Part shown: positions 1 through 64,000 of the stretch, one piece after another
Numbering within the stretch: the stretch's first letter is position 1
How the letters are laid out: each line of letters starts with the position of its first letter
Origin: Blasia pusilla
Taxonomy: Eukaryota
Reading direction: 5' to 3'
Assembly (NCBI GenBank): GCA_050084515.1
Contig: CM114271.1
Span: 42,346,001 to 42,410,000, forward strand
DNA length: 64,000 bases
Position numbers and translations under genes: made by a program
Notes under the pieces: generated by a model
What the model saw: the letters and a program-made list of their open reading frames with translations, nothing else
Database searches by the model: none
What the model was told of the DNA's origin: nothing

Positions 1-53
1 TGCCTGTTGGAGATATACCGACTAAACTTCAGCTCCGCTCGGTGAAAACATGA

Positions 54-56
<3 letters not shown>

Positions 57-106
<50 letters not shown>

Positions 107-156
107 ATTACAAAAATGGCAGTGGAAATGAGTCACGCACCAGCTGGAGGCGGTTT

Positions 157-205
<49 letters not shown>

Positions 206-339
206 ATTACAAAAATGGCAGTGGAAATGAGTCACGCACCAGCTGGAGGCGGTTTGTGTGTGTGTGTGTGTCTCTCTCTCTCTGTGATTACAAAAATGGC
301 AGTGGAAATGAGTCACGCACCAGCTGGAGGCGGTTTGTG
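57..339. repeat. Three identical 56-bp units (104-159, 203-258, 284-339) separated by (CT)n/(GT)n microsatellites
   Basis: Unit GTGATTACAAAAATGGCAGTGG...GGCGGTTTGTG is seen three times; the spacers are pure dinucleotide repeats. Confidence 0.95.
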
Positions 340-721
340 CTATCCTCAGCTCGATGAGGATGTAGCTGAGAATCGATGCCAGAAGGATCGGTGCAGCTTG
401 GAAGATAAACACGGAACCTATACAGCACAAAAGACATGGTGAGTCTCAGCCTCCTTACCTCCCTCAAAACCTCGTCAAGTCATACCTAAGCCGTATGAGA
501 ACGTTGCGCAACCTGCCTCTCTCACCCAAATGCCACGTTCAAATTGGGTGCAAACCTTGCGCTCCCAAGAATTTCGAGTCCAGATGGTCATCCACCCTTG
601 CGAGAAACCTTCTGCCCGCTCCCAGAGGTTCGAGTATCCAGTAGGATACCCAAAACGCCAGCGAGAGTGCGATGAGCAGTTCCACAGTGCGCTTGGCTAC
701 TACCACCACGATCGGGCCCAT
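321..721 (-). CDS. Exons 1-2 (721-556, 417-321) of a putative ferric-chelate reductase (FRO-like) membrane protein; the gene probably continues off the left edge
   Basis: A GT donor after CAAG (555) and a TAG acceptor (420-418) join in phase to give ...LLIALSLAFWVSYWILEP...SKFLGAQG-SVFIFQAAPILLASILSYILIEL. This resembles plant FRO N-termini (TM-WIxxP...SxxFGxQG-TM). There is a second donor GTGCGT at 320. The next acceptor is not resolved. Confidence 0.5.
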
Positions 722-1441
722 TCTTTCCCTGGAGATTTCCAGCTGCAGCGAAGAGTGTCGTGCTGCTACCGTCTTCCAGCGGTCCGCTCACGCACTCGTT
801 CACCAGTGAGCCTTCACGAGCATGCCTCCCGAATTCTTGGACCCCATTTGTTCATCACACTCACTCGGAGTCGAGTCTCGAACTCGAACTCACGCGAGGA
901 GGCAAAAACCTCCCGCGGTGCAGTAGAACTGTCATGCACTATGACCGGACGTACGGTCAGACAGATTGAGATTCGGCATTCCTCTCTGACTACCGTCACT
1001 ACCCACGAGCTCGAGTAATGGGAAGCAAGAAAGATATCAAGAAAGAGAAGCTCATAAGAGCGATTGAGCGGAAAGCGCTTCTTCACCAGACTGTTCACTG
1101 TTGCAGCGACCGCAAGATCCAGCAGAACCGAAATTGATTGACGCGCGGACAAATGCACAATCAATGCGGCTCGCCGCAGTTGCGAGCCCGACTCTGCCGA
1201 CTCTGCCCGAGTCCTTCGTCAGTCAGTCAGTCCGCTGCATCCGGATCCGCAGAAATTACTTCTATCCGCTCAGTCCACTCTCTAGTCAGAGAGAGAGCAC
1301 CATGCGCCGATCCCAAACTGCTCACCTCTCGTCTTGCGCGGCTCTTTATACCACCCGCTTCCCGGCGACGACCATCTCTGCCATAGCTCTTGCGAAGTTG
1401 GGAAATCTGTCGTGGTTTCGACATTGGTTATTATGTTTGAA

Positions 1442-1468
1442 CTAGTGTGCGGCCCGTGCTTTCACGGG
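1442..1468 (-). mobile_element. Helitron-like 3' terminus
   Basis: Minus strand reads hairpin CCCGTG-AAAG-CACGGG, 7 nt, then CTAG|T. It coincides with a GC-rich to AT-rich switch. Confidence 0.55.
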
Positions 1469-4400
1469 ACTAATCTCGTTGGGAAAAAAAATTTCTTGTC
1501 GTCATTGTCAAAGATTTTTTCTTGTCCCTCCTCTTGCACTCCCTCCCATAATAATATAGAAAGATGTAGGATGACTTTTTTCATTTAACTATGGAAATCC
1601 ACCGTGCGTTCGTTTAGGTTTGACGGAGAAAATTCATGTCTATTTTTGGAATTTCCTATTTGAGAGGCAACGTTTCTTCTATGTATAGTGGGACGATTCA
1701 TAATAAAAAATTCAATTATTGTCCATGTTTTCAAAAGATTGTTTTTAGTTCGGTTGTCATGCGTCAAGTAGATGTATGGAAATGAACAAGGTATTCTCCC
1801 ATAACATGGAAAAAAATTAGATTATATTATAGATTTTCTTATAGGAAATATCTTTAATAAAAATTACTAATTCTTGATTTTTTGTATCAAAAGTAGTAAT
1901 TTGCTATCCATGGAATATAATGGATTACACCAATGACAAGAAGATATGTAAATCCAAAATTCAAACAAGAGGAAATAAAAAAGGGGGTTGATTATTTCTA
2001 ACCACTAAAATCATACGTGAAAACTATCCCATATGCAATTAAATATTTGCACGGGCCTAATTTTCTAACGATCTTTGATCTACAAATATTTTTTTACTGG
2101 ATACTAGGCTGAAAAAAGAGAAATGAATAACTTCCATTTGTAAAAGCCTTTAGACACATTTCAACAATGATGTCTCAATTCTATATTTTAACATGCAAGG
2201 AGCCAACACCCAATAAGAGAACAAATAAATGTCCTACTTAAGACTTTAGATGGTGAAAATCTTGTGTAGGAATCTGAAAATTTGACCTGAGCCCCGTTAC
2301 TTGAAAAATAAAACTATCTCACCCTTCAAATTAGAAAAAAAATGAAAATTCCTTTCTCTTATCCTACACCCATGTCCACAGTTGTTTTCTTAATTCACTC
2401 CCCTCATTTTGGAAACAAGTGGACGTCCGTGTGATGCACATTATCATTTAAAATAATTAGAACAAATTACCTTGTAACTAACCCCCCAAAATCTTAATTA
2501 CCTTCTCACATCAACTTTGAAAAAATCTTATTGGTTAAGAAATCAAATGATCCTATTGGCTAAGAGAGCCACATGTCAACACAAGGGGAGTTCGGAAATC
2601 AAAGGGGCGCTATGTAATAATGACATAGATGATTGTTATCAAATTCCCACTTTCATTTTATGTTCTCTTTTTTTCCAAAATATTTTGCTGAGTAAAACTC
2701 GGAAAAAATAATTAAGTTACTTTGTAAATATTTTTTCGCAAACGGGGAAATTTAATAAATATAACTTGGGAGAGAAAACCAAATTTAAAAAATACGCTCA
2801 ATGAGAAAGTAATTTTAAATATTCCTATGTAAACTTCTCTTTTCCAAGTAAACCATGGTTAACCTAACTCAACCCAACTTGAGGATCTCTAGGGCTAAAG
2901 GGTTATGTAAAGATATGTTAGAAGATCTAAGGAGCACAACTTTAAAGTGAGAGAACCTCTTTAGGCTAGCCATACCAAACCTTTGAAATTAGAAAGGTTA
3001 AAAAAATAAGATGTGAAATTTCAAAATTCGAACATCCCAATTCTTCTCCAATGTTTGTACTAGATTTTAATACTAGCTAGATATGTAAAAAGGACAATGT
3101 CAAGATGATCATTCATACATGTGATATGTCACATCTTTACAACTACCAAAAAAGTAGTACTTCTAATAAATTAGACAAGTTGGCCAATCAAACCCTTGTG
3201 AATTGGACTAAAATAAAATCACATACTTAAAAATGTGTAAGATTTATCTTCGTATAAATCCCGTTGGGACTACAAATCTCCCTTACTTTACTCCTACATT
3301 GTGTCACTGCCTTCACATCCTCTACTCCAATTTACCATCCTACATGCAAGTTGAAGACATTTAGGGTATGATTGCAACAACTTACAAAAACCCATTTGGA
3401 CAATCTCTCTCTAAACCTCAATTAGGCTATGCTAAAAATCTTTATAAATATCATCTCAATCAAGGAGAAGCAGCAACTTGAGATGGTTACAAAGGAGGCA
3501 CATCATAGGGGAGATAATGGCTAAATTTGTAGGTCATCTTGTATATATTAACCCTGTAATTATTAACTCACCAAAAAATAATGATTTGCAATTTTACTTC
3601 TTGTAAGTTATGTATGCCAAATTTCCTCTTTTTTTTGCAAATCAGTCTTGAAAAAATCCTACCAACCTTCGATATGAGATTCTAGGTAAATCCATAGTTC
3701 ACATCAAGGTGATGTTTAGATAGTGAGATAGGTACGTGAACAAATACCAGCCATCTTCAATTGACTCAATTCATAAATTATGTCAATTGAAATAAATTTT
3801 AAATGATAATTTATGATACTTTTATTTAAATAATAATAACATATATATGCACAAGAGGAAAATATATATGTATGAACATATTAAAATTTTCAATATTTAA
3901 AAAACTTTCGTGAAAAAAAACATAAGAAATCCTCAAGAATACAATAAATATTAATGTAATGATCCATACTTCCAAAAGAAACCGTCTTTCGTAAAAATAT
4001 TCATATTTAAGACATTATTACGCAAGCATCACGTGTGGATCGTGAACATCCTCACCATCTACATATAGAAGGGTATTTTTTAATTTCAATACATAAATCA
4101 ATATCTAAATGACTAATGACGACATTAAAAGAAATTAGACGAGTGCCCTCGGAAAATCGTGTCGCTTGTAAACGAGAGGAACCAATACGTTACTATGACC
4201 TTTGGTGTAACATTTTGTATCATTGGTGGAAATCAGGCACTATGGATATCTATGGAGAAGAGAACAAACACATGTTAATTTCTGAAAATAAAAGGTGAGA
4301 ATTGGTTATTCAAGCAAATGAATAAAATAAAAGGGAAAGAAGCCTCAACCAACTAAATCAAATAGTAGAATCTTACTTCTCCCATAAATATAGTCAAAAT

Positions 4401-5641
4401 GTTGTCGAGACTTGTACCGGTGATTCCACGGTACCCAAAAGAATTCAGGATTGCTTAACCAAATTCCCAAGGGCCGTTTATTGAGAACATTCGATTGTTT
4501 GAAATGGAACTACTTTTGTTGGCGTGCACTATAAATGTTTTTCTATGTTCCGCTCTCCTTAACTTTGTAATATACTTCTTTGTAATATACTTCTTTGTAA
4601 CGTTTAGAGTGTCGGGGGAAAGTATTTCATGTGCACGATGAAATTAAATAAAGTGATCAAATTTAGAAAGTAACATTCAGAAGATTGTATTTTGGGAAAA
4701 TCATTCTAATGTTGACAATAAGTTTTTCTTGCATATGAGCAAGTCTACATGTGAAAATACGCCCACGCTATGGGAAACATTATAGTTACAAGTTTGTTTT
4801 AATCATTTTATTTCTCTTCCTTTAATTGATATCCTTTTCGCTATTTGCGAGGTTACTTCCTAAAAGATACTCCCATGGGTGGGCAAGTTGAACATACAAA
4901 TTTTTTGTTTAACAACTCTTACAATCGTTCACTCGCTTAACTTGGGTTGTCTCGAAGGCATAATTTTTAAACCTTGCATTTTCCTCCCATGCCTAAGCCC
5001 ATTTTTCTATTTTCCAATACCTTATAACTTAAATACGAGAGGCATTCGATGAGAACTTTACTAGCAAAGCCCCATAGTTTCTCATTAGCCCAAAGGTAAG
5101 CCATTAATCTACACATCCATTATGAATGATATCCTTTTGCAACATGGTAGTGATTGATAAGATCTCACAAACTAATCTTCTCCTGGATCAGATATTAGTT
5201 TATTATGATTACTTTGCACATTCTCTAAGAAATTGAGTGTTGCAAGTCCCAAACACACTCAACTCATATAACTATTTCCAAAGTATGTTACGAGAAAGTT
5301 CTTGCAAGACCTTTTGCAGATTATTTAACACACATGCACTTGCAAATTCTCTCTTAAAAAAACATGCAAAAACTTTGAAAAAAATATGTTAATTTGTGCT
5401 AACCTACCCTTCACTTGTGCCCCCTCAGTTTTTCCATTTTATCTCCTTTCTACAAGCTTCCCTCCCACTTCCTCCTCCACATTTTCTACTTCGTTGGCTT
5501 GCACTTCCTCCGCAATTCAACAAAATTTTACCATATTATTACATATTGAAGAGGGAAATCATACCATTCATGAACACTTGTGAAATTGTAAGTGGATTGT
5601 TGAAAAAATTCAACGAATATTAAATTCAAAGGTCTTAAATG

Positions 5642-5645
<4 letters not shown>

Positions 5646-5692
<47 letters not shown>
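5646..5692. repeat. (CT)n(AT)n compound microsatellite
   Basis: Direct reading. Confidence 0.95.
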
Positions 5693-5693
<1 letters not shown>

Positions 5694-6479
5694 TTTTTTA
5701 ATCCATAAAAAATGCTTATTACCTTATCTTAGATGTTAACTTACGCATATATGTTATATGAACCGGCCCAAGTCACTTTATAAAGTGTCATTGTAAATAT
5801 CTTTATACTTAACTATATACATTGTATGTCTTGAGCTTAGGAATACACAGAAAAATAGGGTTTCACACAAATAAAGTATGTGTCTATGGACTTATATCCA
5901 TACAAGGGACGGACGTGTCTATGCGGGCCCAACCGCATGTCTCTCGCACTCGAGGCCGCCCTACTTGCACATGATAACGCATCGTCCCCCTTGGCTTGGC
6001 TTGCATCCAACCCGTGCAAGAGGGGTACATGCAAGGTGGGATTTTACTTTGTTCTAGTTCTTTTCTGGGGGGCGACACGGGCCCGTGTCTAGCACATTTG
6101 GGAGGGATGCAGATCAAACACGTGTAGAGATTGTGGACTTGACATGGGATAGGATTGCGTTAGGAATGCAAGCCACATTGCGAGAATAAGTATAGGATCA
6201 AATGCAAGAAGGCATTTTCGAACTTTTTTGGACAAGTTTGTCCCAAGGACAAACAAGTTTATTTCTATGCAACCTTGCAAAAAATCCCCTCAAACTCCAC
6301 CTACTATCCTTTACACCAAAATATAAATCTCTATGTATTATCTTGTGAAGATGTTAGCCAGTTTTTTATGTGTGTTCACTTAAATAATCTCTACTTCACT
6401 TGTCAAGACTCTCTCCCGAATGAAAGGATAATGCACTTCAATATACTTTGTCCTTCTCTAAAAGACTTAATTTCTTACC

Positions 6480-7370
6480 AAATGAATGCTACTTAAGTTA
6501 TTTGCATAGAGGGTAGTTGGATTTGAACATTCTAAGCCTATATCCACATTAAAACTGTTGAACGAAACTAATCCATATGTTTCCGTGGTTACTCTTATGT
6601 GTTCACCCTTTATTTATGATGATCCAAAAATTGGTTGCTTCTTTGAAGGTCAACATATTACAACAATGCCAAATTGGAATACATATCTGAAAGTGAATAT
6701 TCTTTTAAGGGCACTCCCTATCCAATTTATATCATGATATCTATGTATATCTAAAGGTTGTGACGATAACTAGTGAAGTTAAGATTAAATAATGAACTTC
6801 ATACATCCCAAGACTAACTTCATTATATCAAGTTGGGTTTCTTTAGTGAATTCATAAACCTCATAATACAGATAGGGCCTTATGATAGTCAAATACACCA
6901 AGTTGCCAAACATACCACAATATGTATTGGAGTTACTTATCTCATCATCTTCATCCACTCTAAGCTTCACACTCTATTTAATGACATTGAGACTAGCTTG
7001 GATGCTTTCATATCAAACTCATAAAGATGATCAACATTGTATTGGCCTCAAAGTAGCCATGTATAACTTCCAGACTTTATGATATCTATACCAAAAAAGT
7101 CAATGAGTTCTCCTAATTCTCTCATCTCAAACTGTGCTTATAATTGCACTTTATATTTTATATCAATTGTGTGCTAGTACCAAACACAATCAAATCATCA
7201 ACATCAACTATGATCAACATCATGTATCTTTAAGAACTTAGCGAATAAAGTGAGGAATATGAATTTTTAACCTAAATACAAGGCATTTTAAGAACTTATT
7301 AATCTTACAATACCAAGCTCTGGAACCTTGTTTGAGTCCATAAATAGCATCTCTCAGTTGCATAGTAGAG
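6480..7370 (-). pseudogene. Ty1/Copia RT/RNase H remnant
   Basis: AIYGLKQGSRAWY (Copia LYGLKQAPRAW), a YVDDLI-like motif, many stops. Boundaries approximate. Confidence 0.75.
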
Positions 7371-8977
7371 AATGATAATTTGGATGCTCGTATCGATGGG
7401 GTTGAACAAAACATCAGAAGAGTCATACAATGTGTTGGTAGGGAGTATGGTGTTGTATCCCCTTAGGTTTATCCTTGATTTTTTGTAGGAGATAGTTGCC
7501 TATTGGCCAAGGTGGAAATCAGGTGATGGAAGGATGAATGAGCGACTCATTGTATTTTTTTGGTGTTGTGATGGTCCACCATGAGATGCTATGAATACTT
7601 TGGTAGCATTTATTGGTAGATTAGTTGGCCAAGAGAGTTATTGGAGGGGGGAAATTCAAATAACATTATGAGAAAGGATAGTCCCAAGAAGAGACATGCC
7701 ATGTTGAGTGATGCCTCTTCCCATGGTACGGATAGTACTTCGCCATTATAGGATACGAGTAAAAATGAGGGAAGATGAGCTCATGAGGCAAGCGTGGAGC
7801 CATGGCTTTGTTCGAGTGTAGGTAGAGTCATGTGGCACTACATGGCAGATTTTGGCACCCTTGGATTCCACACCCGTTGTGTGACATGGCTCATAAGAAG
7901 GTGTGAGAGTGCTAGAACTATTTGGAGGGATGTAGTATTACAAGTTGGCATACGAGTATATCAACATGTATATATTGAGAGAGATGAGATTGACGAGTCT
8001 CATTATTCCATGTATCGAGGTTGGTCCAACAATATCTTGAATTGTTGCCGATACCAACATTTCCCAATGATATTTCATTGTCGGGGACGCAAGATCTTGA
8101 TATGATTGGAACCATAGATTTGGTGGTATTTTGATGGTCATGTCAAGGTCATTCATCGAGCAAACAAGGATTTAGGTAGCATGATTTGAGGTTGATCATG
8201 TTTTGGGAGATGTTGCAGGTACTATGATACTTGTAAGAGATGCAAACATGCTCTGCATATACCTTTATGGAAAATGTGTTGTTAGGAGGTGCTTGTGCAT
8301 CTATGATGAGGAATATGTATTAAGAAAGGACTTGGTTAGGACCATGACTATTCTTAGATATGGAGAATATTGCATTGTGTGCACATCGTTCATTGTTAAG
8401 ATGGAAAAACCTTCTACCATGAGAGGTACTAAGTATAGAAATCATAATTCTACTTCTCTCAGATCTTACTTTTAAAACTTTAAAAGCACAGAAAGATAGG
8501 AGATCCTGACAGGATCTTCCACTGAACCATGTACATGAGGGTAATCACTTACAAACTTGAAAGAGCAAATATGAAATGGATTGTATGCAAAACTAGTATG
8601 CAACTTCTATTGAGAACTTGGTGGTTGGCAACGCAACACCTTATTAGAATACACAAGACCTATAGAGAGGTGGTCTAAACCAAAATGCAAGAGTATGTGC
8701 TAAATTGGTTCTTTGAGCATTCTACACACCAATACACATTCCTTCTTAGTTGAGCAAGGCACCGGCAAAGCTTCAGATATGTAGGAGCTAATCTCAAAAC
8801 ACATAGCCGTAGAGGGCAGGAGTAGAAGTGAATCAAAGAAGTAGGAAAGAGAGAGGGAGTTATATAGTTTCCTAGAAGAGACCAATAGAGGGGACCACTG
8901 CATGGTAAGGCAAGGTGGAAGGGCCAGCACAACAGGAGCACGCGACACACTAGGAATAGGCTAGCACATTATGAGCA

Positions 8978-9080
8978 GGCCAACACAACAGGGGTAGGCC
9001 ATCACAACAGGGGCAAGCCAACACAACAGGGATAGGCCAACACAATAGGGGTAGGCTAGCACAACAAGGGTAGGCCATCA
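8978..9080. repeat. ~19-bp tandem repeat (GGCCAACACAACAGGGGTA), about 5-6 degenerate copies
   Basis: Direct reading. Confidence 0.8.
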
Positions 9081-9399
9081 TACCATGTGCACAATTTAAC
9101 ATAACCAAAACTAACAATAATAGTCTAAGAGGCAACTAGTAAACTAACTGAGACTTGTAACCATGGTAAACTTTCAACCATAGTTTGCAGAACTAACCAT
9201 AGTTAAAAAACTGAAAGAAAACAATAGACAATTTTATGTGAAATCCTAACACTAAGGTGAGCTTTTGAGGAGTTCAAAGAGTAGCGCACTTGACAGTGGA
9301 TGTTACTTTAGATCTAGGATGGAAATCTTAGGTGATGATTCATGATGATAGACCACCCTTTTTGGTCGCCAATGTGGCGAGAGAGTTGAAGGCAAATTT

Positions 9400-10137
9400 A
9401 GCTACATTTGTGACCTTTTCTGACATCCCATGCCTTTCGTGAGGGAGGACTTTATATGATATGGAGTGCATTGGAGTCCAATGATGACCTCCAAAACTCA
9501 CTCCCTTGGACTTGGCTTGGTGTTTACACCCCAATGCTAACCTCCTGATCCATTCCATGCCCTTGGTTTACCTTGTAGATCCCGAAAGTAGAGTTCATGT
9601 CCCAAGCACCCTTAGATGTCCTCCCTCTTATATATAATTATGGGGTTCTCTGACCTCCCCCTACCCTTTGGGAAAGTCGTCTTGGCCCGCTCCTTTTGGC
9701 CCTCAACCTAACTGTCCTTTTGACTGTTTTTGGGCAGTTTTTCAATCTCTACCATGCATTTTTTGGGATCATTGGTGCGTTGGAATTGGCTTTGCATAAT
9801 ATTTCCAATGCCACTTTACTTGTCCCAAATGCATCTTGGGTCTAGCTGTTATGACCTGAAACAAAGTAAGACACCAAACGCTCATCAAGTTCCAATTCCC
9901 ATTCTCATCCTCTTTGGCAACCCACTCTTCTTAGACTCAATTCTTATCAAGTTGTGGTTCACATTTGGTCCACGTTTCATGAATTGAGATCATTAACACA
10001 TGAAATGCTGAGCCTTGCTCACATCTCGCATCTCATGTCTCCTCAAGAGATTTCTCTGACTTGCATCCATCATAGTATGAGCTACTAGCGTCGTGATATT
10101 TTGCATCGGCGCACGTTTGGTTATAAAGTTCATGACA
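9400..10137. repeat. Degenerate LTR related to the chromovirus LTR at 20807-21790
   Basis: Shared blocks such as CCTTTGGGAA, GTGCGTTGGAA and CCAAACGCT; ends GGTTATAAAGTTCATGACA versus GTTATGAGGGTTGCGACA. Left boundary approximate. Confidence 0.5.
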
Positions 10138-13100
10138 ATTTTAGGCCTAGAAACGATGCCTACTCATAAATATGTCGAGAAATGGGGTTTTTTTGGCTTA
10201 CTTGAGCCAATTAAACAAGATTATAGAGACAATGTACACGTTTTTTAATGGGGAATGCTTGTTTCGTGGGCCATGGCACATTTCTGTTGTTATGTGTTTG
10301 TCAACCCTTTTACGCTCATCATTGACCATCAACCATTAAGATGGTTGATGGAGGCTTAAAAACGAGCTCATTAGATAGGTTATATTACTATAAGAGTATC
10401 ATTTTCAAGTGGCTCATATGCTAGGTTGGTTGAACCAAAATGCAGATGGGTTGAGTTGTAACCAATGTTCAGGTTAGAGAGATGAGACATTAGCTCGATG
10501 ACAATGAGAGAATAATGAGGAGATGATTTCATCTTGGCATGCATTTTCCTTCCTATGTTGGTAGACTATATCAGTCCAATAGCATCCAACAACTCTAGTG
10601 GATGGGGTCGGATGATGAGTTTCCATTGACTCTCTAGATCTAGAGATCAATAAGGAGGCGACATGTAGCTAGTCGTGATATCCATGATGATGATGATGAT
10701 GCGGTTGTAGAATACTTACATAGTGGTGTCATAACGAGCATAAAGAGTTTTAGAAAGCAAGATCAAATCCTACTAAGAGCCATGAGGTTCAAGTAGCAAA
10801 CGACGAATGTGGGAGAGTAGTAGAGCACAAGTGGTGCCTCATCCTTCCTAGCAAGTATGTGTTATAAAACATAAATGTGAGGAGTTGGGGCATTTTGGAG
10901 TAAAGCGTACCTGCATCTTACTCATGGTTCAATACTGATAGTATGACATGCAGATTGATATTCGATTGTTTGTAGCCAAATGTATGGTGTGCAATCAAGT
11001 ACGAGCATCCTTCGATGCTCATATCCCATCAAAATATTTTTTTATCATGGGATTAGGTTATTTGTGGAGTCTACACTTTGTGAGACCTTTGGTATTTGTG
11101 AGGCATCCTCAAAGGTACATGTTGATCATGATGAAGCATTTCTCCAAATGGATTAAGTTGGTGGCACTATTGAATAAGGCAAGCGAGGGACCAGATTACA
11201 CATTTTTTGATTGTGTGTTGAGTCATTATGGTGCATGAGTATAAGTGTTGATGGATCAAGGTACCAAGTTTGAGGAGAGTTTTAGACCTTGTGTGATTAG
11301 GTGCTAATAGATCGCCCTACCACATCTAGGAATTATCATGACGCGGATGGGTTGGCGAAGAGAGTAGCGTAGGTAGTAAAGAGAGGGCTTCACAATTATG
11401 GCTTAGAGTGGGGATATTTAAGGGAGTGGAACCTATAGTTACCATGTTCGGCTACGGGGTATCACTTCAATCGGCAAACATCCTTGTCATCATTTTCAAT
11501 GTACTTTTTGCTCCATGGGAGATTGCGACTTACTTACAACCATTCAAAATTACATAGAAAATTAAGGTATTGAAACTTGATGACCTTGGTATATGGATAC
11601 AAGCATGTTCTCATACGACAAAGATATTTTGCAGACTTATCCCCATGGTTTTTGAGAACTTAGTTATTGCTCAACATAAGAATACAGTAAGTGATGTGAC
11701 CATTCATGGAGCATTATATTTTATAGGGATTAGGAGATTACGTGTACTTACATTAGGCAAAATTAATGTATTGTTGCATTTTGCGTTTGTACAAGGTGTT
11801 ACCTACCAAAGTCCACAAAATGGAGGAATATGATGGGATGGTTTGGAAGGATCATGGGTGTAATTTTGTGCCATATCATCTTCCTAATGTGGATGGAAGA
11901 ATACATCCAACCTTGGTTTTGGTACTTGGAGGCTTGAGATATATATTATGTGGAACTACAGGAAATACAACCACCATGTTGGTTTATGATGGTTGTTCTA
12001 GATGGTGTCATATGTCATGTTTGACCCCTCCTCTTAACGCGGTTCCCTTGAGATGATGAGTGTATCCCAATGTTTAAAGGATATTAGATTATGTCAAGTG
12101 GATATAATATGTGGTACTTGGAGTTAGCACAACCAAATAATAGATATGGGGACAATTATATGGTCGTGGTGTATGCCTATAGGTATATTTTGATATGTGT
12201 ATGGAAATACCAGTGCGTTGGAAAGATCAACAATGTTTCTTGTGTGGATTTGAATAGCAATATGGATTGAATATAAATATGTTTTTGCATGACTTCCATC
12301 ATGTTATACTTAGCCGATAGATAGCTTTCTATTGTGTTAATGGTGAAGTTAGTCATAAGGTTTTTTGGGCATAAATTTGTCTTGAGTGGTTATATAAGGT
12401 TGGGACAAAGTTATGTTATTTTGGAAAATCACTCTATTTTACTATTTTTTACCAATAATCCCTTGATTGAGTCAATAGTCACTCGATAACATGTTTGAGG
12501 AAGTCACGATTTTGTAGGAGGATATATTTTGGCTCTTCCCAAGGGTATAAAACGTGGGCAAATGGCTCTCACTAGCCATCTTTCTCATTTAAGCCATTGG
12601 AGCTCTCATCCTTTTAGGGTTTGGCAAGAAGAGCTTGTGTGTTAGATTTTGGATTCCCTCACGATGGAGGTTGGATGTGGCTCGATGACTATATGTAGAT
12701 TCAAGACTAGAGTAGGCTATGAGAGACGTATTCACGTCAATTTATGTTTGTGATATCGGTACATACATATATATTGGGAAGATTGAATAATTTTGTTGTA
12801 TAGATGAGAATAGTGATATGTATGCACACAACACCTAGATTGAGTGTGAAGTACGTATGGCACGCCGACATAAGTGTTGACACATATAAGTCATGATTGC
12901 GGATCTAAAGAAGAAAGACCTTAGTGTGACCCACCGAAGACACAACCTAGACTACCTAGTCTTGAAACTAGGAAGGATTGTAGAATTGGCCTTGGGACTA
13001 ATATACGATGAGAAGCGCATGTGTCTTATGACTAATCTTAGACAAGAAAGGGTTTTACTTAGTCTTAGGAAAAAAAAACAAGGAAAGGGGGGTTTGAGAC

Positions 13101-13210
13101 CTTGAAGCCAAATGCTAAGTCAAGGGTGAGAAGCAAGGAATATGTTATGCGCCTAATCTCCTCGAATTTCAATTTAAGTGTTGCGGAAGCATACGTTCAG
13201 TAGGACACGT

Positions 13211-14491
13211 TGTCGTGTTGAGAGTCTTTCCTCAAGTAAGGACATACCTTATAGCTGCAGTAGACGTGGTTGATGCAAGTCGAACTCTATAAGAAGTTCT
13301 CTTTTTTCAATATAGAATTATTATGTACATCCTCCATTCTCTTACGATAGGAATCACAAATGGTAGTGCCGAGGCGATCACTTCTTCAAAACATGGAACT
13401 GCGAAATTCTTAACTATGAAGTCCTTCTAAACTACTTTATATTTATACACAAGGAAAATAATACAACTAGTATTAAACCCTAATCGAGCAGACCTATTGA
13501 CGTCCATGGATTCTTATATAAAGACATACAAAGTACAATCCCATTTCCTTCCGTACGTGATTATAGGAAGAATCACCGAAGTTAGAGATTGCATGACTTT
13601 GTTCATGAACGCCTCCCCAAAGTGCTAAACTAGATAGCGAATGGACCAGTGCCTATCTAAAAAGAGAATCTTGACATAATATGGATGAAGGAAAGGAAAA
13701 TCGGGCACAACTCGTGCTCCATCCCTATCCATACTTGACGGACATCCTCTACTCTGCTTTAGAATGGAATTTAGCGGAGTTGTTCTCCCAAGAGGGATAA
13801 TCCACTCCCATTGGGAAAATAACAAGCAAAACCATCCACTATTTCAAGTATGACTAAACTCATATAAGGTGACAAATCTCTCATCTCCTAACATATCACA
13901 CTCTAAAATCCTCTCGAAGAATAGACCATAGTTATGTTATTCTCCCAAGAGGGATAATCCACTCTCATTGGAAGAACAAGAAATCCCAAAGCCATCCACT
14001 CAAGAGTGACACAAGAAATTCAAGATGTGAAGTAGAAGGTGATGAACCCTTGAAGGTCCCTCTTGTTTATATACTCACAGGGGATCCACAAGAGTCGAAA
14101 TAGGGCTAATCTTATCTTGTGCCAAATGGCTTCCTCTCAAGGCTTAGCCAATCATATTTTGACATAAGTAGATTATCTCTTATCTCTTCCAAAATAACCT
14201 CCTTTATTCGCTTCATATCTTCCAAACTACTCCAACTATCATAGCCATCAATCAAGACTACTTTTGTTTTTCTTTCATTAAAGCACCAACCCCACTATTT
14301 TACTTTTATAATCTCATCTTTTATTTATTATTTAAAAAAAAAAAAATTGGGCCTGCGCAAATGAGCCATCCTAAACAGGTTTAAACATGGGAATTTCATT
14401 TTCATAGGCTAATTTACTTAATATTAATAAAACTCTCTTTAACACTTAATGATAGAGGAGTTTACATAGTGGGTGATTTTACCATACAACA
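13211..14491. mobile_element. Solo-LTR-like insertion within the chromovirus 3' LTR
   Basis: Termini TGTCGT...ACAACA; flanks ACGT/ACGC; removing it restores collinearity with the 5' LTR; internal ~35-bp duplication near 13780 and 13936. Confidence 0.75.
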
Positions 14492-16049
14492 ACGCTCTTA
14501 TCACCAACCTGCACTCAAACGCACTCACTTTAGTCTCTCTTTGGGTCAAGTGGGCCTCCCACCTATTGAGTCCTTGACTCGGCACCTCATCAAGCTCAAC
14601 CTTCCCTCATTCCTAGGTTCCCAACACGGGCAAGTCTTCCGAGACTTGGGACAGACTCTCTAGTTAGTCCAGCCATCTAAAACGGCGTTTGCTTGCCTTG
14701 CGGTCCCGACTGTCCAACGGACCTCGCATAAGTCCCCAACCGAGACTCAATAATATGAGTCTCCAGTTGGAATCCAATAGGGACCTCCAAAATCCACTCT
14801 ATTGGATTTGGTTCAGGTTTCGAATCCCAACGCCAAACTTCTGATCCGTTCTGTGCCCTTGAGTCACCCCGTGACGGCCAAAGTGGGGTTCGAGAGCCAA
14901 GTAGCCTTGGAGACCTTCCCCTTTACTAGTACTTATGGGGATTACCAAGGCCCCTCTACCTTTGGGAAGGAGCACACGGGCCCCTCTGTTGGGCCCTCAA
15001 CCCAACTCCATGTATAGTCAATTTTGGCCCATATCTCGGCTTCTGCTTAAGCATTTTCCAAAATCTTTGGTACGTTGGAACCAATCTGCATAAGCTTTCC
15101 AATGTTACCATTTTTGTCCCAAAATCATATTAGGACTTAAAGTTATGGTCAAAAGTACAGTAAAAAACTCCAAACGCTAGCCGCGCCCCAAGTTCGGTTC
15201 TTACCCTTAGCCGCATCTCCTTCCGAGACTCATCTTCCTGAAGTATGGGTTCCGCGTTTGTGACCATAAACACATGAAACACTTGAAATGCTCGCTGCGC
15301 TTGCGTCTCGCACTTGTGTTTCTCTTACTCCAAAGCGCAAAACATCCTAGCGTGAGCTCGCTAAAGTTTGGATGTTCCGCTTGGCGCTCGTTTGGTCATG
15401 AGGATTGCGACACTCATCGCTATGAAGAGGTTAATGCCCTCATAAACGCAAACCTTTTTGTAATGTCAAGTCATTTTGGGAAAGCTGAGGAATTGCGTTC
15501 TGGTAGCTAACCCGCAATTCCTCTTTTGGCTTACGTCTTAGGTTATCGCATGCAATTTTTAGCATCATTTAGCATCTCCTCTTAGATGAGCCTAGACCGG
15601 CTCTCAACTGATCTAACCTATCAAATAAGCTTACTAAGGTTGCTACCTAAATTTCTCTCACTCACAATTCATAAACATCTCACATGTTTACACGGTACAC
15701 AATTTGAACTACTTTTCGGTGGCTCCTATTCAACTTAGGCGTGTCTCTAAGTTCATTCATGCATTCACGAGTAAAATCACCTCAAGCCCCATGATAGAGT
15801 GATCTGCCCCACCGACGCTAGGGCAAGCCCAAATGTTAGTTACCCAACACTTGGTCTTGCTCTAAGTACTTATCTGAATACAATCTCTCACCTCAAATAC
15901 TCATTGTCTATCCTCTCGACTTATATCCTAAGCATATGAGGAACCACTCATTGCCATGCACTACCAAAGAAAAATTGCAAATTACACAAGCATCCAATCT
16001 CCAAATTCATGCATTCCTTTATTGCAACACTAGCCTGTTCTAGTTACAA

Positions 16050-19000
16050 TGGCGTTTGGTCCAAGCTTCCTATGGCACGAGTCATGTCTTTAGCTAATCC
16101 GTAGACTAACGCATGTGCTTCCCTTGCAACCGTTTGAAGTCGAAACACCTCTTATGCATGTTCCATGTCTGCCTCCGCAATCCAAGTCGCCTCTTTCACA
16201 TGGTAGCCCTTCCACTTGAACAAGTACGAGTACTTGTTGGCCCTACGCCTCGAACGCAAGGTGGTCTCCACCTCTAACTCCGGTTCTTCACTCGCAATTA
16301 CTGGCTGCGATCTCAACGTTTGTCTTCGCTCAGGACGCTAATTATCTTGAAGATATTTCTTCAAAAATGACATATGGAAAGTGGGATGAATCGTGAACTC
16401 TTCTGGAAACTCCAATGTATACACGTCCTCAAACAGGTTTTCCTTAATCACTTACGATCCAACATACTTGGCAGATAGCTTCGCGGACAACTCCTTCGAA
16501 AGAGTGAGATTCTTCATACTCAACCACACTTGTTCCCCAACTTGGAATCTCACTTGGTGCCTACTCTTGTTGGCATGCTTCACTTACCTCACTTGAGCCT
16601 TTTCAAGGTTTCTCCTTGCTCGCTCCTCCCGATCTTGCATTTCCGCTAACAAACCTTCTATCTTCGCTTGTCAAGTCTATGCCGATGTAATACCCTTTGA
16701 AAGCGCTAGGTCAAGAGGCCCTTCTGGCTCACATCCATAAGCTACAAGAAAAGGAGATTCTTCAGTTGAAAAATGCTTGGTTGAGTTATAGCAAAACTCT
16801 GCCATACTCAGCCACTTCGACCAATCTCGCTAGTCTGCGCTTACGTAATTCCTTAAGTACTAGTTCACAAGGGAGTTTACCTTTTTCATCTGCCCATCCG
16901 TATGCAAATGGAAGGCAGTGCTGAAACTCAGCTTGGTCTTAAACCTCTTGAAAAAATGCTTCCAAAAGGCATTGATAAACTTTGGATCCCGATCTGAAAC
17001 AATACTCCTTGGCAACTCGTACGCACGCCACCAACTATCCAAGAAGAGTCCATAATTCGTATAGGTTGTCGCTGAATCCAGCGTCGACACAAATCTCCCC
17101 AACTTACTGAACCGATCAACTATCACAAGTATAGCATTGTATCCCTCAGATTCTAGAAGACTCGTAATGAAGTCCATACTCACACTTTGCAAGGGTGCAT
17201 CTGAAATCGATGCACCCAAAGGCTACAGCAAGCCTTGTTTCTTTGCATAAGAAACTGTGTTCTCCTAACAGGTCACACACGTCTTCATATATTGAGTAAC
17301 ATCTTCTTTTATGTTGGGCCAGAAGAACCTCTTAGCCAGAACAACTAGCCTGGATTTCTCCCCTTTATGTCCTGCTAAGGGTCCGTCGTGATATTCCACT
17401 AACACCTTGGTTTGCATTCTCCCTTTGCCCACATAGATCTTGGTCTGCTTGAACCTTAGAAAACCGTGCCTCAAACTTGTGTTGGCCACCTTCTCGCCAT
17501 GCTTCAACTTCCTTAGGTACTCACTTGCCAGAGTGTCTTTCATGTATCCCTCACGAATCCTTCTTTCAATGTCTGTTTCCTAAGGAACATTGCTCTCAAG
17601 ACCTATGTTGTCGATGGTATGTCCTCATCCCTATGACTTAAGGCATCTCGAATGACATTATCCTTCCCCGGCTTGTGGATTAGTTCCACATTCATCAACG
17701 CTAAGGTATCATGCCATTGTAGTTGTTTTAGTGTCACTCGATCATGGGTCTCAAAATACTTTAGTGATACCTTTTCGGTGAACGCTCGAGTCCTGTGAAG
17801 TCCTAGATAGTGATGCCACTTCCTCAAGAAATGGACCACCGTGAGAAAATATTTCTTATGAGTGGGCCACCTCCTCTCGGTGTTTTTGAGCTTCTTGCTC
17901 CCGTACGCTACAAGTCTTCCTTCCTATACCAACATTCTTGCAATCGCAAAATCACTGGCATCAGTATGCACCTCGAACGGCTTGTCGAACTCCGGTAGCT
18001 TCAGCACTGGCTCCTACAATAGGATCTCATTGACCTACTTTAATGCATCATTCACTTTTTGGGTCCAAGCCGTGTTAGCATACTTCGCGGTCCAATATGT
18101 GAGAGGTCTCACAATCCCTGAAAAATTCCTCACATAGGTTTGGTAGAATTGCACCACGTCGATAAACCTCCTCATTCCCTTCACTATGGAAGGCGGTTTG
18201 CACTCGGTGATGGCTTTCACCTTGTCCATATCTGGACTAACTCCATCTTTTCTAACTACATGACCCAAGAACTTGATCTTGCGCAACCCGAACTCACTCT
18301 TGTCCATATTCGCGTACAACTTGTTCGCCCTTAGTTTCGACAACACCGCCCTCAAGTGTCAAGCGTGCTCCTCTAGTGACTTCAAATAGATGAGTATATC
18401 ATCAATGTAGATGATCATATACTCGTCCGTCTCCTCGTGAAAAATGGAGTTCATCAACGTGGTGAATTTCGGAGGTGCATTACATAGACCGAAGGGCATC
18501 ACCACAAACTCGAACAAGCCATATCTCGTTCTACATGGAGTCTTCTCCACATACGCTTAGGAAATCCGAATCTGGTAATATCATGACTTCAAGTCAATCC
18601 TACTGAAATACTTTGCCCCTGAAAGTCTATCTATGAGGTCATCAATCCTCAAAAGAGGGTAATTTTTTCTCACCGTCGCCTTTTTCAGCGCACGGTAATC
18701 CACACACAGTCTCATCTTTCCATCCTTCTTCATCATAAAGAGAACATGCGCTCCATATGGTGACTTGCTGGTTCTAATGTAGCCCTTCTCTAAGAGATCA
18801 CTTAACTACTTTTGCAACTCAACAAGCTCCTCTTGATTCAATTTGTATGGTGCCTTGGAAGGTGGTTGAGTTTGGAATGTGGTTGATGACCTCTATCTTA
18901 TGATCGACTGCCATATGCGGTGGCAACTCGTTTGGAAGCTCATTTGTCAAGACATCACCAAACTCCTTGACTACTCTCTATAGCAATCATGGGATTCCCC

Positions 19001-19470
19001 TCGAAGTCGCATCCTGATCTCTGCAATTCTCGCTTGTGATGTCCTCCACTTGTCTCAATAAGCAAAGGAACCCATCCTCAAACTTGGTCAGACTCTTCCT
19101 CGTAATGGCGTTCACCAACTCCCTTCTCATGGGCATCTCGTGAACCAATCTCAACTGCATCCGTTTGCCTTTCACTAAGACGCTCAACGTCAATGGCCTT
19201 TGTCTTAGCTCCACCTCATATGCATCCAAGACTGTGTTCCCCAAGACTCAATCAATGCCATCCATCTCACACACTGTGAAATTTCCCTTCGACTCAAATA
19301 CTCCACATCATATCGTCAAACCTAGCACCAACTAGGAAGTTCGATGAGACTTGCCTCTGGAAAAGCCTACATGAATGGGCTCGTCCACCTTAGAGGTTGA
19401 AAAACCCAACTCCTTCACAATTCTTGTTCTTAAGAAGGAGTGTGAAGCACCTGTATTCATGAGAAACATC
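16050..19470 (-). pseudogene. Chromovirus pol (PR-RT-RH-INT-chromodomain), disrupted
   Basis: NTGASHSF protease; MPFGLCNAP and [15 protein letters not shown] / VSDRDPKF integrase; C-terminal YLFKWKGYHVKEATWIAE chromodomain (~16150-16280). Multiple stops and frameshifts. Confidence 0.9.
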
Positions 19471-19639
19471 ACATCACCTCGCGATCAACAATCTTGGATC
19501 TTAGGAATACCAAGTTGGGCGTCCTCTTGGTGACTTGAAGGGAGGTCTCCAGACCTCTCGCCGACAAGTGATTAGCATCTAACGCAATCATACTCCCATT
19601 ACTAACCTTTGGTTTGGAGCATCCCTTTTCCATGTGCCC

Positions 19640-20572
19640 AAGTTTGCCACACTTGTAGCACAACCACCTTGCCGTTTCTTGACTTCGGATGTTGCACTCC
19701 CTTCGGCTTAGCATGGCATTCCTGTCACTTTGCCGCGAGGTTGAGAGACTCTCCTTGGTCACGCTCAACCCCATTCCAGACTCTCTTGGGTGCCCCTTTT
19801 TATATCACACTCTTGGAAAAAAAAATTTGTCTTGAAGGGCTTCGGTATTTGGACCTCATCATCCCCAATTTGCTCATCGAGCCTCAAAAGCTCCACGCAA
19901 GTATTTGGAAACTCCGGAATCCTATATAGGGCCTTCTCCGCACTCGGTTTGAGTCCACCAATGAAGATCGCTATCTGGGATGCCTCATCAATCTTAGGAA
20001 TAGAGTCCAACTTTGCGCTAAACTCACTCGCATAAGCGCTAAGGGACCCAGTCTCTCGCAGTCGCACGAGCTCTACCCTATCGTGGATCTCTTGGTACTC
20101 CGGGGTGAATCGGTCACCAATCAGCGTCTTGAACTCCTCCTAACTCAGAGGTGAACCACCGGCCATATATTCTTCTCTTCGCGCTGTCCACCATTGTAGC
20201 GCATGATCCTTTAGAAAGGTGACCACCACCGCCACCTTATCTTGCTCTGCTGCCCTATGCGCCTTGAAGTAATATTCCATCTCCGTAAGGAAATCTTTCA
20301 CCTTGCAAGAACGCCCCAACTCCAGTGAATGGTGTGGATAGGTTTGTTTTGCATAGTTTTTTGCCAAAATTCAAAGCTCGGTTTGACTCGAGCTCTGCAA
20401 TCCATTTTTTTTGCAGGAACACTTGTTTGGTCATCATCTTCATATAGTCCATCATTTGGGCATAGAATGGCAGTTCACTTGAGTTTGGAACCGCCGGCTC
20501 CACGAGAGGGTCTGTGTTTGGGACACCCTCATGTTTGGTGTTTGGCACTTTGGGAATTGGTTTCTCATCCAT
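19640..20572 (-). pseudogene. Chromovirus gag, disrupted
   Basis: FLKDHALQWW, LRETGSLSAYASEF, CCHC knuckle CYKCGKLGHMEKGC. Confidence 0.85.
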
Positions 20573-20791
20573 CAGCTCCCAATCCAGAATCGGTTTGTCT
20601 CACGGTTCGCGTCGCTTGACTTGGCATTGCCGTGGTTCATCTCCTTCAGTCGCCATCTTCAAGCCGCCACACTGAGATCTCCTCCTTGTTTCTTGCATCC
20701 CTCCCCAAGCATTTGGGCCTCGCCTCTACCTTGGGTTTTCCCCAAGCGTCTGATTGCTCCCACAACCCCAAGTTCTTGCTCACAAAGGATT

Positions 20792-20804
20792 AGCTCTGAT
20801 ACCA
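20792..20804 (-). promoter_or_regulatory. PBS complementary to tRNA-iMet
   Basis: TGGTATCAGAGCT on the minus strand, 2 nt from the 5' LTR. Confidence 0.9.
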
Positions 20805-22731
20805 CATGTCATGTGCCTACTCTCCTCGAACGTCAATCTCAATGTTGCAAAAGCGTACGTTTAGTAGGACACGCTCTCATTGCCAACCTGCACCCAAATG
20901 CACTCACGTTAGTCTGGCTTTGGGTCAAGGGGCCCTCCAATCCACCAAGTCCTTGACTCGGCACCTCATCAAGCTCAACCTTCCCTCATTCCTAGGTTCC
21001 CAACACAGGAAAGTCTTCCAAGACTTGGGACAAACTCTCTAGTTAGTTCAGGCACCTAAAACGGCATTTGCGCACCTAACGGTTCCACCTATCCAACGGA
21101 CCTTGCATGAGTCCCTAACCAAGACTCAAAAATATGATTCGCAAGTTGTAATCCAATAAGGACCTCCAAAATCCACTCTATTGGATTTGGTTCGGGTTTC
21201 GAATCCCAACGCCAAACTCCCAATGTGTTCCTTGCCCTTGAGTCACCCCGTGGCTCCCAAAGTGGGGTTTGAGTGCCAAGCACCCTTGGAGACCTTCCCC
21301 CTTACTAGTACTTTTGGGGATTCCTAGGAGCCCCCTACCTTTGGGAAGGAGCACCCAGGCCCTCTGTTTGGCCTTCAACCCAAGTCCTTATATAGTCAGT
21401 TTTGGCCCATATCTCGGCTTTTGCTTAAGCGTTTGCCAAAAATCTTTAGTGCGTTGGAACCAAATTTGCATAAGCTTTCCAAATCTATCCTACTTCTCCC
21501 AAACGCATCTCATGACTACAAGTTATGGTCAAGAGTACAGTCAAAAACTCCAAACGCTAGTCGTGCCCCAAGTCCGGTTCTTATCCTTGGCCGCATCTCC
21601 TTGCGAGACTCATATTCCTAAAGTCTGGGTTCCGGTCTCCTTAGTCGCAACCATAAACGCATGAAACGCTTGTTGCGCTTGCGTCTTGCACTTGTGTTTC
21701 TCTAACTCTAAAGTGCAAACCATCCTAACGTGAGCTCGCTAGAGTTCGGATGTTCCGCTTGGCGCTTGGTTAGTTATGAGGGTTGCGACAAAATATGTGA
21801 AAAGTCAATATGGGCAAGACACCAGGATACTAGTTATGAAATGGGAAGGTTGACAAGACAACCATGAGACATCAACCGCGGAGTGAAGACATGAGATAGC
21901 CATGAGACACATAAAACGCGGGTCTAAGCTCCAATATATATTTAAGAATCCAAGAGTTGCATAATGTGTAGGAAGTCTCCTCCAAGCCATCTTGACCAGT
22001 CTACAAATTGCAAGCCATGTTTGGGTACGTAGAGGGACAAAACCAAGGAACTAAAGGAGAAATTGGGGAAGGTGGGTTCCCCTTAGGAGAACCCTACAAT
22101 TCTCCCTCCCTATCCGCTCAAGTCCTTGAACTAGGAACTAATTGTAAAAATTGTTTAGTCGGATTTCAGGTTTAAGCTAAGGGACACACCTTAAGAAATA
22201 AACCAATGTGGTCAAGTATAGGCAAGGGACTTAGGGAGATTAGTGAAGACTTGAAGAAAAATATTATATGCACTTTGGGATATTTGATTCGATTGGCATT
22301 TGGCAGCTTCTCGACTACCTACGAAACACGCAAGCAGTTGAGCATTAGAGACTCAACTTAAGTCTTTCGCTTATAAAGCTCAAAGTTGGGTTTTCCTCGA
22401 GACGAGACTAAGAGGATGAGAACCACATAGGTTCTCAACGTAACGTCTTCCTAATACGATAATCACATAAACAATAAATTTTTCAGACTACTTTAAGTGC
22501 TTACTAGCCACACATCCTATAGATTCTTTGCCTAGATGAAGTCAAGAAGAAAGAGAAGTCACCAATATTTTTGGGCTCTCCTAGACCACACTATATTGGC
22601 CTTAAAAGGCCTTGACCTTTACCTTCAAGACTATTGTACTATATCTAGATTAAATTTCCATAATTATGAAATATTAAAAATAGATAAAATCAGATATTGA
22701 ATTCTATCAAGATAGGGTAGCTAGAGTAGTC

Positions 22732-23030
22732 TTAACTCATAAACTCATTTTATTTCCTTTCCATATGAAGTAATATCACACATGATATCTTTTAAACTAT
22801 ATTTCAAAATAAATTCTCCTTACATAATTACTCTCCTCCCAAAATTATGAGTATACTTTTTTTAACTTCTTTACTCCTTGCTGGGATCTTGGATCTTGGA
22901 TCAGAAAATTTAATATATCGTAATTGTGGAAGGGGAGTAATTATGTAAGGAAACAATATTTTAAGATAAATTTAAATGAGGTGTGATATTACTTCTTATG
23001 GAAAGGAAATAAAATGAGTTTCTAAGTTAA
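22732..23030. mobile_element. Foldback/MITE-like element with ~120-bp inverted arms
   Basis: AAACTCATTTTATTTCCTTTCCATA..GAAGTAATATCACAC and CCTTACATAATTACTC on the left have reverse complements on the right; TTAA at both ends. Confidence 0.8.
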
Positions 23031-26000
23031 ATGTGATTATGTATGGATGCAATATTGGATTCTTTCATCTATTTCGTAATTGAAAGGAGTAAGGTGATTT
23101 TTATATAATATTCAAAAAATATAGAGGTAGTTATCATGTAAAAAACCTATTTTGTATCAAAGGGAAGCTAATGCATTGCATATACATTCTTATTGGTGTA
23201 CATGATTGAAAGTAACAACATAGAACATAAAAGGAAGAGAAAAAACTCATAAATTTTTAAAAAAATTGTGACATCTTATTGGGAAATTTGGGCCTTATTC
23301 CCTTTTAAAAACCCATTTGAGGACAAACAGAGTCTTATGCAACCCAAGAGAGGAAGGAAAAATAAATGAATAATTTTTTTGGTAACATGCCAAAGGAAAA
23401 TAAGAAAAATGAGAGTCATAAGCTTTGTGACGAACTGCTTTAAATAAATCCCTCACAAACACTAATGGTTGATAAAATGTAAATGGTTAAAATGGTGAGT
23501 TTCTACCATCCACTTTGACTTGATGTACAATTTTGAGTGCTAGTGTACATTTTAGTGGCACCAAGACTCATGGACGATAGTAAGTAATGACAACCAAAAA
23601 GGGTGAGTTGATGATTCTTGAGGAATAGTGATTGTATGCTTTGAGGAAAGTATCAAAAGATGGATGTACATGCTCAAAAGCTTCACATAATTTCACTCCT
23701 TGATTTTTGGTATTGCATTGGTAGGGAAGCCTTTTTAATGTGCAACTTAACATACCGATTAGGAATACGTAAGATCAAGAACCACTACGTCACCTAGAAG
23801 TTGAAAATAACTCAAAGACATAATTAGCTCAATTTTTTGACAAAAGAACTATTGTGGGGCCCGCATATAGTTACGACTAGTGGTTGATTATATCATGATT
23901 GCTTGTGCATCAATGTTAGGTCTACTTTAAAAGTTATCATGGCTCCTTACAGATTAGTCTTCGGTCTACTAAAAAAATGTGTATATATTGACCATGGAAA
24001 TATTTGATTAAATAGAAGGACATAAGTGTCTTGAATTTGGATTAATGATGTTTATTACATGATTTTAAAATAGTGAATCGAATGAAGACTTCTAGAGAAT
24101 GAAAAATGTTAATGAAATTTGTGAAGATATTTTGAAATATATGTTAAGTTTGTCACGAGTATGGAATGGTCTTTACAATGTGAGGATGACAATTTGGAAA
24201 TTTACGTAAGTAATAAATGTCATTCGTGTTTCACCATTTAAGGAGCATAAAACACTAGTAGAATACAATAGAGTTAATGTACATGATGGATGGGAATAAT
24301 GGTAGAAAAATTGATTTGCGAAGAGCTTAAGATAAAAACATTGCTCAACCTTTCAATAAAATGGAGCTAGTGGCTATTTATGTTTAGTACCATTTAAGCA
24401 TTATTGGTCAAACCAAGATTTAAAAGAAGTTAGCAAAGCTATCACTACGTAATTGTTCTACATGTGAACAGAAGAAAATAGCAGCCCGGAGGAATCCTTG
24501 TTGATGGTGTATATAAGCCTCATGCTAATCGACTTGATTGCGGTGGCTCCCAACTTCCTTTTCAAGCTGGTGCTCGAGTTGTAAATTTTCATGTTGCTTA
24601 TCTCATTTTTCTCTTGAAGTAGGGTAAGCTGTCTAGATTTGCAAAGGTTATGGTTTTTAACACGAAGACTATCAACACTTGCAACAGTTGCTTTTACTAG
24701 GTCATTATTGTTTAATGTAGACAAACCATGGTTAGGAGAATGTGAAGTGGAATTAGGCCTGTTGAATCTTCTAGCGTGTGATGATGTTGACGGTCTCATG
24801 ATTGGTGCACAACCTGAATGTGGTTTGTGAGCTGTGTGTTCCTGCAAAATTTTTTCAATGAGTTAATTTAATGAATATAGTATAAAATCTTCCAATCGAT
24901 GTTTTTATACTTACGACAAAAATTAACTTTAAGGTTGAGACACCAATAATTAGTGAATGCAAGCAATCAAAACAAGAAATCGATAAAATGAACTATGCTC
25001 AACTTACCTCCTCACTAAAAGACATGGATTAAATGATGATGGAAAAATTGGTGTAAGAATTCGGTCCTTTGTAATTTGAAACAAAATATACATTTCATAT
25101 GTTGAGAAAATTTCAAAATTTGAAAATTTGAACCTTGACTTACTAGTGCCATGAGAATACATTTACTCAATGATAAATTCATCGGCTGAATACAGACATA
25201 GTGCAGTATTCAAGATTATATAAAAAAAGATTGTAGTAGTGCGGTTGATGACAACAACACTACAACAACAATAAACTGTATACACTTCAATACTTTAGAT
25301 GGGAAAAATTAGAAAACACTTTTTTAATGTGGATGGAGGAGATAATAAGGGGAAGGGAGAAAACGAACGAATGGCGAAAAGGCCATGACTATGGCAAATG
25401 TGACACATGAAGATAAGTATAATAATACCTCACCGTAATGGTCATGACTGATGTATACGATTGATCGAAGGATAAGGATGGTAAAGGGTAAATCTGTACA
25501 GTATTATGTCTCATAGTTTAGAAGTCCCTTTATCTCTTTGCTGGTGAAAGAAAAGTGGTTGGAGAAGTGGACCCTCCAAGATGTGCACAAGCATTGGTGT
25601 GGACAACATTGACATCTTCTAAATCATCAAGATTAATAATTGTTGGGTGTGTTGGATCAGGGTGAACATTAAGTAGCAGATGAGCTCGATGAGCTTGATT
25701 CATTCTTTAAATCAGAATCGTAGCATGTGCCCATGTCAAATCATTAATTGTCTCAAGAGGGATTAGAAGGAGGTGTCTTAATTCAGTAAGTTGAGGAAAT
25801 CTTATCCCCCTTGAAATAGTGATCAACTTGGTTGTTGCTGCTCTCTTAGTTCACTTTGAATTCTATTCATTTGAACATCAAAGCTTCTTTTTGCACATTT
25901 GTAAAAAAACATCACAAAACTTGAATTTAGCATCACATTGTGTTACAATAATAATAGTAAAATGAATTAAAAAGGTTATTGGATCACCATATAAAACCAT

Positions 26001-26679
26001 GCTTGATGTGATGACCCACAGGCTCTAAAATAGGGGTGTTATGGGGGCCAATAGATTAGCTCTTACACTGATGGTGCGTTATGGACAACTTTGAAGTGCT
26101 CAATCCACCGTTTTGCTTCATCTATGAGTTTGAACACGACTTTTTTGTTGTTCCATTCTCCCATGCACTAAGGGGTATACCCAAGTTATCAACATATTTC
26201 ATTTGGGCTTTGGTTGGCTTTGTGTTTAGTATTTAAGTAGGATTTTCTTCTCCTGGTATATCACAAAGAAGTATTCTAGCGAACTCAACACTTTTAGAAG
26301 GGACCTAATATCATGAAATTATCATGAAATTGCCATGTCTGGAAATAAAATTACATGTATGAGAAAAAAGAGTCAAGCATGAAACAATTTAGGGTGTAAG
26401 GGAAAAAAAGAAAGTAAGCACCGGGGATGTATCATCCAAGCCCGGTTTTGGTCCCTTTATCTATGTTTCTAGTTTTTGTAGGACACCTATTGTGCTGAAA
26501 TACCAAGGTTGCCTCTGTAGATGTGTCATTCTGGTTCGTGTATGACCAAGTCCTTCTATGAGTTCTTCTTAGGTCCTCATCAGAGAAGTTAAGGACAAGT
26601 GCATTTTGTTGTAATTTTTCAATCATTCTAAAAAATAGATAAAGGGCAAAACATGACAATGTGAGAAGTCTCCATGTCA

Positions 26680-29600
26680 AGCTACGATAGTGTGATCTGG
26701 CCAACCACTCTGAAATCCAACGGGATCAATTGAACTAAAATCGTGAGATGACTCCGACAATGCACCCTTGCTAACATCATATAAGTCATTCCATGGATGA
26801 AAGATTTTCTTAAAACCAATAGGCATTTTCCCTAGACAGTACATCCTTGTGATTTGTGGACTGTTATTACATAACCTAACATAAGGGGAAATGTTCGTTT
26901 TACAATTTTGTCTACTACTACTGGGGATGATCTCACAAACACTACTCCTTACATTCACTAGATTATGATTTGATGTTAATTTTACAATAATTACCTTTAC
27001 ACTTTAGTTTTGGAAAGTAAACTTAAAAACTATATATACCTATACTTCCATTTGCAATACCTCTCGGTAAATCTGAATTTGTGGTCAAGATAACTCTACC
27101 ACCAATAGCTAGGAACAAGATGTGATGGAAGTCAACTTTTTTCAACCAAGAAGTCAAATTGTAAGCAACTATTACATTTGTAGCAATTAACTTATTAATT
27201 ATACTAGCTTGACCAAAAAAATTGCGAAGAGAAATGTTGTTAAAGGAGTTTACATCACAACGATCTGAGCAGACAATAGTAGTGTCTTCAAAGATAAAAT
27301 CTATTGCTTTATCCTCTGAGTTGGTGCATTGTTGCAAACATTTTTCAATCTCACTCTTAGAAGGCAATTTCACTCTAACGTTAACAAGAAATTGCACAAA
27401 TTCAGGGTCATAAGCATGTCTCATCTAGGTTGTCAAGGAAAAGGTTATAATCTGCTTTAAAAATGGTGAATTTGATAATTTGCACTGACCACATATAGTT
27501 GGCACATGTCACATATCAATATTACTAGCTTTGTTGATAAGGAATGTAAGCCAGTTGTAGGTGTAACATCATTCGAGCTCATTGCAATAATATGTAACAT
27601 CTTTGGAGTTAGCATGGAACATTCGTCAATAATGATGACTTGGCATGCTTTCAATCTATGGTAGACATTTGATGTGGCGTTGAGAGCTGAAAGTTCCCCA
27701 CTTACTAGAATATTAAAGGTAGAGTGCATAGTGTATGCCCGAGCATGTAGACGTACAACAACAATCCCAATAGTGGCTAAGAGTAATACATCTATTCCAT
27801 TTTGTTGCCAATATCTTGCCATAAATTTGATAAAATAGGATTTACATGTTCGAGGTCCACCTGTAAGTAGATGTAGACAAGATGTACTTTTTTGCAATTG
27901 GAGAAAGACTCCAAATTGATTAAGGATCAAGCTTGGTGGATCAAATGATTTGTCATCAACAAGTGTCTAAGTAGGTATTCTCTTCTTGGGTTTAGTGGCA
28001 ACGTCATATGGATAGTTAAAAGAATCTCGTCCTCCACACGGGGCATGAGCATGTTTGACATCTTATCCAATACCGCAACAACGTGTAGTTTATTCCACAT
28101 GGTATATTGTGCATAAGTCATGACAAGTTTCTCAAGATCTTGACCATAGGTAATCTATCCCCTATGGACACGTTTAAGTAAAAAGGTCTATATGGGAGAT
28201 GATGGGGATAAGATTTCCGTTCCACTTCAAAATTTAATTGACTATAATAAGACATTGTCAAAAAACTAATTGGTGTGATGGAATGGGCTAAAATCAATGA
28301 AACAAACTATTCTTGAAGTTTTTTATACATCTGCTCCTATTGAATACAAGCCAATAAAATGAGAACTCTTAGAATTCACATTATTTTTACTGACCTCGTA
28401 ATTCTTCCAATAGTCCATAAAAGACACATGAAATAAGCTTGCGAATCGATGAATTCATTTTTTTGTAGGATGGAGATAAGTCTACATTGATTTGCCATAT
28501 AAAGTGGTCCTTCTAAAAGTAGGATTGGAATTTGTATAAGTGATAGAAGCAGACCTAGAAATAATTGGAATTCAAAGGGCGAATAGAGTAGCTTCTGTCA
28601 CTGATACACATCTATTCAACACAACTCCAAACAGAGTTGAATTTCATCAAGCCCTTCGCGACCAAGATGTCTAAGAGATTCAGTATCAATACTAAGAGCT
28701 TCAATAGGCTTATATTTTAGTGCATACTTAATGAGGTAGAAGGACCTTTCAACATCAGTGACTCGTTACATATTCATATGCGCCCCCCACAAAAGAAGTT
28801 GTAGAGGATGGTAAGGAATGATTTTTTTCAACTCCAAGTCTAAAGTATGTCTCTTGATTCAAAATTGGATCTATCATGGGTTCAAGTTGTATGTTCGATT
28901 CAAATGGAAGGCCTAATTTGCAAATTCTAGTCTTAGTAACCTTCTCTAAATTTGAACATGCTACTAGTCTGCAAATATGTAGTTTCTTATGTATAACATA
29001 GTTAAATAAGATACATTCAAAGGTATTTATCTCTCCACTTTAAAAACTTTGCACTGTTTATTACTATCATAGATGGCTGGAACATAACAGAAAATCTTAG
29101 ATGTAGTTTTTGAGATTGAATCCTCTTCACACCTAATATAATATGACTATGCATACAACCCCTACCTTGCAATTCGTAATATATTACATAATGGAGGACC
29201 TTTCCAAGAACACAATGTCCAACAAGGATAAGTTGTTGCAAGAATTCGTTAAGTCTGAAATGGAATAAGAGTGCACACTCCACAAGAGCATCCTTCCAAT
29301 CCATGTATGGATTAATTTGCTTAAGTAAACCCTCCAAATCCCTTATCTCTAACCAACGGTTGTAGATAATTCATCCGAAGTAAATGTTAAGAAAAAGTGG
29401 GGCATACCCCAAGCAACAACCATTACTTTCAAGTCCAATAGATGCCGATGCCAATGAGGGTTGGAAGAAATATTAGGACTGAAGGCATGTTTTGTTAAAG
29501 AGCAAGATAAATCCTCTTCAGTTAAATTTGGGTTTGCTACAAGTAGTTTATCCAACTCTTTGTTTAGGATGCAAGTCCTTGAAGTAGAGGCGATGATAAT

Positions 29601-30140
29601 AGAAATTTGTAACTTATGCATCAAAAGGAGTAAAGTTTGTATAGAGTAAACACATAAAAGAGTTGCTTTGTCGTACAATGGAAGTACTCAAGAAAAGTAA
29701 TTTCGCCATTATAATATCCCCTTAGATATGGAAATAGGAAAGGGGACAAACTTGTCTTTAAGGTTAATTGTGCATCAACTCTGAGTCCTCAATAATCACT
29801 TATATGTGATTTCCGTTATGTAGAAACCTGTCAGCAATGCATTGTACCACGATCAAAGATGTCTGCATTACATTTTTTTCTTAATTGGAACAATAAAGGA
29901 TACATCATGTAGAATGTTCAATTATGGGTTGTATGGATTAACATTCATTGAATAAGTGATCAAGCCTTTCTCTTGAGAGGCGAGTACAATTGTGTCCACT
30001 GATGTGGAAGGGAAAATAACTAAGCCACATGTGGGGATAGGTAGTTCTAGGAGGGTCATGTAATCACGATAAAGTGAGTTTAACTTCAAATTTACAAGGA
30101 GTATAGTTTTGACTTGTTGATATATGAATGCAGCATTTCC
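26680..30140 (-). pseudogene. Helitron RepHel remnant (HUH Rep + PIF1-type helicase), interrupted at 30141
   Basis: Rep motifs GMPHFFLTFT and YELQGRGCMHSH; helicase motifs LLTGGPRTCKS (Walker A), IIIDECSML (Walker B), VILTTNSDLPRGIANGSIG. Confidence 0.88.
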
Positions 30141-30278
30141 TGTCGTGCGCATACATATCGCTACACAACATACATCGCTCGTCACATCTACACCACACAA
30201 CACCGATCTTCCCCACACACGGGTTGATCCACACATGTACAAAAATCAACTCATACATATACATGGAGATCACACAAC
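30141..30278 (-). repeat. Terminal repeat B2 (138 bp)
   Basis: Matches 30759-30896; I see one mismatch. Confidence 0.95.
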
Positions 30279-30756
30279 AAAAATAAAGAGTAGTAAAAAC
30301 GGCACACCCGGCCTAAAACTCCACTCCTCACTCTACATCGGCATATCGAGCCTCGTCCACCCTGTGCTATCAAGGAATCCGGACGCTAGCACCCTAGTCC
30401 TAGCTCACACACATACAAGGGAGGTGCTCCAACGGCCCAACATGAGAAAGATGGCTTAGGAAAGCCATCTTCCTCTCTTATATAGGGTTGGGAAGAGCCA
30501 AAAGGCTCTTCCCTAAAAATAACCCTTCCTTGGTAACCTTCAAGACAAAGTTACCACGGGCGGGTGACCTGGTCAACAAATCACCCGGCTGTAAAAGACC
30601 TCAACATGAAAGTTGTCAGAAACGACGTTCTTGACACAATGGACCTATCCTCGACCTCATCCGACACCGTGGGACAAAGTTACACTCAAGATAGTCCGCT
30701 GGCTCCTACGCCCTATCCACGATAGATCTCGGCCTATCGGCTACTCAGATGTGACA
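30279..30756 (-). repeat. Repeat A2 (478 bp)
   Basis: Matches 39086-39564 at roughly 95% by eye; contains TATATAA on the minus strand near 30478-30484. Confidence 0.95.
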
Positions 30757-30758
30757 AC

Positions 30759-30896
30759 TGTCGTGCGCATACATATCGCTACATAACATACATCGCTCGT
30801 CACATCTACACCACACAACACCGATCTTCCCCACACACGGGTTGATCCACACATGTACAAAAATCAACTCATACATATACATGGAGATCACACAAC
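30759..30896 (-). repeat. Repeat B1 (138 bp)
   Basis: Copy of 30141-30278, separated from A2 by 2 nt. Confidence 0.95.
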
Positions 30897-30907
30897 CGCC
30901 CCCCTAG
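30897..30907 (-). promoter_or_regulatory. Polypurine-tract-like plus-strand primer site
   Basis: CTAGGGGGGCG immediately precedes B1 on the minus strand, ~65 nt after the pol stop. Confidence 0.7.
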
Positions 30908-30972
30908 CTGGCAGTTGGATTACCCCAACTCTAGATAGAAAATATCACATCTCTCTGACATGACCTACTACC

Positions 30973-32260
30973 CTATATACATCTCGGACACATCCATCGT
31001 CCCGTGGGAACCACATCAAGAGGGGGGGTCAGACATGACATATGCCATCCTCGAGAACAACCATCACATACCAACATGGTGGCTGCACCCCTCGCAGATC
31101 CACACAACATACACCTCAAGCCTGCAGGTACCACTGCCAAGCTCGGATCCACCATCCCATCTATGTTCGGAAGATGACATGGCGCACAATTGCGCACATG
31201 ATCCTTCCAAACCATACCATCCCGTCCCTCCAACATGAGGACTCCGGTCGGTAATACCTCGCGCACACGTAGGATCATGCGCCTCGCTGATGACATCTAG
31301 CGTCATGGGTGCCGCCGCTGTAAATACACGTAATCTCCAGGATGAAACCTCCTAATCCCTGGACGATAACCTCCTCCATGAATGGTCGCGTACCTCAATG
31401 TATCTCTATGCTGGGCAATAGCTAAGTTCTCAAAGGCCATATGCATAACTCTACGAAAAACTTCTGCCCTCTGAGAACATGCTTGCACCCACACATCTGG
31501 ATCATCAAGATCTAACACCTCTGCCATGTCACGTCGAATCGCTGCAGGTAAATCTGGCTCTCTCCCAAAGAGCAAAAAGTACAGTGAAAATGACGCCAAG
31601 GATTCTTGCCGACTAAAGCCATAACCCATAGCCAACCATGGCAACTATAGGTCCCACTCCCTCAACTGTCCCCACTGCAAGCCATACTTGCGCAATCCTC
31701 TCTTCACCGTCTGTACCACTCTCTCCGCCAACCCATCCGCCTCAGGATGATCTCTAGACGTGGTGCGGTGATCTATCAGCGCCTGATCACACAAGGCCTG
31801 AAACTCTCCCCTGAACTCAGTACCCTGGTCAATCAACACCTCCTCCGGTGCACCAAAGTGACTAAGCACACGATCTAGAAACGCATAAGCTGTTCCCTCG
31901 CTCGCCTTTTCTGGTAGTGCCACCAACTCTATCCACTTGGAGAAATGCTCCACCATGACCAACACGTACCTATGATGACGCCCTGTCAATGGAAAAGGTC
32001 CCGCAAAGTCTAAACTCCACGGATAACCTAAACCCATAATCGGCAAAGGATGTAACTGCGGAGTGGGAGCATTGAAAGATGCTCGCACTCTGTCATATAC
32101 CATACATCTGGCCACAAACTGCTGTACCCCAGTATGCATGCCGCGCCATCAATACTCAACCCGGAGTAAGCTGTAAGTACGCTTTACTCCAAAATGTCCC
32201 AACTCCTCATGGGCATGTCGCACTATAAGTGCTCGCTGGGAAGGATGAGGTACCACTCGT
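30973..32260 (-). pseudogene. DDE integrase with C-terminal PHD finger (PHD 30976-31113)
   Basis: HAHEELGHFG zinc motif; WSLDFAGP / IDQGTEF / GLAERVVQTVK catalytic core; C4HC3 CMLC...CDGC..GWHMSC..PL..VP.GRWMCPRC. One TAG stop and frameshifts. Confidence 0.92.
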
Positions 32261-32599
32261 ATCCTACCATATCCCCATACCCAAAAAATGTGAGTCCCCT
32301 CCCACCTGAACCTCTTGGCTCTCTGTAGGATCCGATCCCGCTCCCTAGCACTCACTATACTCGCAATGACGCCAGTGCGCAAGAACTCCACAACCTCCAC
32401 GTCGTCATGGATATCACGACCACCTGTCGCCTCCTCACTAACCTCCAGATCCAAAGACTCATCATCCAATCCCACCACTGGAGTCATCACCTGTGGCTGA
32501 CCTGCCATAGTCAACCAACAAAGATAGGCAGATGCATGCCAACCGGGCACCATCTCCTCATCACTCTCTCCGTGCCATCGAGCTCCTGTGTCGTCTCTC

Positions 32600-33960
32600 T
32601 GACTCGGACATGGGTTACGACTCAACCCATCTGCATCCTGGTTCAGCCGACCTGGCCTAGAACCACCTCAAACTCATACTCCTGTAGAAATACACCTGGC
32701 AAGCTTGCTCGTAAGCTTGTCGGACTCCATCAAACACCTCAACGGCTGATGATCAGTGATAAGTGTGAAAGGGTTGCCGAATAAATAGCACCTAAAATGT
32801 GCCACAGCCCACACTACAGCCAAGCACTCTCCCTCGTAGGAGCTCTACTTTGCCTCTGCAATGTTGTTCGATCGGCTCGCGTAAGCCACAACGAACTCCC
32901 TCTCCTCGTCATCCCTCTGAGTAAGCACTGCTCCTAGACCCAACATGCTCCAATCCGTATGTAACTGGAATGGGCGACCCCTAACCGATCTCTGTAAAAT
33001 GGGTGAGGATGTCAACCTATCCTTGAGCTCCTGAAATGCTCGCTCCTGATCATCTCCCCACAACCAAACCTGATCAAATCTCGTCAACAAGGTCAAAGAC
33101 TTTGCGATCGCACTAAAACCCTTGACATACCATCGATAGAAGTTCGCCAGTCCAAGAAATGCTCGGACTCGACTCACATCTGTAGGGCGTAGAATCTGCG
33201 CAATAGCCTCTACCTTCGTCTGCTGGACGCCTAACCCACTCGGGTATATGGTGTGTCCCAAGTACTCAATCAACTCCTGAAAGAATCTGCACTTGCCTGG
33301 ATGTAACTTCAGTCCATGTAACTGCAATCGCTGAAACACCTCCTCCAAGTGTCGCTCATGCTCCTCGACCGTGGAACTGAAGATAAGAATATCATCTATG
33401 TAACATTGTACAAAATCCAAGTCAGCCAGAATCCTATCCATCACTCTGAAACTCTGCAGGCGCGTTCTTCAACCCAAATGGTAAGAACCGCCACTGATAC
33501 AAGCAATCTCTCCCGAACCGATCTATCCCCCAGAATGCTGTCTTCTCCCTATCCTCCAACCTGATAGGAAGCTGATGATAGCCAACACGGAGATCTAAAG
33601 TACTAAAGATCTTTGCATGCCCTACCGCATCAAAGATCTCCTCAGGAGTAGGCATGGCGTACCGATCTGACCTCGTTTGTTGGTTGATAAGACGGTAATC
33701 TCCACACATCCGCCTATCCGTCCAATTGCCATACATATCCTTCTTCGTCGGCATGACTGTGGCAGATGCATACTACCCATGTGATAACTCCACAAGTACT
33801 GCCTCCAACAAGTCCTGACTCATGCTCTGAATCAAGGCTCGCTCCATATCAGAATACCTGTAGGATCGACGAAAGATCGGTATCCCGGGACCCTTCAGCG
33901 TACCCAAGTCTCTCATACTGAAGGCAAAACAACTGACATGCCCTTTCAAAACCTATGAAC
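32600..33960 (-). pseudogene. Gypsy reverse transcriptase + RNase H
   Basis: RMCGDYRLIN, LDLRVGYHQ, LPFGLKNAP, YIDDILIFS, LHTDWSMLGLGAVL, VAYASR. Confidence 0.95.
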
Positions 33961-34334
33961 TCGCCGTCGCTCTCCTCCTATCAACTTGAGACCTATCACA
34001 GGCTCCCAAGTCTCCATCGTGACCTCACTCGGAGAGGACGCAACCTCCGGCTTTGGTTGCTATGTAGCAACCCTAGCCACCTCTGCAACAACCACTCCAC
34101 TCTGACCTCCTACACCATGCTCCACATCCAAAAAATGAACATGTGCTACTCTAGCCGCCTTCGCACTCTCTACTCGAACGACGTCCCAAGAAGTCCATGG
34201 GTGCCTATCTCTCCTCGTCTCGCCCCCAGCCAATGCCTGTACAGACCCTGTAGGCAATGGTCCAACTTGTGGACGTGACGGCATGGATGACACTCGCATC
34301 CATCTCTCGCCACCATACCTAGGTGACTATCCAT

Positions 34335-35265
34335 GTGAGACGCTTGAGGTCCATCGCCGCCTAACACTGCCTCCGGATGCCTCGGTCATCCCCGGCACCG
34401 CCGTAGTACCGGTAGTGAACCCCATGGCGCGCTTGCGCTCATCTGCTGTAGGCTCCTCCAATGCTCCGGTCACCTCATCCCAAATCATGCCTGGCCCTCC
34501 CTGACAAAAGGCATGGGATGTTCGGAAGCTCACCAACGTAGGTAAGGCTGCCCTAAACTCCCCCACCCTATTGGCCATGGCCAACGGTGGTCTATCATCC
34601 CGTGTCACCACCGAGATCGACGCCCGAGCCCAAAATAGCATCCACCGTGAGATGTGGTGCTCTCTCGACTCCACCGTATGCTCGACTCAAGACTCCGATG
34701 GTATCAAGTTCGCCCACCATAGTCGTGGACGATGGGCACGTGACCCAACTCTCGTTGCATCTAACAACACAAAGAGAGTCCCAACCAGACTCACCGATGT
34801 ACACTCGTCATCACACGTGCACGAGTGTCTCCCAACAACGGCACGTTCTCCAAAATGTACGCTGGAGAACATATCTTACTCTCCTGCAAGTGTCGTACTA
34901 CTCGCAGCATCTCCCAAAACATCCCTGACCTCGGATCCTGCAATCCAAATCCTCGGCTAGTTGATGAATGACCCTGACATGGCCATCCAGCAATCACCAA
35001 ATGAATGGTGCCAACTCTATCCAGATCCTGCGCCCCCACCAAAGAGATGTCGGTGGGTAGCGTAAGCTGGTATCCCCATACTGCATATACCGACAACAAG
35101 TCAGGATACCTCTGGACCAATCTCGCCACGTGACGTAATGATACCCGCCGTGCGGTCTCATCTCTCTCCACATAAAGGTACTGATGCACCCGTATGCCCG
35201 CCTGCAATAGTGCAGCCAATCCGGTGCTAATCCCTCCGAAGAGATCTAACACCCTAACACCCTCC
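34335..35265 (-). pseudogene. DNMT3-like C5 cytosine methyltransferase domain within pol (frameshifted)
   Basis: Motif I VLDLFGGISTG; II YVERDE; IV AGWPCQGHS; VI YILENV; VIII AHRPRLWWANL; IX ERKRAMGF; motif X region (intact RRQVLGQAM in copy 3). Confidence 0.9.
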
Positions 35266-35689
35266 TCTAGGCACTGCCACACAACAAGTGTGGTATCTAG
35301 TGGGGTCATCGTCTCCACTCCAAGAGCCCAATCGCCACGTGACTCTCGCTGCTATGGGATAAAAACATGACTCCACGCCTGCCTCACAAGGTTGTCGGCA
35401 CTCCTCTGTAGCTCGCGAGTCGTACCCCACAATGGTGAAGAGGCCTCGCCAACATGGGAAGAGACACCCGCCATGGCCTGTCTCTCCGTGGGACTATCCG
35501 CTACTGGGACATCCTCCGCATGTGCATTCCCCTCCAACAACTCTCTTGGCCACCTAACACTACCTGTGAAAGCTGCCAACGTGGTCACAGACTCGCCTCG
35601 TGATCAACCACCTCGTCTCGCAAACTGCACGGGTAACTGACTCATCCGGCCGTCACCTAACCGCCATCCTGGCCGATAAGCAACGGTCT

Positions 35690-36000
35690 CCTCCCACAAG
35701 TCAAGGATGAATCCTAGGGGATATAACACTGTACTCCCCACCAACACATCGTACGACTCAGCTAGTGTCGTAATTGCACGTGTGCGCATCATAGCACTAT
35801 CCATCGCATGCTCTGGCTGGACTCTGACAAAAATCTCCTGTCGAGTCATATACTGAGTGGGTGATACCCCCCAATCGAGGTCTGTAACTGGAAGGGACAA
35901 GGCTCATTGTCGGCCTTCCGTAACCCCAACGCTAAACACGCCACCTTCCCTAACATCAAGGGTTGCGCCCCGAATCAAGTAGGACGCTGGCCATGGTGGT
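35690..36000 (-). pseudogene. Aspartic protease
   Basis: VLLDSGAQPL (~35960-35985, with a frameshift) and YDVLVG. Confidence 0.75.
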
Positions 36001-36769
36001 ATATGTCCCCGTCGGACTAACCAAGCGAAATACTCCAGCTCGGTTATCCAATAACACTACTCAAGTGTCACCACGCCGCTTATGGCTCTGCCGAGCCGGG
36101 CATATCTACCAACTTCACCGCCGCCGATGCCATGACTCGTGGGGAACGTCCCAAGCACCACCGAGGGCAAGTCCACCACCTCCTCAACTACCTCGAACAA
36201 GAAGCGGTCATCTCTCCACGCTCACACAACGTGGGACCAATCGAACACCTCGGTGGGTCTAACTCCCAACGCCGCCAACTCTATGGCGGAAAATAGTGAG
36301 TCGACTCACTCGGTGGCCACCTCCAACACTATAGTCGACATCGACTCCACTCAAGCCAAAGCATAGGAGTTGTCACTCCAACTCCTCGTGATGTCGACGA
36401 GGTGCTCGAATCAGAGACACCGCTGGTCGCCGAGGCACCATCGATGGTGTGTGTAGTGCCTCCGACAATGTGAACGACTGTGGAACCCTGGCCTGCCGCC
36501 CATTGGTTCCCTCTGGTGGGTCAATCTCAACTCCACCTCTCGATGGCTCGGTGCCTCTCGCAGCACCCCGAGTCATCACTGCAGCTGCCTCAACCTGGGC
36601 TGCACTACACAAAAATCCCATACTGGCGAGATCCTCACCGGGGTCAGGGTAAGAGGTAGAAACTGGATTCACACTAGCTGCTCGCAGTTCCGTGCCTTCC
36701 CTAAGCTGCATCATCGTCATGGCAACAATTCTCTGCTCCAACTGATTGATGCGTGAGAGAAGTTCCGGC

Positions 36770-38072
36770 TCTCATGCTCCTGCTCCATCTCCTCTGGTTG
36801 GTGGTGGTCCTCTACCACCACGTCCAGGAAGAACTCCCCGACCTCCTCTAGGACGACTGCACCCAGGCCCTCGGCCTACCTCTGGACGTGCCCCTCGGCG
36901 AAGGTCAAAACATCTATCCCTAGTGTGACCATATCTATGGCAATGGTCACATTGGTGCTGTGGTGGGGCCATCCTCTATGGCTCCTGAGCAATCGGAGGC
37001 GCTGGTGGTCCTCTCCCATGCTGTGGGCAGTCTCTCTGCCTATGGGCCCCTCCACACGTCCAACATTGGTCCCTGATGGGCAACATATGTAGGTGCGGGT
37101 CGTTGCCTCATAAGCTCACGGTACCCGCCCTGCTCTCTAGGCACACTGGCCCGCTCCCGTGGTACTGGTGCTTGCTTTGTGGGCTTTGTGGGGTCACCGC
37201 CAAATGGACCCGTCGACTCTCAAGAAAATCCAGCGGTCACTACCTGCTCCTCACTCATGTTGAGCTCAATACGCTCAGACAACTCAAAGACCACCTTCAA
37301 TGTGTGAATCAGCACCACATCTCGGACTCTCCTCCATAGTTCTCGGTCTAGATTCCCGTACCAATATTGGACTGACTGCGCCTCAGTCACTCCAAACGTA
37401 GCAATGATCAGCCTCCTCATGCATGTGAATGCCTCTCTCAGACTCTCAACCGATTGTCGCTGAAAATCCTATAGACTCTTCAACTTGTCGTTGCGTACGT
37501 CCTGGTAGCTCTTCCCTAACTGTCGGAAGAACTCCACTGTGGGGCTGAAGCTGGGTGGCCCTCTACCACCAGAGGTCTCTGCCACATCGCCTATCTCACT
37601 ACCCTCCTCTCCGGGCTGATGGTGTGGGTATTTCTCCTCTCACAATCCCATCATATGCCTCGCGACCACTAGTGGACACATACCCTGGAGCCCAATACAT
37701 CCTCCACGCATCGATCTCTACTGAATATAGTGATCGGAACTCCATGTTGTCATCCATCGGAGGACCCTCCAAGTGCTGGAACAACCCCTTCCATGCCATG
37801 AAAGGGTTGAACCGTGTCGGGGTCCGTATCTCATGGAAGTCGCACCATGTGTCGAACTCCTTGATAAAATCATCTAAGTCGATGGTGCCCACTGCACCCG
37901 AGAAACGACGCATGCCCCGATGGCCCATGTCGTCCATCTCCTGCCAAGTACTCATCGTGACGGTGAATCTCGTCACTGCACCGTGTGTCGGTGATGACGA
38001 TCCAGTCACGGATGGATGTCGAGGGAGCTCCTCACTGGTAACCCCTCCGTATCTCACTCCACTCCGTGTCAC
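36770..38072 (-). pseudogene. Gag with two CCHC zinc knuckles, frameshifted
   Basis: RRFSGAVGTIDLDDFIKEF capsid-like start; knuckles CWTCGGAHRQRDC (~37030-37070) and CDHCHRYGHTRDRC. Confidence 0.8.
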
Positions 38073-38624
38073 ACCACTACTACTGCTCGCACTACCCCAT
38101 TCTTCCGAACCCTGGAAGAACGCCGTGATGACAAACCCTGTCTCACCCGCTCAAGCACTCAGACTCACCGAGAGTCTCCCACACGCCTCACTAGCTCACC
38201 TATGCTAACATCAATCCCGTGATGACATACTCGGCCTCACGCACGCTCAACACTCGGGCTCACCATGAGCCTCCCAACTGACTCACCTAACCTAGCGACA
38301 CTCTCTCGGGTCATACACGCGACCCCTACTCGGCAACCTCCATATATCCACCAACATGCTACACATGAAAAGAATCTACACTCGTCACCATCACTGCACC
38401 CATTTAGCACCAGCTACTACCCGATACCCAGCACTCTCAATCACACACGACAAGTGCGGGAAAAGGGACGCGAATGGGTAACCTGATCACGCCCTCCAAT
38501 CTGCTGCACCGTCAACATGCACTCCTCCACATGATATGACAATCTCCGCAACACAACACTCCCCTCGACCAACACGTCGATCCTCCCGTCAACAGATGCG
38601 GACAACCCGTCGGCATCATGCACA

Positions 38625-38757
38625 CCCGTCCGCGCCCATCCACGCCCGTACGCGCCCGTCGCCGCCCGTCGCCGCCCGTCCGTTGCCCGTCGCCGCCCGT
38701 CCGTTGCCCGTCGCCGCCCGTCTGCTCCCGTCTGCTCCCGTCCGTCGCCGCCGCGCC
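38625..38757. repeat. CpG-rich tandem repeats (GCCCGTC core, 10-11/21-bp periodicity) in the element leader
   Basis: Direct reading. Confidence 0.85.
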
Positions 38758-39071
38758 CTAACCCTAGACCGGCCGTTTTACTTGACACCCCCCTGGCGGC
38801 AGCAAGCTCTAACTCTTCTCCCTGTGTACTCCCGACATTCCATGAGCTATAAGACGACGTTACTCTTGCCGACACAACCTGCGCTACACCCTGCTGCTGT
38901 CCCCCATCAATCCGCACCAGCAAAATCTGAGAAAAATGGACAGCGCTTCCGCCCACGGCCTTCCGAACATAAAAATGACACACAAAACGTCACACACACG
39001 TCTCCAGGGGCTGCCGACCAAGGAAACTCGCTTGCCTACCTGCCAACAACGAATTCCCACCATCCCCTTGA

Positions 39072-39085
39072 CATCTTTCTCATGT
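39072..39085 (-). promoter_or_regulatory. Putative self-priming PBS
   Basis: ACATGAGAAAGATG abuts A1 and is the exact reverse complement of the minus-strand sequence at 39260-39247, ~31 nt downstream of the TATA-like box. No TGG-type tRNA PBS is present. Confidence 0.75.
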
Positions 39086-39564
39086 AAAAATAAAGAGTAG
39101 TAAAAACGGCACACCCGGCCTAAAACTCCACTCCTCACTCTACATCGGCATATCAAGCCTCGTCCACCCTGTGCTATCAAGGAATTCGGACGCTAGCATC
39201 CTAGTCCTAGCTCACACACATACAAGGGAGGTGCTCCAACGGTCCAACATGAGAAAGATGGCTTAGGAAAGCCATCTTCCTCTCTTATGTAGGGTAGGGA
39301 AGAGCAAAAGGCTCTTCCCCTAAAAATAGCCTTTCCCTTGGTAACCTGCGCACACAGGTTACCAGGGGCGGGTGACCTGGTCAACAAGTCACCCGGCTGT
39401 AAAAGACCTCAACGTGAAAGTTGTCAGAAACGACGTTCCTGACACAATGGACCTATCCTCAACCTCATCCGACACCGTGGGACAAAGTTACACTCAAGAT
39501 AGTCCGGTGGCTCCTACGCCCTATCCATGATAGATCTCGGCCTATCGGCTACTCAGATGTGACA
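39086..39564 (-). repeat. 5' terminal repeat A1 (479 bp) containing the promoter
   Basis: Copy of 30279-30756; starts TGTCAC; TACATAA at 39291-39285. Confidence 0.95.
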
Positions 39565-41461
39565 TCTCACATTTTGATGTATTGTAGTTCCATGATATGA
39601 ACGGGCTATCTACAAGGGAATAAACACAAAAAATCCATTATGGAAAATTTTATATTTTGAAATAATGCCAACCCTTTAGTCCACAATGGACAGGAGCTAG
39701 AGATAGAGGGGGTTACATGTTAGTACGTCGCGGATGTAAGATCGTGGGATGTAAACATTTACATCACATATCTCTTTCCCGCTTGCAAAGATTTGGCATA
39801 AGTAATGACTACATGATGAAGGGTAATAAACTTGGATATGAAACTATTACAAATGGCATAGGGAGGATAAGATTCAATTTTCACTAGAGTATGGTCCACT
39901 CGATTGGAATCACCCAAATGGATAGATCCACACTAGCCACAACATTGGATCAAACTAAAAGTACTTGGGCACACAAATATCCACTTATCTAGTTAGGAGA
40001 GAGCAGGCATATAACTAGTGACTAGAATATGGCTTCCTACATAGTTGTAACTTACATGAAGTTCTAAGGCGTGAACAACGACGACGTTGCTACCTCGCGC
40101 GGTCTAATATAGCTAGCAATTGAGATATTCTAACAAAAAAATAAAATTTTGTTACAATATGGCGCTGCTCATAGACCATAGAAACAATAAAATACTCAAA
40201 GTTCGCTTTGCTCTTACCCTCAATCAACGTCCCTCTAACATAGTAACAACAAATGAATAGTATCCATATAGAAGACACACACCAATAAGAGTGAGTAAAA
40301 TAAAACCAATGCTCTCAATATGCGGAAGCCTAAATGAGAATATGTGCTTCGGATGCATCCTAAGTACATTGTACTAAGAGGTGTAGGTGAGAAATATGGT
40401 ACAATGCATTATGTCCAAGTGGTTGGTTATTGTTACAAGTAATACGAGGAGATATGAATGCAATAAAATTTTCGCTCCAAAACAATCATAACATTACCAA
40501 CATAATAAATGAATCCTGCATGAGCGCTTACGATTAGGTAAATATGAAGTGGTTGTTAACAGAAAAATATAATGCCATGATAAAGATGCGAAAAATTAAA
40601 ATTAACAATGGATGAGATGATGTGCATAATACTGAGACAAGATAAGTGGATAATAATATGATTGCTCTTGTGGGCGGCAATGGTAAATAGTGTAGAGCTC
40701 TTATGAAAGAAAATAGAACAAAATTTAGAGAAAGACAACAACTTGAATAGATGCGCAAAAGGAGTATTCAGCCATGTGTTTTTAAGTCATGGAGACGCTC
40801 GTCAATAGAATATATACCCCCTGAACATACATGGCCAAAGTTATTGCCCCGAACCTTGAATTGGTGAAGTTTTTTTGAAAATATGATAGAGGAACTAGCA
40901 TCCGTCACATGAGATTAAAAAAATACCAATCTAGAGACTAGTTTTTTCACTTGCGTGCATACACAGAGTATTCTAATATTGAGAAGCATGAACGACGTTG
41001 AAATAGGTAAGAAACCCGAACTAGAGATTGGTGGACAACCTCTTAAAAGAAGCACCCATAGATACGCCACAGGTCACAACAAGCGCGAAAGACGCTTATA
41101 CAAGTAAGCAACTCGGACTACAGATTGGTGGACAACCTCTTAAAGTATTGCTCATCCAGAAGAAAAGAATGGGCCCGCCATCTACTTGAGCAGATACGTA
41201 ATACACTACGGAAGTGAATGGAATTGAAAAACATTGCAATGGTACATCAATGACCCAAGAAACTAACAAGAATCATCGCCATCCACTTGGGCACATAAAG
41301 AGACATGCATCTAATCTCGTTGTCCTCCTGCTCATCATAAGAAACTCAAGCAATCGTAGCTTCGTCCAATCTCAGAATATCATGGCAGGCACTCGAGGCA
41401 AAGAATGCACTAAACCGACCAACCCACCCAATCGAGGGCTAAAGTGTAATGCCAACCGGAC

Positions 41462-42094
41462 TATCACGTTTGTTAGGATAGATCGACGAGATCTAGTAGA
41501 GTGCCTTCAAAGATACTAGAGGACATCCTCAAGAGGTTGAGGATGACCTGATAAGGCTACAGATAACTTGAAAGAGCAGGTTTTTTCTTCGTTTTGGCTC
41601 ATTTGGATCCATATTGAGGAACTTAATATTTCAGGAAATTTACCATTCTTGGTATGGTTGATTTTCCATTTTGGGAAGTTGACCCGCTATAGTAAGTCAA
41701 GAGCCAAGGAGGTGACATATGAGCAAAGGTTACCGTGGAGAGAGTTTGGGAGAGGGAAGGGGGTATACCTCCAAGAGAGAGAGCTTGAGAGCTCATTCTC
41801 TCTTTGTTGAACCTCTTAGCATGAGGCGGCGGAGCAATGGTCCTTCTTGCCTTGTGTGTGTAACCCAAGCCTCTCAATAAGGGAGTGGGTTTGGTTTGAC
41901 ATGAGAGAGCAAAAGAGATAGTGCACACCATGGAGAGCTTGTTGTGAGAGAGATTTGACTGATTTGATTAGAGATATTTTGGTACTTCTCATCTCGTTGT
42001 GTGGATTCCATGAGTTAGCATGAGATCGTACATGTTTGTGTGTATGTTCGGTGACAACGATGTATATTGTGTAGCGATGTGTATGCACACGACT
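41462..42094 (+). repeat. Diverged solo A+B terminal unit related to the DNMT-Gypsy family
   Basis: Starts TATCACG..CGAGATCTA (cf. TGTCACA..CGAGATCTA), contains GAGGTTGAGGAT, ends GTAGCGATGTGTATGCACACGAC (cf. GTAGCGATATGTATGCGCACGACA); length similar to A+B. Confidence 0.55.
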
Positions 42095-45000
42095 TGACCC
42101 ATGTCGTTCCCGCGTTGTCTCCCCCTCAAACCCCCAAGTGACCAGAGTATATATCGCGCAAGGAGTGTTGCTCTCGTAGGTCATGTGGCACTAGGGTTTG
42201 TCTTTTCCAGATCGTTTCCAACGGTGAGGAATCCGCAAATAAGATTGTGAGCTGATGTGTACCACCGCATAGGAGACTGCGAAGGAACTCTCGGTGTGCC
42301 TCTATGCAGCGTCTGCGGCAAATGTATCAGAGTAGTTGGGGCCGTAAAAAATATGTATGGAAGAATCTACATTCCAACATACAAATAAAGTAATAAAATA
42401 TCATATGCATGGAAACTAAAATAATAAGGGTTATTCTACTTAGATAGTATTTTAAAACCTATATTTTAAAACATATTGGAATTATTAGTCTTTTAATAAT
42501 ACTATTTAAGTTCCTTCTGCTGTGTCATACAACCAAAACTCCATGTTATGATTATAACATCCATTATACTCTTACATGACAAATATTCTACAAATATAGA
42601 ATATGCCTTGTAGGAAATTATGAGTTCCTTGAAAAACTCTCAAGAAAATAAATTCATATCACGAACCATAGATGATAAATACGGAAAAAATATACGGAAG
42701 CACGGACAAATTATGTTTTGGTGGCACAGGTTTCTCCAATATTATATTACATTTTCAAATTCCCAGTCGTACAACTTCAGTCGCTCTAAAAAATTAAAGT
42801 CATACAACGAATAAGCATTAAATGCGAGATTGGCTATTTTACGAAAAAAAGACAAAAATAAGCGCTAAAACCAAGTGTCGCCGTTCAGGGCGACCCTTTG
42901 GGTGGAGTGTTTAATTTCGCCTGTAGCTGCTGTGGCATTTTCGTCCAAAATTGGACGACAATGCCACAGCAGTTAGGGTCATCATTAGCCCCCTTCATGA
43001 GGACTCTACGCGATAGGGCCGAAGGGGTGGAACTCGCTAAATTGCAACTCCATCGAAGTTTATGACCCGTTTCAACGCTAACGTTTAGCACATTCAACTA
43101 TTATTTAGCACTAGTTCAATGGTCCGGGGACGTGGAAAACTTATTATAGGGAATTTATTAAATTTATTATAGATAATTTGAATTAAAGAAATGTACGTAA
43201 TAGAAGACGCTAATAAGTTTCCAAAATAAAGTGAATTTTCACCGTCAAATGGACATATAGTATTCAGATGGCCACTTACATTCCTCAAGAGATAGACTAT
43301 CAATCTGGTAAGAAATTTTCATTTTATCCATGTATCAAAATTTTGGGTGTCCTATGCTCTTTCTCCCTCTTTGTTTTAGAAATTTCTTGTGTCCTCTCAC
43401 ACTAATATTGATGCAATTTATCCTCAACCGTAGCTTGGATCATCGATATTCCAAGCCAACCAAAAGTGTGTCATCACGAGACTAATAATATTCAATCATA
43501 AAATGCATGGGAAATAAAAAAATGTTTGAAGAATTAGTGTATAATCTCGTATAGGGAAGAGATTAATAATGTTACACATAATTTCAAATTTTTTTTCTTG
43601 TTGACCGTAATATGTGAGATATTTGCTCGTTGTCCATTGTCATGTATCAAACACTCTCTTAATTAAAAAAAATTAATAGACGTTTGGTCATAGATGGGAG
43701 GACTCGTCAAAGTACAAGAAGTGGGAAGTAGAAAGTAAAAAACTCCAAAATGATAACCCTAAAAGATACAAGAGTGGAAACCCTGGAAGGTTACCATAGG
43801 ATGATACATGGTGACATTATCGCACAAGTTAGCACAACGCTTTTGTATTAAAAAAAAGCCTAATTTTTTCTTTTCTATTTGCATATAAATAGCTGGCAAC
43901 TGAATAGTAAAGTTAGGAACCGGGCGGGATGGGACTCTCAATTTAACCTCGGCTGTGGGTTTGGGAATTTCATCTAACTCAATTAATAAACCAAAGAGTG
44001 TGGCCTAAGATATCCACGATTCCAAGGGCTTACCACGCGACACATTTAACGAGTGTCCTAAACACATTTAACTTCAACTCCTACAACACATTTAACCTCA
44101 ACTCGGAGTATATCCGGCGGTTTTATGGAGACATTTGACAGATCCAACTGTGTATCATAAATTCTAGACCTTGATTTCCACTGCCTCGCATTTTTCGTCC
44201 CAATTTCCAACTAAAATGCTTCATATTTGGCAGATTTCCCACCTTCGTACAGTTTCCGATTGGAAAGGTTTGTTTCGGGATTCGTGTATTGTCTAACGGT
44301 AGTATTGAACCCACAATTTAATTTTCGGAGAAAACATTTTGGATTCCTCTCGATCGCGTCGAAAACGGACCCGGCCATATATGACTGGAAGCGATGGGCC
44401 GTTGGAAGGTTGACTGTTACGTAAACCTGACCCAACTGCTGACGTGGATCTCGGCGGTCGAGCCCCTGTGGCCGACGCCCCTCCCGATCACATACGTAGA
44501 GGTATAATAAGGCGTCTTATACTAGGGTCTGTTAGGGTCGCGACGTCAGATGGTGGCTCGGCTGTAAAAGACGGACGGGGACTTTTACGTATCGGGGAGA
44601 TTCATTTTGTTAGTAGATGGTTGTAAGTGTTAGTTACGAGTGTTTTTGTGATGCAACGCCGTGGGTTGCATGTAGCGGGAGTCTCGGAACCCGCAAAGCA
44701 TCTCATTCGTTGCAAGTGCAACCTCCACACTAAGCCACACAGTAAACAAGCATTCCACATATGGGGTTGAAAAATGCAATAGGGCGTCTCAGAGTTTGTC
44801 TGTAGGGGCGGACGTCAGAGTCCGTAACTCCCCTTTACGTCCAAATGCCGTTTGGAGTGCGGGGCGCCGTTGGAGGTGGACGCACACCCCTTTATGTCCC
44901 GTGCTGAATCCGACGTCTCGTGAGTCAGTCTTGCACAAAGCGCCTGAACCTCCCCGTGCCCTTCCCAACTCGGCTGGTGCTAAGACAAGTATGCACTCCT

Positions 45001-45737
45001 CTTGTGTTGGCTCGGAAGTGCTTGCTGTCTGATTCGGATGCTCCCAGGATAAGGACGTGGGCACCTGATTGAGCTCCTGCTTTGCTGAACGACGTGTTTT
45101 GCTTTTGCTGCTTTGCTGAACGATGTGCACTGCTCTGCTGCGAGTTTAGCCTGATACTTCACTTCCCGTACTACATATCAGGTGGGGTGGGATTTCTAGA
45201 TCCGCACACAAGGTGGCAATTGACAATCGTTGCAGCATGCTTGGTTTCCAATGCTTGTGGAGACCCTAGAAATCAGTATTCGTAGGCCAACAATTCCCAA
45301 AGTCTAATTTGGCTGCTCCCAGGAGAACGATGTGGGCAGCCCCTTTTAGAGTTGGTGCTTTGCTGATGCTTTGCTGCTATACTGTGATTTTTCCCCAATC
45401 ACATCCCGTACTACATTTCAGGTGGGATTTCTAGATCTTCGTATAAGGCCAAAGAAAATTCAGGTACCAAATCAGACTTCACTACCTTCAGAGAGAGAGC
45501 CGCTCTTGAGTTAGTACCCCGCCCCATTCTCTCCTGCTGACCTAGATTTTTTTGTCCATACTGAACCTACATCTTCTTGTGGGTTGCAGAGATTATCTAG
45601 GAATTGGTTATCGCTGAATAAGTTGATGTGCAAGTTCTGATCAATCTGATCACTTCTACTTCGCAAATTTTGACCATGTTTGGTGAAAGCTTTGTTAAAT
45701 TCTGAATTCAGAGCTACATTCAAGTCCACTCAAAACC

Positions 45738-47187
45738 ATGCCCAGATTTTCGGAGAGGCAAGACCTCCTTCGAACCATAGAGAACCTCCTAGAAATGGAG
45801 ATTGTATTCTTGGATAGCTCAGATAATGAAGCAGGGACAGATGCTGCTCTCCTTTCAAACGAGAGTGAGTGGGATGTAGATGACATGGAACTCGATACAC
45901 TTGATGAATCTCCACATCTAGAACAATTTGAGGAGTCTGAAGTGGGCTCTCACCTCATGGATCTTTATATGTGCGTGCTACACACTAGGTATCTCAATCC
46001 AAGAGAACAAATCAATAAGAGTACAGACTTTGTAGAAAACTACTTCCTTGACCTGCCCCCTAACGGCTTCCGTCAATTGACTCGCATGAACATGGAGTCC
46101 TTTACTCGCTTGGTTCACTTGATAGAGGACCATCCTATCTTCATTTCCCCTTTAGGTAGGGAACAAGTCCCGGTTCCGATCCAGTTGGCAGTAGCATTAG
46201 ACAGATTTGGACACAATGGGAATGGAGTTTCTTATGCACGTTCACTATTATTGTGGGGAGTGTCTGAAGGATCTATCCACAACTTTATGCTCCGTTGCAT
46301 GACGGCATTGGAGGATAGGTTAGGAAATCAAATCACATGGCCAGATCAAGCTGAGCGTGAGCGCATCTCCTGTGAATTTTCCAAGAAAGGTTTTCACCAC
46401 TGTGTGGGCCTCATAGATGGGACCTTGCTGCCCTTGAGCCAACGACCAAAGTACAGTGGTGAGACTTACTACGATCGTAAGTCACGGTACTCAATAAATG
46501 CTCAAGTTGTGTGCGATGATAGGAGGAGAATCATCTTCATTTTCACTGGTGAGTCTTCATTTGTTTTTTATCCTTTCCTCTTATTGTGACCTCTTTGATC
46601 CAGTTTATACAATAACTCACCATGTCAGTGTTGTCCTTATTGCATGTATGCCGGGGTCATGCCACGACTTCACTTGCTTAAAGCGTTCACCATTGTGGGG
46701 TTTGATGGGAAGTCGGTCAGTCTTTGGACAAGATGAGTATTTACTCGGTGATTCTGGTTATTCACCACTTTCTCACCTTGTTCCAGCTTACAAGGGCTCT
46801 GGAGAAAAAGATGTTGAAGACTTTAATGCATGCCTTGCACATGCACGCGTGATCAATGAACACTGCATTGGAGTGCTGAAGTCGAGGTGGCATTCGTTGC
46901 GAGAACTTCGCACTCAATTGAAATGCAACCATAATAATACCCACTTGGTGAGATGGATCACTTGTTGTGCTATACTGCACAACTACGTATTGAACCAAAG
47001 GGATTTTTGGACTGAAGAAGATGGGCCCATTGTCGTGGACAACCCGGACGAGAACGCCTCGACAAGGGACCACATCACCGGCAATAATTTGAGGCGGATG
47101 GGACTTAGTCGTAAATCGCAAGTGCAAGAGGCATGTTTACAATTCAATCGACAACCAGGGGGTTTGCTTTGTAGGGCAGGGAGTTGA
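45738..47187 (+). CDS. PIF/Harbinger DDE transposase; exons 45738-46548 and 46646-47187
   Basis: GLIDGT, YSINAQVVCD, PGSCHD, LLGDSGY, NEHCIGVLKSRW. The GTGAGT donor joins in phase, but the acceptor reads CAT instead of CAG. Confidence 0.88.
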
Positions 47188-47874
47188 AGTTCAGGATTTA
47201 GGCCTAAGAGTTTGAGGAGATTGTTTGGAGACATTGCTCAAGAATCTTTCTCAGTTACAGATGTGTCTACCATCTAGCGCAATTGGCAGATTAGGATTGG
47301 CTTTAAGAGTAGTTCTAGCATGTAATCTATACAACACTTTTGGAAATAAAATTTTGACACTCATTTATAATCTTGGGTTTGTAATGATTTAGCATCCACT
47401 AAACTACTGTGAGAGCTTTCAAGGCAAGTAGACCCTACATTGTGTGGTGATTTGATGATTCATGTCAAGAAAGGTAATTGTTGTTGCTGTAGAAACAACC
47501 CACTCGAGGTGACCAATGGAGGGTATTACATATAAAGAAACTTCTTCACGCTCACTTCATTCACTACTAGGCTACAACAGGCACTACTTGATGAGTAAAG
47601 TCTATGTTGTTCAGTTGGTAGCACCAGACTCCTTCATCCATTTCAAAACCATACATTCACAACCCAAAGGCTCTACGTTGGAAGTATCGTACATGGCAGC
47701 TAGTGTCCCAAAGACCTTCATGGACACCTTCCAGCTTCACACCAACACTCAGTATGGTCAGCACTCACATGATGTGAGTGCTCACCATATCTTGTATTAA
47801 ACCTCCTTTTTTTCTTCCTCTCTAACTCTGTCACTCAAGGGCCATGGGTCTCACTTTGCTGAGGACATCTCATT

Positions 47875-48975
47875 AGAAACCTGAAGGAGCCACCTAAAGG
47901 ACTCTGCTTTACAAGTAGTAGGTGACTTGACCGCTGTTTCATAAGCCCAATGAGCCCTCATTACCATATCATTTCACCATGATAAATTGGGACTAGAACA
48001 ACATTTATATGGTTATCTTCCTCTACAATGGTCGAAAGCATAAGCTCTATAATTCATGTCTCAGTGCAACTCTTGAGTGATGGCAAGAGTCATGGAAAGA
48101 AAACTCCAGATCATAGCTTCAAGTGAAACCAGATATCTCCCATCTCTGAAAAACAAGATATCTTAGAACTCAGTAGAAACGTGAAGGAGCCACCTAAAGG
48201 ACTCTGCTTTACAAGTAGTAGATAACCTGACCGCTGTTTCATAAGCCCAATGAGCCCTCATCACCAAACTCCTTCACCATGATAAATCGTGACTAGAACA
48301 GTTGTTAGGTGGTTATCTTCCTCACAAGCTGAATGTTCGCACCTTTTGGACTTGGTGATCTTGTCCTTAGTGCCTTCCTCAACTTCCTTGGCTCAGTTTC
48401 ACCCTATTACCTCTCCTAGGCTTCCTAAATGAGTATTTGATTTCTGTGAGAGATTCCAGATCAACTTCTCTCTGCAATGAAGTTCCATCATACACCCACT
48501 ATCCACCAGAGTCTAAATACTGAATACTGCTCCTCACTCCCATTTTAAGACACCAAGTTACATACAGATTCAGTGGGCCTTCCCACTCCAAGAAGAGGAA
48601 GGATGACTCAAAGGGAGAACTAGTGCAAGAAATGGAGAAGAAATCATACCCACCTTCGCATTTTGCCTCGCCTTAGTGGCAGCTTCTTTTAATCTTTTGT
48701 GTACACCTAAACTGAAGTGACACTTACTGAGAACAACCCAAGAGAGTGCAAGTTCATCCAAAGGGTCACCAAAGGGTGCTCTCAGGCTGAAACGACAAGT
48801 GGTAGATTGCACTGTGAAATCTCTCCATTTGACCAACGATCGAAAGCATAAGCTCTATGCATTCTGAGTCTCAGTGCAACTCTTGAGTGTCAGCAAGAGT
48901 CATGGAAATAAAACTCCAGATCATAGGTTCAAGTGAAACCAGATATCTCCCAGCTCTAAAGAACAAGATATCTCA
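47875..48975. repeat. Internal direct repeats of the Harbinger spacer (47875-48023 ~ 48175-48323; 48032-48165 ~ 48840-48975)
   Basis: GAAGGAGCCACCTAAAGGACTCTGCTTTACAAG and TCGAAAGCATAAGCTCTAT each occur twice. Confidence 0.85.
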
Positions 48976-49236
48976 CAACTGTGGAAAACAAATATCTCAT
49001 AGCTCTGACACCAGATATCTCACAGCTTTGAAAACAAGACTCATTGGAACCAGATAGGAACAAATTCTGAACTTTATCGACAATAGGAAAAAATTTTGAA
49101 CTTTATTGAGATATAGTACTTGAGTACAACACATCAAATTGCTCTCAGATGTGCATAGCATTTGTGTACACCTAAACTGAAGTCAACTTTACTGAACTTG
49201 ATAACTTGACTACTTTGTCAAATATGATTCTTCAAT

Positions 49237-50414
49237 TTAAGTCATCAAATCGACAATACTTTTAATATCTTCAGGTGATTTCCCTGCTTTGACGAGCTCA
49301 ATCATCAACTTTGTTCTTCCTTCTAGTTTTATGCGCTTCAAAGTTTCCTTCTCTAATCTTTCCTCAGCCTCTCTTACTGCTCTTCTCTCCTCTACCATGG
49401 CAAGTCTGAACCTTTCCTTTGACTCTAGAAGTGAATTCCTGAAATCTTGTTGGGACCTAGAGATTTCAGCTTTTTGCTTCAGACCCTCTTGATAAGCCGC
49501 CAACAAAGTGCTCTTCATACTTTGAGGTTGGGGACTGGAGGTCGGATTTGAGCTTGCTGACTTGCTCTTCCTCGTAGCTTGGGCAATTGTCCTTGATCCT
49601 TCTACACTTACTTGCTGATCTTGTTCAGTTGTCTGGTTGTTGTGCACCATGTGAACTGGTGGCATATCAATTGCTTGGTCCTCTTCATCTGTCGGGACCG
49701 TCCATTCGTGCTGAAGACAACCATCATTCAAGAACTTGTCGTCAACCTGGCTATCAAGGCATTGGTGTCGAAGTTCAGGTGACGCTTGTAGAGTAGTACC
49801 TGAATCGGTGGTCTGTTCTTGAGCAGATTCGAGATACCGATGTTGGAGATGAAAAATGCTGCAATCCAAGGGCAGCAAGGGTAGGGGGGTCAACGTTGGC
49901 TCGATGTCCAAAGATTGCATCCATTCGATAGAAGAATGGGCATCGTAGATTCAGCTTGTCTTCTAGTGTCAATCCAACAGCAATATCACCTGTCCAAGCC
50001 ACCCCTCTGAGTTGTAATGAGATCTTTGGCCTTCTTGTATGCTTGTACATACCTATCAAACTTCTTTTGCAAGACAATCCCAGTGACAGGTGGGAAGCCG
50101 GATTTTTGTAGATAGAGAGCTATAACTCCAAATGCGGTGGCTTTGGATTGTACTCTCCCTCCAATTTTAGTCTTCCGCCCAACACCATGCAATGCAGCAA
50201 AGTTCTCAGGTTCTTCACAGTATTCCACAATCTTCTCATAATCATTATATTGCATACGAAATCTCTCTATGTGACCAGTTTTCAGTGCAAGTGATCCTTG
50301 CATCTTGCTTGACGTCTTGGTGATCAGATGTCGGAAAGCCATACTATCGTGAGCAAGATTACTACTCTTCGGAGGCAGGTCTATCCAAGTGAGAACTCTT
50401 TCCTGCTCCTGCAC
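49237..50414 (-). pseudogene. Harbinger ORF2 (Myb/SANT-trihelix-like DNA-binding protein with C-terminal coiled coil), two frameshifts
   Basis: Three overlapping ORFs join to give LQKKFDRYVQAYKKAK...LNLRCPFFYRMDAIFG...EERRAVREAEERLEKE; lies inside the TIRs. Confidence 0.7.
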
Positions 50415-52129
50415 CCTCTACAACCCACCAGGCTCCTTACTAATGGGAACATGCTTCAGACCTTACCATCTCACTTGAGGGAGGCCTTGACTTAAACGTT
50501 CAAAGTGCAAAGCAAACAAAAGAGCTCCGATTGCAAAGAAAACAATTTCTACTACCAATTGGAATCAGAGAAAACTCAATTGAGACAAAACGAGGGCATG
50601 ACAGATGCAAGGCGGTTAGAATTCTCACCAGGAAGTCGACCACGAATAGTGCAAATTCTTTCACTCTCCATACTTATGTAGTAATTTTGCCTCGTTGGAT
50701 CTCTGCACTTCAAACCGATAGTGGAGGAAAGTAATTGTTGCGCACTATCCCGACTTGCAAATTTTGTAACAGCCTACCCAAGAAACCACTCCCGCTTTTC
50801 TCACCATAACTCTCAGCCCGCCAAAGGAAAATTTGATTCGGAACGTACGTAAGTGAGAAAACAAATCTCTTCTCGTATGTACTGGTGCTGATTTTTCAAT
50901 GCTGCAACCATTTCCAATCAGCAAAGGATCCGCTAGCAATCGTGGAGCAATTGTTTTCTGTACTTTTCCTGGGTTCAAATTTGTAGGGCCACGATGCCAG
51001 TGCACGTCTCATGAGTCCCGTAAGTGCATTTGATGAGACGCCGCCCACCCTTTTTTCAGGACGTCGTGGCCATTGAGAATCTGTATGGCACCATACAAGA
51101 TGAGGTACCCCAAGACGTAAAAGTGGACCGTCCCATTTTTACGGCTTAGGGGGGTGAGGACGTCATACGCCTTACGACGCACTAACAGAGACGCCCTAAT
51201 GGCTTCTCCGGACGTCCCGTGTAAACATTTACACGAGACGCTAGGTGTGCGCGTCCACCTCCGACGTAAAAAAATTTAGGAAACTAAGGGTCCGGCCTTA
51301 AGGCCATAGTATGAGACGTCCTAATACCGAGGACGCCACCCTCAGCCGTCCTTCTAACATGGCCGGGAAAGTTTACGAAAACTGGCGATGAACAGCTCTG
51401 GGGGACGACCACGGTTAAAGCGCCACCGCGGTCATCGTCGGAGTTAACGGATTGGGTTGGGTGGATCCAACCAAGTTGAACCAACGCCAAACCCTGAAGC
51501 CTTGACCTGAGATCATTTCGTCGCGTCCTGACAAAGTTCTCCCCTGTATGACAGGCACCGACGACGCCCGGAGAGCTTTGGAAGGATAGTAGTTAAGTAA
51601 TGAAGAGGGAAACGCGGGGGTAGTTAAGTGGCTTTCTCGGTCAATGGAGGTAAATTTGGGTGTACCTGCCACCGAACGGGTCGTCGCGTCTTCGAGAGGA
51701 GAACGGTGAACTACTACTACAAGCCTACGATAAAAGCTGGCGAGCGACAAGAGTCTCGAAGTTTTGAACCCCCCAAAAGTCGGAAACGCACTACAGCATC
51801 ACTCCCCAAGTAGTCCTCGTCCGCAATTTTGAAGAAGGATTGCTCAACAAAGTTTCGACTCCGATGCACCCTAACCGGAGTTGTGGTACTCCGGCGCCCC
51901 TTAATAGATCCTGTTCACTACGTCACCCCCCACAAATTCCACCCGCCACTATGTTGCCACCCTTACTGGCCCGTCGGAACACCGGGTTTCCACTAAAACA
52001 AAGGCCAATGTGAGGTGCACTCAATGCAATGAAGATCCGTTGCCACTCCGTAGGGGTAGGGTGGAGGGAGATACGTTTAGCGATCTTAGATCTTTTGTAA
52101 ACTAGATTGAATGTCTTCTTGGTGACTCG

Positions 52130-55100
52130 AAGGGACATCTTTAGACTTCTCGTTGACAAATGTTCAGCAGAAAATGCAATCATATTCCAATTACATGCAT
52201 AGAGGATACGGAACGAGTAGAGATTCAACCCCTTCATGGCTTGGAAGGGATTTTTCCAGCATACATAGGGGCCTCCCATGGATGATTACACGAGTTTTGG
52301 ATTCTCCATGAGGCGAAGATTGAAGCTCGAGACTATTTTGGTCTCCAAAGTATGTTATCCCTCACAGGGCATGCAATTTACAATGTGATGGTTGCAATAG
52401 CACCCACTATCGGCATGGAGGAGACACTTGGAAGTCTCACATCTCGGACCAGCCGAGTATCACCCTTGTTCAACCCGTTGGTTGAGTTCTTCCAAGAGTT
52501 GGGGAGGAACTACCAAGGGGTGAGGACCGACAAGCTGAATTCGATTCATGAGTTTCAACGGAGAGCGAGGAGAGTCTACCAGAGGCCTATGCACGGCTCA
52601 TACAGTTGATTACAACAACTTATAGTGTGATAGAGGCATAGACGGCTCAATTTTGGTATGCGATACTAGACCGCGAGTTGTGAAAGAGAGTGCGAGATGC
52701 GACTCTCTTACATGTTGGTTTGCCTACTCTCAAGTATGTATTTTTCTTGGTGGAGCGTATTGAGCTCAATATACTTGAGGTGAGAGTGTTGATAATGGAT
52801 GCATCATCTTCGAGGGAGACGACACGAGTGGCAATGTCTCAATAGAACTGCAACACTTCTTGAGATCAAGTTATGGGACTGAGAGCTATGGGAGGATACC
52901 CGAAGCTAGGACTATAATTAGTACAGTCTTACAATAGATAGTAGGGCTCAATTTTTTCTTGTTGGACATATGGAGGATCACATCGTGAGGAAGATTATTT
53001 ATAGCAAAGTGGAGTGCAAGAAACACCTCCATTTGTATATGAGGGGGCCCAACGAAGGCCACACGTGACCCTTACCTTAATGTGATCATTGCCATAGATA
53101 TGGTCACACACGGGAGAGATGTTTTAAGCTCCACCGAAGATACGCCTAGATGGAGATCGACAGAGGACAAGGTGTAGGAGGTCAAGGACGTGTTGGAGGT
53201 AGGGCCCACCACCTACCAAAACGAGTAGAGGACTTCCATCTGAGGCAACTATGGCAAGGATTGCTCACTTGGAGCAACGCCTTCAGGCTATGACGGCCCA
53301 ACATGCATCTACATTAGGAGCAAGGGGTGTGTAGACTTCTGAATCAACCTAGTGCTAGGATATGGTGGGAGATGTAGGAGGTATGGGATTTCTTTGCAAT
53401 ACCGCATAGCTGGATGCAAATGCAATTGTTACGACAGGCGCAGTGAGAGCTTATGAGCCACGAGAATCCGATGTGGAGTTGGGACCAAAGAGGGGGGAGG
53501 CTGGTAGGCACGCTAGACTCCCTCAGTCATTTATATTATCAAAGGCTCTTTATATCCCGTCAATGGTCCCTAGACGTCCCTTGAGGGGTGTTGTTGTCGC
53601 AAATGCCAATGGAGTTAGAGGAGCGGGTGAGGAAAGTATGTCAACCACGCCTATGCAACATTCGACACGACCTAGGACTAGCCCATAGCGAGAGATGGTG
53701 ATGGATTTGTTTGGAGTTCCACCATTTACAACTAGGGAGTTGATCACATATGGTCACATATGGAGTTTGACCTATTGGGGTTTTCGTATTGGCGGTGGCG
53801 CTCCATGGGAGGGATGAGTTTGGTTCTTCTATACTTGAGACTCGCACAGGAGATGTGGCAGACGTACCCTTGGAGCAGGTACTTGGGACCACGTCCATAG
53901 AGAGTTGGCATGCAGTAGCGGCTAGAGTGGCGGAGTTGGTAGCTAGACCAGGGATAGAGTGCATATCCGTCTCACCTTGAGTTGTTATCTTAGACAATCA
54001 AGATGGAGTATTCAAGTTGCTTGGTCCATCCGTAGTCGTGTATTGACCGCAGCGTGTTCTTCTAGATTCAAGAGCACAATCTCTTTTGTTGGGGAAGGCA
54101 ACATGTATAGCGATGGGATTGTGGAAGCGTGAGATCACTCCATGTCCATTCTAGATTCAAACTACAAGGGAAAGCACATCCCTGACACAGTATATGACTT
54201 ACGATGAGATTGGAGAGAGGATTCGACCCGATCATCCTTCTGATAGTATGATGGTGCGGACGTGAGCGGTGGTCATACCAAACGAATCTAATGATGTCTA
54301 GGTAGGAGCTACCATATTGTACCCCTTAGGGTTCACACTTGACTTTTTTGAGGAGACAACCTCCTATCGACCAGGTTGGCAATCAAGTGAGGGATGTGAC
54401 AATCAGCTACCTGTGCGGTATGCATGGAGACTTGATGGTTCACTCTAAGCATTGACCACAAAAGTTGCAGCTTATTCCGGCACACTATGTTGGCCTCAAG
54501 ATTTACTAGAGGGAAACGCCCATGCAAAGGAAAATCTTGTAGAGGATAGTCTTGAGAAGTGGCATGCAATGAAGAGCGTGACTACACCTATTGGTGACAC
54601 TTCTTCAACTTTGTGGGGAACAAGCATACATTTGCGGAGGAGTGCAGACAAGCTCGTGAAGCAAGCATGAAGTCGGCCGATCCCATGCTCTAGAGCAAGA
54701 CAAGACAGAGTTACTACGTGTTCTATGACACCCTTGGACACCACATGTACACCGATTATGTGGCAATATCATGAGGAGGGTGTATATATACTAGATCTCG
54801 TTGGAGGGATAAGTACTACTTTGGTTGCATGCAAGAGTACAAGTACAACAATACTTGTATGTTGAGAGGGATGAGCTCGAGACTGCATGTAGAGTCTCAT
54901 TATACCATGTGTCAAGACTAGTCCAACAATATCCTCACTTATTTCCAGTAGTTGCGATCATGGGATATCAACATGAGTTGACGGCCAACATTTTGTTGTT
55001 GGGAATGCCTGATCTGGATGGGGTTGGCCCAATATATTTGGTGGTGTCGGGTCGGAGACTTGGTTTTCACGACCTGAGGTTGGCCATATTTTTGGAGATG

Positions 55101-57269
55101 TTGCAAATTCTTCAGCACGTGTAAACTACCCAAAGATTTTCTCGTTCTCATTGCCAACCTACATTTTGAAGAACATCCCATTTTTAGGTGACACTCAAGC
55201 CCGAGTGTACATCAAGTGTATTTGTAGATAGGACCAGTGGTGATGTTGGATACAATGAGTGTTGGATCGCGTGCACACCATCTACGATTGTGGTGGACGA
55301 ACCTTTTACCATCTGAGTTGATGAGACGGGCTTATAATGGAGTTCACAAACCATCACTGCTTACACTGAATGCAATCTTGGATCTAGGGTGGCGATTTCA
55401 GGTTGTTACTCATGATAATATACCACTATTGGCACTGGCCAATCAGGTGGGCCAACAGAGGGCAACATTGCCTAGGTTGGTGATGTTTCGTCATCTCATG
55501 CATTTCGTCAATGAGGACAAGACATGATATGGGATGAGTAGGCATGTACACTAGTGGAGCCCAACCCTGATAAGCGAGAGCGAGTTATGGGGTTTTCTAC
55601 AAGTACGATGGCAGTGCCTATGATGGAAGAGGCATCACGTAGACAGGTATTGGGTCAGGCTATGGAATTGAATTGTCTTACTTGGGTGTTCAATCTTGGT
55701 TTGACTAAGAAAAGACGGATGCAAGAGTCGTGTATGACATTACGTCCACTTTGTAGCGCATCGTTTATCGGGACAGGTGAGACACTGGTTGGGGGCACAA
55801 TGGTGATGGAGAGGCATCCATGGACTGTAAGGGACGTATCACGAGAGAGATGGGAGTCCATTTTTTTGATGCAAGACATAATGGAGTTCTCAGAGAGTTG
55901 GTGCCTGAGTTGGGAGAGCAAGTTGTTGCTCCATTGGTTGCTAGTTAGCAACCACCACCCTCCTCTTCTTCCTCTTCTTCTTCAGATGTCAAGAGAGAGA
56001 CTAGGGAGCCGATGATTGCTCCTAGGTTGACAAGAGCGGAGAGTTGATGAGTGTTGCAATTTTTTTGGAGATTCATGGAGTGTTTTGTATATAGTTTGCA
56101 TGACTTGGGTATGTTGAAGGGTCCAGGTAATCGGATCCAATTGGGTAGTGACACGCATATCTTCCGATGATCTTATGGGTATTCTGACATGGAGCGAGCC
56201 TTGATTTTGAGTAGGAGTCAAGACTTGGTTGACGTTGGACTGGTGGAGAGATTTCTTGGAGAGTATGTATCTGCCACAATTATGTCAGAGAAGAAGGACA
56301 TGCATGGCCCGTGGATTGATAGGAGGTGTGTGGGGATTACTGTCAAATGAATTGGCATATGAAGGCCGATAACTATGATATGCCTACTCTCGAGGAGATC
56401 TTTTATGCAATGGGATATGTAGAGATTTTTAGTTGTTTGGATCTCCGTGTAGGCTATTATCGATTGCCCATACATGTGGAGGACAAGGAGAAGAAAATAT
56501 TTTGGGGGACAGATTGTTTTGGTAAGGATTGTTTGAAGTAGTGGTAGTTCTTCATCCCAAATGGTAAGAACTATTGGGTTTAACACTCCTTGCCAGGTTT
56601 TCAACAAGTTATGGATAGGATTTTGGCTGGTTTGGATTTTGTGGATGTTACATCGATGACGTTTCTGTCTTCAGTGCCACAATTGAGGAGCATGAGAGAC
56701 ATTCGGAGGAGGTTTTTTGACAATTGAAATTACATGGGCTAAAGTTACATCCAGGCAAGTGCACGTTCTTTCGTCACGTGATCAACAAACGAAGGTGGAG
56801 GCCAAAGTGTGCATTCCTTGCCCTACAGATGTGAGTCGAGTTTGAGCTTTCATGGGATTGGCGAACTACTACCGACGGTACGTGAAGGGCTTTAGTGCGA
56901 TTGCGAAGGCACTGACTTTGCTGACTAGGCTTGATCATGAGTGGTTTTGGGGAGATGATCATGAGAGAGCATTTCAAGAGCTCAAGGACAAGTTGACGTC
57001 CTTGCCTATTTTGAGGAGATCCATGCATGGTCGTCCGTTCTAGTTATATATCGATTGGAGTATGTTTGGGGTTAGGAGCGGTGCTAACTTAGCAAGATAA
57101 TGAGGGGAAGGAGTTCGTAGTGGCTTATGCGAGCCGCTTGAACAACACATTGCGGAGGCAAAGTAAAGTTCCTATCATGGGGAGTGCTTAGATGTAGTGT
57201 GGGCAATAACCTATTCCATATGTTATTTTTTCAGGAACCCTTTCACATTCATCACTTATCATCAATCAC
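52130..57269 (+). mobile_element. Decayed copy 3 of the DNMT/PHD Gypsy family (gag-PR-MTase-RT-RH); possible B end at 58248
   Basis: RFNPFMAWKG gag; MTase ~54770-55690 (QYLYVERDE, AHHLRLWWTNL, ERVMGF, RRQVLGQAM); RT GLANYYRRYVKGFS; TAGCGATGTCTATTCGCACGACA at 58226-58248. Confidence 0.85.
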
Positions 57270-57990
57270 CACTAGAACAATTCCATAGTTTTATGACTGG
57301 CTCATATGACTCCCTCAAGTCATATATGCCTTAAAATGACTGGAAATGAGTGATGACTCATGGAGTCATAAAAGCCCAGTCATCTATCATACCATGACTC
57401 GAGTCATTTTAGGATGAGAGACCTAGTCATTCATTTAAATGACTGACACGTCACTAAAGTCATATAATATGATGACCATATCAGCATATGATGTGGCAAG
57501 TCGTTAAGTACGACTACTTAAATCATGACACCTGTCACATTGTATGAGTCAACTGTAGTCATATTGTTCGGAGAATTTCATAAAAATGACTTCACATTCA
57601 ATTCTATGACTAAGCTTTCAAGTATGACTAAGTCATATTGATCATTTTGTTTCGTCTAAATGACTTTAAATGGTTATATACGACTCAATAAATGACACGG
57701 TCTTTGTGTATGACTCAAGTCTGACTACTTTTTATGACTCCATGCTTTGTGAATATGACTAGGAACTTAAATATGTGATTGTTTTAAATAACTCCATGTT
57801 TTTTTTAATACATTTTTTCTTATGACTAGAATCTAACTTCTATATGATTGATATTTTGCATGACAGGTCTGAATGACTCCACGATTCATTAATATGAGTG
57901 CATGATAGATGAATATGACTAGGTACCTACATATTTGACTTTTAAATGATTGTATATGGTTTTAGTATGATTTGGTACATGTTTGGATCA
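57270..57990. mobile_element. CACTA(En/Spm)-like end with dense ATGACT/AGTCAT subterminal repeats
   Basis: CACTAGAACAA begins where RNase H homology stops; many (A)TGACT and AGTCA(T) motifs in both orientations. Confidence 0.6.
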
Positions 57991-58259
57991 GTAGTTTAAA
58001 TGATTGCCTATTGAGAGTATATTGTAGACTTTCTCCTACTATTACCGTAGTGTGTATCATTGATTGGATGTTTGGATGAAGCATGATTGATTGTAAATTT
58101 CATCAAGTTTCACATTTCAGATCAATTTTATTGTTGGGGTTGTTCAGTTGTTCATGTGTAGATAAGTTAGGATTCATACTTAGATGGATCTTAGACTTGT
58201 GTGCATGACATCCAATGTATGTTGGTAGCGATGTCTATTCGCACGACACTACCTTAAGA

Positions 58260-59300
58260 AAAATTTTATGTTCAAAGGGTCACTGGACTTAGACCACATC
58301 TTCCACAATCTGCTCCACTAGTTTTAGGAGTTCTGCACACGTCTTTGATAACTCGGACATTTGGAAGACGTCCTTTTGTGTGCTTGATTTTAGCCCACCA
58401 AAGAAGATAATCTTCTTAGTGTACTCGCCCATTTTTTCAATTTTGTACTAAACTCATGCCCATACGCGCTTAGGGATCCTACTTGCCTTAGATGCACGAA
58501 CTTTACCCCATCTCGAAATGCTTGGTACTCCATAGTGAATTAGTCACAAATCAACATTTTGAACTCCTCCCAACTTAAAGATGACACGTTGGCTAAAGTT
58601 TCCTCTTGGTGAGCCGTTCACCACTAGGGCGCATGATCCTTCAGGAACATGATTGCCAGAGTAACTTTATCCTCCTCTTTAGCCCTTTGCGCCTTGAAGT
58701 AGAGCTCTAACTTTGTAAAGAACTCCTTCACCTTGCGAAATCGTCCCAACTTGAGAATTGCGCAGGAAAATTTGTCTTATAAAGCTTCTTACTAGAACTA
58801 GAAGCACTATCCAACTCTAACTCAAAAATCTGCTTATTGTGTTGGGTCATTTACTCCGACATGATCTTCATCACGTCCATCATGGGATCATAAAACACCG
58901 AGTCGTTTGAGGTTGGAGCTGATGGCCCCACGAAAGGATTCATATTTGGGATATCCTCCTGCCTAGAATTGGTCAGCACTTGGAGAGTTACAGTCTTCTT
59001 TTGTGGCTATTGGTCAAGCATTGGTTCCTCTCTCCACTTCTGTCGCTTATGCTAACGCCTCGATAGTGAACCACAGATAGTCACAATCCTTAAGCTCTAG
59101 ACCATTTAGATCCCTTCCTTGTCTTTTGCATCCCTCTCCAAGCATCTTGGTCACATTGCAACCTTTTGTTCTCCTCAAGCGTCTAATAGCTCTTATAACC
59201 TTAGGTGCTCTTTCACCACAAATTTGCTTTGATACCACTTGTCGTATGCCTACTCTCCTAAACGTCAATCTCATGCGGTGCGGAAGCTTGCGTTCACAAC
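58260..59300 (-). mobile_element. Fragment of the same chromovirus family (gag, PBS, LTR edge)
   Basis: ELYFKAQRAKEEDKV..FLKDHA; TGGTATCAAAGC PBS at 59237-59226; LTR edge TGTCGTATGCCTACTCTCC at 59240 matches 20807. Confidence 0.8.
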
Positions 59301-62280
59301 GTGGGATACCTAAACCTGTCATGTCCCCTCCTCTCCAGTGTTTACATTGCCCATGACCTCCTCTTGTATTTGCACAAGCTTCCGTACTTGCGTTCAAGCT
59401 TCTATTCTTATGTCAGAAGACACGTTCAAACTTGCATTCAGATCTTCTGTTTAACAGGGTACTATACTTATGAGATACTAGTCTAAGCATGTGCGATGAG
59501 AAAAATTAAATTATTTTCCATATTTAAAATCAATTCCGAATTCTCCTATTTGTTTAGACAAACAATACTATCTACCTAAAGTGCTCAAGTGTCGAATGAA
59601 TAGACGTCCGTCCGCTGCGGCATCCATTCCTCACCAAAGATTGTGGCTTCCTCACGGAATGTCCCGTGAGCATCCGCGGTTGTAGATTTTCAAGCTGGAA
59701 TCAATTCAATGATTCAAGTCGAGCATGTGCAAAACAGACCCACTTTTTCCATCACCCGTTTGTCACGTACAATAACTCGTCTGCAACGGACACGCCATAA
59801 TACTTTTCACACAAAAGGAAGAACCCAAATGATCTCATGCAACCTAACCAGAGTTCTACGACGATAAGTGAGGATTTAATACAAGAGGCAACAAACAATC
59901 GACGGAGGAAGGATGCGGCTGCTTCTAGCTGGGGTCAAGCTAGGCGATCTTGTCCAAGCTCGATCCCCGAGTCCTCGCTACTCTACATCCACCCTACGAG
60001 CAAACAGAGCGTTGAAAAGCGTCGGGAATCTGCGCAGAGATCCGAGAACCAACGGCGACGGGCATGGATTAGCGCAACAATCATTTGTGCGACAGATTCC
60101 GAAGAGGCAGACACGCTAAGCTAGCGACGAAAACTCACTCAATCAGTCAGTCAATAAATGATCGAAAGAGAGAAATTCACGAGCGACGCTACTCGTAACT
60201 CGGTCCGCGTTGATGTACAGTACGTCATTATTGGGTGGAACTGGGTTTACATACGGACGTGAGCATTCAAGACAAAGTGGGCTCTGTCCAGGTGAACACC
60301 AAACCCGTAAGTGGTGCGGCGAGTTGTTGCAGCCATCGCCGACAGCTCTTCGGTAGATTGGTAGGATTCCGAATTTCTGAGGCTCCATCCAAGATGTGAT
60401 GAGAGGCGTGAGCTTGCCCGAGCTGGAAAGCACGAAGAGCAGTGCATGCCAGGGCGGGAGCACGCACCGGGTACGGATTCTGGTCAATTCGCCAGAGCCA
60501 CAGCAAATGGGTGGAACAACTTACACTCCTCTCACATGCCCAGATTCCAGCGCTTGATTTCGAACCTTGTATTTGGCCTATCGATCGAATGGACTCAGGC
60601 TCCTTCTCCGTCCCTCTCTCTCTCGGAGTCTCTCCCTGCTGCTATCCACGATGCATGCCTTGTACCTCTGCCGTGGCGAAATCTGCGCGGCCCCGTGCGA
60701 TTTGGAGAATCTAGTCGTTCCAGCTTTCAGAAACCAGCGGAATTTTAAAATCGAGAAAATCTCCAGATCACTCTGTGTGCCCTAGTATAAAAATAGAATC
60801 CGGGCGACTTAGGAATCATCGGAGCGGCTCAGCAGGGCAGTCGTACCTGCAGTTTTAGCGATCGATCGATCGCGGCCACCACAACGAGCGTCGGGGCTTT
60901 AGTGCCCCACTGCCCGTTGTTGTGTTGACCTAGTCCAGGACGCCCTATTCTATATTCCGTTTCAATCGTCGCATGGTTGACTCCGCATAGGAAAGTCCTC
61001 GCTACCTCATTCCCCCCTTCTTTCTACTTCCCATGTTTTCCCAGGCTGCCGCATTATTGTACGTTCAATGGTCCATGAAGTCGATGAGGATGGAGAAACA
61101 GGAATTAAAACCTCGAGAGAATCCCTGACATTTCGGATTGTTGGCAGACTTCTGTCATTCGCGACTACGGCGACATAACTTTTAGTTGACTAGAGTAACT
61201 CATAACTTCCACAACAGCAAGCAATGCCAAGCATCCCGTGGCCCCTGTTCACAATGCAGAGGCACCTAACGCAAGTATGAATGCATATTCTTGAATCTTC
61301 GTGTCGCACCGCCGAGTTTGTGCCGATCAGCTCGTTCATTAGACCGCCTTCGTCAGGCTTCGTGTTCTCTTAGAAAGTCAAAATCTCGTCATCCTACGTT
61401 TCTTCTTCCGCAAGTGAACACCGACCGAAATAGTCCGGCGGATCTGGAAGCGAGAATTTTCCCGCCACCACCATAACACCTTGACAGTGCTCCCTCTTTT
61501 TTTATTATGATGTCATCGTCTAGTCACTCTAGTGATCTCCGAGCATTTGACTCGCAGACCGCACTAAAATGAACATAAGAACTCCAGATTTCAACGCGAA
61601 ATCCCTATCACAGTAGTTATGAAGCAAACCCGTACCACGTCGGAATGACCGAGCTCATGCGATCTCGTTCGTCGTTCGTCCATGCGCAGCTTCTCCAGTT
61701 CGCATTAGAGCGGGGATCTAAACCCGTCCAAATTTGGGTCTCACGAACATGGGATTGTGGAAGATCCCCCGGACAGGACGGTTTCGTACTTCAATTCCGG
61801 ATTACAACAATTGTGGGGTTGCAAAGTCACTCCGGGTGAGACTCCGCAGAAAATGACTACACACATATTTCTGTTCAAATTTGGTAACCTCTAGCATTGA
61901 CCTACCCACATTTGTTTGGGTTTCAAGGGAATATGGGGGTTTACATATTCTAAAATTTAACCCCACCAAATATTTGTTGGACTAAATTCACGATCTAGGG
62001 AACGCAGATTTCACCTTTCATGCAGCAAGAATATTTAAGAGAAAAATCCTAAAATTTCAAGTTTTACTAGATGATTCCACCAATCAGGAATCCAAAGTGG
62101 TTGTTGAATCCCGTGATCGAGGGATTCAACCACTTCAACAAGTAATTCTAACCAAGAACAATGGGGTGAAAACTAGAGGTGCAATAATTTAGATTCATAC
62201 AATGGAGAGGTTATCACGTCTTTTGTTTGTGAACCGAAGAGTATACATATAGTGTATCCAAGGAGGTTGAATGTCGGTTT

Positions 62281-64000
62281 TGTGAGGTCTAGGAGGCCAT
62301 GTTGAGTAGGGTAACATGAGTATTCACGCTACCTCCTATTTTGAGCTCATTTGGAACTATTTGAGGAACTTGTTGTTTATGGTGAGTTTTCTATTAATAG
62401 AAACAAAGAAAAATAGGTAAAAACCCTAGTTTTTCCCGAGTAGTCAAATAGTCGGGAGCCGCAGCGGTAGCGCATTCTTGTATGTCGAGTTATCTCCCAG
62501 TTCAGGTTCCATCGAAGCTCTTCTGTGAGCGCACGGACGGACTAGGCCACTTTGTATCTCTAAGTTTTGTAAAGATTTCAGTGATTTCGTCACTTTCTGT
62601 TTTCTCACATGGTATGAGAGCAGTAGGTTTTCCAGTATTTTGTATCTGGCGATCTAGTGTGTTTGCACAAAATCTTGAGAGATGGCTACCTCTTCGTCAG
62701 TTCGTGCTCGCCCTCCTCCGCTGGATGAAGGGAAGTTAGATGGGTCTAACTATACGTTGTGGAAGTTCAAAATGAGAACTGTTCTCGAATCATTTGAGAT
62801 CTGGGAAACGGCCACAGGGGTCGATTCAAATCCACAAGCTAGTGTGAGTTCTGCATGTTCATCTTCATCTGGGGACATCGATCCTGTTGTATTATTGGCA
62901 TGGAGACGCAGAAATGCTGATGCTCTATATGCGATTGTCACGAATGTAACTGATTCTATCATGACTCTCATTCAACATACAACCACTACTGCTGAGGCGT
63001 GGAACATTTTGAAGAATCAGTATGAAACAAGGAATGAGACTCGGATTCAGAATCTGGAGAATCAGCTTACGTCCGAGAAATTTTCAGAAGGAGAAAGCGC
63101 GGAGCAATTTTTGACAAGGATCAAGAATCTTCAAGATCAGATGGCGTCCGTGGGAATTTCAAAGTCTAGCGAAGATTTGGCACGTCGGTGCATAAGGATT
63201 TTGCCTCCAAGGTATGACAGTTTGGTCACTGCACTGAATACTCAAGTAAGACCCACGCCGCTTACTTTTGAACAATTTAGTGCAATGTTGGTAGAAGAGG
63301 AAATGCGCTTCAAAGCAAGAGAGGGAAGTGACGCAGCATTTACTGCCAACGTACAGAGAGGTAGAAATCAGGATTACAGTTCAAATGTCAAAAAGAAATT
63401 TCCAAGAAAAACCTTCAAATGCTTTTATTGTGGTAAGCTAGGTCATGTTATCAAAGATTGTAGGAAGAGGAGTCAGGATGAGAAGAACGGTTGTTTAAGA
63501 CCTAAGAAGGAGTCTGGAAATTCTGTAGAACTGGGAGAACATGAAGTAGATGCTTGGGTAGCAATAGAAGAGTTTTGCACACAGGCAGAACATTCCACTA
63601 AGACAAAGAGTGAAGATGCATGGGTGCTCGATAGTGGAGCATCTAGGCATATGACCAATCATAAGGATTGGTATAGCTCCTTCTGACCTCTCAGAGCCCA
63701 TTGTTATTCTTGTTGGGAATAATGCAAAGTGCCCTGTAGAAGGGAAAGGCACAATTTCTTTAGTCTCACAAAAGGAGATGAAAAGAAGTTAAGCGATGTC
63801 TTCAGACGCACTAGAGTTGAAGCGAAATTTGATTTGATGGCGTATTATGTGATCGTGACCTAGAAGTTCGTTTCAAGAAAATCGAGCGATCATTGAGGAT
63901 GCCAATGGGAAAGTAGTGGGTGAAGGTATACGACGTGGAAATATCTACGAGTTGTATGCTTTCACGACAAGTGTAGGTACATATCTTAGTAGCAGTAAGT
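62281..64000 (+). mobile_element. 5' part of a Ty1/Copia element (LTR, PBS, gag-PR), continuing off the window
   Basis: LTR ends CTCACA at 62609 (start TGTGAG at 62281 is tentative); PBS TGGTATGAGAGC at 62610-62621. Confidence 0.85.
62682..63686 (+). CDS. Copia gag-protease; polyprotein truncated by TGA, disrupted downstream
   Basis: KLDGSNYTLWKFKM, LPPRYDSLV, CFYCGKLGHVIKDC, WVLDSGASRHMT. Confidence 0.9.
   Translation: MATSSSVRARPPPLDEGKLDGSNYTLWKFKMRTVLESFEIWETATGVDSNPQASVSSACSSSSGDIDPVVLLAWRRRNADALYAIVTNVTDSIMTLIQHTTTTAEAWNILKNQYETRNETRIQNLENQLTSEKFSEGESAEQFLTRIKNLQDQMASVGISKSSEDLARRCIRILPPRYDSLVTALNTQVRPTPLTFEQFSAMLVEEEMRFKAREGSDAAFTANVQRGRNQDYSSNVKKKFPRKTFKCFYCGKLGHVIKDCRKRSQDEKNGCLRPKKESGNSVELGEHEVDAWVAIEEFCTQAEHSTKTKSEDAWVLDSGASRHMTNHKDWYSSF

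What the first reader, a model, noticed from the sequence alone, without database searches (positions are those of the whole stretch)
34335..35265. DNMT3-like cytosine methyltransferase embedded in a Gypsy polyprotein between protease and RT
Seen: C5-MTase motifs in linear order, I (LDLFGGI), IV (catalytic PCQ at ~34982-34974), VI (ENV), VIII (AHRPRLWWANL), IX (ERKRAMGF) and X. Established: these resemble DNMT3 (AHRARYFWGNL, ERVFGFP) and are not permuted as in plant DRM. Retrotransposon-borne C5-MTases are reported from dinoflagellates and the charophyte Klebsormidium, and mosses retain host DNMT3. Inference: the enzyme would be released by the protease and packaged in the particle, and could methylate the cDNA/circle or the insertion site (self-marking, mimicry or autoregulation). 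A multi-copy land-plant family combining this with a PHD-integrase would be notable.
Basis: partly seen in the sequence, partly recalled or inferred. Interest (0 to 1): 0.92.

Follow-up and report, generated by a model that had tools for sequence, protein, structure and literature searches.

The report
Decayed moss-type retrotransposon carrying DNA methyltransferase
This is a dead copy of a jumping gene (a Gypsy-type retrotransposon) that carries its own DNMT3-like DNA-methylating enzyme, a kind first described in a green alga and here seen, in many copies, in relatives of liverworts and mosses.

Summary
On the minus strand at about 35306-34147 lies a DNMT3-like C5-cytosine methyltransferase domain with motifs I, IV (PCQ at 34982-34974), VI, VIII, IX and X in unpermuted order. 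It sits between protease and RT of a 9.4-kb Ty3/Gypsy element (39567-30140) whose integrase ends in a PHD finger. This copy is dead: at least two frameshifts and two stops in the methyltransferase alone.

The domain belongs to the family and is not a private insertion. Two older copies lie in the window. 159 related metagenome loci and proteins of Marchantia, Calypogeia, Sphagnum and Closterium have it in the same place. Catalytic residues are kept (Cys 48 of 50, ENV Glu 50 of 50), and dN/dS is about 0.2.

Two features go beyond the finding:
- An in-frame stop with a tobamovirus-type leaky context (TAG CAA CCA, 34062-34054) separates gag-PR-methyltransferase from RT-RH-IN-PHD in 44 of 46 copies.
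- The repeats are arranged A-coding-B-A-B, as published for KnitGypsy-Dnmt3 of Klebsormidium.

Verdict: a new, land-plant-side member of the known Gypsy-DNMT3 kind. Its function is untested.

The parts
39086..39567 (-). Repeat A1 (5' LTR-like repeat)
   Evidence: 94.8% identical over 484 columns to 30279-30759; starts TGTCACATC.
37938..39085 (-). 5' untranslated leader, with a 10-11-nt tandem array at 38624-38773
   Evidence: Lies between A1 and the Met that aligns to Met1 of Marchantia P0163; tandem array. No primer-binding site was identified.
36421..37937 (-). gag with CCHC zinc knuckles (decayed)
   Evidence: tblastn to P0163 residues 1-494, 43-66% identity in three frames, with CWTCGG.../CDHCHRYGH knuckles. 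Pfam itself found nothing in two gag pieces.
35573..36060 (-). Aspartic protease (decayed), active-site LLDSG
   Evidence: Aligns to P0163 610-744 including VLLDSG. Relatives P0195, P0193 and P0293 carry Pfam Asp_protease_2 just upstream of the methyltransferase.
34147..35306 (-). DNMT3-like C5 cytosine methyltransferase domain (pseudogene: 2 or more frameshifts, 2 or more stops)
   Evidence: PF00145 E 5.2e-9. 68% identity to L001 ORF2 over residues 9-185, 43% over 188-409. Motif coordinates.
34054..34062 (-). In-frame TAG CAA CCA: conserved stop with a UAG CAR YYA (type I leaky) context between methyltransferase and RT
   Evidence: Read. In frame with the flanking methyltransferase and RT matches. 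A stop is at this codon in 44 of 46 copies. Context defined in PMC2754532.
32845..34053 (-). Reverse transcriptase and RNase H (decayed)
   Evidence: Pfam RVT_1 on 33434-33772 and 32845-33468; RT_RNaseH_2 and RT_RNaseH on 32845-33468. 69-77% identity to the L001 RT ORF.
31645..32667 (-). Integrase: H2C2 zinc domain and DDE core
   Evidence: Pfam Integrase_H2C2 (32149-32667) and rve E 3.1e-14 (31645-32148).
30979..31113 (-). PHD finger at the integrase C-terminus
   Evidence: Pfam PHD E 8.9e-12 on residues 62-106 of window:30973-31296:-. Nearest solved chains are PHF12, CHD4, KDM5A/B PHD1, DPF3, PHF21A, AIRE and UHRF1.
30897..30905 (-). Polypurine tract AGGGGGGCG directly upstream of repeat B1
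   Evidence: Read. The same ccagctaggggggyg precedes B1 in L038, L070, L050 and L058.
30758..30896 (-). Repeat B1
   Evidence: 99.3% identical over 139 nt to 30140-30278.
30279..30759 (-). Repeat A2 (3' LTR-like repeat)
   Evidence: Pair of A1.
30140..30278 (-). Repeat B2; ends ...GCACGACAG
   Evidence: Pair of B1. Completes the order A-coding-B-A-B, which is also seen in L038/L058, L070, L050 and in part in L064.
52238..57277 (+). Copy C: older, more decayed relative with a methyltransferase remnant (about 54728-55823) and its own TAG CAA CCA at 55946-55954
   Evidence: blastn 65.6% over 3113 columns to 32747-35750; tblastn frames; motif hit; CpG o/e 0.57.
7411..12603 (+). Copy B: oldest relative, with a methyltransferase remnant about 7855-8428, IN-PHD to 12228 and an LTR fragment at 12527-12603
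   Evidence: blastn and tblastn; CpG o/e 0.37 and GC 0.40; interrupted around 9471-9911.

Best explanation
Window 39567-30140 (minus strand) is an old, inactivated insertion of a Ty3/Gypsy LTR retrotransposon of the Gypsy-DNMT3 kind. Its domain order is gag(CCHC)-protease-DNMT3-like C5 cytosine methyltransferase | in-frame UAG | RT-RNase H-integrase-PHD finger. Its repeats are ordered A-coding-B-A-B.

Shown:
- The methyltransferase is an inherited, integral part of a large family found in liverworts, mosses, Closterium and many unnamed environmental contigs.
- It has the DNMT3 fold and keeps the catalytic residues.
- It evolved under purifying selection while the family was spreading.
- A stop codon in a UAG CAA CCN context follows it in nearly every copy.

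Inferred:
- In live family members, ORF1 makes gag-protease-methyltransferase at Gag-like abundance.
- Occasional readthrough of the leaky UAG (tobamovirus type I context) extends it to RT-RNase H-integrase-PHD.
- The protease frees an active cytosine methyltransferase that travels with the particle.
- The PHD finger steers integration by reading histone H3 tails.

Most speculative: the enzyme methylates the element's own cDNA, circular intermediate or landing site, so that new copies arrive already marked as silent chromatin.

The copy in this window does none of this. It is a fossil.
For: Anatomy:
- Pfam domains in order and tblastn against the intact relatives P0163 and L001.
- LTR-like pair 94.8% identical and B pair 99.3% identical.

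DNMT3 type:
- 25 of 27 solved-structure sequence hits of the intact Marchantia homologue P0163 are DNMT3A/B/C (best E 1.7e-8). The other two are HaeIII (1e-3) and chain 4onj (2.6e-3).
- The AlphaFold model of L001 ORF2 has pLDDT 84.1.
- All Foldseek ranks shown are DNMT3A/B/C, TM-score to target 0.42-0.84, and 0.77-0.84 against methyltransferase-domain-only chains.

Integral to the family:
- 3 copies lie in the window.
- 159 of 336 pattern matches in metagenome contigs encode relatives.
- 45 longer proteins at E <= 1e-8 include 18 from Marchantia, 3 from Calypogeia and 2 from Sphagnum.
- L001 reads gag-PR, methyltransferase and RT-RH-IN in one frame with only two stops.
- P0293 has PR-methyltransferase-RT-RH-IN-PHD in one 2358-aa ORF.

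Constraint:
- Cys 48/50, Gln 49/50, Glu 50/50, Asn 47/50 and R-x-R 44-45/50.
- dN/dS 0.19-0.22 for the methyltransferase between L001 and five other copies. pN is 0.27-0.30, between RT (0.16-0.23) and gag-PR (0.39-0.41).

Stop:
- 22 of 22 same-frame junctions carry it.
- TAG or TAA in 43 of 45 loci plus window copy A, and also in window copy C.
- CAA follows in all 46 rows.
- Elsewhere stops fill 1.2-1.3% of aligned codons, and the worst other column has 20 of 80.
- Five Marchantia gene models end at the same place.
- The six bases CAR YYA 3' of UAG are the published essential tobamovirus readthrough signal (PMC2754532, passages).

Repeats:
- A-coding-B-A-B in L038/L058, L070, L050, partly L064, and the window.
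- The same order is stated for KnitGypsy-Dnmt3 and SymbioDIRS-Dnmt3 in figure legends of PMC5890265.

Tree: the window groups with L001 (100/95) inside a liverwort-moss clade (100/99).
Against: - No activity, readthrough, processing or packaging was or could be measured here.
- Most copies seen are dead. Only L001 of 80 loci has three long ORFs, and 32 of 80 have any ORF of 250 aa or more on the coding strand.
- Many of the 45 loci are close relatives, so the stop counts about five independent lineages (window A, window C, L001, L020, the main family) plus the Marchantia ORF ends, not 44.
- In 43 of 46 rows the context is CAA CCC, which misses the last A of CAR YYA.
- Two relatives outside the bryophyte clade (P0293, P0029) have no stop there.
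- Synonymous sites are near saturation (pS 0.65-0.70), so the dN/dS value is rough.
- No primer-binding site and no clear target-site duplication were found.
- The tree has no host DNMT3 or Klebsormidium sequence, so the link to KnitGypsy-Dnmt3 rests on architecture and repeat order only.
Confidence: 0.75

Rival explanations
1. The conserved stop is a true terminator. RT-RNase H-integrase would then be made another way (splicing, reinitiation, a subgenomic RNA), or supplied in trans by other elements. The gag-PR-methyltransferase unit would be a separately expressed gene.
For: - The context in 43 of 46 rows is CAA CCC, not the full CAR YYA.
- RNA reads from the same species cover the RT-IN part more than the gag-methyltransferase part.
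- Some Marchantia gene models (P0183, P0184, P0194) join the methyltransferase to RT in one protein, perhaps because an intron was modelled there.
Against: - The stop is in frame with both sides in 22 of 22 undamaged junctions.
- CAA follows in all 46 rows, and the exact TAG CAA CCA occurs in L001 and window copies A and C; L020 has TAA CAA CCA.
- No splice joint was seen across 34022-34109 in the three RNA runs, though depth there is only 0-7.
Confidence: 0.15
2. The domain is kept, but not as a DNA cytosine methyltransferase. It could be an RNA methyltransferase, a DNA- or chromatin-binding module, or a decoy or inhibitor of host DNMT3 complexes.
For: - No activity data exist for this clade.
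- Ten of 50 family proteins have ECQ instead of PCQ.
- Motif X reads GQAMD rather than the usual GN ('usual GN' is recalled).
- DNMT3 enzymes act as oligomers (entry titles), so a viral-type mimic could interfere with them.
Against: - All residues needed for catalysis are conserved: Cys 48/50, ENV Glu 50/50, R-x-R 44-45/50, motif I Gly 45/50.
- The model superposes on DNMT3-DNA complexes over about 325-345 columns.
- PMC5890265 reports conserved key residues and Ka/Ks < 0.2 for KnitGypsy-Dnmt3 (passages).
Confidence: 0.1
3. The methyltransferase stretch is a piece of a host DNMT3 gene captured by, or an unrelated element nested in, this one insertion. Alternatively it is a chance motif match.
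For: None beyond the fact that this copy is scrambled by frameshifts.
Against: - The same domain sits at the same position in two 65-70% diverged copies in the window.
- It does so too in 159 metagenome loci and in named bryophyte proteins.
- Frame is continuous with gag-PR and RT in L001, L006, L007, L038 and L070.
- No repeats or duplications flank the domain.
Confidence: 0.01

Closest known systems
KnitGypsy-Dnmt3 of Klebsormidium nitens (de Mendoza et al. 2018, PMC5890265; passages and figure legends read)
   Same: - A DNMT3-type, unpermuted methyltransferase inside the coding region of an LTR Gypsy element in a streptophyte.
- Conserved key residues and dN/dS about 0.2 (paper: Ka/Ks < 0.2).
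- DIRS-like repeat order A-coding-B-A-B combined with Gypsy domains.
   Different: - The host side is bryophytes (nearest named relatives are Marchantia, Calypogeia and Sphagnum), not a charophyte alga.
- The exact domain order, any stop after the methyltransferase and any PHD finger in the Klebsormidium element could not be compared. Its figure and supplements were not visible, and no Klebsormidium protein appeared.
SymbioDIRS-Dnmt3 of dinoflagellates (PMC5890265)
   Same: DNMT3-type domain in a retrotransposon; A-coding-B-A-B repeats.
   Different: Those elements use a tyrosine recombinase. This one has a DDE integrase with H2C2 and PHD domains. A Prorocentrum protein is only 27% identical and sits on a long branch outside the clade.
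Host DNMT3A/3B/3C catalytic domain
   Same: Fold (TM-score to target 0.77-0.84 against methyltransferase-domain-only chains), motif order, and shared strings such as AHRxR..W.NL and ER..GF.
   Different: About 20-21% identity only. No ADD or PWWP domain. It is encoded in a transposon ORF. A PHD finger (related in type to ADD; recalled) sits on the integrase instead.
Chromoviruses (Gypsy elements with an integrase chromodomain) and other PHD-bearing retrotransposons
   Same: [quoted passage not shown]
Tobamovirus type I leaky stop (UAG CAA UUA; consensus CAR YYA) and retroviral gag-pol readthrough
   Same: An in-frame UAG followed by CAA CCA, separating an abundant upstream product from a rarer polymerase-containing extension (PMC2754532; the retroviral parallel is recalled).
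   Different: Here it lies after protease and methyltransferase, not at the gag-pol border, and it is untested. Most relatives have CAA CCC.

Membership tests
C5 cytosine DNA methyltransferase (Pfam PF00145) | Profile match above the curated cut-off | tested here: met
   36.4 bits against 22, E 5.2e-9, on window:34791-35351:-. The C-terminal piece alone gave no hit.
C5 cytosine DNA methyltransferase (Pfam PF00145) | Motifs I, IV (PC), VI (ENV), VIII, IX, X in this order, with catalytic Cys and Glu | tested here: met
   All are present in the window copy across three frames. They are conserved in 50 relatives.
C5 cytosine DNA methyltransferase (Pfam PF00145) | Open reading frame able to give an enzyme | tested here: not met
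   The window copy has 2 or more frameshifts and 2 or more stops in the domain. Intact relatives exist (L001 ORF2; P0163).
C5 cytosine DNA methyltransferase (Pfam PF00145) | Transfers methyl to cytosine C5 in DNA | not testable with these tools
   Needs expression and bisulfite, EM-seq or nanopore read-out.
DNMT3 subfamily | Closest to DNMT3 among characterised methyltransferases; not circularly permuted as in DRM | tested here: met
   25 of 27 solved-structure sequence hits are DNMT3A/B/C, as are all Foldseek ranks shown. Motif order is collinear (alignment).
DNMT3 subfamily | Falls inside the DNMT3 clade in a phylogeny with host DNMT3, DRM, DNMT1 and others | not tested
   No named host DNMT3 or DRM sequence was returned. 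The tree holds transposon-type sequences only.
Ty3/Gypsy LTR retrotransposon | Order gag-PR-RT-RNase H-IN with a DDE integrase | tested here: met
Ty3/Gypsy LTR retrotransposon | Long terminal direct repeats, polypurine tract, primer-binding site, target-site duplication | tested here: inconclusive
   A direct-repeat pair and a polypurine tract were found. However, the order is A-coding-B-A-B, no primer-binding site was recognised, and no clear duplication flanks the element.
Gypsy-DNMT3 (KnitGypsy-Dnmt3 kind) | DNMT3-type domain within the coding region of a Gypsy element | tested here: met
Gypsy-DNMT3 (KnitGypsy-Dnmt3 kind) | DIRS-like repeat order A-coding-B-A-B | tested here: met
   Seen in the window and in L038/L058, L070, L050 and partly L064. 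The published statement is in the PMC5890265 legends.
Gypsy-DNMT3 (KnitGypsy-Dnmt3 kind) | Common descent with the Klebsormidium elements | not tested
   No Klebsormidium sequence was obtained. The paper's supplements were not visible.
Type I programmed stop-codon readthrough | UAG followed by CAR YYA | tested here: met
   TAG CAA CCA at 34062-34054, also in copy C and L001; L020 has TAA CAA CCA. Most relatives have CAA CCC.
Type I programmed stop-codon readthrough | Measurable readthrough giving an extended protein | not testable with these tools
   Needs a reporter assay, ribosome profiling or mass spectrometry.

The most novel reading that the evidence does not exclude
Bryophytes would harbour a large, partly still transcribed clade of Gypsy elements with these properties:
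- They make a DNMT3-type enzyme at Gag-like levels as the tail of gag-PR-methyltransferase.
- They use a tobamovirus-type leaky UAG to make RT-IN-PHD.
- They replicate through a circular or terminally redundant DNA form (A-coding-B-A-B).
- They methylate their own cDNA or landing site before or at integration.

The transposon would thus write its own silent-chromatin mark while a PHD finger reads unmodified H3 to choose where to land.
Probability: 0.2. Interest if true: 0.85.

Novelty: new member of a known kind. Interest (0 to 1): 0.55.

Why it matters
Transposons that carry the enzyme normally used to silence them reverse the usual host-versus-parasite picture. So far the Gypsy-DNMT3 kind has been described in print only for the alga Klebsormidium. 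Ten full-text searches found no paper describing it in a land plant; the supplements of PMC5890265 and PMC12344493 could not be seen.

The family turns out to be abundant on the land-plant side. It occurs in the genetically tractable liverwort Marchantia, where 5 gag-PR-methyltransferase gene models end at the conserved stop site; P0163 and P0175 are full-length models, the other three are marked partial. That makes the open question testable: what does a transposon gain from its own methyltransferase?

The conserved leaky-stop context and the A-coding-B-A-B repeats give two concrete handles, on expression ratio and on the replication intermediate. The copy in this window is itself only a fossil.

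Tried and rejected
- Whole-genome look-up: no genome is held for this window, so copy number and intact copies in the source genome could not be surveyed.
- Earlier notes of this scan: none for this place.
- Target-site duplication: several registers were tried on the window, L038, L070 and L050. Only weak or imperfect 4-5-nt matches were found (AAATG in the window; CATA in L038), so none is claimed.
- Primer-binding site: nothing tRNA-like was seen directly after A1 (by eye). No tRNA scan was run.
- A conserved stop between protease and methyltransferase: rejected. L001's stop there is private (its relative L004 has Gln), and stops in that linker are scattered.
- Precedent for programmed readthrough in plant LTR elements: the search and PMC9744471 gave only decay-type stops. 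A recalled paper on recoding between gag and pol in LTR retrotransposons was not found in the library.
- Expression: no listed holder of the stretch is on record as RNA. Raw RNA reads of the same species label laid at 95% likeness gave 196, 177 and 231 reads of about 10-12 million records each. They were mostly 95-99% alike and about half fitted only in part, so they come from relatives rather than this copy. I treat this as showing only that family members are transcribed at a low level in sense orientation.
- Klebsormidium and host DNMT3 sequences for a rooted phylogeny: not returned by any of the three homologue searches or the representative search.
- Not run: complex prediction, Rfam and RNA folding of the stop context.

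Full report
1. What is there.

The region 30140-39567 carries one LTR-type retrotransposon on the minus strand.
- A 481-482-nt repeat pair (39567-39086 and 30759-30279) is 94.8% identical over 484 aligned columns.
- A second, 139-nt pair (30896-30758 and 30278-30140) is 99.3% identical and brackets the 3' copy.
- Pfam finds, in order along the minus strand: DNA_methylase (PF00145, E 5.2e-9, 36.4 bits against a cut-off of 22), RVT_1, RT_RNaseH, Integrase_H2C2, rve and a PHD finger (E 8.9e-12). Six of the ten pieces I submitted had hits and four had none.
- tblastn with an intact Marchantia homologue (P0163) adds the start of gag at 37937, two CCHC knuckles and a protease with LLDSG at about 36000.

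LDLFGGI is at 35249-35229, PCQ at 34982-34974, ENV at 34850-34842, AHRPRLWWANL at 34737-34705 and ERKRAMGF at 34440-34417. A damaged motif X lies near 34360.

The copy is dead.
- The methyltransferase is spread over three frames with two internal stops.
- The whole element changes frame at least eight times.

2. Is the methyltransferase part of the element?

Yes.
- Two further, older copies lie in the window on the plus strand: about 7.4-12.6 kb and 52.2-57.3 kb. They are 65-70% identical at the DNA level, with GC and CpG progressively lost (CpG o/e 0.81, 0.57, 0.37). Both have methyltransferase remnants at the same place.
- A library-wide HMMER search with the 186-aa N-terminal piece found 2064 proteins at E <= 1e-3.
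- Of six long representatives scanned, four also carry RT.
- A word-indexed search of longer proteins gave 45 at E <= 1e-8. Among them are 18 from Marchantia polymorpha, 3 from Calypogeia fissa and 2 from Sphagnum.
- Profile searches added Closterium, Monoraphidium and Cymbomonas, and weakly a dinoflagellate.
- A metagenome scan returned 159 relatives, of which 80 were kept.
- The best-kept locus, L001, reads gag(CCHC)-PR, methyltransferase and RT-RH-IN in one frame with only two stops.
- P0293 has PR-methyltransferase-RT-RH-IN-PHD in one 2358-aa ORF.
- A second architecture, RT-RH-methyltransferase-(G-patch)-IN-PHD, occurs in more distant relatives, including Monoraphidium.

3. What kind of methyltransferase?

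- With the intact homologue P0163, 25 of 27 solved-structure sequence hits are DNMT3A/3B/3C. The remaining two are HaeIII and chain 4onj, which I recall as a plant DRM.
- An AlphaFold model of L001 ORF2 (50-sequence alignment, pLDDT 84.1) matches only DNMT3A/B/C in all Foldseek ranks shown. TM-score to target is 0.42-0.84, and 0.77-0.84 against methyltransferase-domain-only chains; identity is about 20-21%.
- Motif order is collinear, not permuted.
- Among 50 family proteins the catalytic Cys is kept in 48, the ENV Glu in 50 and the R-x-R arginines in 44-45. Ten have ECQ instead of PCQ.
- Between L001 and five other copies the methyltransferase has dN/dS 0.19-0.22, with synonymous sites near saturation. 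Its pN lies between RT and gag-PR.

I could not place it against host DNMT3 or DRM, because no such named sequence was returned.

4. A conserved stop after the methyltransferase.

- In 22 of 22 loci where the methyltransferase and RT matches are in one frame, a stop sits at the same codon of the linker.
- Over all 45 loci that reach the junction, 27 have TAG, 16 TAA, one TAC and one GAG.
- The next codon is CAA in every case, followed by CCC (43 rows) or CCA.
- Window copy A has TAG CAA CCA at 34062-34054, in frame with both neighbours.
- Copy C has the same nine bases at 55946-55954.
- Elsewhere in these decayed copies stops fill 1.2-1.3% of aligned codons, and no other column exceeds 20 of 80.
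- Five Marchantia gene models (P0163, P0175, P0168, P0190, P0164) end at the equivalent position. A further set of unnamed 1228-1451-aa proteins are gag-PR-methyltransferase ORFs that stop after the domain.
- The linker around the stop differs between lineages (VAT*QPKPE, KVAA*QPVLK, KVFA*QPMAS, EVLA*QPLMS), so the stop has outlived saturating divergence.

UAG followed by CAR YYA is the published essential context of the tobamovirus leaky stop (PMC2754532, passages).

My reading is that ORF1 is gag-PR-methyltransferase and that RT-RH-IN-PHD is made by readthrough. This is inference.
- Many loci are close kin, so I count about five independent lineages plus Marchantia.
- The CCC form departs from the consensus.
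- Two relatives outside the bryophyte clade lack the stop.

5. The repeats.

- The order A1-coding-B1-A2-B2 recurs in L038 (the same locus as L058), L070 and L050, and in part in L064. It is therefore a family trait, not a private duplication.
- A polypurine tract (AGGGGGGYG) directly precedes B1.
- A starts TGTCA..., and B ends ...GACA.
- The A2|B2 joint (...TTTTCA|GTTGTGG in the metagenome family) looks like an LTR-LTR circle junction.
- The legends of PMC5890265 describe exactly this order for SymbioDIRS-Dnmt3. They say that KnitGypsy-Dnmt3 has 'the same' repeat structure with Gypsy domains.
- I found no clear target-site duplication and no primer-binding site.
- The B pair is more alike (99.3%) than the A pair (94.8%). 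This is unexplained.

6. The PHD finger.

Its nearest solved relatives are PHF12, CHD4, KDM5A/B PHD1, DPF3, PHF21A, AIRE and UHRF1. From memory, most of these read H3 tails unmethylated at K4. That would fit integration into silent chromatin, but it was not tested. PHD fingers in retrotransposons are already in print (PMC6673714 passage).

7. Where it belongs.

A maximum-likelihood tree of 33 methyltransferase domains was built; two short Closterium rows were dropped. It puts the window copy with L001 (100/95). Both sit inside a clade with Calypogeia, Sphagnum and Marchantia (100/99), which in turn lies within a clade of unnamed gag-PR-methyltransferase ORFs (96/99). By these relatives it is probably a bryophyte.

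RNA reads of the same species label lie on the element at low depth and in sense orientation, mostly at 95-99% likeness. They are from relatives, not this copy.

8. Known or new.

- The kind, a Gypsy element with a DNMT3 domain and DIRS-like repeats, was published for Klebsormidium in 2018.
- A 2026 preprint lists 'streptophytes (Gypsy-DNMT3)', and a 2025 paper repeats the 2018 claim.
- Ten full-text searches found no description in a land plant.

I therefore file this as a new member of a known kind. Two added observations may or may not also hold for the alga: the conserved leaky-stop context and the gag-PR-methyltransferase ORF. The window copy itself is a fossil.

Noticed in passing
window 14492-21790: Another decayed Gypsy element on the minus strand, with about 920-nt LTRs only 84.5% identical. 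It has Retrotrans_gag, CCHC, RNase H, Integrase_H2C2 and rve remnants. No methyltransferase match.
   Followed up: partly
window 29017-29687 (minus): Two adjacent ORF fragments match Pfam Helitron_like_N (E 1.5e-9 and 1.2e-4). This is a Helitron remnant just beside the 3' end of the element.
   Followed up: partly
window 38624-38773: An array of about ten 10-11-nt units (GCCCGTCGCC-like) in the 5' leader of the element. Purpose unknown.
   Followed up: no
window 30140-30278 vs 30758-30896, and 30279-30759 vs 39086-39567: The short B repeats are 99.3% identical while the A repeats of the same element are 94.8% identical. Among the A mismatches are 12 transitions and 6 transversions, 4 of the transitions at CpG. 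Conversion between the close B copies or a later duplication could explain it; neither was tested.
   Followed up: partly
window 9471-9911: Copy B is interrupted by a stretch about 66% identical to the LTRs of the 14.5-21.8 kb element, probably a nested solo LTR.
   Followed up: no
L038 and L058: These two metagenome loci have identical flanks on both sides of the element. They are one insertion seen in two records, not two independent insertions.
   Followed up: yes
proteins P0024, P0052, P0305, P0312, P0204: A second architecture places the methyltransferase between RNase H and integrase. Sometimes a G-patch is present. In Monoraphidium a Tudor-like domain follows the PHD finger.
   Followed up: partly
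protein P0043: A 1417-aa unnamed protein combines the C5 methyltransferase with a Dam-type adenine methyltransferase domain. This recalls the dual-methylation 'EpiLTR' elements of the 2026 preprint.
   Followed up: no
protein P0212: A close relative (52% identity to L001 ORF2) is labelled as coming from a Candidatus Obscuribacterales genome bin. In the tree it sits among gag-PR-methyltransferase ORFs, so it is probably eukaryotic DNA binned by mistake.
   Followed up: partly
tree, bryophyte clade: The Sphagnum sequences group with Marchantia (96/88) to the exclusion of the liverwort Calypogeia, against host relationships. This points to old co-existing lineages or transfer between hosts. With so few rows, no claim is made.
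   Followed up: no

What the first reader, a model, noticed from the sequence alone, without database searches (positions are those of the whole stretch)
39072..39291. tRNA-independent self-priming signal (Tf1-like)
Seen: the 14 nt directly after A1 (ACATGAGAAAGATG) are perfectly complementary to CATCTTTCTCATGT at 39260-39247, which starts ~31 nt after the TATA-like box. The same TATA-to-CATCTTTCTCAT spacing recurs in copy 2. The three other PBSs in the window are tRNA-iMet type. Established: S. pombe Tf1 primes with the first 11 nt of its own mRNA annealed to the PBS. Inference: the same mechanism operates here, fixing the U5 end at 39086.
Basis: partly seen in the sequence, partly recalled or inferred. 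Interest (0 to 1): 0.72.

Follow-up and report, generated by a model that had tools for sequence, protein, structure and literature searches.

The report
Self-priming signal in bryophyte retrotransposon
A degenerate liverwort-type Gypsy retrotransposon carries, right after its left repeat, 14 bases that pair perfectly with the predicted start of its own transcript, so it most likely primes its own reverse transcription as yeast Tf1 does instead of using a tRNA.

Summary
On the minus strand, the 14 nt after repeat A1 (39085-39072) pair perfectly with 39260-39247. That site begins 31 nt after the first T of a TATA-type box, and repeat A2 holds the same site (30453-30440).

The element is a broken Ty3/Gypsy-type retrotransposon encoding a cytosine methyltransferase and a PHD finger. 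Its repeats are laid out A-internal-B-A-B. The closest proteins come from liverworts and Sphagnum.

Relatives in metagenome contigs support self-priming:
- One subfamily has a different 17-nt pair at the same place, 176 against 175 nt from the A end. One copy shows a two-position compensatory change.
- A third subfamily has a weaker pair that is not significant alone.
- A tRNA-iMet-type element in the same window shows only 6 nt of self-complementarity.

RNA-seq shows sense transcripts but did not resolve the start site. Host tRNAs could not be checked.

Verdict: Tf1-like self-priming is likely (about 0.7). It is a new member of a known kind, in a lineage where no primer site turned up in my searches.

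Side result: the primer site and the polypurine tract define a B-A unit, yet the integrated ends (TGTC...GACA, 4-bp target duplications) lie at the internal B|A junction. This permutation is unexplained.

The parts
39086..39564 (-). Repeat A1, the 5' LTR-like repeat. It starts TGTCAC at 39564 and ends ...CTTTATTTTT at 39086. Predicted U3 is 39564-39261 and predicted R-U5 is 39260-39086.
   Evidence: Direct repeats D2 and D3, 93-94% identical to 30279-30759. Sequence. RNA-seq loose ends fall at 39086 and 39564.
39072..39085 (-). Putative self-primer binding site ACATGAGAAAGATG, directly 3' of A1.
   Evidence: It does not begin with TGG. 0 of 2000 shuffles matched the length.
39247..39260 (-). 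Predicted transcript start (start of R), CATCTTTCTCATGT, complementary to the primer site.
   Evidence: It pairs with the primer site in the minimum-energy and centroid folds of 39260-39062.
39284..39291 (-). TATA-type box: TACATAAG here, TATATAAG in A2 at 30477-30484. Its first T lies 31 nt upstream of C39260.
   Evidence: Sequence. Its promoter function is inferred.
39251..39282 (-). Hairpin across the predicted U3/R border (14-bp stem). The 3' arm holds the first 10 nt of the primer-complementary site, and the 5' arm resembles the primer site.
   Evidence: I2. Fold -22.4 kcal/mol, z -5.37, 0 of 200 shuffles as good. Analogous hairpins occur in L006 and L076.
30897..30909 (-). Polypurine-type tract AGCTAGGGGGGCG directly upstream of B1.
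   Evidence: Similar tracts precede B1 in L006, L058, L060, L076, L043 and L045.
30759..30896 (-). Repeat B1. It ends ...CGACA and is followed by the 2-nt spacer GT (30758-30757).
   Evidence: Direct repeat D7, 99% identical to B2..
30279..30756 (-). Repeat A2, the 3' copy of A. It holds the same 14-mer at 30453-30440.
30141..30278 (-). Repeat B2, the right end of the element, ending ...CGACA.
   Evidence: RNA-seq reads run from the A end into B sequence.
34791..35351 (-). C-5 cytosine DNA methyltransferase domain fragment inside pol.
   Evidence: PF00145, E 5.2e-9. Relatives in Marchantia, Calypogeia and Sphagnum.
32845..33772 (-). Reverse transcriptase and RNase H, in two overlapping open frames (frame broken).
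   Evidence: PF00078, PF17919 and PF17917. 77-79% identical to Calypogeia fissa proteins.
31645..32667 (-). Integrase: H2C2 zinc domain and DDE core, with broken frames.
   Evidence: PF17921 and PF00665.
30973..31296 (-). PHD finger at the C-terminal end of pol.
   Evidence: PF00628, E 8.9e-12.

Best explanation
The stretch is the minus-strand primer binding site of a Ty3/Gypsy-type retrotransposon that primes reverse transcription with its own RNA, as Tf1 does. Transcription is inferred to start about 31 nt after the TATA-type box in repeat A, at or next to C39260. The first 13-14 nt of the RNA fold back over the roughly 160-nt U5 region and pair with the 14 nt directly after A1. RNase H of the element would cut the RNA at the 3' side of that duplex, and the freed 3' end would prime minus-strand DNA. 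That would explain why repeat A ends exactly at 39086. Plus-strand DNA, started at the polypurine tract before B1, would copy the primer and so rewrite the primer site in each cycle, which keeps the two sites complementary. What is shown: the complementarity, its position, its recurrence with other sequences in relatives, and sense transcription of the repeat. What is inferred: the start site, the RNase H cut and the priming itself.
For: (1) There is a perfect 14-nt pairing that starts at offset 0 from the repeat end. 0 of 2000 shuffles were as long.
(2) The site lies 31 nt after the first T of TATATAAG/TACATAAG in both A copies.
(3) In the L006 subfamily (RT 69-72% identical to the window's) the pair is different, AACATAGTTCTTTGAGT with ACTCAAAGAACTATGTT. 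It is 17 nt long, starts at the A end, and lies 176 nt from the A end against 175 in the window. 0 of 2000 shuffles matched it.
(4) Across 14 5' copies of that subfamily, 91.4% of 233 cells pair, against 39-63% when the partner is slid by 1-3 columns. 3 pairs (4 cells) changed on both sides. 23 of 500 shuffles reached the observed count of cells changed on both sides, and 12 of 500 reached the covariation score. L022 has TGTAG/CTACA where the others have CATAG/CTATG.
(5) In the L076 subfamily (RT 53-58% identical) ACTTTTGGTGATT pairs with AATCACCA-T-AAAGT directly after A, and the site again begins about 30 nt after a TATA box.
(6) In the swap matrix the WIN and L006 primer sites pair best with their own repeat.
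(7) RNAs taken from the predicted start fold with the 5' end on the primer site in both minimum-energy and centroid structures in all three: z -2.63, -2.66 and -1.44.
(8) As a negative control, the tRNA-iMet-type element in the same window has only a 6-nt complement of its primer site in its 996-nt LTR.
(9) The primer site does not begin with TGG and differs between subfamilies, which a host-RNA primer would not predict.
(10) Stranded RNA-seq of the same species label covers A and the A1-to-leader junction in the sense direction.
(11) No Rfam family matches the region; the best E-values are 1.3 and 1.4, far below the gathering scores.
Against: The start site is not shown. In one search the depth has no clear step at 39260. 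This is partly expected, because U3 is also transcribed from the 3' copy. The only pile of molecule ends is 5 of depth 14 at 39286 in one of three runs, 26 nt upstream and inside the TATA-type box.

In the L006 subfamily the pairing runs on to 22 nt with one G-U. It would then begin only 22 nt after the TATA-like motif, and 6 of 14 copies have TAT--AG instead of TATAAAG-type. The promoter argument is therefore weak in that subfamily.

The third subfamily is not significant on its own. For L076, 111 of 2000 shuffles were as stable and 251 of 2000 as long; for L055, 43 of 2000 were as stable and 1960 of 2000 as long. The exact search found no convincing pair in L058 and L060. By my own hand alignment of the sequences they reach 11 of 13 pairs, 2 of them G-U.

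In the swap matrix the L076 primer site paired better with L055's repeat than with its own.

Three of the 14 5' copies (L029, L063, L072) lack the transcript-start site through deletions.

Host tRNAs could not be compared, because no tRNA gene was found in the window or in 80 loci.

The window copy is dead: its reading frames are broken and its flanks GAGA/GGAA do not form a target duplication.
Confidence: 0.7

Rival explanations
1. Self-priming occurs, but not from the very 5' end. The RNA would start upstream, near 39286, and carry the whole hairpin 39282-39251. The 3' arm would switch from the hairpin to the primer site, and the primer would be released by cuts on one or both sides of the paired stretch.
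For: 5 molecules end at 39286 in run X4. The hairpin is strong (-22.4 kcal/mol, z -5.37) and recurs in the other subfamilies. In the L006 subfamily the complementarity reaches into the 5' arm.
Against: The 5 molecules come from one run of three and lie inside the TATA-type box. In the window the complementarity stops sharply at 14 nt. That fits a primer whose 5' end is C39260, since a longer primer would be copied into extra bases after the primer site. L055 and L078 lack the 5' arm yet keep the pairing.
Confidence: 0.12
2. The pairing is a long-range RNA stem used for packaging, dimerisation, translation control or strand transfer. It closes the U5 loop but is not the primer, and the true primer is something else.
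For: Folding predicts the stem but cannot show priming. Hairpins at both sites in the L006 subfamily could serve another role.
Against: The pairing starts exactly where the repeat ends in three subfamilies. In LTR elements that boundary is set by the 3' end of the primer (established retroviral reverse transcription). No alternative primer site was seen next to the repeat end. The nearest TGG-led stretch lies 24 nt further in, which would put those 24 nt inside the repeat, and they are not in it.
Confidence: 0.1
3. A host RNA (a tRNA 3' end, an internal tRNA fragment or a half-tRNA) primes at 39085-39072, and the match inside the repeat is incidental.
For: Half-tRNA and imperfect tRNA primer sites exist in plant elements (PMC6317226, passages seen). 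Host tRNAs could not be checked here.
Against: The site does not begin with TGG. The primer site differs in each subfamily, and each matches its own repeat. Three incidental matches at the same place are not credible.
Confidence: 0.04

Closest known systems
Tf1 of Schizosaccharomyces pombe and the Tf1/sushi group (Maggy, Skippy, Cft-1, sushi-ichi), which are self-primed LTR retrotransposons
   Same: The primer site lies directly after U5 and is complementary to the start of the element's own transcript. There is no tRNA-type site. The predicted fold brings the 5' end onto the primer site, with a further U5 stem beside it. The use of self-primers in this group is stated in PMC6317226 (passages seen). 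The 11-nt primer and the RNase H cut of Tf1 are recalled.
   Different: The pairing is 14-17 nt here rather than 11 nt (recalled). pol carries a DNA methyltransferase and ends in a PHD finger, not a chromodomain. The repeats are split (A...B-A-B) rather than two identical LTRs. Nothing here was tested experimentally.
Plant Tcn1 clade (moss and club-moss chromoviruses) and the TAR lineage of Ty1/copia, for which self-priming is predicted (Neumann et al. 2019, PMC6317226)
   Same: Self-priming is predicted from sequence in non-seed plants. The hosts are bryophytes.
   Different: That survey's main text does not mention liverworts, Marchantia or Klebsormidium (0 occurrences). Its supplements were not read. 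95% of Tcn1 elements have a chromodomain with an aromatic cage. This family has a PHD finger, and the precomputed Pfam lists of its relatives show no chromodomain or SH3_Tf2-1.
KnitGypsy-Dnmt3 of Klebsormidium nitens (de Mendoza et al. 2018, PMC5890265)
   Same: It is a Gypsy-type pol with an inserted Dnmt-type methyltransferase. Its repeat layout is described as 'the same as that of a DIRS retrotransposon' with Gypsy domain composition (section 9 and the Fig. 4 legend read).
   Different: Different hosts (bryophytes). No Klebsormidium protein was among the 45 methyltransferase hits, so common descent is not shown. The main text of that paper does not contain 'primer binding' (0 occurrences).
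DIRS, Ngaro and PAT-like tyrosine-recombinase retroelements with split direct repeats
   Same: The layout A1-internal-B1-A2-B2, with an internal B1|A2 junction that joins the two element ends.
   Different: This family has a DDE integrase (PF00665), TG...CA ends and 4-bp target duplications. It has a primer site and a polypurine tract at repeat borders, and no tyrosine recombinase was found.

Membership tests
Self-primed LTR retrotransposons (Tf1-type mechanism) | The sequence directly 3' of U5 is complementary to a site in the element's own R, and does not match a tRNA 3' end | tested here: met
   14 of 14 nt at offset 0. No leading TGG. 0 of 2000 shuffles as long.
Self-primed LTR retrotransposons (Tf1-type mechanism) | The complementary site is the very 5' end of the genomic RNA | tested here: inconclusive
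   The TATA-type box 31 nt upstream fits. RNA-seq gave no clear start, only 5 molecule ends at 39286 in one run.
Self-primed LTR retrotransposons (Tf1-type mechanism) | The primer site and the transcript start change together between lineages | tested here: met
   The window and the L006 subfamily have different pairs at the same position. L022 has a compensatory change. The third subfamily is weak.
Self-primed LTR retrotransposons (Tf1-type mechanism) | RNase H cuts the RNA after the paired stretch and the fragment primes minus-strand DNA | not testable with these tools
   Needs cDNA and primer mapping.
Self-primed LTR retrotransposons (Tf1-type mechanism) | No host tRNA or fragment fits the primer site | not testable with these tools
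   No genome is held. No tRNA gene was found in the window or in 80 loci.
Tf1/sushi-Tcn1 clade of chromoviruses | Chromodomain at the integrase C-terminus | tested here: not met
   A PHD finger (PF00628) sits there instead. Relatives P0008, P0011, P0013 and P0018 list PF00628 and no PF00385 or PF24626.
Tf1/sushi-Tcn1 clade of chromoviruses | RT/integrase groups with Tf1, sushi and Tcn1 in a phylogeny | not tested
   No labelled reference sequences could be obtained through the tools. The atlas look-up was uninformative.
DNMT-encoding Gypsy elements (KnitGypsy-Dnmt3 type) | C-5 methyltransferase domain inside a Gypsy-order pol (RT-RNase H-integrase) | tested here: met
   PF00145, PF00078, PF17919 and PF00665 lie on one strand in that order. 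Marchantia relatives carry PF00145 together with RT.
DNMT-encoding Gypsy elements (KnitGypsy-Dnmt3 type) | Repeat layout A-coding-B-A-B | tested here: met
   (window). (L006, L058, L060, L076).
DNMT-encoding Gypsy elements (KnitGypsy-Dnmt3 type) | Common descent with the Klebsormidium elements | tested here: inconclusive
   No Klebsormidium protein among 45 hits. The search depends on shared exact words.
DIRS/Ngaro/PAT split-repeat retroelements | Tyrosine recombinase instead of a DDE integrase | tested here: not met
   rve integrase core, E 3.1e-14. 4-bp target duplications in 5 of 7 elements examined (and the window).

The most novel reading that the evidence does not exclude
In this bryophyte lineage reverse transcription (self-primer after A, polypurine tract before B) defines a B-A long terminal repeat. 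The integrase, however, joins the genome at the internal palindromic B|A site (GACA-NN-TGTC). Genomic copies are therefore circular permutations of the cDNA: A-internal-B if both sites of a linear cDNA are cut, and the replication-competent A-internal-B-A-B if one site of an end-joined (two-LTR-circle-like) form is cut. That would be a DDE-integrase retroelement using an internal, circle-junction-like attachment site. Such a replication topology would lie between LTR retrotransposons, DIRS-like elements and IS-type circle-junction transposition.
Probability: 0.3. Interest if true: 0.8.

Novelty: new member of a known kind. Interest (0 to 1): 0.5.

Why it matters
Self-priming is known from Tf1/sushi elements and is predicted for two plant lineages. 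Finding it in a methyltransferase- and PHD-bearing Gypsy lineage of bryophytes widens its range. It suggests either independent origin or an old link to the Tf1/sushi group.

It is also useful in practice. The primer site fixes the U5 end and, with the polypurine tract, gives the borders set by reverse transcription. This exposes that the integrated copies are permuted relative to those borders. That makes the so far unexplained 'DIRS-like repeats in a Gypsy element' (PMC5890265) a concrete, testable problem of how the cDNA ends are made and joined.

Tried and rejected
- Whole genome: none is held, so there are no host tRNAs and no other copies from the same genome.
- tRNA comparison: ARAGORN found no tRNA gene in the window or in the 80 loci plus the window, so the comparison could not be made.
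- RNA holders: the index listed no RNA holder. Three raw-read RNA runs with the same species label were laid instead. They show transcription but no usable start site.
- Exact 11-mer inverted-pair scan: 72 pairs in 149,724 nt upstream against 22 in 171,606 nt of coding region. Most are low-complexity, so this is not a clean control.
- Relaxed scan allowing G-U pairs and one mismatch after T-rich runs: hundreds of hits on both strands in AT-rich DNA, so it was useless and dropped.
- A fourth subfamily: L043 and L045 show the polypurine tract, B and the B|A junction, but their 5' repeat lies at or beyond the contig start and no pair was found. L004, the closest relative with 10 kb upstream, has no recognisable A.
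- Viral contigs: one distant hit, L081 at 36% identity, not used.
- Atlas look-up for clade naming: generic RT/RNase H clusters only.
- Rfam: nothing near the gathering scores.
- Earlier notes of this scan: none.
- Literature: 'KnitGypsy' occurs in one paper only. No paper on split direct repeats together with a DDE integrase appeared among the 12 listed of 14. No paper on Marchantia retrotransposon methyltransferases appeared among the 12 listed of 19. These were title and abstract listings only.
- Chance was considered as an explanation and rejected.

Full report
OBSERVATION

The + strand reads CATCTTTCTCATGT at 39072-39085 and ACATGAGAAAGATG at 39247-39260. The repeat finder reports these as 14-nt arms, 100% complementary, 161 nt apart. 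The element lies on the minus strand. There the direct repeat A1 (39564-39086) is followed at once by ACATGAGAAAGATG, and CATCTTTCTCATGT lies 175 nt before the A end. The second copy A2 (30756-30279, 93-94% identical) has the same 14-mer at 30453-30440. The first T of TATATAAG (A2) or TACATAAG (A1) lies 31 nt upstream of the site in both copies. Shuffling the 18 nt after A1 2000 times never gave as long a complement in A1, and once gave as stable a duplex.

WHAT THE ELEMENT IS

Minus-strand open frames give, in order, a C-5 DNA methyltransferase fragment (PF00145), reverse transcriptase, RNase H, integrase zinc domain, DDE integrase core and a PHD finger. The frames are broken into many pieces, so this copy is dead.

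The repeats are not two plain LTRs. A 139-nt repeat B occurs before A2 (B1, 30896-30759) and again after it (B2, 30278-30141), 99% identical. This gives A1-internal-B1-A2-B2. A polypurine-type tract (AGCTAGGGGGGCG) lies directly before B1. The element starts TGTCAC and ends CGACA, and B1 and A2 are joined as CGACA-GT-TGTCAC.

The closest proteins are from liverworts: Calypogeia fissa at 77-79% and Marchantia polymorpha at about 70%, the latter with PF00145 in the same protein. Methyltransferase relatives also occur in Sphagnum. This layout matches what de Mendoza et al. 2018 (PMC5890265; section 9 and the Fig. [quoted passage not shown] The main text of that paper does not contain 'primer binding'.

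RELATIVES AND COVARIATION

One scan of metagenome contigs with an alignment of the RT/RNase H piece gave 473 relatives, of which the best 80 were kept (L001-L080, 51-76% identical). Self-comparison of the 43 loci of 6 kb or more found the A...B-A-B layout in L006, L058, L060 and L076, and B pairs in L052, L057, L061 and L074.

In L006 (and the near-identical L009) the bases after A1 are ACTCAAAGAACTATGTT. They are perfectly complementary over 17 nt to AACATAGTTCTTTGAGT, which lies 176 nt from the A end (175 in the window), and the same site is present in A2. The sequence differs from the window's pair but the position is the same.

Fourteen 5' copies of this subfamily were aligned. Three of them (L029, L063, L072) have lost the transcript-start site by deletion. 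On the 22-pair helix:
- 91.4% of 233 cells pair, against 39-63% with the partner slid by 1-3 columns.
- 3 pairs (4 cells) changed on both sides.
- 23 of 500 shuffles reached the observed count of cells changed on both sides, and 12 of 500 reached the covariation score.

The clearest case is L022, with TGTAG/CTACA where the others have CATAG/CTATG. Within the subfamily the covariation is therefore modest. The copies are old and many carry one-sided decay.

In a third subfamily (L076, L055/L078; RT 53-58% identical) ACTTTTGGTGATT pairs with AATCACCA-T-AAAGT directly after A, and the site again starts about 30 nt after a TATA box (GATATAAT). Alone this is not significant. For L076, 111 of 2000 shuffles were as stable and 251 of 2000 as long; for L055, 43 of 2000 were as stable. 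L058 and L060 retain only a degenerate version: 11 of 13 pairs with 2 G-U by my hand alignment, and the exact search found nothing convincing there.

In the swap matrix the WIN and L006 primer sites pair best with their own repeat, but L076's paired better with L055's repeat than with its own. As a negative control, the tRNA-iMet-type element at 20793-20804 has at most a 6-nt complement of its primer site in its own 996-nt LTR.

FOLDING

RNAs taken from the predicted start to just past the primer site fold with the 5' end on the primer site, in both minimum-energy and centroid structures, for the window (z -2.63), L006 (z -2.66) and L076 (z -1.44). In the window a further 14-bp U5 stem abuts that duplex.

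RNA EVIDENCE

No RNA holder was indexed. Three raw-read RNA-seq runs with the same species label were laid on 38600-39800 at 90% likeness. The results were:
- Reads whose first mate lies on the + strand dominate, which fits minus-strand RNA in the usual stranded libraries. They cover all of A at depth about 10-25.
- The leader beyond the primer site is covered at about 1-7.
- Reads leave the window sequence exactly at 39086 into B sequence (7-9 per run, the A2|B2 junction).
- Reads leave at 39564 into the B end (11-19 per run, the B1|A2 junction).
- No variant was listed inside either 14-mer. 73 further variant rows were not shown.
- There is no clear depth step at 39260. The only pile of ends is 5 molecules at 39286 in one run.

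The family is therefore transcribed in the sense direction, and the repeat borders are confirmed. The predicted start site is neither confirmed nor refuted.

MECHANISM

The best reading is Tf1-type self-priming. The first 13-14 nt of the RNA pair with the site after U5, RNase H frees the 3' end, and minus-strand DNA starts there. That is why the repeat ends at 39086. Copying of the primer by the plus strand renews the primer site, which accounts for the perfect match and for the lineage-specific pairs. Shown: the complementarity, its position, its recurrence and transcription. Inferred: the start site, the cut and the priming.

An unexplained feature is that in all three subfamilies the transcript-start site is the 3' arm of a hairpin whose 5' arm, in predicted U3, resembles the primer site. 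The folds are: window -22.4 kcal/mol, z -5.37; L006 -9.2, z -2.34; L076 -10.8, z -4.57. In the L006 subfamily the pairing with the primer-site region extends into that 5' arm, to 22 nt.

A LARGER PUZZLE EXPOSED BY THE PRIMER SITE

With the primer site after A and the polypurine tract before B, standard reverse transcription predicts a cDNA of the form [B-A]-internal-[B-A]. The genomic copies instead begin at the A start and end at the B end.

These ends are real integration ends, TGTC...ACA flanked by 4-bp duplications:
- L006: AAGG
- L008: TGTT
- L022: TACA
- L036: ATTA
- L072: TACA
- L069: GGTA/AGTA, one mismatch
- The window copy does not match: GAGA/GGAA.

The internal B|A junction reads GACA-NN-TGTC, with spacer GT in the window, GC in L006, GT in L043 and GC in L045.

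The L006 subfamily has two integrated forms. A-internal-B-A-B occurs in L006 and L071, with L024 and L025 cut by the contig end. A-internal-B without A2-B2 occurs in L008, L014, L018, L021, L022, L034, L036, L048, L054, L069 and L072; some of these may be the same insertion in different samples.

The short form could arise by B1/B2 recombination, or by integrase cutting both B|A sites of a linear cDNA. The long form is what cutting one B|A site of an end-joined cDNA would give. I cannot decide between these possibilities with the data available.

COMPARISON WITH WHAT IS KNOWN

Self-priming is established for the Tf1/sushi group. It is predicted for 12% of plant LTR elements, namely the Tcn1 clade of moss and club-moss and the TAR lineage (PMC6317226, passages seen). 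The main text of that survey does not mention liverworts or Klebsormidium.

This family works like Tf1 but is not shown to belong to that clade. It has a PHD finger where chromoviruses have a chromodomain, and no labelled phylogeny could be made. It shares the methyltransferase and the split repeats with KnitGypsy-Dnmt3, but no Klebsormidium protein was among the 45 hits. It shares the repeat layout with DIRS/Ngaro elements but has a DDE integrase and target duplications.

VERDICT

It is a new member of a known kind. Interest is moderate (0.5) and is raised by the permuted-repeat problem that the primer site makes visible.

Noticed in passing
window 30141-39564 (minus strand); L006, L058, L060, L076: The element has split direct repeats (A-internal-B-A-B), although it encodes a DDE integrase. 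The primer site follows A and a polypurine tract precedes B, so the borders set by reverse transcription (a B-A unit) differ from the integrated ends (A start, B end).
   Followed up: partly
L006, L008, L022, L036, L069, L072 (ends listed): 4-bp target duplications flank TGTC...ACA ends in 5 of 6 metagenome copies, with one mismatch in the sixth. The window copy's flanks GAGA/GGAA do not match, which may mean recombination between copies or decay.
   Followed up: yes
L008, L014, L018, L021, L022, L034, L036, L048, L054, L069, L072 against L006, L071, L024, L025: Two integrated forms occur in one subfamily. Most copies end after a single B (A-internal-B), and fewer carry B-A-B. This is either B1/B2 recombination or a second integration product.
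   Followed up: partly
window 39251-39282; L006 1835-1857; L076 1242-1264: A hairpin straddles the predicted U3/R border in all three subfamilies. Its sequences differ between subfamilies, and its 5' arm resembles the primer site. Its function is unknown.
   Followed up: partly
window 34791-35351 and 30973-31296: pol carries a C-5 DNA methyltransferase domain and ends in a PHD finger. Relatives with the methyltransferase are numerous in Marchantia polymorpha and also occur in Calypogeia and Sphagnum. My literature searches turned up such elements only for Klebsormidium.
   Followed up: partly
L006 about 1990-2010 against window 39247-39260: The window's transcript-start motif (CATCTTTCTCATG) resembles a conserved motif near the U5 end of the L006 subfamily (GATCTTTCTCGTG). 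There is a 9-nt exact complement between the window's primer site and L006's repeat. Unexplained.
   Followed up: no
window 20793-20804, 49002-49013, 59226-59237 (minus), 62610-62621 (plus): Four tRNA-iMet-type primer-site motifs lie next to ...CA repeat ends, so at least three or four other LTR elements are in the window. One pair of long repeats lies at 14492-15412 / 20871-21790.
   Followed up: partly
window 61-339: A 99-nt tandem repeat, each unit beginning with a (TC)n run (D4).
   Followed up: no
window 38600-38760 (minus-strand open frame 38441-38989): A short tandem G+C-rich repeat in the leader region gives a repetitive GRRRATD-type open frame with no Pfam match.
   Followed up: no
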